Under the pieces are notes generated by a model. That model was not told where the DNA came from. It saw only the letters and a list, made by a program, of their open reading frames with translations, and did no database searches. Shown here in pieces: positions 1 through 64,000 of a stretch of DNA of 64,000 nt. Made by a program: the position numbers and the translations under genes. Position 1 is the stretch's first letter; every line of letters begins with the position of its first letter. Source of the stretch: a virus; IMG/VR virus record IMGVR_UViG_3300009128_000008, positions 20,696 through 84,695 of that record; one strand, written 5' to 3'.

Positions 1-422
1 CCGGCCGTACCAGGATCAATGCCTGAATCTATAGGTTCTGTTGTTATGTCCTCCGGAAACCAATCATAATAATAAGAGCCTGGATGAATTGACTTGGCTA
101 AAACTGGAAAAAAACATCCTATATCTCCTTCCCCAGGTTTTTCATACCCATACGCTATCATCATATCACTTGGATGATAACCAACACAATGGGCCGCAGT
201 TAATACAAGATCTGGTTTTATTAATGTTCCCGTACAGTTAGGCGTCTTGCTCGAACCAACCATTAACGCCACAATAGAAGGGTATTCAGAATGATTAGCT
301 GGCGCGCCGTTTATGATTGGCAGCTGATTATAGGACTCGTTTTCTGAATCAACTCCGGGATTATATCCACAGCCCAAACAAAATAACAAAGTAACTAATA
401 AACATAAAAACTTCTTATACAT
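1..422 (-). CDS. Trypsin-like (S1) serine protease, probable lipoprotein; truncated by the window edge and absent from the ORF track
   Basis: My translation from ATG at 422: MYKKFLCLLVTLLFCLGC (signal peptide plus lipobox-like Cys) ... LPIINGAP (IIxG mature N-terminus) ... NCTGTLIKPDLVLTAAHCVG (S1 His motif TAAHC). Confidence 0.85.
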   Translation of the reverse strand, partial: MYKKFLCLLVTLLFCLGCGYNPGVDSENESYNQLPIINGAPANHSEYPSIVALMVGSSKTPNCTGTLIKPDLVLTAAHCVGYHPSDMMIAYGYEKPGEGDIGCFFPVLAKSIHPGSYYYDWFPEDITTEPIDSGIDPGTA

Positions 423-705
423 TCTTTCTCCCACACAGCTCATCACAAAATTCTCTTCTTTTATCGGCGCTCATAATTAATTCTCTAAGATCTTCCTTCT
501 CCTCGCCATCCATACAATCAAAACAACGCTTTAGATCTATTAAATCAATATACCAACGCTTCTCGGCCTCAAAGCACATAAAGCCAATCCTACGTTTAAA
601 CGGATCATCTGATGGAACTATATTAGCATTTTCGACACTCTTTACATGATCTTGCATCGAACACACCAGATCTTCCCAATTATCATATACGCTGTCTTCG
701 GACAT
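415..705 (-). CDS. Hypothetical protein
   Basis: 96-aa ORF co-oriented and tightly packed with its neighbours; its stop overlaps the next ATG. Confidence 0.7.
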   Translation of the reverse strand: MSEDSVYDNWEDLVCSMQDHVKSVENANIVPSDDPFKRRIGFMCFEAEKRWYIDLIDLKRCFDCMDGEEKEDLRELIMSADKRREFCDELCGRKNV

Positions 706-712
706 AATTCCC

Positions 713-2443
713 TCACGATAAATATTGGTTTATGTTATAAATCTCTACTGTATTTGTATATATCAATCTATAAGAGTTTTTGTTCTTGCGTCGTCGTATA
801 TTTTTAATTTTTGTACCACATTTATTATGAAAAATATTAGATAGTTGCCCCAAAAACATATCACTACCATTAATTTCCATATATCTCTCTGATCTACTAG
901 ACTTCGCGTCTAATCTTCCACGAATAAAATCACTTAAAAATTTGTGCGATAAAATATTACCCGGCATTTGATAATCCATATTTTTATCTGAGTTTATACC
1001 AAATCTAGTATTAAGATCCTGCACTATTTGATCAGATGATATTGATATTCTGAAAGCATTACGCATCTTATTTATTGGGGCGCTTGTCATACCGGATTGC
1101 ACAAAATTTTCCAACTCAGACTTATTTTTTGAAGTTAAAATTATAGTACTCCCATCAATCGTAGACTTTCCCAATATCCTACCAGCAAAATAAAATTGTT
1201 TCCTGCTCTCATTATCAATAGAGAAAAAATTATGATCATGCTTGTTAGACTCAGTAGAACGTTTTTCTATGCCATACTGATGAATATATTTGCGAACAGT
1301 CTCAAACGAACATCCTAATTCTTCCGCCACCTTTTCCATTGATTGATACTTATTATACAATTGCCGAAGCTTTGATTCATCTAAATTTAACTCACGCTTA
1401 ATTAACTCTACACCACAATCTAATAATAATTGCTTTGTAGTTTTTTGTCTCTTCTGTATAATTTGGGCAATCTTTTGAATTGATTGATGCTCCTGATATA
1501 ATTTTGCCAAATTTTCTTTATCTAAACTGATGTGACAAGAAGTCATCCATTTATGTGCTGCTTTGCGAAATTGCTTTAATTCCCGCTCCTTTTTTCGTTT
1601 TTCTTCTAATTTTAGCTTTTTAGAATATCTGGTTATAATTTGTTGTGCTATCTCGCGTTTTCTATCCAAACATACTGTGGCATCCTTATATAGAAAATTA
1701 CATATCTTGGCAGTAACATCGTTTCCCCCATATTCTAATACTCCAATCCCGCTATTTACGCGAATATCTTTGTTTCGTTTCGGTAAGGCACATTGCGTTT
1801 CTAATATCATACGGAAAACCTCTAAAAATTTAGTGGTACCTCGTAAGCTAAAAAATAATTGCCTCTCTGTTCTACCGCCATATATCTTAGAATAATATAG
1901 ACTTCCATCTCCATCAAAATATCCTCGCATAAAATGACGAACTAATTTATGATCTATCAACCATTCCGGAAAAGTATATATGTGAGACTTACGCGGAACT
2001 ATATTAAAACGCTTAAGATCTGAGCACAACCGATCAGATGTTATTCGCAACTCACAGCTAGGATAGTCCTTATGATAGCTACCTATAGGGTTTTGTGCTG
2101 CCAAAGCCTTTTTAATTTTAATTAAATGTTGATGATCTTTTTCAGATAACCCAATAAACAAAATATTTGAAGCTCTTTGGTCTAATACGCAACCATCGGC
2201 GGCGATAAACCCCGCCCAATAAAAAGATTGTTCATTATTTATAGAGAAAAAATCATGATTACAATTATATCTTATTTGTGGCTTAACATATAGACCACAT
2301 TCCAACATATAACTTTTGACTGTACCTCCGGCACAACCCATCTCACGCCCAACAGCTTTGCAAGATCCTAAGCGGCTATATGCTTCTGCCAACTTGTCCT
2401 TTGTTAGTTTATTTTGTAATGTATTATCTTTTCCTCGTGCCAT
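713..2443 (-). CDS. Free-standing LAGLIDADG homing endonuclease with HTH segments and a second, degenerate LAGLIDADG pair
   Basis: YWAGFIAADG and HFMRGYFDGDG motifs; second copy reads YFAGRILGKS and DFIRGRLDAKS; HTH-like segments such as SMEKVAEELGCSFETVRKY. Confidence 0.85.
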   Translation of the reverse strand: MARGKDNTLQNKLTKDKLAEAYSRLGSCKAVGREMGCAGGTVKSYMLECGLYVKPQIRYNCNHDFFSINNEQSFYWAGFIAADGCVLDQRASNILFIGLSEKDHQHLIKIKKALAAQNPIGSYHKDYPSCELRITSDRLCSDLKRFNIVPRKSHIYTFPEWLIDHKLVRHFMRGYFDGDGSLYYSKIYGGRTERQLFFSLRGTTKFLEVFRMILETQCALPKRNKDIRVNSGIGVLEYGGNDVTAKICNFLYKDATVCLDRKREIAQQIITRYSKKLKLEEKRKKERELKQFRKAAHKWMTSCHISLDKENLAKLYQEHQSIQKIAQIIQKRQKTTKQLLLDCGVELIKRELNLDESKLRQLYNKYQSMEKVAEELGCSFETVRKYIHQYGIEKRSTESNKHDHNFFSIDNESRKQFYFAGRILGKSTIDGSTIILTSKNKSELENFVQSGMTSAPINKMRNAFRISISSDQIVQDLNTRFGINSDKNMDYQMPGNILSHKFLSDFIRGRLDAKSSRSERYMEINGSDMFLGQLSNIFHNKCGTKIKNIRRRKNKNSYRLIYTNTVEIYNINQYLS

Positions 2444-2547
2444 TTTGTCCTCCTGTATATGTATATAACACAGGAAATAACAAATTTAGCGTGCTCGAAG
2501 AAAAAGATACAAGAAACCCTCCAAAATCACCTAAGTGCTTGATATCA

Positions 2548-3450
2548 TTAAATAATTTGCCTTGCTCTCAGGTGCCTAAGCCTTGCCAGAGCAGGATGTC
2601 TAGCCGTGCTTATCGTCAAAGTGCCCAAGCCAATCGGTCCTGGTTTCATGTTGAACTTAATCAATTTAACTTTTTCAAAATGATTAGCCAACTCAGCAGC
2701 CCATTCAGTTTGCATTAAGTCAGACACGCCGGGAGGAGTAAATTGAATCCCCTGATCATTAATCTGGAACTCTCTACCTCTCTCCAATAACGCCTTGCTA
2801 GATAGAGCCATTAATGTTGCGCCTTGAACAATTACATCATGGAATTGAGCAATAATTTCCGTATCTTCAAATGTAAAAAAAGTAAAATGCGGAATCTCAT
2901 TAAACAGGCTTAATGAGTTGGCGATAAAAGAGACTAACGAGTCTATATTGTAAATATCACAATCTACATATACGTCATTTCCCCATTGGTCTGTAGACTT
3001 TACCTTGCCTCTACTATCCAGTCTGGCTCGTAATGTTTTAATTAGAAGGTTTATATTATGTATAGCAATTTGGCTATAATTGAACCCAGGATCATCTCCT
3101 AAATGCTCATAACCGTCAGTATTTACGGCTGGCATTTGTGTGTTCTGAACCACAAAATTAAATGATCCTGAGACACGATACCCATTCATAACACCATCCC
3201 AGATATCATTCCAAACGCCCAAAGCGGCATTAAAACCTACGGCGAAATCATATCCATATAATCCGGTGCTAACTCTATATACACCGGCATTTGTAGGTCC
3301 AATAACTACATTACCACTAGGCTCTTCAATAGTAACGGTAGGAAGAGCATCCAAATCTGCAGGGTTACCATCAGCGCCACGAAATAAAGCGCGCAATTGT
3401 ACGGTTTCAGTGTGCCCTACAGTTTGTCCTCTAGACCTCAATACTACCAT
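2548..3450 (-). CDS. Probable virion structural protein (head completion/neck-like)
   Basis: 300 aa with a beta-rich N-half and helical C-half; lies downstream of the capsid genes and behind a late-type promoter motif. Function inferred from context. Confidence 0.45.
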   Translation of the reverse strand: MVVLRSRGQTVGHTETVQLRALFRGADGNPADLDALPTVTIEEPSGNVVIGPTNAGVYRVSTGLYGYDFAVGFNAALGVWNDIWDGVMNGYRVSGSFNFVVQNTQMPAVNTDGYEHLGDDPGFNYSQIAIHNINLLIKTLRARLDSRGKVKSTDQWGNDVYVDCDIYNIDSLVSFIANSLSLFNEIPHFTFFTFEDTEIIAQFHDVIVQGATLMALSSKALLERGREFQINDQGIQFTPPGVSDLMQTEWAAELANHFEKVKLIKFNMKPGPIGLGTLTISTARHPALARLRHLRARQII

Positions 3451-3518
3451 GATATACCTCAGTTAAATGTCAAAATATTACGATAAACTTCGGGTATATA
3501 ATATGAAATATGAAATAA

Positions 3519-3878
3519 TTAAGATGGGTACACCGCCAAATTACCTAAGGGCAATGAAACATTAATTAAATACGTATCATAAAAATTAGCCACTCCAGTA
3601 TGAGGATCTGGCACTGGACCCTGGTACACAACTCTCAATATATACGTTCCCAAATTAGTAGTACTACTAGGAACAACAAAAGAACCACGATATGTTCCAA
3701 CAGAAATTCTAGTAAGTGGAACAGGGTAGCCACCTACTGCAGCTCCAGTTGGATCTATCACTGATTCAATAAATGGCATATAGCCATCTACAAGATTTCC
3801 CCAAAGCCCTTGAGACAACACATTTGCGGAAAATGAAATCGTTTGTCCTGGGTTCGCATTAATATTAACTGTACTCAT
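3519..3878 (-). CDS. Small beta-sandwich protein, probably virion-associated
   Basis: TRISVGTYRGSFVVP..LGTYIL resembles YRVSTGLYGYDFAV..LGVW in the adjacent 300-aa protein. Confidence 0.45.
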   Translation of the reverse strand: MSTVNINANPGQTISFSANVLSQGLWGNLVDGYMPFIESVIDPTGAAVGGYPVPLTRISVGTYRGSFVVPSSTTNLGTYILRVVYQGPVPDPHTGVANFYDTYLINVSLPLGNLAVYPS

Positions 3879-3903
3879 ATCAACATGCCAAATTATGCAA
3901 AAT

Positions 3904-4263
3904 CTATTCTAATTTCTCTTTAAACAACTCAGACATTTCTTCCGCGTATTTCTCGTCGGAAAATACAATCTCTTCATACTGCGGCATATCAACTTTGGCA
4001 GGAGCTTTTCGTCTCATTTGCATAGGTTGATTTGCTTTATGCTTCCTGGGGTTGCCCGGAAAATTTGGCTCCTCATAACTTACTTTAATTAAACCGTTTT
4101 TCTTGCATAAAGATCCGGTTTTTTTAGACTTTTCCAACCTATCGACGGAATAAGAGAAGTGTTTTTTATCAAGTAAATTATAATATCTACCCGCCGGAAT
4201 AGTTAAATTTAGGTCCGACAAACAAACATTCTTCTTTGAAATATTGATTACCCAGAATTCCAT
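3904..4263 (-). CDS. Hypothetical protein
   Basis: 119-aa ORF whose start overlaps the cold-shock gene stop. Confidence 0.7.
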   Translation of the reverse strand: MEFWVINISKKNVCLSDLNLTIPAGRYYNLLDKKHFSYSVDRLEKSKKTGSLCKKNGLIKVSYEEPNFPGNPRKHKANQPMQMRRKAPAKVDMPQYEEIVFSDEKYAEEMSELFKEKLE

Positions 4264-4499
4264 TATTCTATTACTTTTACATCGATTGCCTTATCATCTC
4301 CAGAGTTGTTTTTACCAATAGAAAATGATACTCTCTGTCCTGCCTTTAGAATTTTAAATCCCGTCATATTTATATCACTATAATGACAAAACATATCTTT
4401 TTGCTTTACTTTATCTTTTTCCCAATTAAGGAATCCAAACCCCATCTTGGAATCAAACCAATCTACTACGCCCTCAAAAACTTCCTTGTCTTCGCTCAT
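4263..4499 (-). CDS. cspA: Cold-shock domain (CspA-family) RNA chaperone
   Basis: GVVDWFDSKMGFGFL (RNP1) and DMFCHYSDI (RNP2). Likely start is MSEDKE at 4499, preceded by AAGGAG. Confidence 0.9.
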   Translation of the reverse strand: MSEDKEVFEGVVDWFDSKMGFGFLNWEKDKVKQKDMFCHYSDINMTGFKILKAGQRVSFSIGKNNSGDDKAIDVKVIE

Positions 4500-4540
4500 A
4501 TCTTTCTCCTTACAAATGTACAAATATGCAAACTTATGCG

Positions 4541-4840
4541 CTATTTAGGATCTTGTTCTTTGCCTACATCTTCTGGCGGAATAACAGCCTCACCATTAAT
4601 TGTAAGGCCTCCATAACAATCAAATAATTTATATAGCTCAGCAATCGCGACCTTACCCATATGTTCACGCTCAACCTCATTAGTACAATTTTGTATCAAT
4701 TTATCATACTTATCCAATAGTCTTACAACATCAGTATAACAGCCAAAATTCCTTGCCTGATTTAGTAATGCTCGGCGGAACTCTACCTCAGATACAACTT
4801 TTCCCTCTGGTTTAAATTTATTACTCATTGTCTTCCTCAT
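4541..4840 (-). CDS. Hypothetical protein
   Basis: 99-aa co-oriented ORF in a packed operon. Confidence 0.65.
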   Translation of the reverse strand: MRKTMSNKFKPEGKVVSEVEFRRALLNQARNFGCYTDVVRLLDKYDKLIQNCTNEVEREHMGKVAIAELYKLFDCYGGLTINGEAVIPPEDVGKEQDPK

Positions 4841-5162
4841 CTTTTACAAATGTAACTCTAGATTGTTTGGGTTTATGTGTAAAATACGGCTCATCTATAT
4901 CAATATTCTTTTTGCCGTCTAATTCATAAACTAACGTTCTAGCATATGGTAATTGTGTACTTGGGTATAGACCGATTATTTTTAGACGATTAGTATTATG
5001 TAGTAAATAATGATGGTTAGAACATAAAATTGCCGTATTAAAATTATGATTACTAGTTCCGATTTCAGTGCGGCCTATTATATGATGCTTGTGGAGCATG
5101 GCAGGATCTGACACGCTACAGCCATCTATCTCACATACTATTTTTTTCAATTTCTTCTTCAT
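4821..5162 (-). CDS. Small HNH endonuclease
   Basis: CEIDGC...LHKHHII...NFNTAILCSNHH fits the HNH/Zn pattern. Confidence 0.75.
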   Translation of the reverse strand: MKKKLKKIVCEIDGCSVSDPAMLHKHHIIGRTEIGTSNHNFNTAILCSNHHYLLHNTNRLKIIGLYPSTQLPYARTLVYELDGKKNIDIDEPYFTHKPKQSRVTFVKDEEDNE

Positions 5163-6018
5163 ACATGTCCAATATATCTTTTGCCCACTTTACCAAATCT
5201 TCCGGCGTTTGTCCCGGAGGATGGCGAGAGACCCATATTTCCAAGTTTTCAGGCCTATTATCATGACGAATGCCATTTTTATGATGAACATATTCAAATT
5301 TTCTTAATGGCCTGCCTATTTTTTCACTCATAACAAATCTATGTTCTAAAATTCTACCTCCAACCTGGGCATTAGGATGATCTGGCTTATAAACTAATCT
5401 ATATCCATATTCATTTATACTTCCGGCGCCATTTTCTGCAATTAACATTTTTAACGGATCTTTAAATTTTAAAAATCTAGTATAATGTTTACTACAATAA
5501 CCTTTAGATCTTACTTTGCCAAAACACCTATATACACTACATATATCAGATACTTTATGTAACTCTAAATTCTCAAGCCTATTATCTAATTTGTCGCCAT
5601 TTTTATGGATAACTTTCTCATCTTTATTTATTGGCCTATTTATATTTTCACTCATTATATATACGTGCTCTTGTATCCTGCCATTTTTAAAAGAGTTTGG
5701 ATGATTTGGTTTATAAATATATCTTATATTTCCATCCACATACCCTGAGCCATTTTTATTAAATAATGTAAAGTTAGGATCTCCATGCTTTTTATAGCGA
5801 TAATAATGTTTTTGACAATATCCTAACGCACAATGTATTTTGTTACATCCGTCCAAAGAACATAATCTTATTTTTTTTGTTGTCTTTTTTCTATTTTTAT
5901 AATTAGGCTTTTTAACAATTAATGGATCTCCATGTTTTTTATATCTTACAGAATGTTTATTGCAATAACCATATCTGCGCTGTTTTTCATCACACCCTTC
6001 AACATTACACTTTTTCAT
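5131..6018 (-). CDS. HNH homing endonuclease with two HNH domains and Cys/His repeats
   Basis: EH..(I/V)MS..I.RP....E.V(I/H)HKNG...DNR.ENLE occurs twice; C....C......GYC.KH(S/Y).R occurs three times. Confidence 0.88.
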   Translation of the reverse strand: MKKCNVEGCDEKQRRYGYCNKHSVRYKKHGDPLIVKKPNYKNRKKTTKKIRLCSLDGCNKIHCALGYCQKHYYRYKKHGDPNFTLFNKNGSGYVDGNIRYIYKPNHPNSFKNGRIQEHVYIMSENINRPINKDEKVIHKNGDKLDNRLENLELHKVSDICSVYRCFGKVRSKGYCSKHYTRFLKFKDPLKMLIAENGAGSINEYGYRLVYKPDHPNAQVGGRILEHRFVMSEKIGRPLRKFEYVHHKNGIRHDNRPENLEIWVSRHPPGQTPEDLVKWAKDILDMYEEEIEKNSM

Positions 6019-6081
6019 ATTAAAATGTCACAATATTACCACATATTACTGTTTATACATTACATGGTAATTTTAAACTTA

Positions 6082-7155
6082 TTATACCATCTTTCTTAAT
6101 TGGTTTATAAAACATTCCGCATCTAATTTATTATACTCGCCCCACTGACTTACCCGGATATAATCTTGACCATCACTAGGACGATTTAAAGCCTGCATCA
6201 AAGGGGAGCCACCAGTATATAATGATCCGCAGGCACTCCCAAGCCCAATATGTACTCCAGAATTTCCTAATAAATTCAATATCCTAAAAGCATCACCAGT
6301 TTTGGGCGTCTTGGCAAATGTTGTATTTGGACATCTATCAGCCTTCTCTCCAATTATCTCAAAACCCATATTACTCAGTTCTGGCTCTATAACGTCCCTA
6401 AAAGAAATCATATTATCTCTACGTTCATCTAATGTATTTATCGCGTGCTCCAATGCCACCGCTGTAGCAGCTATTCCACCAACATTCGGTGTGCCTGGAG
6501 TATCCATTACATATCTCGACCCGGTGCCATATTCTTTCCAGCAATCAGTGTTTTTTAAATAAATCCACCCCACACCAGAAGGGCCTCCAAATTTATGAGC
6601 GCCAAAAACCGCAATATCAACATCTAAATCAGATACATTAACAGATATTTTCCCTAAAGATTGAGACATATCAGAGAATAAATATTTTTTATTAAACTTG
6701 CCGATATCTTGTATGGTGCCTATTTCATTTTGCATGTGGATACAAATAATATTATCTTGCCTTTTATACGAAACCTGGCCATCAGAATTTACTGGTATTT
6801 TCTGGATTTGTTTGCCAAATATATCCTCGGCAGCAGTATAAACAGCTGGATGTTCTATTTGAGATAGCCAAATATCATCAATAAACCCAGTTAGTTCGAC
6901 CAGTAATAATAAACCCCACTCACACGCAGAAGTACATCCACTAGTAAATATTATTTGACTAGATTTTTGCGCTCCAATTAATTTCGCAATCTTTCCGCGA
7001 GCTTCTTCTATAGCGCTGGCAGCCGCTCGACCTAACTTAGATGGAGATAGCGGATGTCCATGACCAGCAACAGAATCATTGAATTTACAATAAAAATCTA
7101 TTACGCCCTGGCTCATAGGTAGATGAGCATTAGCATCTAAAAATAGTTCTTTCAT
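6082..7155 (-). CDS. iscS: Cysteine desulfurase, class I (IscS/NifS family, PLP-dependent)
   Basis: FLDANAH, IIFTSGCT, IEHPAV, NEIGTIQ, DMSQSLGK, GAHKFGGPSGVG (PLP Lys), GTPNV and GSACGS (catalytic Cys). Confidence 0.92.
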   Translation of the reverse strand: MKELFLDANAHLPMSQGVIDFYCKFNDSVAGHGHPLSPSKLGRAAASAIEEARGKIAKLIGAQKSSQIIFTSGCTSACEWGLLLLVELTGFIDDIWLSQIEHPAVYTAAEDIFGKQIQKIPVNSDGQVSYKRQDNIICIHMQNEIGTIQDIGKFNKKYLFSDMSQSLGKISVNVSDLDVDIAVFGAHKFGGPSGVGWIYLKNTDCWKEYGTGSRYVMDTPGTPNVGGIAATAVALEHAINTLDERRDNMISFRDVIEPELSNMGFEIIGEKADRCPNTTFAKTPKTGDAFRILNLLGNSGVHIGLGSACGSLYTGGSPLMQALNRPSDGQDYIRVSQWGEYNKLDAECFINQLRKMV

Positions 7156-7203
7156 GCTATATATATATAACGATAATATTTGTTTTTTTACACAATCACA
7201 CTA

Positions 7204-7509
7204 TTACATAGCAGCCCAGGCTTCAACTCTAATCTGCTGACCTGGATTTGCCGTTCTAAACCAAATATAGCTCACTCGCCGATTATTAAAAAATAATGCG
7301 GATGTGTCTGTACCAGGCATTAAATCGCCATGAAGAGTGCGCCCATTAAAACTATACTCTACCCTTTGAGTACCTTCGTTAATTAAAGAAAAGGAAGACA
7401 ATCCACGGAAATTAAACTCAATTTGTGAATTAGCTGGAAAAGCTGCCGGAGTAACATTTACTCTCCTAAAAAAATTAAAATCTTTTCCTTGTGTTATTGG
7501 TGCTGCCAT
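7204..7509 (-). CDS. Small beta-rich protein, probably virion-associated
   Basis: 101 aa directly after the capsid gene, with its own late-type promoter motif at 7548-7561. Confidence 0.5.
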   Translation of the reverse strand: MAAPITQGKDFNFFRRVNVTPAAFPANSQIEFNFRGLSSFSLINEGTQRVEYSFNGRTLHGDLMPGTDTSALFFNNRRVSYIWFRTANPGQQIRVEAWAAM

Positions 7510-7582
7510 AATTACCCCTATACCTGTTGTAAATTCACTTCACTATTATGTTTTTTTATTATAAGTGAAACCTAAATAAAAC

Positions 7583-7614
7583 AAAAAAGCCCGCATAATA
7601 ATTTATACGGGCTT
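7583..7614 (-). terminator. Intrinsic terminator after the major capsid gene
   Basis: AAGCCCG..CGGGCTT inverted repeat followed by a T-run on the minus strand. Confidence 0.75.
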
Positions 7615-7651
7615 AAATTTAAGTCAGTAGACTATTTTGTAGTAATCTAGC

Positions 7652-8662
7652 TTATGCGCCAATTACAGTGCTCTTGTTACCAGCAGATACGCCGCGAGGA
7701 TTGACAATACCAAGACCAATGATCTCGGAAACAACCCAGCCCAACTTAAGCTGCTTGGGTTCATCAGCAGGAAGAACCTCAATATCCTGTCGAACGGGCA
7801 TTACGCCTACGAACTCAGGATCGGCACAAGCAAATACTGTACCAGCAGGAACGATCTTGGAAACCATAAGATCGGCGCCCCAAATATGAGCATGCAGACC
7901 AGTCTGTAGAATCTCACGATGGGTCACAGGATCAATATCACCAACACCAACAGCACCACCACCGGACGACCAATTAAGGATGTCGGTGAATTCGTTGATA
8001 TTCATGAAGAACTTGGTCGTAACAAGGTCCCAACGGTCAACTTGCTGCTTTAGCTCGACAAGGTCGCGCCTTAGCATACCACCGTCAGCAATGTCTTGTA
8101 GGGTGTTCTCAGCCTGAGCAGCAGCATTAAGAGCCGCAAAACCATTAGCATCTTCTTGTGCCATGATTTCTTGACGGGCCTTCTGCACTGCACGGTCAAT
8201 AACGTTAAATCTTCGCCTCTTAACCTCAGCAATACGAACTGTTGGATTTGAGTAAATCTCAAACTCAGGAACAGTTACACGATCGCCAAATACGCGACTC
8301 TCTGGGCCAGTACCATTGCTAGAAATAACAACAGCAGCCACATCGATATCACGATCATAAACAGGGAGTGCACCCTGAGGTAGCGGATCAACAACTAGCG
8401 CCCTACGAAAGATACCTTGATAGTCAAGATTCCTACGAATTGGATTAGCCATAGCTTGAGCCAAAGCGATTTTGCCGTCATGACTCATAATAGCACGGGA
8501 AATTAGCTCATCACGTGCATCATCTGTCAGGCCTGGCTGACCACTTAGAGCTAGATTTGAAGGTGTGTTATCTTCAATAATTGAAGCGTACTTAGTTAGG
8601 GTAGTAAGTGCATCCTTAAGACTGGAAGCATTAATTTCTCCCTGGGTATTAAACATATTCAT
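7652..8662 (-). CDS. Major capsid protein (HK97 fold)
   Basis: 336 aa; MANPIRRNLDYQG..RRALVVDPLPQGALPVYDRD..RRFNVIDRAVQKARQEIMAQED and GWVVSEIIGLGIVNPRGV resemble large-phage HK97-type capsids. It follows a decoration-like gene, ends in a terminator, and protease, portal and terminase genes are in the same module. Confidence 0.85.
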   Translation of the reverse strand: MNMFNTQGEINASSLKDALTTLTKYASIIEDNTPSNLALSGQPGLTDDARDELISRAIMSHDGKIALAQAMANPIRRNLDYQGIFRRALVVDPLPQGALPVYDRDIDVAAVVISSNGTGPESRVFGDRVTVPEFEIYSNPTVRIAEVKRRRFNVIDRAVQKARQEIMAQEDANGFAALNAAAQAENTLQDIADGGMLRRDLVELKQQVDRWDLVTTKFFMNINEFTDILNWSSGGGAVGVGDIDPVTHREILQTGLHAHIWGADLMVSKIVPAGTVFACADPEFVGVMPVRQDIEVLPADEPKQLKLGWVVSEIIGLGIVNPRGVSAGNKSTVIGA

Positions 8663-8723
8663 AGTATATATACTCCTACGAGGTTAAAAGGCTACTCGCT
8701 AAGCCAGTAACCGTGATTAAAAC

Positions 8724-8761
8724 TTGAACAATCGGGCGCCCGATCACGGGCGCCCATTCAA
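8724..8761 (-). promoter_or_regulatory. GC-rich hairpin in the leader of the capsid gene
   Basis: GGGCGCCCG-ATCA-CGGGCGCCC is a perfect 9-bp stem, with outer TTGAA/TTCAA pairing and no clear U-tract. Confidence 0.6.
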
Positions 8762-8772
8762 CTTAGGTTAGA

Positions 8773-9447
8773 TTATAGTTCAGGATGGAAATGAATCACA
8801 GCCTCAGTGAACAGCATCTGAGCAGCAGCAGCACCAGGCGGAGAGTTCAACGCAGAGGTTAGATACCGTGGGGTAGTAACCAAGCTTCCATTAGTCTGGA
8901 ACTCAACAAACCTAGCAACAACGACCGCCTCAAAAGCAGCGCCAACAGTGGGTGTCAATAGACCAGTGGCAGTAGCATATAGAGCATCATTACCAACAAG
9001 AGTGCCATTACCAGGTACAAGACCTGTTCCTGCAGTCTCATCGACAGCGTCTAATGTTACAGCGTATAGACCAGGCTTATCCCAAAGGGTTACCTTACCA
9101 CTACCAGTAGCAGTGTGCGGGCCTAACTGAGCACCAGTATTGACTACTTGACCAGCAATTCCGCCAACGACCTGACCAAACAAAGTACCATAATTTGTGG
9201 TCCCATCATCCGTTAGGAATAGAGGACGAACACCAGCGGTAAGATTGGTAGTAACAGCAGGACGAACCTGATTTACTACGCCAACATAGCCATCACCAAT
9301 ATCGGAAGTTGCAAGATCCACATTTGCAGCGGTGCTTACATAACCGAATTGAGCTACCTCACCACCAAGAATGGTTAGATAATCATTGTCGTAACCGTCG
9401 AACTGACCAAGCGGCTGGATTCCGGGTTGTAAAATTCTAAGAGCCAT
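8773..9447 (-). CDS. Probable capsid decoration/cement protein
   Basis: Immediately upstream of the capsid gene; Gly/Thr/Val-rich; SGKVTLW and ALYATATGLLT motifs are shared with 16958-17650. Confidence 0.6.
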   Translation of the reverse strand: MALRILQPGIQPLGQFDGYDNDYLTILGGEVAQFGYVSTAANVDLATSDIGDGYVGVVNQVRPAVTTNLTAGVRPLFLTDDGTTNYGTLFGQVVGGIAGQVVNTGAQLGPHTATGSGKVTLWDKPGLYAVTLDAVDETAGTGLVPGNGTLVGNDALYATATGLLTPTVGAAFEAVVVARFVEFQTNGSLVTTPRYLTSALNSPPGAAAAQMLFTEAVIHFHPEL

Positions 9448-9620
9448 TTTTTATCCTTTTGAGCACGATTAGTTGGTGTGCTCCTATTAAAGTCTTACAT
9501 CTTTCGGTCTTACTTACAATAATAGTCATTGGACAATTATTCACATTTATATATATTTATTAGTATAATGATCTAAAAAATCTACTTTTATTTTTTTTTT
9601 ATTTATCGAATTTTCGATAT

Positions 9621-10247
9621 CTATATCGAATTAGCGATAATTTGTAATTTTTCTTTCCTGGAAGCTTCTTTTTTACTAGATTTATATTTGGCGATCAGGC
9701 TTAGAGCGCTTTCCAAATCACCAGGGTTTGTTAAGAATTTTTTGCTAGAACTGATAATGGCGCCGGACATTTTGCCACTTACCTCACTAACTAGAATAGA
9801 TTCGACAGCCTTGGCAGCGCTATATAATTGCGGGTTCATCTTGCCGTCTATAGGACCACCATATGGAGCGCCAATAAGAGGATGAGAAGCGCCTAAAAAA
9901 GATTGCCAAGATTTAATTAAATTAGACGCGCTTGTGTCTTTTTTCTCATCTTTTTTCTTTTTATCGTCTGTTTCCTCGGGCTTCTCATCAACATCTGGTT
10001 TTTCTTCCGCCTCAAGCTCCTCCACCTTCTTTTTTACTTCATCAAGTTTCTTCTTTCTTTCTGGTGGTAGGATATATCTCAAATATGAAAAACTTTCCTC
10101 ATCATCTAGCGATTGTAAATCAAGCGGACTTGTGCTGGCTATAAAAGGCTCACGAGGACGAGAAAAATTCCTCTCGTCCGACATAACTACCGGCTTAAAA
10201 TAGGATCCATACTCCCAGCTGGATGGCATGTCTATTAATCCGCTCAT
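9621..10247 (-). CDS. Hypothetical head-module protein with a peptidoglycan-binding-like segment
   Basis: IKSWQSFLG..YGGPIDGKMNPQL resembles the PG_binding_1 Q..L...DG pattern. Confidence 0.45.
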   Translation of the reverse strand: MSGLIDMPSSWEYGSYFKPVVMSDERNFSRPREPFIASTSPLDLQSLDDEESFSYLRYILPPERKKKLDEVKKKVEELEAEEKPDVDEKPEETDDKKKKDEKKDTSASNLIKSWQSFLGASHPLIGAPYGGPIDGKMNPQLYSAAKAVESILVSEVSGKMSGAIISSSKKFLTNPGDLESALSLIAKYKSSKKEASRKEKLQIIANSI

Positions 10248-10259
10248 GTATTTGATTAC

Positions 10260-11465
10260 CTATACATACCGAAGATATGTGCGCTCTTTCTTTTTCTTTC
10301 CTTCTGTTGGGAAGCGCACATAAACTCCCTCTTCTTTTTCTTTAGTAACTTTTGGCGTCTTGCCCTCTAATGCGCTTTCTTGCCTCTTTAATACTTTATA
10401 CGAGGCTTTAATATCGGTCATCACATCTTCTTCATTGTTAAAATACTTAATCAACTCCTCGTGACTACTAATTTGCTTGGAATTTTCAGCTATAGCCTCA
10501 TTTAATGCCTCAAGAGCGTCTGTCACGTCTTCAACATCACTCTGTACAATAAACTCTTTAACTTTACGAAGCATCCTGTATATAGAGGTTTCCTTCGATC
10601 TATATTGTGTTTCCCTGAGCTGTATTAATTTAATAAATTTTGGAATAATCCTGCTAACATGCCGCGCTAATTTCTTATACGCCCTAAGCATTTTTACAGC
10701 ATCTTGTTTGTATAATACCCTTGCCTGTATTGCAGCATTACGAACATCCGCCGAAGTAACCCCCTCATCATCATCAACCTCGGGACCAGATCGAATCTTA
10801 ATGGACTTTACAGCTTCTGCAGCATCACGTAGCCTTGTTATACTGTTAACTAGCGGACGAAGATCGGGTTCCATTTGAGGATAATCATCAACCAACATAT
10901 CTGAGATTTCTTCTAGAGCAATTATGGCATTTTGTTCAACGCCTTGTACCAATGTTGTGTTAGAGAAAAGCTTTGTAAGACCTCCAACAGCAAACACAAC
11001 ACCAGCAACAATTCCCGCTATTGCTAATGGTGGCAAAGCTTCTTTAACCAATCTGCCAGAACAAGAATCAGCCAATGTCATTAAGTTTTCATTCTTGGTG
11101 CGATCTAGCATAAATGCACCCTTAACAAGTTCATCTACTAATTCTTTTTGCGCTTTTACATATCTGTGTTGAGTAAGCTTTCCATCATTAGGCTTTAAAG
11201 CAATATATGCCATCATGTCATGACGCTCTTTTAAATTCTCCACTAATGCATTGAAGCGATCATATGACGGAGCTACTACTACGGGTTCTGGATGAGCTTT
11301 GTCCAATATATCATCATCCTTTCCGTTTGGTTGTACACCATAAAGAGCTTCCACGGCAGAAAGATCCCGAGATTCATAACTGGGATTTGTTTCCTCTGCA
11401 GCTTCCTTTACTAATCCCTTCTCCTTAGCAATCTTGGTATATTCATCAAAAATTTCGCTATTCAT
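10260..11465 (-). CDS. Probable internal head/ejection protein with a hydrophobic segment
   Basis: Contains the AHP module and LVKEA twice; the second is followed by LPPLAIAGIVAGVVFAVGGL. Confidence 0.55.
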   Translation of the reverse strand: MNSEIFDEYTKIAKEKGLVKEAAEETNPSYESRDLSAVEALYGVQPNGKDDDILDKAHPEPVVVAPSYDRFNALVENLKERHDMMAYIALKPNDGKLTQHRYVKAQKELVDELVKGAFMLDRTKNENLMTLADSCSGRLVKEALPPLAIAGIVAGVVFAVGGLTKLFSNTTLVQGVEQNAIIALEEISDMLVDDYPQMEPDLRPLVNSITRLRDAAEAVKSIKIRSGPEVDDDEGVTSADVRNAAIQARVLYKQDAVKMLRAYKKLARHVSRIIPKFIKLIQLRETQYRSKETSIYRMLRKVKEFIVQSDVEDVTDALEALNEAIAENSKQISSHEELIKYFNNEEDVMTDIKASYKVLKRQESALEGKTPKVTKEKEEGVYVRFPTEGKKKKERTYLRYV

Positions 11466-12690
11466 TTTTACCCTCTGCAGATTTTTTATTCCTTATGGCT
11501 CTGCGTGCCGGTCCAGAAAACTTATCTACTATTTTTCTTATTCTTGTCTTTGGCGCATCAGCTGGACGATAATGTTTCGGTGGAATTACCAGTCTATTCG
11601 GCATTGCACTAGAATAATTCCTTTCGAAATCCCTAACTACACGCCGAAATGATGGGGACGACATTATAATATCATCATATCCCACCAAATCACGATATAT
11701 ATCTGTCGCCCAAACTAGCAACATATTCTCTACTGAGCCGCCCACTAATGGAACAACCCAATAACTACCACTAGAAACTGTCCCAGGTGCCGCCTTAGGA
11801 GTTGTTGTGGTCCTCCTTGTGGGTGTCCTTGCAGTTGCTGGAGCGGTATATGAAGCCGGCACAATAGTTTCTGTCGTTTCTCGTCTTGCGCTAGGTGTCT
11901 CCGGTTGCTCCTTTTTCCCTTTATCGCGGCCCATCAACCCTCTTAAAGCGCCTGCGCCAGCTATTAACCCGGCACCAATTAAAGCAGTTTTAAGAGTCCA
12001 TAATAACAGTCCGCCTCCAAACCACTTTAACAGACTGGCACCACGTGGTCTTTTAAATAAATTGCCAAATATTCGACCAATTACACCAACGTTTCCACCA
12101 AATCCCTTTCTCTTCGGAAATAAACCGGGAATATCTGGTGTTTGTTTGCGGCGACCAAAAAGAGCAAAAGACACTAATGGTGATGGATCGTCCAAGCTAT
12201 CTAACGAATCCTCGTCACAATATTTTCGCAGACCATAAAACATATCATTGCAAGCGGAACTACTTAATGCGCCAGCCTCAGATTGAATTACAGACTGCCC
12301 AATTGAAGATACCTCGGCGCTACTAATAGGTTTGCCACTTTCAATTTTGGGCTTTAACTTATCAACCATTTTGCCCAACAGCGCACCAAGATTAAACCCA
12401 AAAATCGAATCTAATAGCAATGAAACAATACCTAAAACAGGATTTATTCTAAATAATACAGTGGGAACTAGAAAATTAAGTACAGTCCCAGCAGTTCCAC
12501 CGCCACTTTCACCAACCTTTTCAGCAAAATGATTCTTAATAGACGATGCTATCCCGCCTAATCCTAGTTCACCGAAAATACCAGCACCTTTAATGATCTC
12601 GGCATCAGCTCTGGCCAATTTCTCAACCAAAATGGTATCTGCAATATACTGTAAATCATCTTTTCTTTGTATATTATTCATAGTATACAA
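11458..12690 (-). CDS. Probable internal head/ejection protein with membrane-like segments
   Basis: IIKGA-GIFGELGLGG; hydrophobic stretches VLNFLVPTVLFRINPVLGIVSLLL and WFGGGLLLWTLKTALIGAGLIAGAGAL. Confidence 0.55.
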   Translation of the reverse strand: MYTMNNIQRKDDLQYIADTILVEKLARADAEIIKGAGIFGELGLGGIASSIKNHFAEKVGESGGGTAGTVLNFLVPTVLFRINPVLGIVSLLLDSIFGFNLGALLGKMVDKLKPKIESGKPISSAEVSSIGQSVIQSEAGALSSSACNDMFYGLRKYCDEDSLDSLDDPSPLVSFALFGRRKQTPDIPGLFPKRKGFGGNVGVIGRIFGNLFKRPRGASLLKWFGGGLLLWTLKTALIGAGLIAGAGALRGLMGRDKGKKEQPETPSARRETTETIVPASYTAPATARTPTRRTTTTPKAAPGTVSSGSYWVVPLVGGSVENMLLVWATDIYRDLVGYDDIIMSSPSFRRVVRDFERNYSSAMPNRLVIPPKHYRPADAPKTRIRKIVDKFSGPARRAIRNKKSAEGKNE

Positions 12691-12699
12691 ATGCCTTAG

Positions 12700-15600
12700 T
12701 TATCTTCCGCCGCCTTTTTGATATATATCAGTTTTTACTTCCTGATACCTTTGCGCAATCATATCCAACCATTCGTTATAATACCAATACACACCAGGTT
12801 TTCCACCTTCGCCTTGTAGAATTCTCTTGCGTAAAGATCTTGGTACCATTCGTTCAAATTCAGTTTTAATTCTACGCAACTCTTCATACAATAAATCACA
12901 GAACTTCAAAAACTGGGCTGACGCAGTTTGTCCAGACCAATCTTGAGCCATCGCCTCCACCTCTCTAATGTTGCGAAGTAGTACCGGTCGTTTTAATTTT
13001 TTGCCCTTCTTTTCTGTGGCTACATAATAATCACCACCAGGACCACGCTCAACCTCCAATTTATACCCTAACTCTCGCGCTGCTCGTTCGCGCGCCCTAG
13101 GAGTAGCCCTTGCCCTTCCAATAATTTTTGAAACTAACTGTGGTCCCTCAGCGCCTACCCAGTCACCTAATGACAATATTGTCCTCTGATTTGTAGGAAT
13201 GCGTGGCCACCATTCAGTATCATTTAGATCTAATGTTTTCCAAATAGGAGATCTGTTTGGATCAAAATCGGGTCCTATACGTACATCACGCCCAACAATA
13301 TCTCGGCCGCCTACTCCTCGGTCTCTGCCAGTTCCACGGCCGGCGGGTACCCTGGCTCCACCAGGTCTTCCGGCGCCTCCAGGGCCAACTCCAGCTCCAG
13401 GAGCGGGTCGGGCAGAAATTATTAATATAACACTATTTCTCTGATCTGCCTTTGGGGCTTGCTCCGCCACAACGGTCGTCAGCTCGCCAAATAAAGCTGG
13501 AATCATCCCAGAAAGTATGCGAGCATTTTTTTGATATGTTGCCGCATCAACCTTATCCGCTCCACCTGGCAACAGACTCTTAACCGTCTCTATAAAAGAT
13601 TCTAATCTAGTTGGCTCTGCCATATACGCTGCTTCGAGCTGTTTATTCAAAAGGGCCAGAGCAAACATCCACTGATTAGATGTCAGACCAACCCCGGTAG
13701 GAGCAACATATGGCTCATCCTTCATATAAAGCCACTGACCATATGCATATACAAATCTGAATCCTTGAGGCTTCGCTGGCCATATGCTAGTGCGAGTGAC
13801 TGGGTTAATTCCTTTACGCTTCTCCTCTGGAGATTGTTCCAAACCCGGCTCGGCCCGCTGCTGCTCCTTAGTAATAGGAGTACGCGTTTCCCTCTTTCCA
13901 GCTTCATCACCATATTGGCGAATTACCCTTGTAACCAATCTTTCCTCATCCAGCTTATGGGCGGCCATCCAGCGCTTTACAATTCCGTGCTTCTCTAAAT
14001 ATAATTGCAGCGCAGATAAAGAAGCCAGATCTTGATTCGTAATTTTAACGTTAGGAGGTCCTTGAAGTTTAGACAGATCAACAACAACAGATATCAGCTG
14101 TGTTTTCCCTACATACTTCTTGCTCACAGCATAATTGACCGACTTATCCATAGCCTCTACAATCTTTTTGTTTGTAGGCGCGTACATCTTGGCAGATCTT
14201 ACATCATGTAAATACCCGCGGCCAGCAGGGCCGGGAGTAATAGTGCCTGATATTGTTGATGCTTTTGCCGCTGTTAATACATCATTCCATTTGCGCCTAA
14301 AAGACTCTATTTGCTCTAGTGCAAATGCTGTTTTCTTTCCCCACTTACCATCTGCTGGGCTTGTGCTTCTTGGCCCGGATGTTCCCATCTGAGACACAGC
14401 GGAAAACACACGATCTATCTCTGGTTTAGTAATTTTAACTTGCGCCAACACTCTCTGAGTATCGCCTTTGTTCAATGTATCTTTAAGTTTAAGCATGGAA
14501 GTTTGCATTTCCATTACCTTGTTAACTATAGGGATCTGAGCGGCACTAGGAGTTTTACCACTGGGTCCGCGAGGCCTAGGAGAGCCTGATGGAGGGGCAT
14601 CAAGAGGAGCTGGTACTGGTGGAACAGGATTTGCCTGCTTAACAATATCATCTAAAGCTGAATTAGCTCTGCGACGACGTGTTGGTGGTTTTGTTCCCTC
14701 ATTCCACTGTTTGGACCACGACAACACATCTTCTTGACTCATGCCGGCAAACTCAGGCCCCAAAGCGGAGATTGTATCAAAAAATTTCTTACTCTGATTT
14801 CCAGCTTTCACGGCAGCCATATAATTTATAGTTGCTTTATAATTAGTTAGTGTTGTTTCATAGTTTTTGGTACCTTCTTCATATCTGTCCAACAATCCTC
14901 TTAACCTAACTGCCGCCGAACTTAAATTATTATAAGTTTCGCGTGATATATCTATATAATAAGGCTTATCTGATGCCAAGTGTATATATGGTGTAAACTT
15001 TCTTATGGCAGCCGTAATCTTTGTAATTGCTTGCGCTATCATAGGGCCATATTTTACATAGCCCCACTCAAACCCCAAAAACTTTGCCAATCGATCAATC
15101 CGCCTTGTCCACCTTCCACCAACTTTAAACGTTGTTTCAAGTTTCTTTTTAACAGCCTGCAATAATGAAATCACAGCAGCAACAGATGCAGCAAATTCCT
15201 TCTTACCACTAGTGTTTATTTCTGGCGATTCAGAAATGGGGCCCATAGCGCTTGTAAACTTGGCGGCAATCTTTTTTAACTTGGCACTTGTCTTTTCATT
15301 TAATTCCTCACACGGCTTCCAAAATTTAGCATTAAACTCAGCAACCAAATAGTTGTAAATAGCAAGTGCAGCCGCATTTACTTGTTTTGTGTCAAGTCTA
15401 AACCAGGAATATAAATTATCCTCAGATTTTTCAGCGTCTCCTGGTAAAGGCGCCCAAACAGATTGGGCGTTATCTGCCCAAATATCATGGGCAGTATTTG
15501 GCGGAGAAACTAACGACCACGAAACATCGCCCTTCTGTCGAATTTTTAGAATGCTGGGCCCTAATACATCGCCGGGACCCCATTTGGTACCCCTCTTCTT

Positions 15601-16494
15601 TCCTGAACCAGGTTGAGATCCCCAAAAGAATTTAGATTGGCCAGTTTCATTTCCTATTGCAGCTAAGTGTTCGTAATTTCCTTTTAATTTATTAGCAATG
15701 CGCCGCGGACCTTGAGAAGGATGAAAGTCTCCTACAATATACTTATTATAAAGCGCCACATATTTGTTTAAATCTTCAGGAGACTGGCCGGTAGCTTTTG
15801 CAAAACTATCGCGCGCTTTTTGATCTTTCAATAAGGCTCTAGCATTCAATGTCCATATGGGCCAATTTAAACCTAAGGCGGAGAGAGCCCCAAAAACTAA
15901 GGGGCCAATCTCAGCATACGTATCTTCCAACTCGCCTGCAACAGAATCCATATCAACCGGTCCTGTTGGCATTTTTGGTGGTTCTTCTTTTTTAGGCTCC
16001 ACCGACATTTTCGGCTTGTCCGAAGGTAGGCGCCACTCTTTAGGCAGATTAGGGTAATCAGCAGTTTTCTCTAAATCCACGCCCAAAGCCACAGCGGCAG
16101 ATCGTATAGCATCATCAATTACCTCAGCATATTTACCAGTTGGTTTTTTATTTACAATGTCTAAAATCTTCTTATGAGCACTCTCTTCAGTCTCAACAAC
16201 ACCATATCCGCCCTGTGATGGAGCAACCTCAACATCACCATCAGGATGAGCGCTTTCTAACACATCCTCGCCATCTTCATCTATAGCGCGATACAAATGA
16301 GTTTCGGCCATTTTGAAAGTATGGATTTTGTCTTCAAGAGATTCAGCCTCTTTTTCAAAACCTTTCTCCCTCATTGCATTGGCCAAACGCACCATATCCG
16401 CAAACAAATCTTCAGTTGGCTCATACGATACACTATCTGATGCCTTTTTAACAACTTCCTTCAACTCTGCTTCTTTAATCATGTTTTTTTCCAT
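12700..16494 (-). CDS. Large (1264 aa) probable internal head/ejection protein
   Basis: N-terminal helical-hairpin and AHP modules, many KxA sites, Pro/Gly linkers and a DGKWGKKT peptidoglycan-binding-like motif. Confidence 0.6.
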   Translation of the reverse strand: MEKNMIKEAELKEVVKKASDSVSYEPTEDLFADMVRLANAMREKGFEKEAESLEDKIHTFKMAETHLYRAIDEDGEDVLESAHPDGDVEVAPSQGGYGVVETEESAHKKILDIVNKKPTGKYAEVIDDAIRSAAVALGVDLEKTADYPNLPKEWRLPSDKPKMSVEPKKEEPPKMPTGPVDMDSVAGELEDTYAEIGPLVFGALSALGLNWPIWTLNARALLKDQKARDSFAKATGQSPEDLNKYVALYNKYIVGDFHPSQGPRRIANKLKGNYEHLAAIGNETGQSKFFWGSQPGSGKKRGTKWGPGDVLGPSILKIRQKGDVSWSLVSPPNTAHDIWADNAQSVWAPLPGDAEKSEDNLYSWFRLDTKQVNAAALAIYNYLVAEFNAKFWKPCEELNEKTSAKLKKIAAKFTSAMGPISESPEINTSGKKEFAASVAAVISLLQAVKKKLETTFKVGGRWTRRIDRLAKFLGFEWGYVKYGPMIAQAITKITAAIRKFTPYIHLASDKPYYIDISRETYNNLSSAAVRLRGLLDRYEEGTKNYETTLTNYKATINYMAAVKAGNQSKKFFDTISALGPEFAGMSQEDVLSWSKQWNEGTKPPTRRRRANSALDDIVKQANPVPPVPAPLDAPPSGSPRPRGPSGKTPSAAQIPIVNKVMEMQTSMLKLKDTLNKGDTQRVLAQVKITKPEIDRVFSAVSQMGTSGPRSTSPADGKWGKKTAFALEQIESFRRKWNDVLTAAKASTISGTITPGPAGRGYLHDVRSAKMYAPTNKKIVEAMDKSVNYAVSKKYVGKTQLISVVVDLSKLQGPPNVKITNQDLASLSALQLYLEKHGIVKRWMAAHKLDEERLVTRVIRQYGDEAGKRETRTPITKEQQRAEPGLEQSPEEKRKGINPVTRTSIWPAKPQGFRFVYAYGQWLYMKDEPYVAPTGVGLTSNQWMFALALLNKQLEAAYMAEPTRLESFIETVKSLLPGGADKVDAATYQKNARILSGMIPALFGELTTVVAEQAPKADQRNSVILIISARPAPGAGVGPGGAGRPGGARVPAGRGTGRDRGVGGRDIVGRDVRIGPDFDPNRSPIWKTLDLNDTEWWPRIPTNQRTILSLGDWVGAEGPQLVSKIIGRARATPRARERAARELGYKLEVERGPGGDYYVATEKKGKKLKRPVLLRNIREVEAMAQDWSGQTASAQFLKFCDLLYEELRRIKTEFERMVPRSLRKRILQGEGGKPGVYWYYNEWLDMIAQRYQEVKTDIYQKGGGR

Positions 16495-16538
16495 TGCCGT
16501 TTTTTAAAGCTTTGGGTTGCTATTTATTGCTATTATGA

Positions 16539-16841
16539 TTATTCCTGATCCTCGTCCAGATCAAGTAACATCACGCCATCCACAAAAATAGGATTAACCT
16601 TCTCCCTATAACTAGTATCTGTGGCAAACTTCTCTTGCAAAGCCTTAAAAGCCACTCTCAATTTTGGATCACTCTTCACACGCCGTTCAAACTCATCCAA
16701 ATCACCCAATACATCATTAATATTCGGGGCTTCTGCTTTCTTCTGCTGCTTCTCTAGAGCCTCTCTTTTTAGCTCATTTTTAACATACTCCCTAAAGATT
16801 TCGGATGACATTGCTGCAGTCCAATCCATAATATTCTCCAT
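16539..16841 (-). CDS. Hypothetical head-module protein
   Basis: SSEIFREYVK resembles NSEIFDEYTK at the N-terminus of 10260-11465. Confidence 0.6.
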   Translation of the reverse strand: MENIMDWTAAMSSEIFREYVKNELKREALEKQQKKAEAPNINDVLGDLDEFERRVKSDPKLRVAFKALQEKFATDTSYREKVNPIFVDGVMLLDLDEDQE

Positions 16842-16957
16842 AATCTACATACAGGTATACTGGTCTATAATAATATTAAGTTATGCGCTCATTATTTATA
16901 AATGCGCGCTTTATTTAGAGAAAAACTAGCCTATTCCCTTATTATCTACATGCTGAT

Positions 16958-17650
16958 TTATAGCCACAAACACTCTATGCTGGAATGAACACTACTAGGC
17001 GGAGCCGTTACAAGAGCGATAGCTGGATAGTCCGTGCTGATCTGTCTTGTAGTTAATAGGCCGCTCTCATTCACAAAAAGAGGAGCATTTAATGGATATC
17101 TTTGGTTGCTTTCAAATTGGTCCGTTTGAAAAATCATCCTCATAAACCACACTGTCATTCTAGAACTAGCTAATGTAGAATCATCGCCAGGAACATTTGG
17201 AACCTGATAAGTATAATTAACTACTGTTCTTATGGCGTCCATAGTAGAGCCACCTGTTTGACTAAAATTTAGCTCCGTTCCAGCCAAAAATGTTACTACT
17301 CCATTTCGCGGTATAAGCTCAACATCTACCGGATTGGACATAAACGAAACCGCCATAACATTTGGATTTCTAAGCTCAACTTTAACGTCCACCGGAGTAA
17401 CCAATCTACCATGAGACATAACTCCTTGAGCCGGAGCTATAACCACCTCATCTATTGCGACCGATGAAAATGCATTCTTTTTAATATCATCAATTACACC
17501 AATTGGAGCAGATCCATCGCTAGTGCCACAAACTACCTGATTACCATGTAAGGTAAGCTGTGCAATCATTCCCGGTTCAAATTCTGCGCTGGGGTCTACT
17601 GGAAAGGAAAAAGGCAAGGCATTTCCAGCCTGTACAATCCTAAGTGTCAT
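16958..17650 (-). CDS. Second decoration/cement-like protein (paralog of 8773-9447)
   Basis: MTLRIVQAG vs MALRILQPG; SSRMTVW vs SGKVTLW; PLFVNESGLLT vs ALYATATGLLT. Confidence 0.55.
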   Translation of the reverse strand: MTLRIVQAGNALPFSFPVDPSAEFEPGMIAQLTLHGNQVVCGTSDGSAPIGVIDDIKKNAFSSVAIDEVVIAPAQGVMSHGRLVTPVDVKVELRNPNVMAVSFMSNPVDVELIPRNGVVTFLAGTELNFSQTGGSTMDAIRTVVNYTYQVPNVPGDDSTLASSRMTVWFMRMIFQTDQFESNQRYPLNAPLFVNESGLLTTRQISTDYPAIALVTAPPSSVHSSIECLWL

Positions 17651-17711
17651 CTTATCACCTCTTAAATATTTGGAGTTATTCTCTCATATATATAACAGAA
17701 TACAGCAAGAG

Positions 17712-17749
17712 AAAAAGAAAAAGCCGGCCATTAAAAAAATAGCCGGCTT
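17712..17749 (-). terminator. Intrinsic terminator
   Basis: AAGCCGGC..GCCGGCTT inverted repeat followed by a T-rich tract on the minus strand. Confidence 0.75.
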
Positions 17750-17768
17750 AAGCTAATATATTTATTAT

Positions 17769-18116
17769 TTACTCAATTTCTTCTTCTTGTGTAAACCTTT
17801 TGTCGTCTTCGTCATAAGTGTTATCTACATCATCTACATTAAATACCCAGCCTTTATTCTTTAAATTTTCAAGCATCTTTTCGCTGGTCAATCCCTCAGT
17901 AGCCGGGTCATCAAGCTTTTTAGAAACCATTAAAATTAACTGTGCTTCTTTTTTTAAGTTGTTCTCATTTAGTATATTAGCAGCTTTATTAAGATAAGAT
18001 AGTATTTTGTATTTAGTATTATTTTTACTATGAGCTTCTTTTTTATTTTGAAGCTTAATTAATTCGCTTTCAAGATCGGAAAGGAATTCATTTTCTGACT
18101 GCTTATTAAAAAACAT
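17769..18116 (-). CDS. Small acidic head-module protein (helical-hairpin motif family)
   Basis: YLNKAANILNENNLKKEAQLI. Confidence 0.65.
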   Translation of the reverse strand: MFFNKQSENEFLSDLESELIKLQNKKEAHSKNNTKYKILSYLNKAANILNENNLKKEAQLILMVSKKLDDPATEGLTSEKMLENLKNKGWVFNVDDVDNTYDEDDKRFTQEEEIE

Positions 18117-18388
18117 TATTTATCCATTTTCGAGGATAATATTTCCATTACATTTGTAATAGCTTCTGATGCCATACTCTTATTTTCTATCCGTCCTAAT
18201 AAATCAGCCGCCTTATTCAAATATTCCATGGCAAACAGAACGGCATAATGGTCCATTACTTCTTGTGGGACATTGGCTGGAGCATCTTCTTCCTCCAATC
18301 CAACCACTGATTCAGTTTCTGGTTCGTCCTCAGTCTGTCCTAAAATTTCAGCCATTTCTTTGGCTATATCATATTCTTCTTCCGGCAT
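18116..18388 (-). CDS. Small acidic head-module protein (helical-hairpin motif family)
   Basis: YLNKAADLLGRIENKSMASEAI; translationally coupled to its neighbours. Confidence 0.65.
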   Translation of the reverse strand: MPEEEYDIAKEMAEILGQTEDEPETESVVGLEEEDAPANVPQEVMDHYAVLFAMEYLNKAADLLGRIENKSMASEAITNVMEILSSKMDK

Positions 18389-19294
18389 TTATTTTTCATC
18401 CTCAAATGATGATTCTGTTGATGGTTGTGCTGATGATTTTGTCACAAATTTTTCTCTAAACTTTTCTAACCATTTTCGCGCTTCTTGTTGGGCGCGTTCT
18501 TTCTTAAATTCTTTTTCGAACTCGGCTTCTTCCTCTGCTTCAAGCTGTTCCTGGTATTCTTGTTCTTCTGCTTCTTCCGCTTCTTCTTGTTCCAACATCT
18601 GAGTGAGATCTTGAACCAATTTATCTAACTCCTCTTCTTCTGGATCAAATTCGCGCTCTATTTCTTCTGTAGTTTCCTCTACCTCAACATCAACATCAGG
18701 ATCATCGGGATCGTCACCCTCATAAGACTCAAATAAGCTACCCGGTTCATCTTCTGCTAAAAATTTATCTAATTCTCTTTCGGCATCTTGTGCTTCGCCA
18801 ATATCATAAACATCAACCATATACTCTGCTAAATCTTCAGTTGGCGTATCACCCTCCGGTTCAAAAGCATATTCTTCTGGTTTTACCCCGACTCCCCTAA
18901 GAAGATCTTCGAACTTGCTTTTCCTTTCGCCTCTTTCAACGCTTTTGAGCTGCTCCAATAATTCCTGCTCTGTTTCTTCCGGCATTATATCTGGCAAACC
19001 AGCCAATCCCGGGTCATCCTCAGCGGCCTCAGCCAACATACCTTGAACACCATTTAGCACCAACGCAGATGCCTTTTCTAAACCAATATTATCCAAATCT
19101 GAAGATACACTAATAAATAATTCGGCTAGCTTACTTACAGCAGCTGCAAATTTTTCCTCTACACTGCACTCATCTGGAACAAGGGGGTCCTCACTCTCTT
19201 CCGCTTTTTTATAAAACATCTGAGTATGTGAGTCACTAGCAATTATTTTGCTCATCTCAGAGGCAACTGCTTCACTAACGCTATATTTTGACAT
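18389..19294 (-). CDS. Very acidic head-module protein (helical-hairpin motif family)
   Basis: FISVSSDLDNIGLEKASALV followed by a Glu/Asp-rich tail. Confidence 0.65.
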   Translation of the reverse strand: MSKYSVSEAVASEMSKIIASDSHTQMFYKKAEESEDPLVPDECSVEEKFAAAVSKLAELFISVSSDLDNIGLEKASALVLNGVQGMLAEAAEDDPGLAGLPDIMPEETEQELLEQLKSVERGERKSKFEDLLRGVGVKPEEYAFEPEGDTPTEDLAEYMVDVYDIGEAQDAERELDKFLAEDEPGSLFESYEGDDPDDPDVDVEVEETTEEIEREFDPEEEELDKLVQDLTQMLEQEEAEEAEEQEYQEQLEAEEEAEFEKEFKKERAQQEARKWLEKFREKFVTKSSAQPSTESSFEDEK

Positions 19295-19302
19295 AATTAT
19301 CC

Positions 19303-19620
19303 CTATTCTTGCGCTTTGTCGCTCTCTGACACAACAATATCGGCTTTCTCTTCTTCCACAGGTCGCTCAATACTCATTATGTCTTTGGCGGCCAATAGTA
19401 CATTAGCAGCGCTCTTCGGCAGTCCTATGCTATCTAAAATTTCGGATGCCTCTATTAATTTAGTACAGGCATCCGTTAATATCTCTTCCTTAGTTTTCTC
19501 TTTGGCAGCGGCTTTCTTTACTTTGGGCTGTTCAAAAATTTTATTGTAATTCTCATCACTTAATATATCGATCATAGACTGGGCTAACATATCGCCCACA
19601 TTTTTATCGTTTGAACTCAT
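19303..19620 (-). CDS. Small head-module protein (helical-hairpin motif family)
   Basis: LIEASEILDSIGLPKSAANV. Confidence 0.65.
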   Translation of the reverse strand: MSSNDKNVGDMLAQSMIDILSDENYNKIFEQPKVKKAAAKEKTKEEILTDACTKLIEASEILDSIGLPKSAANVLLAAKDIMSIERPVEEEKADIVVSESDKAQE

Positions 19621-19642
19621 TGAATCCCCATTGATACGGCAA

Positions 19643-19664
19643 GGGGCAAGTAAAAACTTGCCCC
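19643..19664 (-). terminator. Hairpin after the protease/scaffold gene (weak terminator or stability element)
   Basis: GGGGCAAGT-AAAA-ACTTGCCCC is a perfect 9-bp stem with only a short U-tract. Confidence 0.55.
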
Positions 19665-19696
19665 AGTTAATATTATATTTTTGGGTTTGTTTTCAA

Positions 19697-22600
19697 TTAT
19701 ACTTTTCTGCCAGCCCAAATCTTATTAAGCTCTGTCTGAAGATCAGATGCAGCCGCTTCAGGCTCGGGTAGTGTAATTGAATCGCCGGTGCCCATCATAC
19801 CAACTTGCGGTATGGAGGCTTGCTTTTTCATAGGAGTCTGTGTAGATACCCATCGCTTCATGCTATTAAATGCCTCGTCATTAAAGCTCATAAGCTCTTT
19901 GACTTGCTCATTTACAGCAGTACGAACTAGCATTCCACGGTCTACCATGTCATGTGCTAATTCATAAGCTCTGGCAATCTTTACCTTGTATGATTCCTGT
20001 TTTTCCGCAAGCTTCTGGGACTCATGCTCCTTCGTAAGCTCAGATGCAAATTGAGAACATTCAGCATCTCCCTCGCCATAATACTGTTTCCAGTAACTAA
20101 CAGCCTCGGCATCCAAACCATGAGCAACCAGTCCGTCAAAATCCTTCTCAGGATCAATCTTGCCGGCGGTTACCATCTGCTGAATCTCTTCGGCCATCTT
20201 ACGGACTCTAGGAGGCGCCGTGGCAACATCCATTACCTTGTCATGAGCCTCTTCTAATGTCTCAACCTTGCCTAATTCACCAGTAGGTGCAACATCCAGT
20301 TGGGTTGTGACACCACCGCCGGGATGTGCTTCATCTAATACATTAGAAAATGTCAATCCTTGTTGTGCCATTTTTGATAATTCCTCTCTATATGCTACGC
20401 GCCCTTCCTTTGTTGTTAGGTCAAACTTTTCACTTGCGCCAGTCATTTTTGCCAAATCATCTGGAGTGGGACCCTCTACCTTTAAACTGCCATCTGGACC
20501 AAGCGTCGCTGCAGTTGCTGCATTGTCATCATCATCTGCTCCAAAGCCCTTGCCTACCATTGGATATACTTCTTTTGGTTTATATTCAAGTTTTGCCGGG
20601 CGTTCTGGCGTTGGTCCAACATCGATTCCGCCCAATGGATATGCGGTTGTGCTCTCAACTGGCTCAGCTGGCGCAGCTTCATCCTCTTCAAGCGCCCCAT
20701 AAAATTCAGCCGAACCCGGAGCATTTACTGGCGCTTCTAATTCAGCATCAACTTCCTTCTCAATTTCTTTAAGAAACTCTGGCGAAGGCGTAATTACATC
20801 TTCCTCTAACACCACATCAGCATCGGCAACATCAACATCGGCAGCATCAGCTGTGTCAGCAGCATCAGCAGCATCAGCAGCATCAGCAGTAGCGCATTCA
20901 CACTTATCATCGCCACACTCTTCGCAGGCGTCTTCAGCTTTCTTCTTCAGCTGCTCTTTTGTCTGCTTAGATTTCTTGGTTAGCATTTCTGCTCCTCGGG
21001 CGTACTTGACAAATGCTTCCATCAGCTTATAACAATCGGCAATAGTTGATTTGGCATCATCGCAAGCGTCCTTGACCAAAGTGTTTACAGAGCTAGCGTC
21101 TTTCTCGTCTAGCTTCTTCTCATTCTTGTAAATATGCTCGGCCAAACGCAACTCTTCAATATGCTCTGCCATATCAGCGCCGACCTTCTTCATACCTACA
21201 ACCAGAGACTTTCCTAGTTTCTTATGCATTTTAACCATCGCGCCAACAGGTGGTAATGCTCCTTCACCAGGACCTTCACCTTCAGCCTCGACTTCTTCTG
21301 CTATTCCGCCAAACTCATCTAGCTCTTCACCCTCTTCTAACAGGGCTTCAACAGCTTCCCGGACATCAGAAACGTTATTTTCTAGTTCGTTAAGAAGACC
21401 TGGCAGCTCTTCCTTGGGATCGCCAGTTCCGCCTTCATCAGGAACAGGTTCTCCTTCAGGCTCAAGTGCTTCAGGAGCTGCGCCTAATTCCTCAGGTGCA
21501 ACAGGCTCTTCTGCAGTAGCAGGTGCTGGTGGTGCAGGCGGTGGAGTTAATTGTGCACTCTTTAGCATTGCATCTGCTTTCTCAAACCCTTCAGACCTCA
21601 ACACGTCCAAAATTTTACGGCCATATTTTTCAGTTGCCACAAAATCGTAAAAAGCTTCTACTTTGCCGTCAGTGATCTCTTGGACAGTTGAGCTGAGAAT
21701 AAGCTTGTCATCAGCATATACCTGCCAACGACTATTTGCCGGATCCTCAGTTCCGTCTGATTTGGCCGCCTTAATAAATTTGGCGGTCAATTTGGCTCGA
21801 AGAAGCATCTTTTTACGAGCCTCATCGTCACCATATAGTCCTTCCACATCACCAACATCAGGAAAAGGAGCCTCTCCTACCATCTGCTTATCTTCCTTAT
21901 CGCGGGTAGTTTGATAGTCCTCTTTAGGATACGTTGGCTTTCCTGGGGTGGGTTCATTACCCTCTCCACCACCTTGGAAGTAGGCCTTGCGAGTCTTAAG
22001 CGCTTCTTTGGCTTTTTCCACCGCAGCCTGACGACGCATTGCCCGCTCTTCTTCCTCAGCTAAACGTTGCAATCGCTTTTTGCGCTCTACTTCAGATTCG
22101 CCAGCACTGTCAGGTCCGGGAGCCATCCCGTCGACAGGACCAGTATCCATCTGACCCACCATCTGTTTATCCTCATTATCACGGGTGCCCTGATAATCTT
22201 CTTTGGGATACTTTGGTGCGCCAGGTGTAGGCTCATTTACTCCACCACCACCTTGAAAATAAGCTTTCTTTTCAGTCATTTTACCCTCGTTTTGATTTTG
22301 TGACAACAAACTATCTACGTCATTTTGTAATTTGTTTAAACTTGTATGAATGCCATTAACGACACTAGCAAACTTTCCTAATTCTACATCTGTTGAGGCG
22401 TCTTTTTCTTCTTTCGTCTCTATTGGCGCCTCGCAAACATCATCAGCTTCTTGTTTTTCTTGCGACATCTCTTCACCTTCTTCGGCTTCTTCCACTGTTT
22501 CCGCCTTTTGTTCAAGTGCCTCAAGCTTTTCACAAGCTCGCTCTAAATCTTTTTTAATTTCAGCTACTGCTTCAGGATCAACTAATTCGTTCATATCGGC

Positions 22601-23398
22601 CAACTTTGAAATAAGTTCTTCTTTGGAATCTACATACTGCGCAATACTGTGTGCTGCAGCAACTATATGTCTAATTTTTGCCTTACCATCCGCTCCGCTT
22701 ACCACTATTGATAATTCGATTGGGTTAAGATCGCAATTTATTTCCCCATAACAACTCTTCTGTCTCATATGGGGGCAAAAATCATTTTCTGTTCGCGCTA
22801 CTTTGCCACATTCGGAACAAATTGCTCGTCCAACAGCAGTTCCCATAGAAACTGATGTAGCATAGCCAGTTGAAACTTTTCTAGCCAAATCTGGATAGTT
22901 TACCTTGTCAAGAGCACATAAGGCAATAATTCTTTTCTTGGGATAATCATAATAAGTATCAACAATAACACCACGGACCATATCCACAGAACTTGATTTA
23001 TGATCCAGACAAAGCGGTCGTCCTATCCATTTCTTATAAGCCTTAAGTAATTCCTCTTCTGGAAATATATCATTATTAGAATTCTTATATGGCTGCATAT
23101 TAGGATCTGAACAAACCCACTTCCATGAATCGCCCTTCTTTTCCCAATGGGCGTTTATCTCTTCGCCATTAGCATCTTTCTTAATAGTTCCGTCGTCATT
23201 TAGCAATACAGATTCGGCCGCATGCATCATAATGGCGGAAAAATATAAAAAGTCTTTCGCCCTAGGAGCGATCACTTTTAAATCGGCCGCAATCTTCTCG
23301 AACCTCTCCAAAATAGCAGGATTAGACATAACGCTTTCCTGCGATTGAATCGCGTCCGGTGTGATAGTAACGGCTTCTCCTAATTTGATTATAGTCAT
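19697..23398 (-). CDS. Prohead maturation protease fused to a long scaffold/core region
   Basis: N-terminal domain has PLCLDH...GVIVD...SVSMGT (His/Ser motifs of phage prohead serine proteases) with a CSECG..CPH insert. About 950 aa of acidic, coiled-coil scaffold-like sequence follows. Confidence 0.75.
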   Translation of the reverse strand: MTIIKLGEAVTITPDAIQSQESVMSNPAILERFEKIAADLKVIAPRAKDFLYFSAIMMHAAESVLLNDDGTIKKDANGEEINAHWEKKGDSWKWVCSDPNMQPYKNSNNDIFPEEELLKAYKKWIGRPLCLDHKSSSVDMVRGVIVDTYYDYPKKRIIALCALDKVNYPDLARKVSTGYATSVSMGTAVGRAICSECGKVARTENDFCPHMRQKSCYGEINCDLNPIELSIVVSGADGKAKIRHIVAAAHSIAQYVDSKEELISKLADMNELVDPEAVAEIKKDLERACEKLEALEQKAETVEEAEEGEEMSQEKQEADDVCEAPIETKEEKDASTDVELGKFASVVNGIHTSLNKLQNDVDSLLSQNQNEGKMTEKKAYFQGGGGVNEPTPGAPKYPKEDYQGTRDNEDKQMVGQMDTGPVDGMAPGPDSAGESEVERKKRLQRLAEEEERAMRRQAAVEKAKEALKTRKAYFQGGGEGNEPTPGKPTYPKEDYQTTRDKEDKQMVGEAPFPDVGDVEGLYGDDEARKKMLLRAKLTAKFIKAAKSDGTEDPANSRWQVYADDKLILSSTVQEITDGKVEAFYDFVATEKYGRKILDVLRSEGFEKADAMLKSAQLTPPPAPPAPATAEEPVAPEELGAAPEALEPEGEPVPDEGGTGDPKEELPGLLNELENNVSDVREAVEALLEEGEELDEFGGIAEEVEAEGEGPGEGALPPVGAMVKMHKKLGKSLVVGMKKVGADMAEHIEELRLAEHIYKNEKKLDEKDASSVNTLVKDACDDAKSTIADCYKLMEAFVKYARGAEMLTKKSKQTKEQLKKKAEDACEECGDDKCECATADAADAADAADTADAADVDVADADVVLEEDVITPSPEFLKEIEKEVDAELEAPVNAPGSAEFYGALEEDEAAPAEPVESTTAYPLGGIDVGPTPERPAKLEYKPKEVYPMVGKGFGADDDDNAATAATLGPDGSLKVEGPTPDDLAKMTGASEKFDLTTKEGRVAYREELSKMAQQGLTFSNVLDEAHPGGGVTTQLDVAPTGELGKVETLEEAHDKVMDVATAPPRVRKMAEEIQQMVTAGKIDPEKDFDGLVAHGLDAEAVSYWKQYYGEGDAECSQFASELTKEHESQKLAEKQESYKVKIARAYELAHDMVDRGMLVRTAVNEQVKELMSFNDEAFNSMKRWVSTQTPMKKQASIPQVGMMGTGDSITLPEPEAAASDLQTELNKIWAGRKV
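20841..20888. repeat. 9-nt tandem repeat encoding (ADA)n in the scaffold
   Basis: GCAGCATCA units; the protein reads TADAADAADAADTADAAD. Confidence 0.8.
21830..22270 (-). repeat. Duplicated ~50-aa module in the scaffold
   Basis: KAYFQGGG..NEPTPG.P.YPKEDYQ.TRD.EDKQMVG occurs twice, 93 codons apart. Confidence 0.9.
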
Positions 23399-23411
23399 AC
23401 TAGTGCCCTGA

Positions 23412-23576
23412 TTATTTATCAGATTCTTTATTTAATTTGATTTTATTACCATCTTTGTTAATATTTTTAGCATCTTGCTTGGCCTTCTTGAGAGCCTTTT
23501 TGGTCTCCTTATCGTCTAGCTCTTCATCGTCGTCCAATATATGCAAAATCTTTACCTGACCACGTTTAATAATCAT
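23412..23576 (-). CDS. 54-aa charged protein not in the ORF track
   Basis: MIIKRGQVKILHILDDDEELDDKETKKALKKAKQDAKNINKDGNKIKLNKESDK* fills the gap between two co-oriented genes. Confidence 0.7.
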   Translation of the reverse strand: MIIKRGQVKILHILDDDEELDDKETKKALKKAKQDAKNINKDGNKIKLNKESDK

Positions 23577-23580
23577 ATAA

Positions 23581-24315
23581 TTATTCCCCTATATGCATTG
23601 TTCTAACAAAGTCAGGATAAGTTATTTTTTGAGCATCACTTGGATTTAGTGCCTGAGTATCTTTCTCGGGCTCCGCCATATTGCCATTACCAACACCTTC
23701 TATCACATTTTGTCTTTCTGTAAATAGCCTTACGATTAATGGTATCTTATCCTTTATTTTAGAACTTAACTCATCTCCTGCAGACTCTACCCAGTTTGTT
23801 GCAAGAATATTCGCATCTATATGCTCTATTATCCTATCTTTTATTAAATTTTCTGCTTGTTCGGATTGCTTTTTTATATTATCTATTGCCGAAATAACCT
23901 GCTCTCTAAAATCAGGAGCACGATAATCTTTTAATACTTTCAGAAATATATTAACTTGTTCTTCCACTTCCTGTATGCTATCAATAAAAGAATTAATTAA
24001 TTCTTGTATTTTTGAGTCCGGGGTGAAATAATTTAATTCTTTTACAGCTAAAAAGGCTCGTCTTATTACTTTGTTGTAATTTTCCTTTACCTTCTGTTTA
24101 TATCTGTTAATGACGCCCCTTCTTTCTATAACAGCTTCCGTCGAAATATTATCGAATTTCTTAAAAGGATCATACATAATATCCAAATGCTCTTCGGCAT
24201 TATCTAAAGCACCGAGAACCTTCTTAAATCTTTCGGACGCACGGATAGCGATTTCCTTTTCAGCTTCGGGAACATCAAATGCCATTTCGATACTACTTGC
24301 TATTTTTTCTAACAC
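23581..24315 (-). CDS. Helical hypothetical head-module protein
   Basis: 244 aa, coiled-coil-like; begins MLEKIAS; late-type promoter motif at 24354-24367. Confidence 0.65.
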   Translation of the reverse strand: MLEKIASSIEMAFDVPEAEKEIAIRASERFKKVLGALDNAEEHLDIMYDPFKKFDNISTEAVIERRGVINRYKQKVKENYNKVIRRAFLAVKELNYFTPDSKIQELINSFIDSIQEVEEQVNIFLKVLKDYRAPDFREQVISAIDNIKKQSEQAENLIKDRIIEHIDANILATNWVESAGDELSSKIKDKIPLIVRLFTERQNVIEGVGNGNMAEPEKDTQALNPSDAQKITYPDFVRTMHIGE

Positions 24316-24388
24316 GATTATACTCTTTTTAGATATAAAACTCTTACATAAAAATATTTTACTATTAGTAGCGATATATGCCTAGATA

Positions 24389-25147
24389 CTAATATAAACT
24401 CACAAAGCCTTGATTTTCGACAGGGCCCACACCTCTAATGCCAGAATAATTATCATATTGACCAACTAACGGCACTTCTTCTAGATCTATCCCATATTCC
24501 CGCAACAAATCCTGCAAACGCATCTTACGGAGCCCCATTCTCCTTCTTTTTCGATTAGCAAATGGAAATTGCGCCGATGGCCTGTTTACATCAGTCTTCG
24601 GAGCCCATGATTGTTGAGGCATAAATGCGGGAGGAACATTACCCATATTGAACCAATCACGCTCAAGACTTACTATGTCTTCATCGGTTACGTCATTTGC
24701 GTCTGTTTTATGACGCTTAATGAATAATGTATAAAACGCCTTAGTACTAGGGTCCAAATCTTTGCCAAAATCTATTTGCTTTGCCTCTTCTAATGCTTTG
24801 TCTACATCCCAATTATCATGTTTTATACGATACAGGGCTGCAGCAGTACCGGTTCTATCCTTTCCATGTAAACAGTGGATATAAGACGGTTTATTGTCGG
24901 TCAATAAATCAACTATATTGTCGGAAAGGTAATTAAATAAATGTATTGTCTCTGGTCCCTGTAAAGGAATGATGATATGTTCGATACCAAGCTCCTTAAC
25001 TATCGGGGATATTTTATTACCAACCTTTTCATCAAGGCTAATTATACGCTTTATCCCAAAAATATTAGATAATATTTGCAGATCTTTCCCACTAGGAGCG
25101 CCGCCCCTATAAATACCATCATCTATTTCTGAAAAACGCTCCGGCAT
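24389..25147 (-). CDS. Cys-dependent protein tyrosine/dual-specificity phosphatase
   Basis: IYRGGAP, GIKRIISLD and the P-loop YIHCLHGKDRTG (HCx5R). Confidence 0.9.
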   Translation of the reverse strand: MPERFSEIDDGIYRGGAPSGKDLQILSNIFGIKRIISLDEKVGNKISPIVKELGIEHIIIPLQGPETIHLFNYLSDNIVDLLTDNKPSYIHCLHGKDRTGTAAALYRIKHDNWDVDKALEEAKQIDFGKDLDPSTKAFYTLFIKRHKTDANDVTDEDIVSLERDWFNMGNVPPAFMPQQSWAPKTDVNRPSAQFPFANRKRRRMGLRKMRLQDLLREYGIDLEEVPLVGQYDNYSGIRGVGPVENQGFVSLY

Positions 25148-25885
25148 TTAATACAAAAACCTTCCTACGTTGTTTAAAACCTGTCTTATAAACTCTGGAT
25201 TCTGTCCGCTTAAAATATTCTTGATAAAAGCAATCGATTGTCCCATTGCGGCTGATATCGGAGTCTGTTTTGAGGCCACTTCATGTTCATTTATAGCTAA
25301 TATTTTGCCCCGAAGATTTGTTATAGAATCAGTTTTACCAGCATCTGTCATTCGCTTCATGATAAACTTCACAACGCTGGCTATGCTTTTGCCTGCCATC
25401 ATCGGATCTCCCATCTCAATGACGGACTGGGCCATTTTAACAATCCGCGCATTAACAATAGAAGCCTCTTTATCAGAAAAATCATAATCTACAGATTGTA
25501 TTGTCTGGAGCAACGCCGCTTCTTCCGGATAATCAATATCTTCATGCACCGCGTCATCAAATGCGGACTTAAATTCCGACATAAAATCTTTAACCTTATC
25601 AGGAGCATTCTTATTTAGCCGCCTCATTAGTTCGGAATAGGTCAGTCTTGTGTTCTTTTTGTTATCAGACTCTTTGATAACGCCATATAAATCATTTAAG
25701 GCTTTCTTTCTCTTCTTTTTCTTCTTTTTCCTCTTATTTTTCATATGTTTAAACATTTCGACCTGAGCAAGGCGCTCCTCAGCAGCGGCACGAGTATCAT
25801 ATGTGCCTAAATTTCTGTCGGATCTAGAAAGCACTCTCCACTTTCCGCCCGGCAGTTTTTTTATATATGACCTTTTAACAATCAC
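25148..25885 (-). CDS. Basic head-module protein
   Basis: KWRVLS..RNLGTYDTRAAAEERLAQVEMFKH domain followed by a poly-Lys tract. Confidence 0.65.
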   Translation of the reverse strand: MIVKRSYIKKLPGGKWRVLSRSDRNLGTYDTRAAAEERLAQVEMFKHMKNKRKKKKKKRKKALNDLYGVIKESDNKKNTRLTYSELMRRLNKNAPDKVKDFMSEFKSAFDDAVHEDIDYPEEAALLQTIQSVDYDFSDKEASIVNARIVKMAQSVIEMGDPMMAGKSIASVVKFIMKRMTDAGKTDSITNLRGKILAINEHEVASKQTPISAAMGQSIAFIKNILSGQNPEFIRQVLNNVGRFLY

Positions 25886-26220
25886 CTATGACGCCTCACA
25901 GTTCGTTCTTCATCCCAGTATACATCCTTCATTCTTAGTCCGCCATTTACCGGAACAATTGACACAATAGACCAACAATTAAGAAATACATGGTTCGATT
26001 TTCCTGTCCCTTTATCATAACACTCTACAACCAAGCAATCACCCATTAAATCTATTATCCTACCACGCACCACACTCTTTTGGTCCATATCACAATCACT
26101 GAACTTAAATGTAGTATGCGCATCGCCACAATACACTTCCACCATCTCATCTTGGAGGTAATGCATTATTGCCGCGCCATAAGAGCTTATTTCTACTACT
26201 GGAGATTTTGCTTTAGCCAT
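25882..26220 (-). CDS. Hypothetical protein
   Basis: 112-aa ORF with overlapping start/stop junctions on both sides. Confidence 0.65.
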   Translation of the reverse strand: MAKAKSPVVEISSYGAAIMHYLQDEMVEVYCGDAHTTFKFSDCDMDQKSVVRGRIIDLMGDCLVVECYDKGTGKSNHVFLNCWSIVSIVPVNGGLRMKDVYWDEERTVRRHR

Positions 26221-28244
26221 TACATTATCCTATTCAGCGTAAATGCCCGTCTAGACCTATTCAATTGGTCAAAACTTGTTTCCGCACACTTAGAAATTAA
26301 CCCCGGAACCACTGTTGAGGTAATTTTTATTTTCTTATCACAATCTGTAATTATGCTTAATCCGTCCGAAACACAATCACACAATGCTTGCACGGCATCT
26401 ACTACAATTGTTTCGCTACCTAATACAGAACACTGCAGTTCTACCGTATTATCACTCGCTGAACTGTGAATAGAAACCTTGGCATCAGCAATTTTCATTA
26501 ACAAATCAGAAGCTACTCTAGCAAACTCCACCTTATTGAAAAATGATTCGGTTTCCGCCTCTATTTTAATTAGAACATCTGTGGTGGGAAGCTCTCTATT
26601 TAATATGCTATTTTTCACTATACTCTCCAACGGACCATTAGCCTCTCTGAACAAAGACTTTATAAATGACACAACCTCACCCCATATACCCTTTTCTGTA
26701 GTCTTATCCTCTTGTGGAACTAATTTTGCTGTGGATTTTCCTGTTTTTACATCTTTTAGTTCTTCTGGCGAATACTGATCATGCCACTCTTTAACGGCTG
26801 GTTTTCTTCCTGGGGGCGGTGCTGGTTGCGATACAATTCCCGATAATTGAGGTAATATTTTCTTAACAAAAGTATTATATAATGAAGTAACCTCACCAGA
26901 ATATCCCTTGATATTTGCGGTAAAATACTTATTCAAACCTAATACTACTGTAGCGCTCGTGGGATCGCCCGCTTCCATCCATTCCAAAGCCTTATCATAA
27001 CGGCCACCAATCAGCCTCCAATATCCCTCCGCACCATCTTCCGGGGTATCATAAGCTCTCCATTCTGCGCCTGTATGAGCATATTGTTTTCCGGAGCCGG
27101 TAAAGTCCGTTGTAGACATCACATAATAAGGCTTTCCAGACTTAATCCATGCTGGGAACGCCTTAATATTACCAACATTATTACAAGGCAATTTAATTGG
27201 ATTGCGCCCGCTCTCTAAAACAACTTGCGCCCACGCTACACCTAAAGTCTCGGCTGTTGGATCTTTTCCAAATGCCCTTCTATATCCCTCTCTTAAAACA
27301 TTAGCAAAACCAACCTCGCTCAAATGAGTCATCTTACGCGGGACTCGCTCTGCTAATTTGATAAGCTCGTCTTTTCTATTAGCATATACATTCATTATCT
27401 TCTGTAGCCGCAATTTATCTCGCGGTCTAACAGAAGTTCTTTGATCCATCACCCATACTCTTGCTTGGAAAGAAAATTGTGAGCCCGGCATTGCAAATCT
27501 ATCCGTCATAACCTGAATAATAGTTTCTCCGGCAGCAATATTGGGAGCCCTCTTATGCGGCTTTCTAACATCAGCCGTCATTAGAGTTCCATTAGCAATA
27601 GCTTCTTTTAGATTTTCGGCCAATAGTGCAATATTCTGGTCCGAAAACATTGCATCCATATATTCCGGCGACAAATCTGTAAGACCTTCTATCCGAGTAA
27701 AAAGCTCATCTGCCAATCTTTTCAATGGAGATCCTTCCGATAAGCCTCCCACTTCTATATCGGCCGCTGTCAATCCGCTATACCAAGAAAAATCTTTAAG
27801 CTTCTTTCCATAACTCTTTTGAAGCTCGATATCATAACTCTCGGGCATTACCTTTTTTATTTTATCAAGAAATCCGGGCTCTTCCATTTCTTTAAAAGTA
27901 TAATACCAAACTTTATTCGCATCGCCCTCTACTTTATGAATTTCTGTCCAGAGCTGTTTTGTAAGATCTTTAACTTCTTCTAATGCTTCTCCGTATGCAT
28001 TTACCTCGCCATCTCTAATAATCTCAGATAAGTTATTGATCTTTATTTCTAATTCTTCAACTATCTTACCTGTATATTCGGTTTCTTTATTTAATTTAGC
28101 AACTTCGGCTCTGTAGTCTGAGTCTGTTATTCTGCGTAAAAAATTCTTAAATCTGCGCAAAATTCCAGCGACTTTGACAACTTTTTTGTTATCAACGGCC
28201 TGTAATTCAATAGCAATTTTCCTTATCTCATCAGTATTATGCAT
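26220..28244 (-). CDS. Virion-associated protein with a GH73/FlgJ-like peptidoglycan hydrolase domain
   Basis: AWAQVVLESG..NNVGNIKA..WRAYDTPEDG..Y..LI..RY..YFTA matches the glucosaminidase AQ..LESG / NN.F.IK / F..Y / Y.T pattern. Confidence 0.72.
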   Translation of the reverse strand: MHNTDEIRKIAIELQAVDNKKVVKVAGILRRFKNFLRRITDSDYRAEVAKLNKETEYTGKIVEELEIKINNLSEIIRDGEVNAYGEALEEVKDLTKQLWTEIHKVEGDANKVWYYTFKEMEEPGFLDKIKKVMPESYDIELQKSYGKKLKDFSWYSGLTAADIEVGGLSEGSPLKRLADELFTRIEGLTDLSPEYMDAMFSDQNIALLAENLKEAIANGTLMTADVRKPHKRAPNIAAGETIIQVMTDRFAMPGSQFSFQARVWVMDQRTSVRPRDKLRLQKIMNVYANRKDELIKLAERVPRKMTHLSEVGFANVLREGYRRAFGKDPTAETLGVAWAQVVLESGRNPIKLPCNNVGNIKAFPAWIKSGKPYYVMSTTDFTGSGKQYAHTGAEWRAYDTPEDGAEGYWRLIGGRYDKALEWMEAGDPTSATVVLGLNKYFTANIKGYSGEVTSLYNTFVKKILPQLSGIVSQPAPPPGRKPAVKEWHDQYSPEELKDVKTGKSTAKLVPQEDKTTEKGIWGEVVSFIKSLFREANGPLESIVKNSILNRELPTTDVLIKIEAETESFFNKVEFARVASDLLMKIADAKVSIHSSASDNTVELQCSVLGSETIVVDAVQALCDCVSDGLSIITDCDKKIKITSTVVPGLISKCAETSFDQLNRSRRAFTLNRIM

Positions 28245-30336
28245 CCAAAATACCTTCAGCTATAGCTATAAATTTTAAGCTATCTTCTGGGCGTTTGTCT
28301 TCTATATATTCAGAATACTTTAACAACATTGAGGCGATTAGTTTTGGATTATTAGATTTTGCGGCCTTTACCAACAATTTAACAAACTCCTTATTCTCAG
28401 CATTTGTGGCAGGCTCAAATTCTATAACATCAGCGCCGCCTTCCTGCTGATAATGTTTCCATCCAGGAGAATGTTTTGTTCCTTTTTGCTCCTTGATTTT
28501 AACTCGACCTGGCGGCGGTGCCTCCGGCTCTCGATATTTAGGAGGAAATTCTGGAGAGACTTGGGTTCTTGGCACTCCCTCTTCCTCGGGAGCAGGCAAT
28601 GGTTCAAACACCGTCCCTGGCTCAGACTCTATTCCTGGATCAGACTCTACTTCTGTCTCTGATGCAGCAGGTATTTCTGGCGCCGGAGTGGTTGGAGCTG
28701 ATTCCCCAACAGTCTCTGGAGCCCATGACGACTCTGGAACTGTTTTTGGTGCATCCTCTTCCCCTAATCCAGTTTGATCTATCATAGTTAGTGCCATCTG
28801 CTCTAATTGCTTTGCCCAATTATATACTTCTTGTGGCGTAATATTTTGAGCCGATTTTGTTATTTGATCTACTAGTCTTTTTTGGGTCTCTACCTTAACT
28901 TCAGGGGGCGGTGGTGCTTCATAAGGCACTGTGAGTTCTTGAGACCTCTGTGTTCTTTGAATGGGTTCTGTTTCAGGTTCAGATCTTGGTGGTCGCGGGA
29001 TATCTACCTTAGCTGGAACTACTGGCGTCTCGCTAACCGGCTTTGGATGTTCAACTCTAACTGGCTGTCTCGGGCCCCTTTTCTTATACTGTTGAATAAG
29101 TCGTTTAAGCTCAGCAGAAGGCATCGCCCTATATTTAGAATAAGATTCTGCTTGTTCTGGTGCCGGGGGAAGCGGTACCGTTTCATCTTCTCTAGGATAT
29201 TCCTCTGGTATTTTTTCTGTTTGTGGCCACCGCCCCTTATACGGATCGTCAGATGGCCCTTCAGACGGTAATGGAGGTGGCCTAGGAATTCGCCTTGTAT
29301 AACCCTTGGGAACCGGCTCTTCTTCTCCAGCTAACTCGCCTGCCGGCATTTCACCTGGCGCAACCTCTCCTGAAGGCTCTATTAACTCAACATCTTCTTC
29401 GCCCACTTCTATCACTTCAGATTTCGGCGCCTCACCTTCCCCTGGAGCTGTCACTTCCTGTTGCGCCTCTTCCTCTGCTCTTTGCTCTTCTTTTTGAGCT
29501 TCGCGTCGAGCCTCTAATATGGGCACGGCTCTTGCTTGTATATGCTTCGCAAAGACATTGGCATATTTGGTACTAAATTTTGCTTGTTCCTCAGAAATCT
29601 TTTTAATGGTGTCCGTATAAGTAACAAGATCACCTTTCGCTACAGCCGCACTAAGTGTCTTGAGGTGAGCTTTAATCTTTTTTGCGGTCGAGTCTGCCAA
29701 AGAAATTAATGATTTGACAGCTATTTTGTATTTTCTATCTATAGGAGGTATAACTCTTTTTTCAACAAGGCCTTTAGTAAGTTTGTCAGTGATATAATCG
29801 AGAATGCCCGCCGTAGACACTTTGTCAGATGCTTTTATCTGCTGTAACATCTCCATTATCTCTTCGTCATCCTTGCCCATAGCCTTTATAGCTGCCAACA
29901 AGTTCAATAATTCCTGATCATCTTTGGTAGGCCCCTTTACTGCCGCCAATAATTCTTCATCCGTGCCAGTACCAAAATCCCCCAAATATTGTTTGCCAAA
30001 ATCTCTAACGGCTTGCTGGTGATGAGGCTGAACTCGTTGACCACTCATTACAATGGCTCTAAGTCTAAGATTAAGCTGCGCCAGTAATACAGCAAGATTA
30101 GCTGGGCGCTTATATTCTGCTTTCATGCTTTTAACAATAGAACTTATTTCGGTCGCCCACCGTTCCACATCATCATGTATTTTTTCTAATTGTTCAATCT
30201 TTTCGGCATAAGCTTCGTCGCCTCTTTCAGCCAACATTCGCCCCCAACCACCTGGCGTAAGAACTTTTCGCATCCAAATGCCAGGCCGCGCCGCAGTAAT
30301 AATAATAATCTCTTCATTTGTATAGTTTTGCATCAT
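28237..30336 (-). CDS. Head-module protein with a long Pro/Glu-rich disordered region
   Basis: 699 aa: helical N-third, PEST-like middle and a short helical C-terminal motif. Confidence 0.65.
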   Translation of the reverse strand: MMQNYTNEEIIIITAARPGIWMRKVLTPGGWGRMLAERGDEAYAEKIEQLEKIHDDVERWATEISSIVKSMKAEYKRPANLAVLLAQLNLRLRAIVMSGQRVQPHHQQAVRDFGKQYLGDFGTGTDEELLAAVKGPTKDDQELLNLLAAIKAMGKDDEEIMEMLQQIKASDKVSTAGILDYITDKLTKGLVEKRVIPPIDRKYKIAVKSLISLADSTAKKIKAHLKTLSAAVAKGDLVTYTDTIKKISEEQAKFSTKYANVFAKHIQARAVPILEARREAQKEEQRAEEEAQQEVTAPGEGEAPKSEVIEVGEEDVELIEPSGEVAPGEMPAGELAGEEEPVPKGYTRRIPRPPPLPSEGPSDDPYKGRWPQTEKIPEEYPREDETVPLPPAPEQAESYSKYRAMPSAELKRLIQQYKKRGPRQPVRVEHPKPVSETPVVPAKVDIPRPPRSEPETEPIQRTQRSQELTVPYEAPPPPEVKVETQKRLVDQITKSAQNITPQEVYNWAKQLEQMALTMIDQTGLGEEDAPKTVPESSWAPETVGESAPTTPAPEIPAASETEVESDPGIESEPGTVFEPLPAPEEEGVPRTQVSPEFPPKYREPEAPPPGRVKIKEQKGTKHSPGWKHYQQEGGADVIEFEPATNAENKEFVKLLVKAAKSNNPKLIASMLLKYSEYIEDKRPEDSLKFIAIAEGILDA

Positions 30337-30418
30337 AAACCCTCAAAAAGACACACCAACACCACTAATCAATATAATATAATAATATGCCTGTCAAACA
30401 TCAAATTATATTGTATGA

Positions 30419-32278
30419 TTAAATTGCCGGAACCTCTCCTCCGCCACCTTCTGCAGCAGCCGCGGGAGCCTCAGCGGCCTCACCACCGCCCCCTTCCATT
30501 GGAGGCATTTCAGGAGGGGCGCCTAAATCTGGAGGTGCTCCTGGGGGCATACCGGGCAATCCCATATCGCCCATTCCAGCTTCTTCACCGCCAACACCCT
30601 CTCCACCAGCAGCTTCACCAGGTAATGGTTGTTCCGCGGGCTCTTGAATCTCATCATCAGGGCCTAAAGAGCGCAATTCATTAAGATCCATCTTGGCCAT
30701 AATCTCACTTTCCTTCGCCATAATCTGTTCTTCGATGGATTCTTCTTTAATTCTCCTAACTTCATCCTCCCAATCCAAGCCCATGGATCTATAGAGAGTC
30801 TGTAGTGATGCTTTCTTTGTCTCACCCTGCACTACTAATTGAGATAAAGCTTGAATGTAGTCAGTTGTGTCAAACAATGACATATGATTCCACTCGACCT
30901 CGGGAACAATCAAGACTTTTTCGCCATCGGTATATTCATAAAAATCATTAATCTTAGAAATCGGAGCAAAAATCTTTCTTCGCAACCAAGCAGACAACAT
31001 ATTTCTAAATTGCATGTAACGCTGACGCAAAACATCAAGGGTCACACCACCATTAGCATAAGTAACATCCGCTCCGCCGTCCATTAATACCTGAGGAACC
31101 AACAGCCCGATATAAATTTCTTTCATTAACTGTGTAACATCATTAGCAATATCTATAATTGCGCCTTGAGCACCAATACGTTCTACAACAACTTGTTCAT
31201 GACAGAAAATCTTAAAATCTTTATCATATTGTGCGCTCTCCCAAAGCTCACGCCATGCCTCTAGATCTGCCGGAGATGGTTTATAACTTTCTCCGCCCAC
31301 CTTAATTAAAGTAACGGGATTTATTAAATTATAAGCCTGAGCAAACTTAGACTCTCTTAATAGGTCAAACAACATTAACTGGCGGAAACACGATACCACC
31401 AATCCAGTTCCCCTAATTTCGTAAGGACTAATCTTCCTGGCTAAATGAGAAGCGTAAAAATTACTTAACGGAATATTCTCGCCACGCTTCACATGCTCTA
31501 TAATACTTTGATCTAATCGTTTCCTTTGCTGAACATCCGCCGGCCGATTAGAAGTTACAATTCTTTTGAGATTCTCATCAGGACGCAAACTAATAATGGG
31601 CTCTCCAGCTACAACAGAATGCTTAACAACGATATAATCTGGGTTTTGTATAATCAGTCTATCCCATTTTCCAGCATTTTCATCAATTTCCGCATAAACA
31701 AATGCCTCGCCAAGAGTCCAATATTCTTGAGCAAGTTGGGTACACACATTCATAAGATCGATCTCTTCCGCCATATTAGCGAAAAAATCCTCAATCTTTT
31801 TATTTTTACATCTAATATTTAGTTTAGAAATTGGATATGTTGAATGTAATGATATAGCATTTTGTACAATAGGATTTAAAGCAAAAAACGCTCTACACCA
31901 AGCGTTAATTGTTGCCCTATCTCGCGGCAAGTTTAGATTACTAGTTAGCCAAAGAGGGCTATAGATCTCCGGAACCTGACGGACAGCTCCACCAGGACCG
32001 CGAAAACTATTAGTACCAGCGGCCCCACCAGCTCCTAAAGAAGAAGTCTGTGCATATTTTCTAAAAGAAGAAGATACAGCATGGCTCGCCTCAGTTGTTC
32101 CAAATCTACCTGGAATTTGATACTGACCAGAACTACCCTCTTCTCGATACTGACCGCTAGCAACCTCATCATCTAAAACCGTCCTTCTATAAGGGGTAAC
32201 AGACGTTGCCATTTTGCGGGTAGCTACAGGCGCAACTGACCTTCTACGCATAAATCTTTCGGAATTTGTTTCTACCAT
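30419..32278 (-). CDS. Portal protein
   Basis: 619 aa; FFALNPIVQNAISLH..P, EYWTLGEAFVY, IRGTGLV and an acidic Gly/Pro tail typical of large-phage portals; lies next to the terminase. Confidence 0.75.
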   Translation of the reverse strand: MVETNSERFMRRRSVAPVATRKMATSVTPYRRTVLDDEVASGQYREEGSSGQYQIPGRFGTTEASHAVSSSFRKYAQTSSLGAGGAAGTNSFRGPGGAVRQVPEIYSPLWLTSNLNLPRDRATINAWCRAFFALNPIVQNAISLHSTYPISKLNIRCKNKKIEDFFANMAEEIDLMNVCTQLAQEYWTLGEAFVYAEIDENAGKWDRLIIQNPDYIVVKHSVVAGEPIISLRPDENLKRIVTSNRPADVQQRKRLDQSIIEHVKRGENIPLSNFYASHLARKISPYEIRGTGLVVSCFRQLMLFDLLRESKFAQAYNLINPVTLIKVGGESYKPSPADLEAWRELWESAQYDKDFKIFCHEQVVVERIGAQGAIIDIANDVTQLMKEIYIGLLVPQVLMDGGADVTYANGGVTLDVLRQRYMQFRNMLSAWLRRKIFAPISKINDFYEYTDGEKVLIVPEVEWNHMSLFDTTDYIQALSQLVVQGETKKASLQTLYRSMGLDWEDEVRRIKEESIEEQIMAKESEIMAKMDLNELRSLGPDDEIQEPAEQPLPGEAAGGEGVGGEEAGMGDMGLPGMPPGAPPDLGAPPEMPPMEGGGGEAAEAPAAAAEGGGGEVPAI

Positions 32279-32536
32279 TTCGTTCCTATATATTTTAAAA
32301 CCTTACCTAAAGACCTAAATATTGATATTGATTATCATAACTTGGCCTGTTCGCACCGTAAAATGTAGGCATTAAAACTCGACATGTATTAATTAAAATG
32401 CATGTATGTAGAGTGTTTTATATCGATATTGGATAAACTATGACAAATAATTTTCTAAAACAAAACATTACATAAGCTATATAACACAAGCAGAAGGAGT
32501 TAAAACAACAAAACCCTACAAAGATAGACGCAAAAT

Positions 32537-33868
32537 ATGAAATATACATATGTACTAGATACCTCTGTAATAATTTATGACCCCTATTGTGTAGAAAAAT
32601 TTCCAGATTCAAATATAATACTCCAAGTGTTCGTTCTAAACGAATTGGATAAAATTAAAAAGATGTCAAGTGATGCTGGGAAAAATGCTCGCACATTTAT
32701 TCGTCTGTTAGATGAAATATGCGGCAACGGCAAATTACATAAAGGCGTAAAGCTACAGAACAAATCAATTATTAAAGTAGACACAACACAGCATGATGTG
32801 TCTAAATTTGGAGACACCGGATACGTAGACAATCAAATACTATCTTGCGCAAATTCTCTGTCTAAAAAACTCAGAGGAACCAGGGTTGTATTGATTAGCA
32901 AGGATATTAATCTTCGCGTACGGGCTCAATCTTTTAATATTGCAGCCGAAGATTATGAAAAAGACGGAATAAAAATTAGAAAAAGAAACGACAGATTATA
33001 TTCTGGCGTGGTTACAATAGAAAGCCCTGTATTAAGCGGAGAATTGTGTAATGAAAAATTTCTAGAGTGTAAAAAACACCCAGAACTAAAAAACATATTA
33101 CCAAATGAATGCGTACACTTTGCCGACAAGTACGGAAATGGAAACACTCTTGGAAGAAGATCTGGTGGTGATATTAATATTGTTCGAGATAATGACCTTT
33201 GGACAATAAATACCAGAAATAAAGAACAAGCATTCGCGGCCGATCTCCTATTAGATCCCGATATTTCGCTTGTATCATTAATAGGAAAAGCAGGCACAGG
33301 AAAAACTTTGCTCTCAATAGCCGCGGGATTAGAATTATTAATAAATCAAAAAATATATAATAAATTTATAATATATCGACCAATGCAAGCAGTTGGTAAC
33401 GAGTTGGGATATCTACCGGGTAATATGGAAGAAAAGCTTGAGCCTTGGATGGAAGCTATTAAAGACAGCTTGGATTATTTAACATCATTCAAAAAGAAAA
33501 GGCGAGGCAAAAAAGCGGCCATTAAAGATAATTGGCGAGATAATCTTGGACAATATTCTGATAGTATCTTTTTGGAGCCAATAACTTACATTCGGGGTAG
33601 AAGTATTCCAAATGCCTATATGATGATAGATGAAGCTCAGAATTTGTCTAAGAGCGAAATCAAAACCGTCCTTACCCGCGTTGGTCCTGGTACAAAAATA
33701 GTGCTTACAGGAGATATTGAGCAAACAGATGGACCGCACCTAGATGCCATAAATAATGGATTAACTCATGTTGCATCTGCCTTTAGAAGCTCAACATTAT
33801 CCGGACATATAACGCTAATAAAGGGTGAGAGAAGCAAGCTGGCAACTGAAGCCTCAAATATTTTATAA
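32537..33868 (+). CDS. phoH: PIN-PhoH protein (PhoH2/YlaK-like)
   Basis: PIN motifs YVLDTSV, ELD, DNQIL and SKDINLRVRA; ATPase motifs GKAGTGKT, LGYLPG, YIRGRS, IDEAQN and LTGDIEQ. Confidence 0.93.
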   Translation: MKYTYVLDTSVIIYDPYCVEKFPDSNIILQVFVLNELDKIKKMSSDAGKNARTFIRLLDEICGNGKLHKGVKLQNKSIIKVDTTQHDVSKFGDTGYVDNQILSCANSLSKKLRGTRVVLISKDINLRVRAQSFNIAAEDYEKDGIKIRKRNDRLYSGVVTIESPVLSGELCNEKFLECKKHPELKNILPNECVHFADKYGNGNTLGRRSGGDINIVRDNDLWTINTRNKEQAFAADLLLDPDISLVSLIGKAGTGKTLLSIAAGLELLINQKIYNKFIIYRPMQAVGNELGYLPGNMEEKLEPWMEAIKDSLDYLTSFKKKRRGKKAAIKDNWRDNLGQYSDSIFLEPITYIRGRSIPNAYMMIDEAQNLSKSEIKTVLTRVGPGTKIVLTGDIEQTDGPHLDAINNGLTHVASAFRSSTLSGHITLIKGERSKLATEASNIL

Positions 33869-35797
33869 TTATCTGTTCCGATTTAACGGGTTCATAAATG
33901 GTAAATATCCACCGACGGCAGGAATTCCAGTTGGTGCCGACGGATCATTGTCCTGATCGTCTGGATGTATAATTTTAAAACCACCACTAATATCGAATTT
34001 ATAAGCAAGATAAGCATTCAATAACGCCATAAATCCATCATTAGGCGTAGACCCTTTTACATATCTAATATTAATATTGCCGCCACGATCCATTGTTGGT
34101 TTAACCTCCATGGACGAGCAATGCTGTACCAACCAGCCAATCTGCTCATAACTGCCATATGGAAATCTAATCTGTCCCTTCTTCATCATAGAAAATAGTT
34201 CTTCAATATAAAAATCTCTTTCAAAAATAATTTCTTTTGGATATACATCGTCAGAAAACTTTACATGATGCTTTATTTTTCCTCCAGCACGACTAGCTAA
34301 GAACCTATCGCCATACTCTCTCTGCAAATTAGCGGTGAGATCATTAGCATAACCAATATCACCAATTGCCTGTGTTACACTATATTGTCGCAACAACTGA
34401 TCCACTATTGCTTTTTTATACTCTGGATCATTTTTTTTCAACAATAAAGCAAAATCAACAGACAATAGATCTGGGCCCTCAAGAGTAAGAACTACTGCTG
34501 AACTATATGATTGTCCTTGCTGTCTTTTCTCTCTATCACCTATAACCATCTGGCCAGCATCTATTTTTTGTCCCCAGTCCAGCCCTAAATATACACGCTT
34601 GCTTTCCTCTAACAAAATAGTCTTTCTAAATTTCCTGCCCATATCCGCACAAAGCTCGTGAATTTCGTCGGCGGTAATTGGAGAGGCATCACCAGTAAAG
34701 AACTCTCCCAAAACTTCTGTTTGATATAAGCGCTCAGTATTAGTTGGATGATTCTCCGGTTTTTCAGAGATAATTTTGCTCCTAGGAAAATGCGGCATAT
34801 ACAGCTGATTCAAATGATAACCGACAAAATCTGCATCTTTATCAGCATTAACCGCCACCCATTTTCCTCGCTCAGCAGCCGGACGCTTATCTTGCTCATG
34901 GCCGCAATGAATACATTTTACTATAAATCCATGACTAGGATGATCTGGTGGCAAATCATCCTCTATCCAAATCTCTTCCCAATCAGACGACTCGGGGGTA
35001 TACAATGGAAAATGCTCACCACACTTTTCACATCCTAAGTAATAATATTGCTGAGTTGAAGATAGCCAAATCTTATGAAAATCTGAGCCCTTTGCTTTTG
35101 GGGTTCCAAAATATACCTGAATCCCCTCACCAACCGCTCCATATTTAGCTTGTGACAAACACTTGACAGCATTAGACAGGGCTACTCCTGGAATATCCTG
35201 GACCTCATCAAAAAACATGGCATCAACTGTACGACCACGAATCCTATCTCCGGTTAACCCTACCGAATCTACCAATATATGATTTCCATACTCAAATTGT
35301 TTGTACTGCAAGGAATCGTTTGAAGATGCAGAACGGTCTAATCTCGCCTCTATATAAGATTTGGGTTTTGCGGTTTTTATCTGGCTGCTGTCGGAAGGTA
35401 CAGCCATCTTAATCATAGTATTCAGTTTGGTTTTAGTATAAATATACCCCAAATCTAATAACGGAAAACAATGCATTACACGCATTGGCGCCCTATTATT
35501 AGTGCCAAATAAGCCCGAGCACATAAAGAATAACTCCAATGCGCCTGCCATGGTAGTCGCGCCAATCTGTCGTCCCTTAGTAATAACTACAGGTTTCGAG
35601 TCTGATTCTAATGCTTTTATCCCAATATATCTATAGACATCCGCTAATGGCTTATAACCATTGCCATGCAAACTAAACTGGTCGCCGTCTAATGTTAAAT
35701 ATCTCTCGCAAAAACCACACGGATCTATAGATAAGACACCATCGCGCATCTTGGCAAACAGATCCTGCCCGTCTTTAATTTCACTTAAACTATCCAT
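33869..35797 (-). CDS. terL: Terminase large subunit (GpA-like ATPase plus nuclease)
   Basis: TKGRQIGATT (Walker A), MFFDEVQD (Walker B), FGTP, CEKC/CIHC, YLGLDWG (RNase H-like Asp) and PNDGFMA. Confidence 0.88.
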   Translation of the reverse strand: MDSLSEIKDGQDLFAKMRDGVLSIDPCGFCERYLTLDGDQFSLHGNGYKPLADVYRYIGIKALESDSKPVVITKGRQIGATTMAGALELFFMCSGLFGTNNRAPMRVMHCFPLLDLGYIYTKTKLNTMIKMAVPSDSSQIKTAKPKSYIEARLDRSASSNDSLQYKQFEYGNHILVDSVGLTGDRIRGRTVDAMFFDEVQDIPGVALSNAVKCLSQAKYGAVGEGIQVYFGTPKAKGSDFHKIWLSSTQQYYYLGCEKCGEHFPLYTPESSDWEEIWIEDDLPPDHPSHGFIVKCIHCGHEQDKRPAAERGKWVAVNADKDADFVGYHLNQLYMPHFPRSKIISEKPENHPTNTERLYQTEVLGEFFTGDASPITADEIHELCADMGRKFRKTILLEESKRVYLGLDWGQKIDAGQMVIGDREKRQQGQSYSSAVVLTLEGPDLLSVDFALLLKKNDPEYKKAIVDQLLRQYSVTQAIGDIGYANDLTANLQREYGDRFLASRAGGKIKHHVKFSDDVYPKEIIFERDFYIEELFSMMKKGQIRFPYGSYEQIGWLVQHCSSMEVKPTMDRGGNINIRYVKGSTPNDGFMALLNAYLAYKFDISGGFKIIHPDDQDNDPSAPTGIPAVGGYLPFMNPLNRNR

Positions 35798-35807
35798 AAA
35801 TTATATA

Positions 35808-36452
35808 TTAGGTGTTTGGCATAAATGGAGCGAAGAAATCACTATTATCTTCGTCTGACTCCATATCATCAACGCCAACACCTCGCCCGATATTAGACTC
35901 ATTAGCATTATCGGACGGATTCAACTTAATCTCCTCTGTAATCAGATTATTAATATAAATGGCAACTTTATCGCTGTCAAACTGATCTGGAGAAATATAC
36001 TTCTTAAACACACCAGCGGCATCACTTTGAACAGCAGGAACTGATATTTGTCCCCTATGCGTTTTTATATAATTTTTAATAAATGTTTTAATTTCATCTT
36101 GCACACTTGCCGGAACATCTGCGTCAAACACATCTTCTTCTTGCTGTGCGGTTTTTTGGGCTCCCTCATCGCCTGACGAAACTCTTTTAAGATATTCAGT
36201 TAGCCCAACTCTATCTTGCAACTCTTTAACGGCGCTCTCTACAGTAGCATGATGAGGTTTATTTCTAACAACATAATTAATTTGGTCATATAATGATTGC
36301 TGACTGCGCTTTCTTCCAACGTCTACAGCAGATTCATTCCCTTTTTCTTTTGCTGCTAAATTATCTGCAAAGCTATCTAGCCAACTAACACGCTCACTGG
36401 ACGCTCTTTCATGTGCGTCACCCCTATTAAATTTGAAATTACCCCTGCTCAT
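35808..36452 (-). CDS. Hypothetical head-module protein
   Basis: 214 aa; contains AQKTAQ. Confidence 0.65.
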   Translation of the reverse strand: MSRGNFKFNRGDAHERASSERVSWLDSFADNLAAKEKGNESAVDVGRKRSQQSLYDQINYVVRNKPHHATVESAVKELQDRVGLTEYLKRVSSGDEGAQKTAQQEEDVFDADVPASVQDEIKTFIKNYIKTHRGQISVPAVQSDAAGVFKKYISPDQFDSDKVAIYINNLITEEIKLNPSDNANESNIGRGVGVDDMESDEDNSDFFAPFMPNT

Positions 36453-36648
36453 TATTTTTACCTTCTAATTGTGTTAGCTTATTTTTCGTTGCAATCAATT
36501 CTTCCGCTAAAAACATACGATTCTGTACTTCCCACCTCAAAAGCACCAGCAAATCATCTCGCGATAATATTCCCAGAAAATCTAAATAATCTGACAAAAT
36601 TGCTTCAGATTTTGCCGTGTTTTTTAGCACTTCGTTTGCTTCCCTCAT
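36439..36648 (-). CDS. Small hypothetical protein
   Basis: 69-aa ORF filling the gap between co-oriented genes. Confidence 0.5.
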   Translation of the reverse strand: MREANEVLKNTAKSEAILSDYLDFLGILSRDDLLVLLRWEVQNRMFLAEELIATKNKLTQLEGKNNEQG

Positions 36649-36656
36649 ATGATTCC

Positions 36657-37607
36657 TTAGCCGGGATAATTGGCCATATAGTCCAGATTATCCACAGAAG
36701 TTGTATCAATCTCAGCATCAAGCGGATATCCTCGCGGCCTTCTCATTGCATAACCCATATCGGCCAATAGCTGAATTAATTCCGCCTCTTCTCGCTTGGT
36801 AAACTCATACTCCTTGGCTAATTTCTGAAAACAGTCCTCAATATCTTTGCCGGCAGAAACCATGGAGTTAATACATGTTCGGGCCATGGAAGCAATAAAC
36901 AATGGAACAACAACTGTAAACTTAGCCGCCTTTGCCGCCTCTTTAACTAAGGCTTCCTCGTCGCTTGACTCTTTCTTCTTTTTCTTTTTCTTTGAATACC
37001 TGGTTTCCATCAGTTTGTCATAGCGCTTATCAAGCCGCTTTATCCCATCGTGGATAGATTCCCTAGCCTTCTCTAAATCACTAATAGGCAAAACACCATC
37101 TAAATCAGTTTTAACAGCATTAGAAATTTCTCTATCAAGCCTGTGCAGATATGCTATAGCTCTCTCTATTCCGGTAGTATCTTTTCCAGTATGCTTTGGG
37201 ATACCAACCATCTTTGCATTGAGCCACTCGATAAAATCTCCCAGGGACCACTTCCAAGGATCCGTCTCAACAACAATATCGTCTTCTGGAGCCTCCACTA
37301 AAATTTCTGCGGGCTCTTCTAATTCTGCCTGCTCCTCACCGCCCGGAACTAGCGGAAGAACAAAAGAGAATCCCTCGCCTACAGGTTCGTCTTCATCTAT
37401 TTGTAGGGCTACTCGTCCCTCGCCGGAAAGAAAATCATCTGCCAAATAATTTTCATCCATCATTCCTTCTACCTGGCCTTCTTCGGCGGCTGGGGGAATT
37501 ACCTCACCAACTCCAAGCGGTCCGACCTCCACACTAAATTCCGTAACAGGAACGTTTGCGCTTTTAATATTATCAGCTGATTTCATTGTCATCCTTAAAA
37601 ATGTCAA
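36657..37607 (-). CDS. Hypothetical head-module protein
   Basis: 316 aa with an acidic N-half, a poly-Lys tract and LVKEA; the true start may be MKSAD at 37586. Confidence 0.65.
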   Translation of the reverse strand: MTFLRMTMKSADNIKSANVPVTEFSVEVGPLGVGEVIPPAAEEGQVEGMMDENYLADDFLSGEGRVALQIDEDEPVGEGFSFVLPLVPGGEEQAELEEPAEILVEAPEDDIVVETDPWKWSLGDFIEWLNAKMVGIPKHTGKDTTGIERAIAYLHRLDREISNAVKTDLDGVLPISDLEKARESIHDGIKRLDKRYDKLMETRYSKKKKKKKESSDEEALVKEAAKAAKFTVVVPLFIASMARTCINSMVSAGKDIEDCFQKLAKEYEFTKREEAELIQLLADMGYAMRRPRGYPLDAEIDTTSVDNLDYMANYPG

Positions 37608-37657
37608 AAAGATACAAGTTTTCTATTATATTAGTTTTTATTAGCAGATTGCGATGT

Positions 37658-38608
37658 TTAATACAGTAAAGAATGAACTGGCTTTCCATCAATTAAGCAC
37701 CCCGATAATAACCACTCCCTATATGATTTATAACCCTTTGCGCCAGATTCTTTCGCAATCTTAAGCACATATTTATTTGTTAAGACTTTTCCATATGTAT
37801 CTTGCCACCAAATCCCCAGCGGAGATGTCTCAAATAAAATAGATCCTGGATGGCAAAACTTTTCCGCATGACCAGATGCCGTTTTGTCTAACTTATTATT
37901 TGCATCATAATATAATATTCCACATTTTGAATCTTCCATCCCATTGGGGGATTTTGGTGAACAAAATGCTAAATAATTAAAAAATTCTGCGTATTCTGCA
38001 TTCTTAAATGGGCCATAATAATGCATATCGCCTTTAATTTCATGGGGATGCCGTACATATACTCCGCTCTGGCCCGCATTACCAACTACGTAATGCCTCC
38101 ATGAAGTTTCCGAAATTTTCTTTACCATATTTTTACTCTCATTACATTGACCCGGAGACTCCAATGAATACATTCCATAATACATTCCGCGATCAATTGA
38201 ATTATCTGTATAATACCCTAATGGAAAACTATATAGGCCATCTATGCCGATACCAGAAAAATGTCTATAATAATATGGAGACCCAAGTAAAGAGCCTTTT
38301 TCTTCAGTGCCAGAAACATTTGTGTCCCAATTGCACTCTACAACATCTCTTCCCTCAAATAATTTACCAGCATATCTACAACGCTTGCAGGGATTCTTCC
38401 ACAAAAACAAATGGTTATTGGCCATTGCTACTTCAGTTAACTCTTCTTCTGTAGCATCCTTGCCCAATATAGCTAGCGGAGCCATCCTTCTCACTACATT
38501 ACCGGCACTATTACAAGCTTCCGGAACTGTCAGACCAAACGGACAAGGCTCCGACTCATTAGATCTTATAACGGCTTTCTTTATAATATTTTGATTTTTT
38601 TTCGACAT
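37658..38608 (-). CDS. Cys-rich hypothetical head-module protein
   Basis: Likely start MSKKNQ at 38608 avoids overlap with the upstream gene; CPFGL..C..CKRC..C pattern. Confidence 0.6.
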   Translation of the reverse strand: MSKKNQNIIKKAVIRSNESEPCPFGLTVPEACNSAGNVVRRMAPLAILGKDATEEELTEVAMANNHLFLWKNPCKRCRYAGKLFEGRDVVECNWDTNVSGTEEKGSLLGSPYYYRHFSGIGIDGLYSFPLGYYTDNSIDRGMYYGMYSLESPGQCNESKNMVKKISETSWRHYVVGNAGQSGVYVRHPHEIKGDMHYYGPFKNAEYAEFFNYLAFCSPKSPNGMEDSKCGILYYDANNKLDKTASGHAEKFCHPGSILFETSPLGIWWQDTYGKVLTNKYVLKIAKESGAKGYKSYREWLLSGCLIDGKPVHSLLY

Positions 38609-38621
38609 TTTATTAATACCG

Positions 38622-41234
38622 TTAACTCGGCTCGCTGTGGAAGCTGTATTTCCTAGAAAAACCAGTACCATTTTCTAACGCATCAATAATATACATTATT
38701 CTTTCCATTTGTTTTCTCTTGAAATCATACAGGGCCTTTCTGCGACGCACTTTTATGGCTTCCGGATAATCTTCAGGAAAAGAAAACTTATCTCCAAGAA
38801 CAGGCTTCCAGTTTCTCACTACGTCCAATTGCTTCTTAAAATACGGAATAAATTGACGACCCTGCGCTCCCAGCCTAGCTATTGGCCAGCCCAAATCATG
38901 TATAGTTAAAGTTTTGTCTATATCTCCTCTTGAGAGAGGCCGTCTATCAAATAATAAAGATTGTATTTCTTGAACTTGATCTTCTTCCTCGGCTTTAGCT
39001 CCCTTCGGTAACACTCTAAAACTTGGTAATAAACCCTCATAAAACTTTTGAACCGCAGGAGTGTCCGCCTTTGACATAGCAAATTTATGCACTATGTGTT
39101 TGGTTATATTGTTTTTGATCTTGTCGGGTATCTTCTCATCATTAGATACGGCATTCCCAAAATCAATTATTTGTTTTGCCAGCTCATCAGGCACTTGATC
39201 AAATGCCTCCAACACATCTATCCTATCAGTAACATTACCAACTGCATGCCAACCATCTTTGCGTATCTTATCAATATTTTCCAGCGATATACCTTTCTGT
39301 AATTCGCTTAATAATGTTTGCTTTACCCTTTCTTTCTTATCGCCGTCTGGCAGGGATTTATAAAGCTCTACGGTTAGATCTATATCGCTTTTAATTGGAA
39401 GGGGCGTTACATCACCTTCTAAATTTATAATATCCTCAGCTATTTCCGGGAATCTAGAGGAAAACCTTGATACAAATCGTTTTTTTAGATCGGGGTCATG
39501 AAGTAAACTCTCATCAAATAATATATCTCTAAGTGTTAAAACAACTTCCGGAGAATATGTCCCACTTGGCGCATCAATAATTTTGCCCGCAATAGCTCTT
39601 CGTATCATCTTGGTATTATCGTCCCTATCTTTTTCAACTTTAAAGCGCTTAAAATCATCATCTAAATATTCTTTGTGTTGAGAGTGTTTTCTGTACTCCC
39701 CACTTTCGATGTTTTCCTCTATCTGTTCCTGCGATAACCCTTCATATTGCGCCTCACTTTCATATTCTCTTTGGGCCTGTGACTCTAGATCCCACATCAT
39801 ATCCATCATCCAAGATGAATTATTCATAATATCAGCATACCTTATGGCCTCAGCCTCATCATCAAAATATTTCTCCGTTGGCCAATCGCCATAATAACCA
39901 GGAAGAAAAGCCTCTCCACCATACTCATCCTCTCCATATCCAATTAATTCTTCGTCATCCCTCATAACATCTGTCACAACCCAATAATCATAAATAGCTC
40001 CCTCTACTTCCTGTGGAGTCTTCAACCACGCCAATAATTCCTCATCACTATTAATATCTTCAACATCAGGAGTTACCACCATATTGCCAGAAAATGTATC
40101 TGACCATTGACCACCTTCCAACTTATACACTCCCATTGGGGCTTTTTGCTTGCTATTTATCCACCCTTTCACTACTTCAGCAAATTTGGCTACATCATCG
40201 CCATACATTGTGTCCTCTTGCTGTGCGAAAGATTTGCCAGCGATATTCGTAAATCTTCGAATCCTAATCCTGGATATAGGGTTCTTAATATCCCGATCAT
40301 TCGCTTTTATTAAATACGCAATAAGGCCGCCCTCAGCAACATCACAAAACACATCTTGATGATGAGTGCCTGTGCCTAATGTCATACAAGACACCCAACT
40401 TCTGCCGGTAGACATCTGAGCTATATCATGCGGGTTTTGAGAAATTACAACAAAATATTTGGCATCTTGGCCTGTTGATCTGGTTCTGGCTGGAGAATTA
40501 ACAAAAGAATTGATTACATCTGTCCAGTATTGCTCTTGTTTTTCAGCTTTGATTTTAACCTCAAGATATTTAGGATCAAGCTCATCACCGTTTTCCTGAT
40601 TAAGCTGTTCTAACTCTCGATACAATTCTTTTAACTCTCTGTTTTTGGCTGAATTTAAAAGTTTACCAATCCTATATTTATTCTTTCCACTCATACAGGT
40701 GCCAGACACAAAATCTATTTCCTGACACTTTTCTGGAAACTTTTCTTTAAGCACATTAACAACATCCTGTTCCTCTCCTCCGCTTACGGTAGTTGGAGGG
40801 CCCATTTCAAACGGAATATAAACTCTGTCCTGTCCACCAAACCAATCATTAAATGGTCGCGGATTATTTTGCGCTTTTTGCTCTATAATATCAAACCACT
40901 TTTCCTCATATTCCGAGGCCAATTTTAAAATATAATCTGAAATACAAGTTAAAGATTTAGAGGCAAGCCTTATTATTCCAAAAGAATCTATGATGCCGGC
41001 TAAAGCTTTTTTACGCTTTTTGCGCATCCGTTTTCTAGACTTTTCAATAAAATCTTTTACACTCTTATACTTATCCATCCTGCCAAAATAAAGACCGGTA
41101 CCAGGACTTACCTCTGTTTCTCCTTCTTCAGGGCCGCCATAATCATAATTGCGCCAAAAGGGAGAGGGCCAAGGTCTAATATCTTTATCTACTCGCTTTT
41201 TTCGCTTTTTATTTTTTTTCTTTTCCTTCGCCAT
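38622..41234 (-). CDS. Large hypothetical head-module protein
   Basis: 870 aa; basic N-terminal leader ending IIRLAS/ILKLAS; central ISQNPHDIAQMSTGRSWVSCM domain. Confidence 0.65.
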   Translation of the reverse strand: MAKEKKKNKKRKKRVDKDIRPWPSPFWRNYDYGGPEEGETEVSPGTGLYFGRMDKYKSVKDFIEKSRKRMRKKRKKALAGIIDSFGIIRLASKSLTCISDYILKLASEYEEKWFDIIEQKAQNNPRPFNDWFGGQDRVYIPFEMGPPTTVSGGEEQDVVNVLKEKFPEKCQEIDFVSGTCMSGKNKYRIGKLLNSAKNRELKELYRELEQLNQENGDELDPKYLEVKIKAEKQEQYWTDVINSFVNSPARTRSTGQDAKYFVVISQNPHDIAQMSTGRSWVSCMTLGTGTHHQDVFCDVAEGGLIAYLIKANDRDIKNPISRIRIRRFTNIAGKSFAQQEDTMYGDDVAKFAEVVKGWINSKQKAPMGVYKLEGGQWSDTFSGNMVVTPDVEDINSDEELLAWLKTPQEVEGAIYDYWVVTDVMRDDEELIGYGEDEYGGEAFLPGYYGDWPTEKYFDDEAEAIRYADIMNNSSWMMDMMWDLESQAQREYESEAQYEGLSQEQIEENIESGEYRKHSQHKEYLDDDFKRFKVEKDRDDNTKMIRRAIAGKIIDAPSGTYSPEVVLTLRDILFDESLLHDPDLKKRFVSRFSSRFPEIAEDIINLEGDVTPLPIKSDIDLTVELYKSLPDGDKKERVKQTLLSELQKGISLENIDKIRKDGWHAVGNVTDRIDVLEAFDQVPDELAKQIIDFGNAVSNDEKIPDKIKNNITKHIVHKFAMSKADTPAVQKFYEGLLPSFRVLPKGAKAEEEDQVQEIQSLLFDRRPLSRGDIDKTLTIHDLGWPIARLGAQGRQFIPYFKKQLDVVRNWKPVLGDKFSFPEDYPEAIKVRRRKALYDFKRKQMERIMYIIDALENGTGFSRKYSFHSEPS

Positions 41235-41246
41235 AACAGACTCTAA

Positions 41247-42005
41247 TTAAGTTCGTAACAGCCTAGACGGCACATATGAAGCAAGATCTTTAACTAATGG
41301 TATCTCTCCCCATATATCCAAAAGATCTAATAGTTCTATGGTTCTTTCTTTATCATATTTTAATGCCTTGCTTAATTTATCAGCAAAATACTTTTGTTTT
41401 ATATTGGCAACGGCCCCTTTATTATTTTTTACCCAGTTTACTATTCCCGAATCTAAACTGAACCCTAACTTTGCGGCCAGATATATCGCTCTAACTATTC
41501 TATTATTATCATACGCTAACGTTTGTTCTGGAGCCAAGCATGTTCTTATGACTTTACGCCCAATATCATCTATTGCTAAGCCTGTTGGATCTAAAATTCT
41601 CTTCAAATCCATGGACATCAACGCTGTGTTGCATGTAAAGTCTCGACTATACAGCTCTTTTTGCATTTCTGTTGGGTGTTGTATATTAGCTTTTTCTAAT
41701 AAATGCGTTATACCAGGAATTCTAAAATTACTAGAAAAATCCAAGCGCAAACCTCCAGACAAACTAATATTAGTATGGCCATCTGGCATAACTTTATAAG
41801 ACATTATCGGCGACTTTAATCTCGTCGCAACTTCTCTGGACAAATAATGTATGCCAGCATCTCCTGTAGTAATATCTACATCGTTAAATTCATTAGGATT
41901 ACCCAATATTCTATCCCTAGGCAAACCTCCCACAATAAATGGCTCAGAAATGCCTTTCGCTTTGGCTAAATCCTTTATGAAAATTAACAGTTTAGATAAC
42001 TTCAT
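41247..42005 (-). CDS. cca: Class II tRNA nucleotidyltransferase / poly(A) polymerase family enzyme
   Basis: FIVGGLPRD..DVDITT (catalytic DxD), RDFTCN, DPTG..IDDI and YDNNRIVRAI..AAKLGF. Confidence 0.85.
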   Translation of the reverse strand: MKLSKLLIFIKDLAKAKGISEPFIVGGLPRDRILGNPNEFNDVDITTGDAGIHYLSREVATRLKSPIMSYKVMPDGHTNISLSGGLRLDFSSNFRIPGITHLLEKANIQHPTEMQKELYSRDFTCNTALMSMDLKRILDPTGLAIDDIGRKVIRTCLAPEQTLAYDNNRIVRAIYLAAKLGFSLDSGIVNWVKNNKGAVANIKQKYFADKLSKALKYDKERTIELLDLLDIWGEIPLVKDLASYVPSRLLRT

Positions 42006-42009
42006 GTTA

Positions 42010-43962
42010 TTATCTTATAGGCGCTGGAGGAACCGGTGCAGCTGGTGCAGCTGGTGCGGCTGGCGCTACTCTTGCTGGAGGGGCCTTTTCAACAGTTACG
42101 GGGGCGCCCAACTCTTCCATTTCAATTGGAACGGCGGGAGGGCTTTCTTCTACTTCAGCTTCTTCTCGCCTTTGCTTGCGTTTTTCCTTTAACTCTTCTT
42201 CTTTTTCCTCAGCCCTTTCTAGATTCTCTTTAACCGCCTCTAACGTATCAGAGGTTCTCTCTGCGTCACCCTCTGTAGTTACCAGATCTAATTCTTCTTC
42301 TGGCTGCAACGATCCTCTAAGTCTAGATAAAATCTCCTCTATTCTAGTAGTCATATACTGATTAGACTCTAGAGCAGATTTTTGCGCCTCTCCCAAAGCC
42401 GGAAAATACGACGCAATTCCCAATCTATCCATCATCAAATCAATTATGCTCAGCTGTCTTGGTATCTCTCTGTTCTTAAGTATATTGGAAATAACTTCCA
42501 ACCTAGCAACAACATCTGCCGTGGTAACACTGTCCAAATCAACATCTAGATCGGTTACTTTCTTTGTCGGAACATCATCGCCAACCTCTATCTCAGGAAC
42601 AACATCCTCCGCCATTGGCATATCCGGAGTTACAACAACATCCTCTGGTGTTGGGGGTGTTTCTTCTGGAAGCGGAGCTGGCACAGGAGCTGGTGGCGGA
42701 GCCTGAGCCACAACAGTAATTTCCGCCTGGTCATCTTCTGCCTCGTCTGAATCATCTACTTTCTTTGCCTCTTCTTCCGTCTCTTCCGGAATATCGTAAT
42801 TTAGAAGCTGAACAAACTCTTTCATAGCATCCTCATCTTCATCACCCGCTCCCGCCATAGGATCTACAGTTAATGCCTGGGCCCACTTTTTGATACACTT
42901 ACCGGTCTTGGGGAAACCATCACTAATTAATATATTGCCCTTCCTAATAATTAAATCTTCAAAAATAGACGACGCAGCGAAACGTGCAGGAGCAGTTTGT
43001 ACCTGTATTTTTAGATCTTGCACCGCTCTTAACAGTGGCACTATACCGCCATCCAATCCTTCCCTCATTGCTTCCTGCACCCCAGGATCGGAAATTAAAC
43101 GTTCTGCGGAATTCAACCTACCAAGAATGGCCTCTATCTTCTTTAATACATCCTCTCGTCTCTGCTCTGCCTCTGCCCGCTCTTTTGCCTGCCGTCTTTC
43201 CTCTCGCTCTTCTTCACGCCTCTTTTTCTCCTCAGCTCTCTCGGCTGGATTAAGTTCAACAAACTGACTTACATCCGAAGCCGATGGCGATGGAGGCAAT
43301 TTAGCCATTAAATGATCCATTGGTAATAATGGCGCTCCGCTATGATCGCTATAGTACCTTTCATCCTCTTCTGCCGCCGTCTTATATTTATTCTGAGCGT
43401 CTTCTTGATAAAACCGCATCCAATGTTTAAATTTCTGTTGTGACATATTATCCCAATCTTTGGTTATTATGTTAAATGCGTCGGAGAAGCCAAAACCCCT
43501 ATGAACCAGGGCATAAATCTCCCGCATTGACTGAGCCCATTTATATACATTGTAGGGCTCCTGTGCTCTTATATCATCTGTGCTCCGAGGATATGCAATC
43601 TTCCTAATAGATATATTCAATTCACCAAACGCATTAGCAACAGCCTTATAAAAATTAAAAATAGTATCTATTGGATATTTATCAGCGTTCTTAAAAACAA
43701 TATGCGACAATCTAGATAATTTTTCTTTATCTAAATGTTTGCCGCATAAATCTTCCCCTATACCTCTTATATGTCTAAAAACATAATAGAAATTTTTATG
43801 ATCTTCCTCGGACTCTACGCCAATAGATGACAGTATAACGGCATCTTTTATCAGCCTATTTTTCAGCTCTTCCGGACAAACCGCCATTTTATCCACAAGC
43901 TGTTTGTGCACATATGGAGTTAATTTACCGTCATTTTTAAGTTTTTCAATCTTTTCGAGCAT
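42010..43962 (-). CDS. Hypothetical head-module protein
   Basis: 650 aa with several KxA sites, coiled coils and Pro-rich linkers; late-type promoter motif at 43994-44007. Confidence 0.65.
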   Translation of the reverse strand: MLEKIEKLKNDGKLTPYVHKQLVDKMAVCPEELKNRLIKDAVILSSIGVESEEDHKNFYYVFRHIRGIGEDLCGKHLDKEKLSRLSHIVFKNADKYPIDTIFNFYKAVANAFGELNISIRKIAYPRSTDDIRAQEPYNVYKWAQSMREIYALVHRGFGFSDAFNIITKDWDNMSQQKFKHWMRFYQEDAQNKYKTAAEEDERYYSDHSGAPLLPMDHLMAKLPPSPSASDVSQFVELNPAERAEEKKRREEEREERRQAKERAEAEQRREDVLKKIEAILGRLNSAERLISDPGVQEAMREGLDGGIVPLLRAVQDLKIQVQTAPARFAASSIFEDLIIRKGNILISDGFPKTGKCIKKWAQALTVDPMAGAGDEDEDAMKEFVQLLNYDIPEETEEEAKKVDDSDEAEDDQAEITVVAQAPPPAPVPAPLPEETPPTPEDVVVTPDMPMAEDVVPEIEVGDDVPTKKVTDLDVDLDSVTTADVVARLEVISNILKNREIPRQLSIIDLMMDRLGIASYFPALGEAQKSALESNQYMTTRIEEILSRLRGSLQPEEELDLVTTEGDAERTSDTLEAVKENLERAEEKEEELKEKRKQRREEAEVEESPPAVPIEMEELGAPVTVEKAPPARVAPAAPAAPAAPVPPAPIR

Positions 43963-44034
43963 TACAGCCTCTTAAATATACACATCCGTAAATATATCAT
44001 TTAATTACTATAATGCTTGAATTCAAATTATAAA

Positions 44035-44793
44035 TTAGGAATCATCATCTGCCTTTGCGTCAATAATCTTCTCGCGCAATACCTTGGCATCTTTCACCCT
44101 ATCATCATGAGACATGTCATCTGTTGGTGGTGCGTTTAAGTTCTTTAATTTACTATAAAAAAGATCCATAAATAACAACGAAGCCTCAGAATCCATCTGA
44201 GCCAATGTCTCACGTATAGCCTCCAATATAGCGTTTGTATTGCTTTCTACCGCTTGCAATGTAATATTATGTTGAATGATTTGATCTGGAGCGCTATTTA
44301 ATAATTTTTCATGCTTTTCGAACATATTAAATATTTTTTCCAAATATTCTAGAAAAATTCGGTCACCCTTAAAATTGCGCGGGTCTTCCTGTATACGATC
44401 AAACACCTGCTCCATTCTTTCGTAGCTGGCAAATATCAAGCTCTGCATCATCTGCTTAATATCAACTATTTCAACTTCTTTTTCGGCAACTTCATTTAAT
44501 CGTTCTTGATATGTTTTATTATTTAAAAGAGAATCCGCTACTTTGCGATTTATTTTACCGCCAGTTTTGTGTGTCGTCAAATCCTTAGCAAACTGGGTGT
44601 AACAATCTGTATATTGACTGGTAGAAAAATCCTTCAGACACTTAATAGTTAATCTCAAATGTCCCTGATCTTTATCTGGATATTTGAGTTTTAACCATTG
44701 ATTCACCTGTCTTGGTGATTCGCCTCTTTTTAATAATCTAGCTACAATCTCTTCACTATCTGGGTGCTCTAATATATTGCTGAAATCAGACAT
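44035..44793 (-). CDS. Candidate terminase small subunit
   Basis: N-terminal HTH-like segment (EEIVARLLKRGESPRQVNQWL) followed by helical oligomerisation-type sequence; within the head module. Inference only. Confidence 0.35.
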   Translation of the reverse strand: MSDFSNILEHPDSEEIVARLLKRGESPRQVNQWLKLKYPDKDQGHLRLTIKCLKDFSTSQYTDCYTQFAKDLTTHKTGGKINRKVADSLLNNKTYQERLNEVAEKEVEIVDIKQMMQSLIFASYERMEQVFDRIQEDPRNFKGDRIFLEYLEKIFNMFEKHEKLLNSAPDQIIQHNITLQAVESNTNAILEAIRETLAQMDSEASLLFMDLFYSKLKNLNAPPTDDMSHDDRVKDAKVLREKIIDAKADDDS

Positions 44794-44844
44794 AATTATC
44801 CTATATTACACGTTACAATGTATAATATATCAAATGAAAATAAA

Positions 44845-45606
44845 TTATCGATCGTTTAATACAGAGTCTCGTGTTGAAAATGACATTTCTTCTTTAGGCT
44901 GCTCTCTTAAAGATCTCGTCTGCTCAGAAACATCGCCGCCAGGAACATCATTGCCCTTTAATGTTGTGAATCCTTCGTGATAATTATAAATCTTATTATC
45001 GGCCGAACACTGGAAAACACCATCACCAATACGGCCCATCTGCGCTCCAGGATGATCTGGGCAAGTTCTTGTACTTAACGCAGCCTCTAATGGTCGATAT
45101 CGTTTCACCTGACCATCAATCGCTTTTACCGAATCAGCCGCATTAATGTCTTTCTCTAAAGTTTTAGTCGGTCCTTTATAGCACTCTTCGCTACATTGCT
45201 CTCGCTGCTTAGCTCGTAATCTTTCAATCTCTTTATCGTCAGCTAGTTTTGCAGCGCTTTTGTGATCTTTTTGTCCAAAATTAACTAATATTTGATCTAA
45301 TACAGACGCCTGCTTCTGCAAAAACGGATCCTTACTCTTATCAAACTCTTCAGCCAGTACTGCTATTTCATCAATATCTGACTCCTCAAGCTCACCAAAA
45401 GACTTATTGGCCGCCTTATCAATATCTAATACTGCTGACTTGATAATTTCCTTAGAATTCACTAATGCTGTCGCGACTATATCTAAAACAGTATTATCTC
45501 CGGATTCTTCTGCGGCAATTATAGCCTCATGCTCCAAAAGATTATCAAAATTACTAAACTGTTGTTTTAATAGCCTAGAAACCTTTTTAATTTTGCTGTA
45601 CGCCAT
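44845..45606 (-). CDS. Hypothetical head-module protein with a C/H metal motif
   Basis: LAEEFDKSKDPFLQKQASVLD (helical-hairpin motif) and TCPDHPG..FQC. Confidence 0.65.
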   Translation of the reverse strand: MAYSKIKKVSRLLKQQFSNFDNLLEHEAIIAAEESGDNTVLDIVATALVNSKEIIKSAVLDIDKAANKSFGELEESDIDEIAVLAEEFDKSKDPFLQKQASVLDQILVNFGQKDHKSAAKLADDKEIERLRAKQREQCSEECYKGPTKTLEKDINAADSVKAIDGQVKRYRPLEAALSTRTCPDHPGAQMGRIGDGVFQCSADNKIYNYHEGFTTLKGNDVPGGDVSEQTRSLREQPKEEMSFSTRDSVLNDR

Positions 45607-45618
45607 AATTACCTTTTC

Positions 45619-47268
45619 TTAGTCCAAAAATACTTTGGAGTGCAAGAATGTGACATCCTCGCCACCATCGCTAGTTTCGCTCATAGACTTTCTGTACATG
45701 GGTTTGCAATCGCCATTTTCATCTTGATAAACCTGATGCACTGGCAAACCGGTATGACTGCAAATCAAATATTTACTGTTTGGAGATTTTACGGTAGCGG
45801 CGCATTTACATTGTACTGCCGCCTCCTTTTTAAGATCTCCCTTTAAGCCAGCCACATAGGCTGCATAACCAGTTCTATACGCTGTATCATCTCCTGTGCT
45901 CTTTAACACGTTAAGAGCTTCTTCTGCGGTCTTATAATTACCTTCGCTTAAGGACTGGCGAATCTGTTCTATTAGTTGGGCCGGCTTCATATAATATAAG
46001 GAAGAAGCCTTGGCGGCAGTAGAAGAATCTGCCCCCTGGCTAAGTAATTCCCCAACTCCATCCGATGATAAATCAAATACTCCGGCCGAAGAAACAGCAA
46101 CACCAGGAACTTGCGGAACCTTATTAGCCACCTTTACCGGAACAGTAAAGCCATTCGCGCCATCAGTAGAAACTGCATAAAAAATAGTATTGTCATCTGT
46201 ATCAGAAATGCCAATTTGTGTGTTTTTATACCCCGCGCTTGCCATTGCTAATTTAACTGAACTTCTGCCACGCTCTACGGCCTCTCTGCCAAAAACAAAT
46301 TCAGCAACACCAGCAGCACTTGTCAATGCTTTAGCGAATTCTTGAACCTCATCTGATTGTTCAAACTCAGGCGTCTCTACATTGGGAGCGGCCGGGTCAA
46401 CCTCTTGATATAACACAGCATTTACTGTATGTGTATTAGGGGTTTCCGCATCCGCACTAGCAGCCATTACGATTCGTTCTAATTCGGTCATTTCTTTTTG
46501 TGGGCCTCTTTTAGCCTCCGTGATATCATTCAATAGCATTTGAACATCAACTCTAAAAGACTTACCAGCTGTCTTTTTTATATGATCCTCTAATGCCTTT
46601 GCTGTTATTTCAACGAACCCATCTTGGCTCAAAAACATGGAGGGCATCAATGTTTTGTCCCCGGATATCTCGACAGGAATTAATACATGAGCCTCTCCAG
46701 CCGGCGTATCATATGTTGCCTTACAAATCAACACATCCTCCTTACCGGCTACCACGCTAGTCTTTTTGGGAAGGGCGCCACAACAATTTAATTCATGGGC
46801 ACAAGTTCTCTTTGCATCTTTAGCGACCTTCTCGGAATATGGCATATATGGTACGTCTTTATCAAATGCAGCTTTTAACTGATTAGATAAAATCGGATTA
46901 GCCTGGCTGTCATATGCTCCCTGGACTAAATCTTGACCCTCTTTCGGATCTCGCACCATCACATTTCTAGCAGCTTGTTTTTCAAGGCCAAATTCCTCAG
47001 CGAAATGCTCTGAGAATTTGTTGTTAGAAGTGGCCAATTTGCCATACACCTCTCTCAACTCTGACCTACGCATAAACAGCTGTCCAGAAGATGCGCGTTT
47101 ATTTAAGAAATTATAAATACTAACAGAGGTCTGATCCGCTGGATAAGCCTCAGCTAATTTACGCGCTTTTACTGCTAACACCTCAAGAGGGAGCTGTTCA
47201 TTATCCCTCAATGCTTTCGCGGCCTTGTTAACAATATCGTTTAATTCAAACCATTCGTGAGAACTCAT
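45619..47268 (-). CDS. Hypothetical head-module protein
   Basis: 549 aa; two similar beta segments (HVLIPVEI and GFTVPVKV); C-terminal CKC..CSH..C after LKKEA. Confidence 0.65.
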   Translation of the reverse strand: MSSHEWFELNDIVNKAAKALRDNEQLPLEVLAVKARKLAEAYPADQTSVSIYNFLNKRASSGQLFMRRSELREVYGKLATSNNKFSEHFAEEFGLEKQAARNVMVRDPKEGQDLVQGAYDSQANPILSNQLKAAFDKDVPYMPYSEKVAKDAKRTCAHELNCCGALPKKTSVVAGKEDVLICKATYDTPAGEAHVLIPVEISGDKTLMPSMFLSQDGFVEITAKALEDHIKKTAGKSFRVDVQMLLNDITEAKRGPQKEMTELERIVMAASADAETPNTHTVNAVLYQEVDPAAPNVETPEFEQSDEVQEFAKALTSAAGVAEFVFGREAVERGRSSVKLAMASAGYKNTQIGISDTDDNTIFYAVSTDGANGFTVPVKVANKVPQVPGVAVSSAGVFDLSSDGVGELLSQGADSSTAAKASSLYYMKPAQLIEQIRQSLSEGNYKTAEEALNVLKSTGDDTAYRTGYAAYVAGLKGDLKKEAAVQCKCAATVKSPNSKYLICSHTGLPVHQVYQDENGDCKPMYRKSMSETSDGGEDVTFLHSKVFLD

Positions 47269-47293
47269 TTATATGCCCTTATAAATTATCAGT

Positions 47294-47785
47294 TTATGAC
47301 AAATCATCATTTAGTTCTGGGTATTTGCTCAACAATTCCGCCTTCTCATCAGCAGAAAGTTCATTTAGCAAGCCTGATCGTAACGTTGTGTTAGATGCTA
47401 GTTTTTGAGGTAAATATGTACATACCAAATAAGCCTCTTCTTTAGGAATCCCGCAAGAGGCAGTTGCCACCTTCTTAACTGGAATGTCTTTGTAGAAAAC
47501 GCTAAGATTTTCGCCAGTTTTGTCAGACATTACAGTCCAGTCTGAGCTGGTTTTTTCAGTCTGAACATCCTCTCCATCATACGTGGCAACAATATATTCG
47601 CCATCATCGCACTCTTGTATCTGCCATAGCCCATCTATATTTTCACTATCCACAAACCGAACGACATCAAAAGCTACCTTTCGAATACGATCCTTCACAT
47701 CGGCTAATCTATATACTTTTTTCGGGTTAAGACTGTTGTCCAAATGACTGTAATCAACAGGAAATTTATCCATCATATACTCCAT
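47294..47785 (-). CDS. Hypothetical protein, first gene of the head-module transcript
   Basis: 163 aa; both promoter-like motifs lie upstream (47830 and 47902). Confidence 0.65.
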   Translation of the reverse strand: MEYMMDKFPVDYSHLDNSLNPKKVYRLADVKDRIRKVAFDVVRFVDSENIDGLWQIQECDDGEYIVATYDGEDVQTEKTSSDWTVMSDKTGENLSVFYKDIPVKKVATASCGIPKEEAYLVCTYLPQKLASNTTLRSGLLNELSADEKAELLSKYPELNDDLS

Positions 47786-47931
47786 ACATTATCTGGCATA
47801 TTTTAGCAACAAACACACTATCACTGATTATGCCTTATAATTACATGATTTATTTGTTAAAATAATAGTTTATGCCTATGTGCCGACATACCACTATGTA
47901 AATATAACGAGTAATAATTAATCTTAAAAAT

Positions 47932-47963
47932 AAAAAAGCCGCATATGTGAAAACATATGCGGC
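47932..47963 (-). terminator. Intrinsic terminator ending the replication operon
   Basis: GCCGCATATG..CATATGCGGC stem followed by T6 on the minus strand. Confidence 0.85.
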
Positions 47964-47993
47964 CCGGTCCACAAGGGACTTCAACGGAAAATA

Positions 47994-48491
47994 TTAGTAT
48001 GGAAATTCGCCCTGTATTTCTGCTATCTGCGTCAATATAGTTTGTATTTCTTCGTCTTGTGCAGCAATCTTTCTAAGCTTCTTTTTTGCTCCACCATAAA
48101 TGCGGCGGCCATTCCTATAGTCACAATTACCGTTTATACTCTTGGTTATGGATGATTGGTTCACATTCAATATCTTGGCGATCTCTGTCTGCGTATAGCC
48201 ATCAGCATAAAGTTGAATTACCTCACACTGCCTTTTAGTCAGTCTTGTCTTAATAATTCTCCAAAACGCCGCCTTCAGCCTATCCTGCAGCTCATATAAT
48301 TCCTCGTTATATTCTGCATGATTCAACAAACCGCCAATACCACGCGCATCTGAAAATTCAGTTAGAACGTCAGGCGCACATGGTGACTCTAATAGAACGT
48401 GTTGATATTTGTCGCTTCTGTTCTTTGTAAAGTCTCTCCTGATTTTTATCCGTGTCAACAGCTCTCCTCTATAGATTTCCTGGGTTAACAT
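47994..48491 (-). CDS. Sigma-70 region-4/LuxR-type HTH transcription regulator
   Basis: LTKRQCEVIQLYADGYTQTEIAKILNVNQSSITKSI; probable TTG start at 48458 after AGGAG. Confidence 0.75.
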   Translation of the reverse strand: MLTQEIYRGELLTRIKIRRDFTKNRSDKYQHVLLESPCAPDVLTEFSDARGIGGLLNHAEYNEELYELQDRLKAAFWRIIKTRLTKRQCEVIQLYADGYTQTEIAKILNVNQSSITKSINGNCDYRNGRRIYGGAKKKLRKIAAQDEEIQTILTQIAEIQGEFPY

Positions 48492-49297
48492 GTATCAAAT
48501 ATATCACACATACTTCCATTGTGCAGATATTCGTCTATATCTCCATACTCTTCCGGGAGATGTAGCTTTTTTATATTTATATATTTTGAATATTTGCTAA
48601 TTATTTTCTTTTCTGCTTTTTTTCCAGCAGAATCATTGTCTAATAATAAATAAAGATTGTCAGTTGCTTTTTTAAGCCTATGGAAATGATACCGGCTCAA
48701 ATTTGTGCCACCAAGTGCAACAGTATTCTGAAAACCACTACCATGACAACTAATACAATCTATTTGGCCTTCCACTAGAATAACTCCTCCTCTTTTATGG
48801 ATGGCCTTCTTTGCTTGGTATAGGCCAAATAAATATAACGATTTGTTAAATATCGTATTTTTATACTTTGGTATTTCCAACTCAACTTGCTCACGATCTG
48901 AGAGCATAGTTCTGCCAGTCAATGCCAAAATATTACCATATTCATCCTTATATGGAAAAATAATATTATGATGCCCAAAATACCCTTTTCTTTTCGATAT
49001 GATATGAGATCTATCTTGAGCAAACCACGTCCCCATTAGACGTAAATCAGACAAAGTTTTTTCGCCTACTTCTGAAATTAATACGTCCAAATGTTCATCA
49101 TCCGGAAAATATCCCACATCAAATTTGTTTATATTGTACTGTGATATACGAGGGGCAATATACTCCCTTACTCCGGCTGCTATATCACTATATGCTAGCA
49201 ACTTTTTACAAGAATATACGACCTCCGCATACATTTCTGATTGCGCAAGAAAGTCGCGCGATACCTGTATGTCGCGAGATATATTTGCTACAATCAT
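48485..49297 (-). CDS. dnaG: DnaG-type primase catalytic core (no N-terminal Zn finger)
   Basis: IIFP..G.ILALTGR, PKYKNT, LFGL, ILVEGQID, VALGGT and LLDNDSAG (TOPRIM). Confidence 0.9.
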   Translation of the reverse strand: MIVANISRDIQVSRDFLAQSEMYAEVVYSCKKLLAYSDIAAGVREYIAPRISQYNINKFDVGYFPDDEHLDVLISEVGEKTLSDLRLMGTWFAQDRSHIISKRKGYFGHHNIIFPYKDEYGNILALTGRTMLSDREQVELEIPKYKNTIFNKSLYLFGLYQAKKAIHKRGGVILVEGQIDCISCHGSGFQNTVALGGTNLSRYHFHRLKKATDNLYLLLDNDSAGKKAEKKIISKYSKYINIKKLHLPEEYGDIDEYLHNGSMCDIFDTC

Positions 49298-49648
49298 TTA
49301 CTGTGGGCGCTGGGTTCGCAAAAATTCTAAAACTGTCTGACGATACGGAGCACTAAGCTTATCTAGTTCTTTTCCGCACTTAAAACACACGAGCTTATCC
49401 TCCTTATCAACCTTAATAAGCTTAGGTGGCCCTTCTGTGTTACATTTATCACATTTCACCGCAAATGCCTGCTGACGCTTATCATCGCGCCTAATTTGCC
49501 CCAAGGCTCTCATCTGCGTCTTAGCAAATTCAGTAACACTCTTAATGGGCTCGCCACATTCAGCACAAATAGCCTCATTTGTCTCAAGATCCAATTTCGG
49601 CTCTTGATGCTTTCCACAACCCTTATTATCACAATATACTACAAACAT
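49298..49648 (-). CDS. Double zinc-ribbon protein
   Basis: CDNKGC, CAEC, CDKC and CFKC; its stop abuts the primase ATG. Confidence 0.7.
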   Translation of the reverse strand: MFVVYCDNKGCGKHQEPKLDLETNEAICAECGEPIKSVTEFAKTQMRALGQIRRDDKRQQAFAVKCDKCNTEGPPKLIKVDKEDKLVCFKCGKELDKLSAPYRQTVLEFLRTQRPQ

Positions 49649-50661
49649 TATTTTTCCTTATCTTCCTCTTTTAATACTTCCATTAATTTAGAAACATCCT
49701 TTGGATACTTAATATCTAACACGAAAAAATGATCTCCCCTATTAGGAACGCCATATCCAGCTAACCTTATCTTTTCCCTATTCCTAACGCCAGCTCGAAC
49801 TTTTAAATCCTTTTCTCCTTTTACAGTCCTTACCTTTTTTGTTACACCCGCTAGAGCTTCATATAATGTTAGCTCTAATTTAGAAGAAACATTATTCTCT
49901 TCCAGTGTCATATCCTTATCAGAATCTACAGAAATCTTAACAAAAGCATCATCTCTTGCTCGGCCCAATATATTACCACCGCCACGCACCCTTAGCGTCC
50001 AACCATCTTGAACCCCTCCAGGCACCTGTATTTCAAGCTCAGCCTCTTCTTGGTTAAACCCGTCATTACACCCATCACATTTTTTTAACAATTTACCGAT
50101 GCCCATACACTGGCCACACTGTGTATGTACCGCCACTCTCTGAAAACCATTGCCAAATGTTTCATTTTTCCCACCAGTTCCTCCGCAACCGGGACATGGC
50201 GCATTCATAATTTCCTTGCCAATACCGCTACACTTATCACACAAAGTATGTCGTTTGATATCGATTTTCTTTTCACACCCAAGAACAGATTCGTTAAAAG
50301 AGATTCTTACATGTGACCTTACTGCCGGCGGAGTTGCAATGGGACGATTAACATTAAACCCTCCAAAACCACCCATGCCGCCCATACCGCCCATACCACC
50401 AGACGCCCTAGCCCTATTAATAAAATCATTAAGATTACTAAAGTCATGTTGCTCCCAATGACCCGAGCTAGAATGATAACTTTTTGGATCTTTTAGATAT
50501 TCAAATGCAGAAGATAATTTTTTATACTCCTCTTCGGCATTTTCTTCTTTATTAACATCGGGGTGCTTCTTGGCGGCCAATTTGCGGAACTGCTTCTTAA
50601 TATCTTCATCTGAAGCCGAAGCATCTAATCCTAATATCTTTAACGCTTCTGCTCGGTTCAT
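49648..50661 (-). CDS. dnaJ: DnaJ chaperone (class A architecture)
   Basis: J domain with HPD, G/F/M-rich linker, CxxCxGxG repeats and a C-terminal domain. Confidence 0.93.
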   Translation of the reverse strand: MNRAEALKILGLDASASDEDIKKQFRKLAAKKHPDVNKEENAEEEYKKLSSAFEYLKDPKSYHSSSGHWEQHDFSNLNDFINRARASGGMGGMGGMGGFGGFNVNRPIATPPAVRSHVRISFNESVLGCEKKIDIKRHTLCDKCSGIGKEIMNAPCPGCGGTGGKNETFGNGFQRVAVHTQCGQCMGIGKLLKKCDGCNDGFNQEEAELEIQVPGGVQDGWTLRVRGGGNILGRARDDAFVKISVDSDKDMTLEENNVSSKLELTLYEALAGVTKKVRTVKGEKDLKVRAGVRNREKIRLAGYGVPNRGDHFFVLDIKYPKDVSKLMEVLKEEDKEK

Positions 50662-51296
50662 TTTTTAGTCTTCCTTTTCTTCCTTGTTTTCTTTTTGGCA
50701 GTTTTCTTTTTACTTTTCTTTTTTCGTGATTTAGGTTTCTTTATCTGCTCATGATCTAAACCGCCCTGTTCTATTTTAACATAACACAATCCCACCGCAA
50801 TCGAATCAGCAATATCATAATTTTCTACAGCTATATTTTTAATTCTATTTAAAAAATAAGGATATTCTATTTTTAATATACTAGCAACTAAATCAGGAAT
50901 ATCTTCTTTTTGCGGCGTCTCATCTGCTAGTTTAATAGTTTTCCTTATAAATTCAACCGGATATAAATAGGGCGGTCGGCCCAACCACTCAAAAATAGTG
51001 ATCCCAATTACACGATTCACAGCAGATAAAAGAGTAGTAGTATGGGCCGTACTTTTCCCTCTCATATACAATATAATATCCTCTAGTGCCACCTCATCCG
51101 GATTAAACTCATCCAACTTACTCCATATATACTGTCGGATTTTGAACAGCCTCTCGAAGATATTTCCTTTTTTTGGCGGCTTGAAAAATTCTTTATGCTC
51201 TAATTTTATATTCGCATCACTATAAGACAACACACAAAGCCCTATTGTTGTTGAGCTTGCGTCTATTCCCATGACATATTTTCTTTTACTTCCCAT
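50658..51296 (-). CDS. ruvC: RuvC-like Holliday junction resolvase
   Basis: VMGIDAS..IG, VALED and DIADSIAVG; likely start at 51296. Confidence 0.8.
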   Translation of the reverse strand: MGSKRKYVMGIDASSTTIGLCVLSYSDANIKLEHKEFFKPPKKGNIFERLFKIRQYIWSKLDEFNPDEVALEDIILYMRGKSTAHTTTLLSAVNRVIGITIFEWLGRPPYLYPVEFIRKTIKLADETPQKEDIPDLVASILKIEYPYFLNRIKNIAVENYDIADSIAVGLCYVKIEQGGLDHEQIKKPKSRKKKSKKKTAKKKTRKKRKTKK

Positions 51297-51314
51297 ATAT
51301 ATGTAATATAACAT

Positions 51315-51349
51315 AAAAAAATAGCCCCAATATTAAATCGGGGCTATTT
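51315..51349 (-). terminator. Intrinsic terminator after the SSB gene
   Basis: AAATAGCCCC..GGGGCTATTT stem with a T-run on the minus strand. Confidence 0.8.
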
Positions 51350-51379
51350 AAGAACAGAAAAATAATAAATCAGTTCACA

Positions 51380-52096
51380 CTAGTTTACAGCGGGAAACGT
51401 ATAATCACTTTCATTTTCCTGTTGGGCCGGTTGTGGTGCAGAATCTGTCTCAGGCGCTGGCGCGGCTGCTACAGCTTCCTTATTTGACCCTTTATTGCGC
51501 TTGTTGTTGTTTCGATCTTTGATAAACGCTAATTTAGCCAACACCTTGTCCGGAGTTGGAGGAGAGCATTTACGCTTCAGCTCATCAGAATCAGCATGGC
51601 TCTTTTTAATCTCAACGTCTTCTGTGGACAAATTGGTTGGAGGCTGAGGAATAACCGTGTAATATCCGGTTGCGCCGCCATCCTTATCCACAACAACATC
51701 AATATCATATCGTCCAGGATCTCCCCAAGCATCATTCTTATTTAGTTTCTTTAAAGCAAAGAAAATGCTCGGACTCATATCCAAAACCTTATAACTCTGG
51801 GTTTTACGATCAATGACCCCAATATACCAACGTCTAGTCCTCTTCACGCCCATATCACAAAGCGGGCAAGAATCATGATACTTACTGCACATGACTTTGT
51901 CGCCATATCCAGGATCGCTAGCATTCTCCTTATACTTATGATACCAATATTGAAACGGCTGTGTTACTACGCGAAGTAAATTACTACCTTCGCTCAACCG
52001 AATAAACTCATCCTTACGCTTATTACCATTATTACCCGAAGGATAATCATCTGCGCCCCATGTTACCAAACCAAAATCTTCTCTTTCTTCACTCAT
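51380..52096 (-). CDS. Phage single-stranded DNA-binding protein (gp32-like)
   Basis: FIRLSEG.NLLRV, H..C....CPLC Zn site, WGDP..YDI and an acidic tail; lies near recA. Confidence 0.7.
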   Translation of the reverse strand: MSEEREDFGLVTWGADDYPSGNNGNKRKDEFIRLSEGSNLLRVVTQPFQYWYHKYKENASDPGYGDKVMCSKYHDSCPLCDMGVKRTRRWYIGVIDRKTQSYKVLDMSPSIFFALKKLNKNDAWGDPGRYDIDVVVDKDGGATGYYTVIPQPPTNLSTEDVEIKKSHADSDELKRKCSPPTPDKVLAKLAFIKDRNNNKRNKGSNKEAVAAAPAPETDSAPQPAQQENESDYTFPAVN

Positions 52097-52113
52097 TGTA
52101 TTACTCCTTTAAA

Positions 52114-52437
52114 TTACGCTTTTGTCCTATATGTTACATTTTGAACGCTAATTACTACATGCCAAGGAAAGACCATACTCGACAACGAAAATCCATCCTT
52201 ATTAACTCTATCAACAGCGTCCTCATATGTTTTTATTATCTCTACACGCGTGGGTTTTATTTCATATCCGATACACTCTAAAACAAAGTTTCCTTGTGTA
52301 ACGTTATTGGATATGAAAGCCCGAATCTTACCTGTTTCTCCGGGCTCCTTAACCCTTATTAAATATACGATTTTATTACCAGATCCACCGGGCAGATCCT
52401 TAATTTTTGTGCTCATTTTACTAGTAGTTCTTGCCAC
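52114..52437 (-). CDS. Hypothetical protein
   Basis: 107-aa co-oriented ORF; GAGGTG lies just upstream of an alternative-start codon. Confidence 0.65.
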   Translation of the reverse strand: MARTTSKMSTKIKDLPGGSGNKIVYLIRVKEPGETGKIRAFISNNVTQGNFVLECIGYEIKPTRVEIIKTYEDAVDRVNKDGFSLSSMVFPWHVVISVQNVTYRTKA

Positions 52438-52462
52438 TTTCTCACCTCGACAAATCTAATAA

Positions 52463-53467
52463 TTATTCTCCATCCCAGCCGTCTTCATTATCATCCTCCT
52501 CCTCAATGTCGGCGGCTGATTGGAAGTCTTTGCCCACCAACTTATAAGCAGGATCTTTCTTGTTCACACTAACTCCGCCAGCTGTAATATCTAATATCAT
52601 TTCGGCAATAGTATCTTCGCCTTCAAATAAGTGGTTCTTTTTAACTCGGGCTCTGGTAGATATGCCAATTTTTCGCTTTACCTTGTCCCGAACTTTAAAA
52701 AGATCTGCCTTTCTAGTTAACTGCGTAATCAGGCTAGAAAAATATGCCACCTTTTGACCGCCAGACTCAACCTGCCCGGGAGCGCCAATATTAGCATATG
52801 TCTGATTAATTAACAGCGTTCCAATATTATACTTGTTTGTACTCCTGTTCCTATATGTCTCCATCAGCTGCACAAACCCCCGACAAACAATGGCATTTTC
52901 TTTTGAAGCCTCAGCCATTTGCCTGGAATCACGCTTAGATTTTGTCATTTCCGCCGTAGGTAATGAACCGCCAACAGAATCCCACACCAACAGAACCTTT
53001 TGATCGGGATTAATTTCCATCGTAGAATGCACATACGCATCTAATAAATCTGCACCTTCTAAAATCATCTTATTTGGGACTAGTAACAGGTCATCCGAAC
53101 AGCCCCCAAAATAATTATCAAACCTCTTAGCGCTAAATTTGCCCTCAGCATCCCATAAAATTACCACATCGCCTTGTTTTTGCGCTCGTGTCATAAATTC
53201 CATAGCATGTGTACTCTTACCAGAATCAGGCTTTCCAGATATCTGTACAATCTTACCATATGGAATGCCGCGAATACTTGTTAACAACTCCCACGGCGAA
53301 TCCTTCCAACAAACAAAATCAGAATCTTCACTTGGCTTAACAATGCCAGAGCCACGAACTAACTGTTCCCCAAACGCCTTTTCCTTGTTCTTAAATCTTG
53401 CGCGGGATTTCTCTACTATTTTATCTAAATCTATTTTTACTACACCATTACGGTCATTACTAGTCAT
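52463..53467 (-). CDS. recA: RecA/UvsX recombinase
   Basis: GIPYGKIVQISGKPDSGKST (Walker A), WDAE, LVWDSVG, LINQ, SGGQKV.YFS and VKKNH. Confidence 0.9.
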   Translation of the reverse strand: MTSNDRNGVVKIDLDKIVEKSRARFKNKEKAFGEQLVRGSGIVKPSEDSDFVCWKDSPWELLTSIRGIPYGKIVQISGKPDSGKSTHAMEFMTRAQKQGDVVILWDAEGKFSAKRFDNYFGGCSDDLLLVPNKMILEGADLLDAYVHSTMEINPDQKVLLVWDSVGGSLPTAEMTKSKRDSRQMAEASKENAIVCRGFVQLMETYRNRSTNKYNIGTLLINQTYANIGAPGQVESGGQKVAYFSSLITQLTRKADLFKVRDKVKRKIGISTRARVKKNHLFEGEDTIAEMILDITAGGVSVNKKDPAYKLVGKDFQSAADIEEEDDNEDGWDGE

Positions 53468-53475
53468 TTTATCAC

Positions 53476-53985
53476 CTATGCTTTATTTAAATTTCTAAAA
53501 AAAACATGGGCCTCTTTTAAAATCTCATAAACATAACGCCATTTTTTGCTTTCTTTCTCTAACTTTACAAATGCTTTTTTAGCGTCTTTAACTTCTGGAG
53601 CATAAGAGGCCATACGTTTTATCGATGCTTCTGTTATTTTTGTGCCACTATCGACTGCCTTTGCTTTATAATCATCAGCCATCGCGCCTTCTATATAATC
53701 AGTCTCATATTTGGCACTCTTGGCGGTTGACTCAGCATCAGCATAAAACTCCGCAAGTTCTATTTGGCCTTCTAAAGCCAAAGCAGCAACCTGGGAACAT
53801 TTGGATAAATCAAAATTTCCAGTCCTTACTCGCACTATTTGTTGTTGAATCACATCAACTAATTTCTGAACTTTAGCTGCACGAGTATAACCGTTCCAAT
53901 CTTTAGGTAGGGCATTTAAACTGTCGTCCCCTGGAGATACAGCATCATCCCATCCGACAGCATCATCCTGCTTGTTATCGGTCAT
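53476..53985 (-). CDS. Candidate recombination mediator (UvsY-like)
   Basis: Helical protein with KITEASIK, immediately upstream of recA. Confidence 0.4.
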   Translation of the reverse strand: MTDNKQDDAVGWDDAVSPGDDSLNALPKDWNGYTRAAKVQKLVDVIQQQIVRVRTGNFDLSKCSQVAALALEGQIELAEFYADAESTAKSAKYETDYIEGAMADDYKAKAVDSGTKITEASIKRMASYAPEVKDAKKAFVKLEKESKKWRYVYEILKEAHVFFRNLNKA

Positions 53986-54018
53986 AATACACCTTCTTAA
54001 ATATAAATTATAAATACG

Positions 54019-54363
54019 TTATTTCTTGTCCGACTCGACTAATTTAAGCTTCTTAATCAGTTGTTTTGCCTCTTTGATTACACGCCTTCCCTCCTGCACC
54101 ACGCTCTCTACCTCAGTACACGCATCGCCTAAATGTTGGTGAACCATAACATTCACCAAAAACATATAAACCTCCATGCTTGTATATTTAGACTTGGGTG
54201 GAATTAAAAATACTATACGCCCCTGCCCATCAGTCTCAAACAATCCTTGAAACAAATCTTTGCCATCAAAATTCGGACGATCGTAGGACTTACAAATCTC
54301 CTGATATAGTTTAAACTCAGAATCAGTTAAGTCTATCCTTTTATTATCAATGACTCTAAGCAT
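54019..54363 (-). CDS. Hypothetical protein
   Basis: 114-aa co-oriented ORF. Confidence 0.65.
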   Translation of the reverse strand: MLRVIDNKRIDLTDSEFKLYQEICKSYDRPNFDGKDLFQGLFETDGQGRIVFLIPPKSKYTSMEVYMFLVNVMVHQHLGDACTEVESVVQEGRRVIKEAKQLIKKLKLVESDKK

Positions 54364-54368
54364 ATTTG

Positions 54369-55106
54369 TTAATAGCCTCTGCGAAATGAGTTCTTTCCGC
54401 CACCACCATCTAATGCAGCTTTTTGTTTCTGCAACTTAGCCATTCTAGCTGCCTGTAATGGCGCCGGGATATCTCCAGAAACTCCCGGATCACCCTGGCT
54501 TAATGTCTCCATAATCGCCGCTTGTTCTTGTGGTGATAAAGGAGGCCCCTCGCTACCACCACCACCTAATACCACGCTGTTGTTAGCTAATACCTTCTTG
54601 GCTAACGGCTCTGCCGACTGATGTTCTTCTTGATAATCCTCTGGGTATTCATCTTCTATTTCTTCGGGGTTCACATACATATTTGCGCTTTCATCAGAAC
54701 CAGCCGCCTGCTTTAATCTACTTGCAATTGCTCGCAAATCCTTCTTCTTGCTATATCCAGCACGGTCCAAATATTCTTTCACCGGATTGTCAGCAACCTT
54801 TACAGTCGGAATATCGCCACGCTCTTGAGCCTGAGCCTGAACTTGATTCGGTTTTCTATGGAATTGTGTTGGTTCCGCTTCGCCAATCTTAGTTAGTCTA
54901 TAATTCGATAATAGCCACCCAGTAATACTTTCGGCATCTGCGGACTTCATCTCTTCCATGGCGGTGCGCAACTCTTCTAATAACTGTTTGTGTTCATCAG
55001 AGTACATCTGACCACCACATCCTGGACACACCCCGCTATTTATCGCGGCAACCCACTCCGGCGGAATTTCTGCATTACACGTCATACATTTCATATTATT
55101 CTCCAA
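54369..55106 (-). CDS. Zinc-ribbon-containing hypothetical protein
   Basis: CMTC..CPGCG at the N-terminus. Confidence 0.65.
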   Translation of the reverse strand: MENNMKCMTCNAEIPPEWVAAINSGVCPGCGGQMYSDEHKQLLEELRTAMEEMKSADAESITGWLLSNYRLTKIGEAEPTQFHRKPNQVQAQAQERGDIPTVKVADNPVKEYLDRAGYSKKKDLRAIASRLKQAAGSDESANMYVNPEEIEDEYPEDYQEEHQSAEPLAKKVLANNSVVLGGGGSEGPPLSPQEQAAIMETLSQGDPGVSGDIPAPLQAARMAKLQKQKAALDGGGGKNSFRRGY

Positions 55107-55110
55107 TTTA

Positions 55111-58100
55111 TTATATATCAGCGTGTCCTTCTTCGATCAGCTCATCCTCAATAGTTTCTAATAATTTTTCTCGATCAATTTTTGAGACCTTCTTTCTCTT
55201 CCTCTTGCCTACCACCCTCATAGAAACTTTCCTAGCTTTTAGGTCAGATGGCTTGGGTGGAATTGGGGCCACGCGTTTTAAGTCACTGAATATTAATGAC
55301 AAATTATTCTCATACCAATTAGCCGATGCAGCACAATGAACAGCAATTCCAGGTTCCAATGTCATATTTTTAGATCCTAATAATTTTATTCTATTATTAA
55401 ATTTTTCTAAACCACTAGGAAATATTGTCATAGCTACGACATTGCCATAAGGATCTTCTAAATCCACTTTTGCCATTATCTCGCCAAAAATCTTACTATC
55501 CTCTTTCTTAACCTTAAATTCAAAATAATTACGAATCACTCCCTCAACAATACCATCAGACGCTGTAATCTCATAGCGATCGTTTGATTCCTCATCCTCT
55601 GGAAATAATTCCGGCAACTTAGAAAAATCCAACGCCCTACTATTAAAAAACCCGGGATATGCCTCTCTTATTCCACAGCATAACCCTTCGCCAATATAAT
55701 AATGCTCCATTGCATATTTTTCGGGAACTGTCCACTCGCCAACATCATCGGGCCATGGATATTCAAATTCACGTACATCAGTTTCAGGATTTCTCTTGAC
55801 CCATACCTGCAGCTTTTTCTTATAATCACTGGCATATAAAAACATCCTCTTCCTGGATATGCCAAACGAATCAAGACCACCGCTGGCCGCTAATGCCTGA
55901 ATAGATCTGGCCGACACTTTTCTGCCCTCAACTCTAGATAAAAAATCCTCAAAACTATTAAACGGACGCTTATTAAGAATCTCAGGAATTGCATCTTTAC
56001 CCATAAACTTTAAAGCATCTAAGCCTGTCATCAATGTTTTTTCATCAATAATTTTATAGGTTGTGTCTGATTTATTCACGTCTGGCGGCAAAATAGTTAC
56101 ATCCCAGCCACGAATCTCATCTTTGATCTTAGCAATATTATCTTCCGAAATCTTAGCCCCAGAATTCACCTCAAACATCAAGTTTGCCGTCATAAATTCT
56201 AATGGAAAATGAGCCTTTAGATACGCAGATTGATATCCTAAAAAGCTATAGAATATCGCATGACTCTTATTAAAAGCATATCCCTGGAATTTTTCTACAA
56301 TCTTGTCCCAGATTTGTGTGGCTGTCTTCCTAGGAACATATTTATTATTTACAGCTCCCTCAATAAAATCTTTTCTCCACACTCTAACCTTGGCCGGATC
56401 TTTGCCCTTTTCCTTGGTTAATTTGCGCAAACGATCCGCCTCATGCATATCCCACCCGGCAACATCTTGGGCAACATACATCAAACACTCTTCAAATACG
56501 GCAAATCCATAAGTGCTTTCAAACGCCCTTTTAAGATATGGATGTAATAATTCGGTTTCCTCACCACTATCGCGAGCTTTAATAAATGGCTTGCGAACAC
56601 TTTTTGCGTTTGGTCTTAATAACGCATTGATAAGCGCCAAGTCTTCTATACATTTCGGCTTTATTCGCTTACATAAATCAATTGCCCCGCCACTAGTACC
56701 TAATTGAAAGATACAAAAAGTATCTCCCCTAGAAATCATCTCATATGTCTTCGGATCATTTGCGTCATAATCAATTATTTCCTTAATCGGAGGTGTTTTA
56801 CCAGCCAGCTTAATTAACTGTAAAGTATTAATTATGATGTCTAATGTTGAAACACCAAGAATATCCATCTTAACCAGACCATTGGCTTCAGTTCTTTTCT
56901 TCTCATATTCTAGCGCAACAGTACCATCTTTATCTCGTCTAAGCGGAACACATTCTGCCAAAGGACGTTTGCCAATTACCAACCCGCCAGCATGTGTAGA
57001 CCATACCTTAGCTATACCTCCCAAATCACCCGCAAATTTCTTTAATTCCGGATACTTCAGAGAATTAGCATACTCTTGAAATAATGGAGCTTTATTAAGA
57101 GCTGAATCCAATGTTGTAATATCAGCGGGAATGGCATCTGCTATAGCCGTACCCATTTCCACAGCTGCTTTCTGATTGCCACCATATTCAAATGCTCTAG
57201 CAATATCTCTAGCGAAAACCTTAGGAGTCATTGTATTAACATTACTAATATGAGCTACCTTATCATCCCCGTATTTATCGCGAATATATTGCTGAACTAA
57301 CTCTTTGCCATATGACGCAAAATCCAAATCAATATCTGGATATTCTCCTTTAAACTTGTTTAAGAATCTGGCAAAAATCAATCCGTATTTAATGGGATCT
57401 GCCGTATGAATTCCCATCAAATATGTAGTTAAACTTCCTCCGGCAGAACCGCGGCCAGGACCAACCGGAATATCATTTTTATGACAATACTGAACATAGT
57501 CCGCCACAATTAACATATACGAAGAGAAACCCAGATAATCAATAACCTCAAATTCCTCGTCTAGCCTGTCAAGATACTCCTGCCGCTTGTCTTGTGGTGT
57601 TTTATATGGCATTTCCTTCAGACACCAATACCTAAGGTATGCAGAATCTTCTCTTAATTTGCGCACTTCCTCTGGCTGTTCTGACAACCAATCAAGAAAA
57701 ATGCTATAATCCCGCTGATCTGGAACTGGAAACTCTGGCAGTTCATTTCCAGATGGATTAGAATATTTAGGATTAATCCATTCTGGCTCTTCGCACATAT
57801 TGGCAAAATACAAAGAATTATCACAAAATTCCTCAGCTCTGTCTTTGTATCTGCGGGCAAAAAATTTAACTACTTCCTCGCGGCTTTTTAGATAAAATTC
57901 ATGAGAGGTATACTTAAGCCTAGAAATAGCTCTGGCAGGCATTCTTGTCCCAATTGCTAATAAAGCGTCATGAGCCTCCCAGCCGTCCTTATTCAAATAA
58001 TGAGCATCAGTAGCAGCCACCACTTTAATACCAAGCTCGTCTCCAAATTTAATTAAGGTATGATTAACTAATGTTTGATCCTCATAATCATTATACTGCG

Positions 58101-58650
58101 TAGCATTCCTTCTCATAGCATGCGGCTGTATTTCCAACGCCAAAGAATCTCCGAATATATCTTTTAAACGCTGGGCCTGTGCTTTAGCTTTATCAATTTG
58201 TCTTGTATTTATTAGCTGGGACAGAATGCCTCCACCGCAAGCAGTAGTGCAAATTAGACCATCACTACACCGCTCAAGAACATTCCAATCTATCCTTGGT
58301 AAAACTTTCTTAAATAATATAATGTGATTATCATTAGCTAGTTTATTTGCCAATAATAGATTTTTATATCCCTGATAATTCTTTGCTAACAAGATAACAT
58401 GGCGAATTTTTGAATTTTCATCAGAGACATCATCTACAAAATAAAATTCGCACCCAAATATTAGCTTCACCCCAACCTGTTTAGAATACTTTAGGCCATC
58501 CCAAGCGCCGGCAAGAGTTCCATGATCAGTAATAGCAATAGAAGACTGTCCTAATTCTTTAGCCCGTTGAAATAATTCCTTAGGCTTAATTAGGCTGTCC
58601 ATCAATGAAAATGTAGTATGATTATGTAGCGAACAATAATCAGTTGTCAT
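55111..58650 (-). CDS. dnaE: DNA polymerase III alpha subunit
   Basis: PHP motifs LHNHT.FS.MD and AITDHG; GPGRGSAGGSL, YPDIDLDF, STHAGG, LVKMDILG, YAFNKSHA and LPPDVNKS. Confidence 0.97.
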   Translation of the reverse strand: MTTDYCSLHNHTTFSLMDSLIKPKELFQRAKELGQSSIAITDHGTLAGAWDGLKYSKQVGVKLIFGCEFYFVDDVSDENSKIRHVILLAKNYQGYKNLLLANKLANDNHIILFKKVLPRIDWNVLERCSDGLICTTACGGGILSQLINTRQIDKAKAQAQRLKDIFGDSLALEIQPHAMRRNATQYNDYEDQTLVNHTLIKFGDELGIKVVAATDAHYLNKDGWEAHDALLAIGTRMPARAISRLKYTSHEFYLKSREEVVKFFARRYKDRAEEFCDNSLYFANMCEEPEWINPKYSNPSGNELPEFPVPDQRDYSIFLDWLSEQPEEVRKLREDSAYLRYWCLKEMPYKTPQDKRQEYLDRLDEEFEVIDYLGFSSYMLIVADYVQYCHKNDIPVGPGRGSAGGSLTTYLMGIHTADPIKYGLIFARFLNKFKGEYPDIDLDFASYGKELVQQYIRDKYGDDKVAHISNVNTMTPKVFARDIARAFEYGGNQKAAVEMGTAIADAIPADITTLDSALNKAPLFQEYANSLKYPELKKFAGDLGGIAKVWSTHAGGLVIGKRPLAECVPLRRDKDGTVALEYEKKRTEANGLVKMDILGVSTLDIIINTLQLIKLAGKTPPIKEIIDYDANDPKTYEMISRGDTFCIFQLGTSGGAIDLCKRIKPKCIEDLALINALLRPNAKSVRKPFIKARDSGEETELLHPYLKRAFESTYGFAVFEECLMYVAQDVAGWDMHEADRLRKLTKEKGKDPAKVRVWRKDFIEGAVNNKYVPRKTATQIWDKIVEKFQGYAFNKSHAIFYSFLGYQSAYLKAHFPLEFMTANLMFEVNSGAKISEDNIAKIKDEIRGWDVTILPPDVNKSDTTYKIIDEKTLMTGLDALKFMGKDAIPEILNKRPFNSFEDFLSRVEGRKVSARSIQALAASGGLDSFGISRKRMFLYASDYKKKLQVWVKRNPETDVREFEYPWPDDVGEWTVPEKYAMEHYYIGEGLCCGIREAYPGFFNSRALDFSKLPELFPEDEESNDRYEITASDGIVEGVIRNYFEFKVKKEDSKIFGEIMAKVDLEDPYGNVVAMTIFPSGLEKFNNRIKLLGSKNMTLEPGIAVHCAASANWYENNLSLIFSDLKRVAPIPPKPSDLKARKVSMRVVGKRKRKKVSKIDREKLLETIEDELIEEGHADI

Positions 58651-58695
58651 AAAACACCAAGCTTAATTTTTTAATATTAAAATAATTTGTCTATA

Positions 58696-58980
58696 TTACG
58701 AACTAATAGCTTTCTCCAACACCTTTTGAAACTCATCCAACTGATGCGAACAATTATTACCAGAACATCTAACATTTATTCTGGTGGCTCCGAACGAAGA
58801 GGTAGCAACCAATCCCTTTCCACGGACATAAAACACCCCGGCATTAGAAAAACTTGGAGGCGCCACATATCCGGCATCAGTAAATATCCGAAGCTGTGGC
58901 TTAAGGATTGGCCTACTTGTCTCAAAAATAAATGATTTTGATCTACAACAAGATTTTACCGGATGTCTAACGATTGACAT
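58696..58980 (-). CDS. Hypothetical protein
   Basis: 94-aa ORF coupled to the upstream gene. Confidence 0.6.
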   Translation of the reverse strand: MSIVRHPVKSCCRSKSFIFETSRPILKPQLRIFTDAGYVAPPSFSNAGVFYVRGKGLVATSSFGATRINVRCSGNNCSHQLDEFQKVLEKAISS

Positions 58981-59264
58981 TACAAGCCGCGTTTCTCAAG
59001 CGTATAAATTAAATACTTAATCATAGCATTGTTTACCACTATAACCTCTTTATACGTCTCTTCAACCTCTTTCTTTTGCTCTTTTAAATCGTTCAGCTTT
59101 ACATCACCCTTCATATCACGCTCAGTTTCAACAATTGTGCGTTGAGACTCAATCATTTTCGTCTTAATCTCGTCAGCGCCCATTGAATCAGCAGAATCCG
59201 CAAAGCCAGCAGGTAATTTTGTTTTTAGCCTAGCCGGAAATGAAATGTCTTTATTATCACTCAT
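58980..59264 (-). CDS. Small coiled-coil hypothetical protein
   Basis: 94-aa ORF in a packed operon. Confidence 0.65.
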   Translation of the reverse strand: MSDNKDISFPARLKTKLPAGFADSADSMGADEIKTKMIESQRTIVETERDMKGDVKLNDLKEQKKEVEETYKEVIVVNNAMIKYLIYTLEKRGL

Positions 59265-59278
59265 TTTTTTGTATTCCT

Positions 59279-60529
59279 TTACTCAATTATTTTGCTTTTC
59301 TCAACTATCCATTGAATAGTCGCCTCATCCCTTAATGAGGCTATCATACCAAATAGAGATCCGTCTTTCTGAGCCCTCGACAAAACTTCATCACCATTTT
59401 GTCCCATGGCATCTGCTCTCGCTTTAATATTTCGAAGCAACTCGTCATCTGAAAACATTGCCTCAGGTTCGGCCTCTCTAATCGAATCTAGAATTAAAGA
59501 TAATTTAACACTCTGCTTTGCCCTCTCATTCAAAGCCGCTTTATGTTCATCCTCTAACTTTTCCCAGTCCATGCGCTGCTGTCTGGCCAGATTCTGAGAC
59601 TCCATAAGCATCAACCAAGGAGGTACCTCAAAATCATGTGCCTCTACCAATTTAGTAATAATCTGCTGAGCAATCATTTGATGTTTTACCAAATCCAGCT
59701 GTCTGCATGCTGTTGCTTGTACTTCTTGTCTTAGCTTATCATATGATTCTTGCCCCAGTTTCTTGGCAAACTCATCATCTAATGCGCAGGGAATAGTTTT
59801 TGTGCCCATATGTACGGTGGCATCAAACTTAGCTCGCTTGTCACGATACTTTTCAACCGGCATATCGTCACCAAAAATTATATCAAACTTTCTATTCTCT
59901 CCGGCCGTCATTCCGTATAACTGCTTATCAAAATCCGGTATTAAGTTCTGGCCAACATCATACAACATACCCTCTTTGGACATCTCTTCAACTTTTTCGC
60001 CGTCTATCATGCAGCTAAAATCTAAAGTAATCTGATCTCCCGCCTGTACAAAATCACCATCACCATATGGAACCACGTCTCCATGACGAACGCGTAAATC
60101 CTGCATCATCTTTTCAGTTAAATCAGCTGAAGTATGCTCCTGATGTGGCTTGGGAATTTCAAACTCAGTATATTGCTTCAGCTCAAACTCGGGCTTTTTA
60201 AGAAACACCAAATCACACCAAAAATTAGACCCATCAATAACCGTATTAAATACCTGAGGATATCCAATTGGCTTCATTTTAGTCTCGAACACCACGTCAT
60301 CATAAGCGTGTGCAACTAATTCTTGAATCACCGCCTCATCAATCTGCTTTTTATATGCAGAAATAATTGCGGCATCACTCGCTTTACCCGGACGAAAGCC
60401 TGGGACCTTTAATTTTTGCTTCTTAATATTTTTGACAATACTTTCCCGTTTCTCATCTACTACATCGGGGTCAGCAACATAATGTACTTTTACCTTACAA
60501 TATTCAAACTCATCACATTGGAGTGGCAT
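59279..60529 (-). CDS. tig: Trigger factor (ribosome-associated chaperone/PPIase)
   Basis: VPGFRPGKA ribosome-binding signature, FKBP-like GDQITLDF..IPDFDKQLYGM.AGE, LDDEFAK and HDFEVP. Confidence 0.92.
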   Translation of the reverse strand: MPLQCDEFEYCKVKVHYVADPDVVDEKRESIVKNIKKQKLKVPGFRPGKASDAAIISAYKKQIDEAVIQELVAHAYDDVVFETKMKPIGYPQVFNTVIDGSNFWCDLVFLKKPEFELKQYTEFEIPKPHQEHTSADLTEKMMQDLRVRHGDVVPYGDGDFVQAGDQITLDFSCMIDGEKVEEMSKEGMLYDVGQNLIPDFDKQLYGMTAGENRKFDIIFGDDMPVEKYRDKRAKFDATVHMGTKTIPCALDDEFAKKLGQESYDKLRQEVQATACRQLDLVKHQMIAQQIITKLVEAHDFEVPPWLMLMESQNLARQQRMDWEKLEDEHKAALNERAKQSVKLSLILDSIREAEPEAMFSDDELLRNIKARADAMGQNGDEVLSRAQKDGSLFGMIASLRDEATIQWIVEKSKIIE

Positions 60530-60548
60530 AATATCACCTTTTTTCTAA

Positions 60549-61385
60549 TTACCAACTAGTTGCGCCAAACTTACTAACATCGCCCTTGCTTTTCTCAACA
60601 ATCTCCTGACCAGCCTCACAAACATCAGCGTGATCACAGAAACGACATAGAGGAGATGTACTAGGGCGCCATAATTTCTCTGCCCTAATTTCATCGGCAA
60701 ACTTTAAAAATTGTTTTTCTACAGACATTACCTCTTCTCGGGAATATTCTTTCATAATAGTCCCAAATTTATGTCGCATCAAAATATATGACGCGCGAAC
60801 TTTTTGTATGTCTGGATCCATCATACATATCGCATACGCATATGTCAAGAGCTGTAAATAATCACCAATCAAATATTTTTTATTCTTGGTGGTTTTATAG
60901 TCCGCAACATGAATAATATTATCATCATCGTTCTGTATGCGGTCAATAAATCCGTTCAGCAACACCTTTCCATCAATATCTATGTAGAACTTCTTTTCCA
61001 CATCGACAACTTCCGGAGCTTTTCCTGTCTTTTCTTCGTTGGAATAATTAATCAGATAGTCATTTAATAAGCCCCAGACCTCGCGCTTTTGTTCGTTATC
61101 CATCTTTCCAGAAAATGTTACACAAGAAATCTTAAAACATTCCGTCATCAGATCATTTAAAGATCCTTTATATCCCTCAATTATTTTGCGATGAAAATTT
61201 TCTACAACTTCATGAGCAAAACTTCCAAATATATGATGAGGCCATTCCTTTCTAGGTCGTTTTTCTATATATACATACCTATATTGGGCTTTGCACGTTT
61301 TAAATGTTTTTACCTTAGAAACACTTAGCCACATTCCATTATAGTTTTTCGGCTTATTTTTTAATACACTACTTTTAATTAACAT
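60549..61385 (-). CDS. PD-(D/E)XK RecB-family / Cas4-like exonuclease
   Basis: SVS...F..C, GSFAH, GFIDRI, ADYKT, QLLTYA and C-terminal CRFC-x5-C (four-Cys Fe-S staple pattern). Confidence 0.85.
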   Translation of the reverse strand: MLIKSSVLKNKPKNYNGMWLSVSKVKTFKTCKAQYRYVYIEKRPRKEWPHHIFGSFAHEVVENFHRKIIEGYKGSLNDLMTECFKISCVTFSGKMDNEQKREVWGLLNDYLINYSNEEKTGKAPEVVDVEKKFYIDIDGKVLLNGFIDRIQNDDDNIIHVADYKTTKNKKYLIGDYLQLLTYAYAICMMDPDIQKVRASYILMRHKFGTIMKEYSREEVMSVEKQFLKFADEIRAEKLWRPSTSPLCRFCDHADVCEAGQEIVEKSKGDVSKFGATSW

Positions 61386-61417
61386 AATATCTTACTTAAT
61401 ATAACTTACAATCAAAT

Positions 61418-62410
61418 TTAAATTAATCGGCGGCCAGCAAACGGTCTCCATTTATATACATGTTGGTCTCCCTGATTCCTCGACGAAAAAACCAGCCCCG
61501 TCAATATACTGGTCTCTCTATTAGGTGTGTAAGGCTCCGTAGATATAATCCAACGCAAAACCTGGCTATCAAAATAATAATATGTCATCGTATTATCATT
61601 GGGATTAAAATATGTCCTAACCAAACTTCCAGTAACAGTTAGTCCCTCATACGCCGTGGTATCTTCTAATATACCGTCCTTAACTATCTCCGGATTCTCC
61701 AAAGAAAAATATTGGCGATTAATTATTGATGTACCCTCGTCAAATGGTTCGTCCCTAGAATCTTGATAAATTACCAGTGCTTTCGGATTAAAAAATCTGT
61801 CTTTGGGATTAGAAAATTCTGGCCTGTATTCCGTCTGAGGATCATCTATTATTACTTCCGCCGGCCTGGTTCCTATCCCATGCCCTCTTTCGCCTAAAAC
61901 GTTTGAATCCGAATATTTAATCTCGTATGATGTTATCGGCTCATCTGTCTCATTTGCATATGTTCCCGTTCCAGTTCCATCAAAGCCGTCAGGAATGCCG
62001 GGTACATCAGGGGCATCTACAGGTGGTTCGGCTATATTGCCATACACTACTGGTAATGTAGGTGTCGGATCACCATAAGGAAACATCGGAAGAGTGCCAG
62101 GGCCCTCTGTTGTCATGTCTACTTCGTCCTGAGCTTGACGCAAAATTACTATGTCTGGCTGATAAGTACGCGTAATTATTGAAGAAGAATCAACCCCATC
62201 TGTAGCAAACACCTTAAACACAACGGTTGTTTGGTTCGTGGGCAGCTCTAATTCGCCCCCTATATAAACGGAAGAGGATGTTGTGGGATCTGTTCCGTCC
62301 AAAGTATAGAAGATCGTTGACGGAATATTGGTCGTCATCGAAATACTTATAGGAATCCCAGAAATTAACTGGACAGACGACTCAGAGATGGTTATTGTAA
62401 CAACTGCCAT
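61418..62410 (-). CDS. Probable virion protein with an Fn3-associated/chitobiase-like Ig domain
   Basis: TIFYTLDGTDPTTSSSVY..L....VFKVFA. Confidence 0.6.
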   Translation of the reverse strand: MAVVTITISESSVQLISGIPISISMTTNIPSTIFYTLDGTDPTTSSSVYIGGELELPTNQTTVVFKVFATDGVDSSSIITRTYQPDIVILRQAQDEVDMTTEGPGTLPMFPYGDPTPTLPVVYGNIAEPPVDAPDVPGIPDGFDGTGTGTYANETDEPITSYEIKYSDSNVLGERGHGIGTRPAEVIIDDPQTEYRPEFSNPKDRFFNPKALVIYQDSRDEPFDEGTSIINRQYFSLENPEIVKDGILEDTTAYEGLTVTGSLVRTYFNPNDNTMTYYYFDSQVLRWIISTEPYTPNRETSILTGLVFSSRNQGDQHVYKWRPFAGRRLI

Positions 62411-62502
62411 GATGAATTATATTTTCCTGCGCACAAATTTGTCGATGTGGTTATACTATTATATACCATAAAAGCGGCAGACAATAATATTTGTAGGTAG
62501 TT

Positions 62503-62808
62503 ATGGCAAAGAAAAACTTAATGCAAAAGGCGGCGGCCAATTATTATAAAAAATACGCCACCAATCAAATAACAATAAATGAATTGTTAAAAGGATTAGC
62601 TGAAATATCTAACAAAAACTATGATGCCGATATGCTCATTATGACTATTTTAACTGATGTAATGGGTAAAGAGATTGCAGAACTTATGGCTAATGCGGAT
62701 AAACTAGAGCCAGAAGATTTAGAAAAATTAAAAGAAAATCGTGAGACCGCAGAAAAAAAGTTCGAGGAAGCAAAGAAAGTTACGGAAAACTTGGTTAAAG
62801 ATAAATAA
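62503..62808 (+). CDS. Hypothetical protein
   Basis: 101-aa ORF with AGGT upstream; first gene after the strand switch. Confidence 0.7.
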   Translation: MAKKNLMQKAAANYYKKYATNQITINELLKGLAEISNKNYDADMLIMTILTDVMGKEIAELMANADKLEPEDLEKLKENRETAEKKFEEAKKVTENLVKDK

Positions 62809-62945
62809 TTTTTTTGTTATATATGAATAAAAGAATATAATCTTACATCTAATGTAAATATTGGAGTATTTTTCACATGATTAGCTCAGTCAAAACCAGA
62901 ACCTATATTGCCGCACATTTGGCGTGCAATCTAGATTTGTGTTCT

Positions 62946-63036
62946 GGGGGTGCTGAGCATAGGCGGGCTCACCTGGCTGTAAACCAGACGTCACTTAACA
63001 GGGCCACTGCTGGTTCGACTCCGGCCGCCCCCACCA
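62946..63036 (+). tRNA. tRNA-Tyr(GTA)
   Basis: Acceptor GGGGGTG/CGCCCCC, D stem GAGC/GCTC, anticodon arm CTGG-CTGTAAA-CCAG, long variable arm, T arm GCTGG-TTCGACT-CCGGC and encoded ACCA. Confidence 0.88.
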
Positions 63037-63044
63037 ATAAACCA

Positions 63045-63182
63045 TGGCCCGGTATGTCAGCGGGAACAGGGTTATTTAGTATTCGTCAACATAAGTCTTT
63101 GGAACAGAATCTCGATACTACGTAACCCCGGCCAGTCTAATAAGTTTTTTAACCCAATGACTGGCCGGTCGTTGGGTTTTTT
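63045..63182 (+). promoter_or_regulatory. Structured RNA with competing antiterminator and terminator (attenuator/riboswitch-like)
   Basis: CCGGCCAGTC (63128-37) pairs with GACTGGCCGG (63159-68), which overlaps the terminator AACCCAATGAC/GTCGTTGGGTT plus T-run. Upstream nested stems are GGGTTA/TAACCC and TAGTAT/ATACTA. Confidence 0.6.
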
Positions 63183-63190
63183 GCTTTCTG

Positions 63191-63466
63191 GTGGCTAAAA
63201 TGACTAAAATCAAAATCTCAAAAAGAACTCTCAGCAAACTAAAAAGGAAAATTCTAAGAAAAGAATTCCTAAAACTATGTGAAAAAACCGGACCGCTTCC
63301 TACGGCTATGATTGTTCCAAAAGATTTTACAGAAGAAGATTTAAAACAAAAACGACAACAAGAGTTTTTCGAATTCGCAAAAGAAGTAGGCGAATTCCCT
63401 ACATCCGTACTAGCAACATCACAACCACCATCAGAAGGAGAAGATAAAGATGAGCAGGATGAGTAG
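63191..63466 (+). CDS. Small charged hypothetical protein
   Basis: 91-aa ORF directly after the terminator; basic N-terminus and acidic C-terminus. Confidence 0.6.
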   Translation: MAKMTKIKISKRTLSKLKRKILRKEFLKLCEKTGPLPTAMIVPKDFTEEDLKQKRQQEFFEFAKEVGEFPTSVLATSQPPSEGEDKDEQDE

Positions 63467-63495
63467 AAAGAAACATTCGGGTCCAAAACAAATTT

Positions 63496-63569
63496 GGGGC
63501 CGAAGCATTGTGGGGATGCACCTGGCTTTTAACCAGGAGAGCAGGGTTCGATTCCCTGTGGCCCTACCA
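63496..63569 (+). tRNA. tRNA-Lys(TTT)
   Basis: Acceptor GGGGCCG/TGGCCCT, D stem GCAT/ATGC, anticodon arm CCTGG-CTTTTAA-CCAGG, T arm CAGGG-TTCGATT-CCCTG and ACCA. Confidence 0.9.
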
Positions 63570-63583
63570 AAGAAAGGTAAAAA

Positions 63584-63877
63584 ATGGAAATAGGCGGAGA
63601 CGATATTACTTTTGATGACATTCAACCAGATACAATAGTAAAAACTATACAAGCAATAAAAAGGTTTTGGCCAGATCATATAATAGAAAACGATGGAGAA
63701 ATCGAATACTTTATATACAAAGACTTAGATGCATATGATAGCTGGGAAAAATTCGGAGCAACAACAGAAAATGAAAATAGTATGATTTATGTAATAGTTT
63801 TAGGGTCTTCGGCAACTTTTGTAGTAGGCAATAGAGAATCAGATATTGGGAGGCTAATTATAGAAAGCGCAAAGTAA
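63584..63877 (+). CDS. Hypothetical protein
   Basis: 97-aa ORF with AAGG upstream. Confidence 0.7.
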   Translation: MEIGGDDITFDDIQPDTIVKTIQAIKRFWPDHIIENDGEIEYFIYKDLDAYDSWEKFGATTENENSMIYVIVLGSSATFVVGNRESDIGRLIIESAK

Positions 63878-64000
63878 CAGTTCGAATCTACGCATACCCC
63901 GCCAAATAAGTATGACTACACGAAAATATACAATAAATAGGCGGGTATTTTTAAACGAGGATGAGTTATCATTCTATTTACTAGGAGCTATCATGTCAGA

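Follow-up and report, generated by a model that had tools for sequence, protein, structure and literature searches.

A sequence module shared by the protease-scaffold and two head-locus proteins of a huge phage, and its probable role as an assembly tag

A module shared by three proteins of the head locus

The window (the whole stretch of 64,000 nucleotides analysed here, part of a viral contig of 84,695 bases) contains a phage head locus in which the genes of two proteins, A and B, lie between the gene of a protease-scaffold fusion and that of the major capsid protein. One short sequence module occurs in ORF A (10260-11465, 401 aa), ORF B (12700-16494, 1264 aa) and ORF C, the protease-scaffold fusion (19697-23398, 1233 aa). 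The features of the locus are the following.

7652..8662, minus strand: major capsid protein, marker of the head module (PHROG 2522, E=3.7e-76)
10260..11036, minus strand: variable, putative cargo part of ORF A, a hydrophobic segment and then a helical bundle (AlphaFold)
11037..11465, minus strand: conserved N-terminal region of ORF A, residues 1-143, with a helical hairpin, the module, two more helices and a K-E-A end before the hydrophobic segment (92-sequence alignment, K-x-A count, AlphaFold)
11175..11324, minus strand: module copy, ORF A residues 48-97 (regular expression and profile matches)
12700..16089, minus strand: variable part of ORF B, putative cargo of ~1130 aa (BLAST component analysis)
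16090..16494, minus strand: N-terminal region of ORF B, residues 1-135, with K-x-A sites, a helical hairpin, K-M-A, the module, K-Y-A and a helix (BLASTP to A and C)
16129..16278, minus strand: module copy, ORF B residues 73-122 (regular expression and profile match, 81 bits, E=5.1e-24 in its own contig)
19700..20155, minus strand: conserved C-terminal domain of ORF C, after the module (alignment of six scaffold C-terminal halves)
20156..20374, minus strand: module unit, ORF C residues 1009-1081, with K-M-A, the module, K-M-A and a helix (BLASTP, A/B-only profile E=4.2e-7, shuffle control, six-scaffold alignment)
20198..20356, minus strand: module copy, ORF C residues 1015-1067 (regular expression match)
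22643..23296, minus strand: prohead protease domain, ORF C residues ~35-252 (phage G gp19 by tblastn, PHROG 18299, NCBIfam NF045541)

We searched the six frames of the window with three regular expressions for the AHP...VE module, and each returned exactly three matches, all on the minus strand and at the positions given by the first-pass annotation. A tighter pattern again found three matches in the whole contig; a looser one added a single plus-strand match, which spans stop codons and belongs to no gene. When the whole proteins were compared by BLASTP, the top segment was the module in every pair (B-C, E=7e-6; A-C, E=0.008; A-B, E=0.016), with 25-40% identity between copies, and the next-best segments had E-values of 0.3 or worse. 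A profile made from A- and B-type module copies only gave ORF C 20.2 bits, while shuffled versions of ORF C reached at most 7.3 bits (2000 whole-protein shuffles) or 7.7 bits (2000 shuffles within 50-residue blocks), so that none of the 4000 attained the real score. The similarity described in the first-pass annotation thus holds against shuffling, and the resemblance of the three copies is real and beyond chance. The module is a conserved, separately encoded unit common to the scaffold and two head-module proteins.

The protease domain of ORF C, a candidate of the HK97 type (S78), is 31% identical to phage G gp19 (tblastn, E=4e-20) and matches the PHROG family 18299, 'head maturation protease' (E=2.1e-14). 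The match to NCBIfam NF045541 (E=5.8e-7) scored 28.5 bits, far below the cut-off of 525, and there was no Pfam match at E<=0.01 and nothing among PDB sequences. Beyond this domain ORF C is Ala/Glu/Pro-rich and ends in a conserved C-terminal domain; this part would serve as the scaffold. Among the six aligned scaffold C-terminal halves, the stretch running from the module to the C-terminus has the highest density of invariant columns, and by analogy with other scaffolding proteins the C-terminal domain may bind the coat. The major capsid protein shares 54% identity with phage G gp27 across residues 45-326.

In A-type proteins, conservation is confined to the N-terminal region of 141-143 aa: all 29 columns conserved in at least 90% of 92 sequences fall within residues 3-141 of 401, and 77 of the 92 have a K-x-A at reference residue 143. 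AlphaFold modelled most of this region of ORF A with pLDDT 57-84. Residues 170-340, in the variable part, were predicted to be entirely helical with pLDDT mostly 85-98, and a Foldseek search of the PDB gave no match at E<=0.001. Neither ORF A nor ORF B belongs to a Pfam or PHROG family (0 PHROG families), and ORF A had no tblastn match at E<=1e-3 in 50,697 GenBank phage records. The layout of the B N-terminal region is conserved in B-type relatives. Residues 4-117 of A align with 29-133 of B, and residues 77-135 of B with 1019-1081 of C. Outside the module the three proteins had been taken as unrelated, which is correct for C versus A and B and only partly so for A versus B, because these share an N-terminal region of ~115 aa. 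The variable part of ORF B falls in a BLAST component of only eight long proteins, with B-type proteins of 360-620 aa in other components, and the parts after the module of 140 sequences form 25 BLAST components. The putative tag is better conserved than its putative cargo. The position of their genes suggests that A and B are internal head or virion proteins. By eye, from the translations, the helical-hairpin element recurs in A, B and four small acidic proteins beside the scaffold gene.

Conservation of the module and of the K-x-A sites around it

The module, a unit of ~50-65 aa, was found by profile search in 1558 cluster representatives. Searches of Pfam, PHROGs and NCBIfam gave only chance-level rows under the cut-offs, and among the matches listed all 120 relatives lacked a Pfam domain and were named only 'hypothetical protein' or with a gene descriptor. 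The family thus matches no described protein family in these databases and carries no name of its own. Profile searches of whole contigs found the module in exactly three genes in each of seven related contigs (the window's contig, five of 268-481 kb, and L097, whose capsid protein is 71% identical and in which the gene order is conserved), with no further match up to E=1 or E=10. These genes encode an A-type frame of ~380-450 aa, a B-type frame of ~370-1270 aa and a protease-scaffold of 1160-1344 aa. The module was missing from all three outgroup huge phages, phage G among them. The clade with the module is uncultured; phage G is a cultured relative without it.

The two His residues, VAP and VE had been called invariant, which is true of the three copies in the window and fails across the family. 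Among 228 distinct copies, AHP is present in ~98%, with the first His in 98%, and the Glu of an internal [GA]-x-[VIF]-E is kept in 98%. The second His position holds His and Gln equally often (47% each), and 51% of the copies have the Pro of VAP. In the alignment, three of six scaffold copies have neither AHP nor either His. Family-wide, only AHP and the Glu hold, and A57, H58 and D69 are invariant among the 92 A-type proteins. Tandem copies exist, three in P0001/L097 and two in P0002 and P0007, and every tandem copy in P0001 ends with K-[KR]-A. The module starts at residue 48 in A and 73 in B, and at a median residue of 64 in the best 150 relatives, but at 1015 of 1233 in C. In the AlphaFold model, of moderate confidence here (pLDDT ~60-74), a short helix is followed by an extended stretch and another helix.

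The module is flanked by K-x-A sites in all three window proteins and also in relatives, as the first-pass annotation had proposed for the window. In ORF B a KMA ends 11 residues before the module and a KYA lies at its end; in ORF C one KMA is just upstream and another just downstream; in ORF A, read from the translation, a KEA ends 26 residues before the module and a KGA begins 18 residues after it. Of 146 module proteins, 113 have a K-x-A downstream within 22 aa and 69 have one upstream within 20 aa. The density of K-x-A is 3.1 per 100 aa in the flanks versus 0.88 elsewhere in these 146 proteins (3.5-fold), and over whole A-type proteins the enrichment over composition is modest (4.9 observed versus 3.3 expected per protein). 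B and C remain similar across the downstream K-x-A and the helix after it, and so do the A-type and C-type profiles. Among possible prohead protease sites, K-x-A is the strongest candidate. The internal [GA]-x-[VIF]-E, of the T4 and phiKZ kind, would be an alternative, in which case cutting would destroy the module and not excise it.

Possible roles of the module

We consider the module a probable assembly tag, with about even chances, that would bring A and B into the forming head and later be cut off. The module would be the core of a ~115-145-aa N-terminal pro-region on A and B, homologous to the protease-scaffold segment just before the conserved C-terminal domain. Through this copy of a scaffold segment, A and B could make the scaffold's own contact in the prohead interior, with the scaffold, the inner face of the capsid protein or another module copy as partner, and would in this way enter the head. 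Processing by the prohead protease at conserved sites near the module, with K-x-A the foremost candidate, would follow and release mature A and B, which may remain inside as internal or ejection proteins. Binding, its partner, cleavage and the retention of A and B are all steps that we infer. A removable docking tag had been suggested at the outset: the real shared unit, its place near the N-terminus of A and B, the bracketing K-x-A sites, the tandem copies and the diverse cargo agree with it, while the supposed invariants fail across the family and the metal site is unlikely. The variable parts after the module fit a portable tag on varied cargo. The limitation of the module to three head genes and the conserved K-x-A sites early in the capsid protein also favour the co-assembly reading. 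Loss of AHP in half of the six scaffold copies versus its near-universal presence overall suggests that scaffold and cargo copies may differ in role, and, as the A-type conserved region runs 45 residues past the module, the functional unit may be something other than these 45 aa. Other features that sit less easily with a co-assembly tag are the position of the module away from the very N-terminus, the moderate AlphaFold confidence for it, the modest K-x-A enrichment over whole A-type proteins and the alternative site inside the module.

A bolder version, possible but tentative, makes the module a portable domain that by itself loads proteins into very large capsids. The unit common to scaffold and cargo would zip the two together, or they would compete for a single site inside the capsid. 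Whatever protein follows the ~65-145-aa region would be packaged and then freed at the flanking K-x-A sites, and the copy number, one to three, would set the amount of cargo.

Alternatively, the module could be an exosite at which the prohead protease docks, ensuring the processing of A, B and the scaffold with no role in loading. The conserved K-x-A sites always bracket the module, and K-[KR]-A separates the tandem copies in P0001. As the protease is within the scaffold polypeptide, a copy in cis would be less constrained, which fits the loss of AHP in some scaffolds and its retention in the trans copies of A and B. However, the first 27 residues of the capsid protein include two conserved K-x-A sites (in 9 and 10 of 10 distinct N-termini sampled), and the profile search found no module in this protein; if K-x-A is the site, the module is not needed for cutting. 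The capsid protein of phage G is without that K-x-A-bearing N-terminal part. We know of no exosite for the prohead proteases of T4, phiKZ and SPN3US. The excerpted text of PMC10052503 describes these enzymes as recognising short motifs, which also speaks against a docking site, and we regard this role as unlikely.

Another possibility is that A and B are themselves parts of the scaffold core, derived from a duplicated scaffold segment, with the module as a self-association element, and that both may be degraded with the scaffold. This would explain the homology of the scaffold and A/B over the module, the K-x-A site and the helix that follows, the reuse of the helical hairpin in A, B and the scaffold-adjacent acidic proteins, and the existence of tandem copies. 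It is nevertheless rather unlikely, since the conserved region of ORF A is followed by a hydrophobic segment and a helical bundle predicted with confidence, ORF B is 1264 aa long, and the hypervariable downstream parts resemble host-facing proteins more than a conserved structural core.

The suggestion that the module is a folded mini-domain in which the two His, perhaps with the Glu, hold a stabilising metal ion fits their invariance in the window copies and the nearly universal first His. The variable second His and the scaffold copies without either His make a two-His site very improbable, and the module has no Cys or further His ligands and is predicted as a short helix, extended stretch and helix at moderate confidence. 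Chance or compositional likeness of three Asp/Glu/Ala-rich segments, which the weak E-values of two of the three BLASTP pairs and of hhalign between A-type and C-type profiles (E=0.023, probability 2%) might suggest, has a negligible likelihood and is refuted by the shuffle control and by the A/B-only profile searches, in which the protease-scaffold was the sole further match in five of five genomes of up to 481 kb and 457 cluster representatives matched at E<=1e-10.

Beyond T4 and the phiKZ group, little is known of how huge phages load specific proteins into heads that hold hundreds of kb of DNA, and almost no megaphage is in culture. The module gives a concrete handle on this process, amenable to fusion and mutation in a heterologous prohead system, and flags candidate internal or ejection proteins in huge-phage contigs from metagenomes that are currently unannotated. 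Our analysis also corrects the definition of the motif to AHP and the Glu, not VAP or the second His. If portable, the module could be used as a tag to load proteins into large engineered capsids. The portable-domain reading, if true, would provide the first sequence-defined cargo-loading code for megaphage-class heads and a natural phage case of scaffold and cargo sharing one docking domain, comparable to encapsulin loading peptides.

Comparison with known systems

The capsid-targeting sequence of T4 has ~10-19 residues and ends at the prohead protease site L/I-x-E; according to Mullaney and Black it is reportedly portable. It stands at the N-terminus of the internal proteins IPI-III and Alt, which enter the T4 prohead core, and is later taken off by the prohead protease; a like role is proposed here for the module. 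A targeting role is stated for T4 propeptides in the excerpted text of PMC10052503. The module differs from the T4 sequence in being a 50-65-aa unit with K-x-A flanks and an internal [GA]-x-V-E in place of a short peptide ending in L/I-x-E, in lying within a 115-145-aa pro-region and not at the extreme N-terminus, and in being present in the scaffold protein itself.

In phiKZ-like giant phages, head-internal proteins (SPN3US gp53/gp54 and others) have N-terminal propeptides of 111-254 aa with several cuts, and paralogues share propeptide similarity with a possible role in targeting (PMC10052503). The same excerpt gives the cleavage motif as A-x-E and a protease not fused to the scaffold, and it describes no module in common with the scaffold protein. 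The A-type conserved region fits this range of propeptide lengths. A and B fall outside the phiKZ-like head protein families (no PHROG family for either, no tblastn match for A), hence the clade is unrelated to phiKZ-like phages at the sequence level.

The protease is fused to the scaffold in herpesvirus UL26/UL26.5, lambda C/Nu3, P2 gpO and Mu I/Z, where a second protein enters the procapsid through a shared scaffold-derived sequence encoded by nested in-frame genes. ORF C likewise joins an N-terminal prohead protease domain to a long predicted scaffold region, as in UL26 and gpO, and herpesvirus assemblin cuts after Ala, which resembles K-x-A. Unlike in the UL26 and gpO kind, A, B and C are three distinct genes, at distances of 2.4 kb or more, each of which encodes its own module, and the copies are 25-40% identical. 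Encapsulin cargo-loading peptides are short, conserved sequences that dock unrelated cargo inside an HK97-fold shell; they have ~10 residues, are usually C-terminal and are not removed, and neither scaffold nor protease takes part. The module resembles them as a conserved element on otherwise unrelated putative cargo, but is longer and proposed to be removable.

Three module copies in the head-gene region

The module is an Ala-His-Pro (AHP)...VE stretch of about 50-65 residues. Translated in all six frames, the window and the complete 84,695-base viral contig that contains it each show exactly three copies of the motif, in ORF A, ORF B and ORF C, in agreement with the first-pass annotation, which had seen it in three proteins. 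A fourth match to the loosest pattern on the whole contig runs across stop codons and does not represent a gene. The head genes considered here are the following; the minus strand carries nearly all genes of the window.

7652-8662, major capsid protein, 336 aa (PHROG 2522, E=3.7e-76)
8773-9447, decoration-like protein, 224 aa, starting M.LRI.Q.G
10260-11465, ORF A, 401 aa, module at residues 48-97
12700-16494, ORF B, 1264 aa, module at residues 73-122
16958-17650, decoration-like protein, 230 aa, starting M.LRI.Q.G
19697-23398, ORF C, 1233 aa, module at residues 1015-1067
30419-32278, portal, matched to phage G by BLASTP

ORF C begins with a prohead protease domain (PHROG 18299, E=2.1e-14; 31% identity to phage G gp19, E=4e-20), and an NCBIfam protease/capsid fusion family also matches its N-terminus weakly. 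Because this domain is followed by a long Ala/Glu/Pro-rich region and a conserved C-terminal domain, we read ORF C as a protease-scaffold fusion. Inside the protease domain lies a C-x2-C-x10-C-x-H motif (window 22769-22819, ORF C residues 194-210) that is also kept at residue 204 of the scaffold of the related contig L097 and at frame residue 199 of phage G gp19. Among PDB sequences, only zinc fingers matched the protease domain, and weakly so (E about 0.6); the motif may be an insertion that binds zinc within a prohead protease.

Among named phages, gp27 of Bacillus phage G comes closest to the capsid protein, with 54% identity across residues 45-326. With the capsid protein as query we gathered related loci from IMG/VR; at least 391 stretches encode relatives, the best 80 being 79-85% identical and on contigs up to 481 kb. 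Hence, the phage is a member of a large uncultured clade of huge phages, of which, judged by sequence, phage G is a distant cultured cousin. When 19 head-region proteins of the window were compared by BLASTP with the first 45 kb of phage G, matches were confined to the capsid protein, the portal and the protease domain. Since A and B had no match in these 45 kb, phage G is unfit as an experimental proxy for either.

Residues 1-44 of the capsid protein (window 8530-8662) form an N-terminal extension absent from phage G gp27. K-[DE]-A was present in 9 and K-Y-A in all of the 10 distinct sequences sampled, a small set from 14 caught by the pattern among the fetched loci, and the extension has a conserved I-[IL]-E as well; it is probably a short propeptide. 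Both decoration-like proteins are kept in L097 (44% and 51% identity), and one is probably the positional counterpart of the phage G decoration protein gp26. They resemble each other by eye, and we dropped the idea that they are paralogues when their mutual BLASTP gave E>1. The 208-aa protein at 9621-10247 contains 'ASHPLIGAP', similar to AHP...AP, which is probably coincidence as the module profiles did not match this protein at E<=10.

Homology, extent and distribution of the module

In whole-protein BLASTP comparisons, the module was the top segment of every pair (E=7e-6 for B-C, 0.008 for A-C and 0.016 for A-B). A profile of the three copies matched 74 stretches among the IMG/VR loci at E<=0.1, the three seeds included, and the matches were the module in relatives of A and B (A-type and B-type proteins) encoded upstream of the capsid gene. 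We then ran a scaffold-free profile of 23 A- and B-type copies on the window's contig plus four others of 359-481 kb. Each of the 5 genomes gave exactly three matches at E<=10, the third always being the protease-scaffold (E=4.2e-7, 6.0e-4, 6.5e-4, 0.02 and 0.02). The real ORF C scored 20.2 bits with this profile, compared with maxima of 7.3 bits among 2000 whole-protein shuffles and 7.7 bits among 2000 block shuffles, and the similarity thus withstands the shuffle check that the first-pass annotation had proposed. Taken alone, the hhalign comparison of the A-type and scaffold profiles was weak (E=0.023, probability 2%).

The first-pass annotation had described a module of about 45 residues; the shared stretch is real, and judged from the alignments the shared unit exceeds this size. 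The A-B alignment covers about 115 N-terminal residues, comprising a short helical hairpin, a linker and the module and ending at K.P.GK. The B-C alignment spans 64 columns, through the K-x-A site behind the module into the next helix, and the A-type and C-type (scaffold) profiles align likewise. The helical hairpin (L..A..L...G..KEA..L) precedes the module at ORF A residues 4-26 and ORF B residues 29-55 and A- and B-type relatives retain it; by eye, we also spotted it in four consecutive small acidic proteins by the scaffold gene (window 17769-19620).

All 29 columns conserved at 90% or more in 92 A-type proteins fall within residues 3-141 of 401, and the other 260 residues have none. We clustered the parts behind the module for 137 library proteins and the three window proteins, after excluding 12 of 149 library proteins with fewer than 120 residues there. 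They fell into 25 BLAST components: 72 (A-type), 24, 8 (long B-type, including that of the window), 7, 5, 3, 2 and 2 members, and 17 singletons. Overall, the N-terminal region is conserved and the parts downstream of it change fast or are unrelated. One 1181-aa repeat protein in the top 150 profile matches (P0052) was a false positive from repeated partial matches and was dropped from later counts. The B-type protein of L097 (P0001, L097 7605-8975) is short at 455 aa and carries three modules in tandem, each with a K-[KR]-A end, compared with one module in the window's B-type protein; three more genes (frames of 380, 481 and 311 aa) separate it from the A-type gene. In two further library proteins (P0002 and P0007) the module occurs twice.

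The three-gene pattern was present in all 7 clade contigs inspected whole or across the head module, among them L097, where identity of the capsid protein drops to 71%. The module profile gave no match at E<=10 in the outgroups phage G, LR745208.1 and Virus Rctr197k, an empty answer that is weak evidence, and ORF A had no tblastn match in 50,697 GenBank phage records. The search of metagenome proteins proposed in the first-pass annotation was productive: a 29-copy profile matched 1558 proteins of a 1.84-billion-protein representative library at E<=1e-3, of which 457 remained at E<=1e-10. A search by word index gave 639 proteins, 120 of them listed; these 120 had no Pfam domain and were named 'hypothetical protein' or by a gene descriptor only, and several were on contigs of 340-498 kb.

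Conserved positions, flanking sites and predicted structure

Residue frequencies across 228 distinct module copies
Ala-His-Pro: 98%, 98%, 97%
Glu of 'VE': 98%
Val preceding this Glu: 82%
Lys near module end: 91%
Gly near module end: 89%
second His: His 47%, Gln 47%
Pro of 'VAP': 51%

The two His residues, VAP and VE had been called invariant. This holds for the first His and the Glu, and fails for the second His, the Pro of VAP and, to a lesser extent, the Val. Three of the six scaffold copies that we aligned lack AHP and both His, retaining T.LD..P...L..VE...E and the ending A..P..VR. The supposed invariants are therefore peculiar to this one genome, and a metal site of two His, as had been suggested, is unlikely. 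Genomes with an AHP-less scaffold copy share an 'ENENEGQ' variant in A, a contrast of 3 versus 3 genomes that is inseparable from shared descent.

The K-x-A sites noticed around the module stood up well, as their layout is conserved across the clade and their density in the module flanks is 3.1 per 100 aa, compared with 0.88 elsewhere in the same 146 proteins (after exclusion of 3 of 149 with the module too close to one end). A-type proteins have [KR]-Y-A about four residues past the module (K-x-A in 54 and [KR]-x-A in 66 of 92). B-type proteins have Y-K-x-A about ten residues upstream and V-K-x-A about ten residues downstream, and the scaffold has K-[LM]-A ahead of the module, with R-K-[EM]-A following it directly. 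The most conserved A-type K-x-A (77 of 92) immediately precedes a hydrophobic segment; in ORF A, where site and segment together span residues 141-168, the site lies at window 11037-11045 and the segment is LPPLAIAGIVAGVVFAVGG. A cut here would expose a hydrophobic N-terminus like that of membrane-active ejection proteins. K-x-A is a candidate cleavage site, and the conserved [GA]-x-[VIF]-E in the module would be an alternative of the T4/phiKZ kind.

The AlphaFold model of ORF A from a single sequence was unusable (mean pLDDT 44.6), and a rerun with a 92-sequence alignment reached a mean of 74. The module is predicted as a short helix (residues 53-57), an extended part (58-77) and a second helix (78-90) with pLDDT of about 60-74, a moderate confidence that would be compatible with a segment folding against a partner. 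Residues 100-140 form two helices (pLDDT 70-84) and residues 170-340 a helical bundle (mostly 85-98). Foldseek against the PDB retrieved generic helical bundles only, none at E<=0.001, and ORF A residues 1-145 had no usable feature match in the ESM Atlas, where the structure matches stayed below a TM of 0.5 and derived from a low-confidence Atlas model.

Possible role in head assembly

The module is real, strongly conserved and previously unannotated, and our literature search found no account of it or of head assembly in this clade. The best-supported reading, to which we give an even chance, is that the module region is a removable co-assembly region. The mechanism that we infer is that A and B, each carrying a copy of a scaffold segment, would enter the prohead core together with the scaffold and would then be trimmed by the protease fused to it. 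It is unlikely that the module is instead a cassette for docking to the protease; docking and a removable region account equally well for half of the scaffold copies having lost AHP. That the module is a building block of the scaffold core seems slightly less likely again.

The hypothesis of a removable co-assembly region is clear and testable. Virions of phage G were found to contain the muramidase gp22 and the small membrane protein gp25, whose genes lie between those for the protease and the capsid protein (PMC12484599). By analogy, this fits head-internal proteins being encoded at this genomic position; gp22 and gp25 have no detectable relation to A or B by BLASTP within the first 45 kb of phage G. 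The two closest precedents for the module are the long propeptides of phiKZ-like phages, which may serve in targeting (PMC10052503), and the capsid-targeting sequence of T4. On this reading, the module would add a further form of head loading by propeptides.
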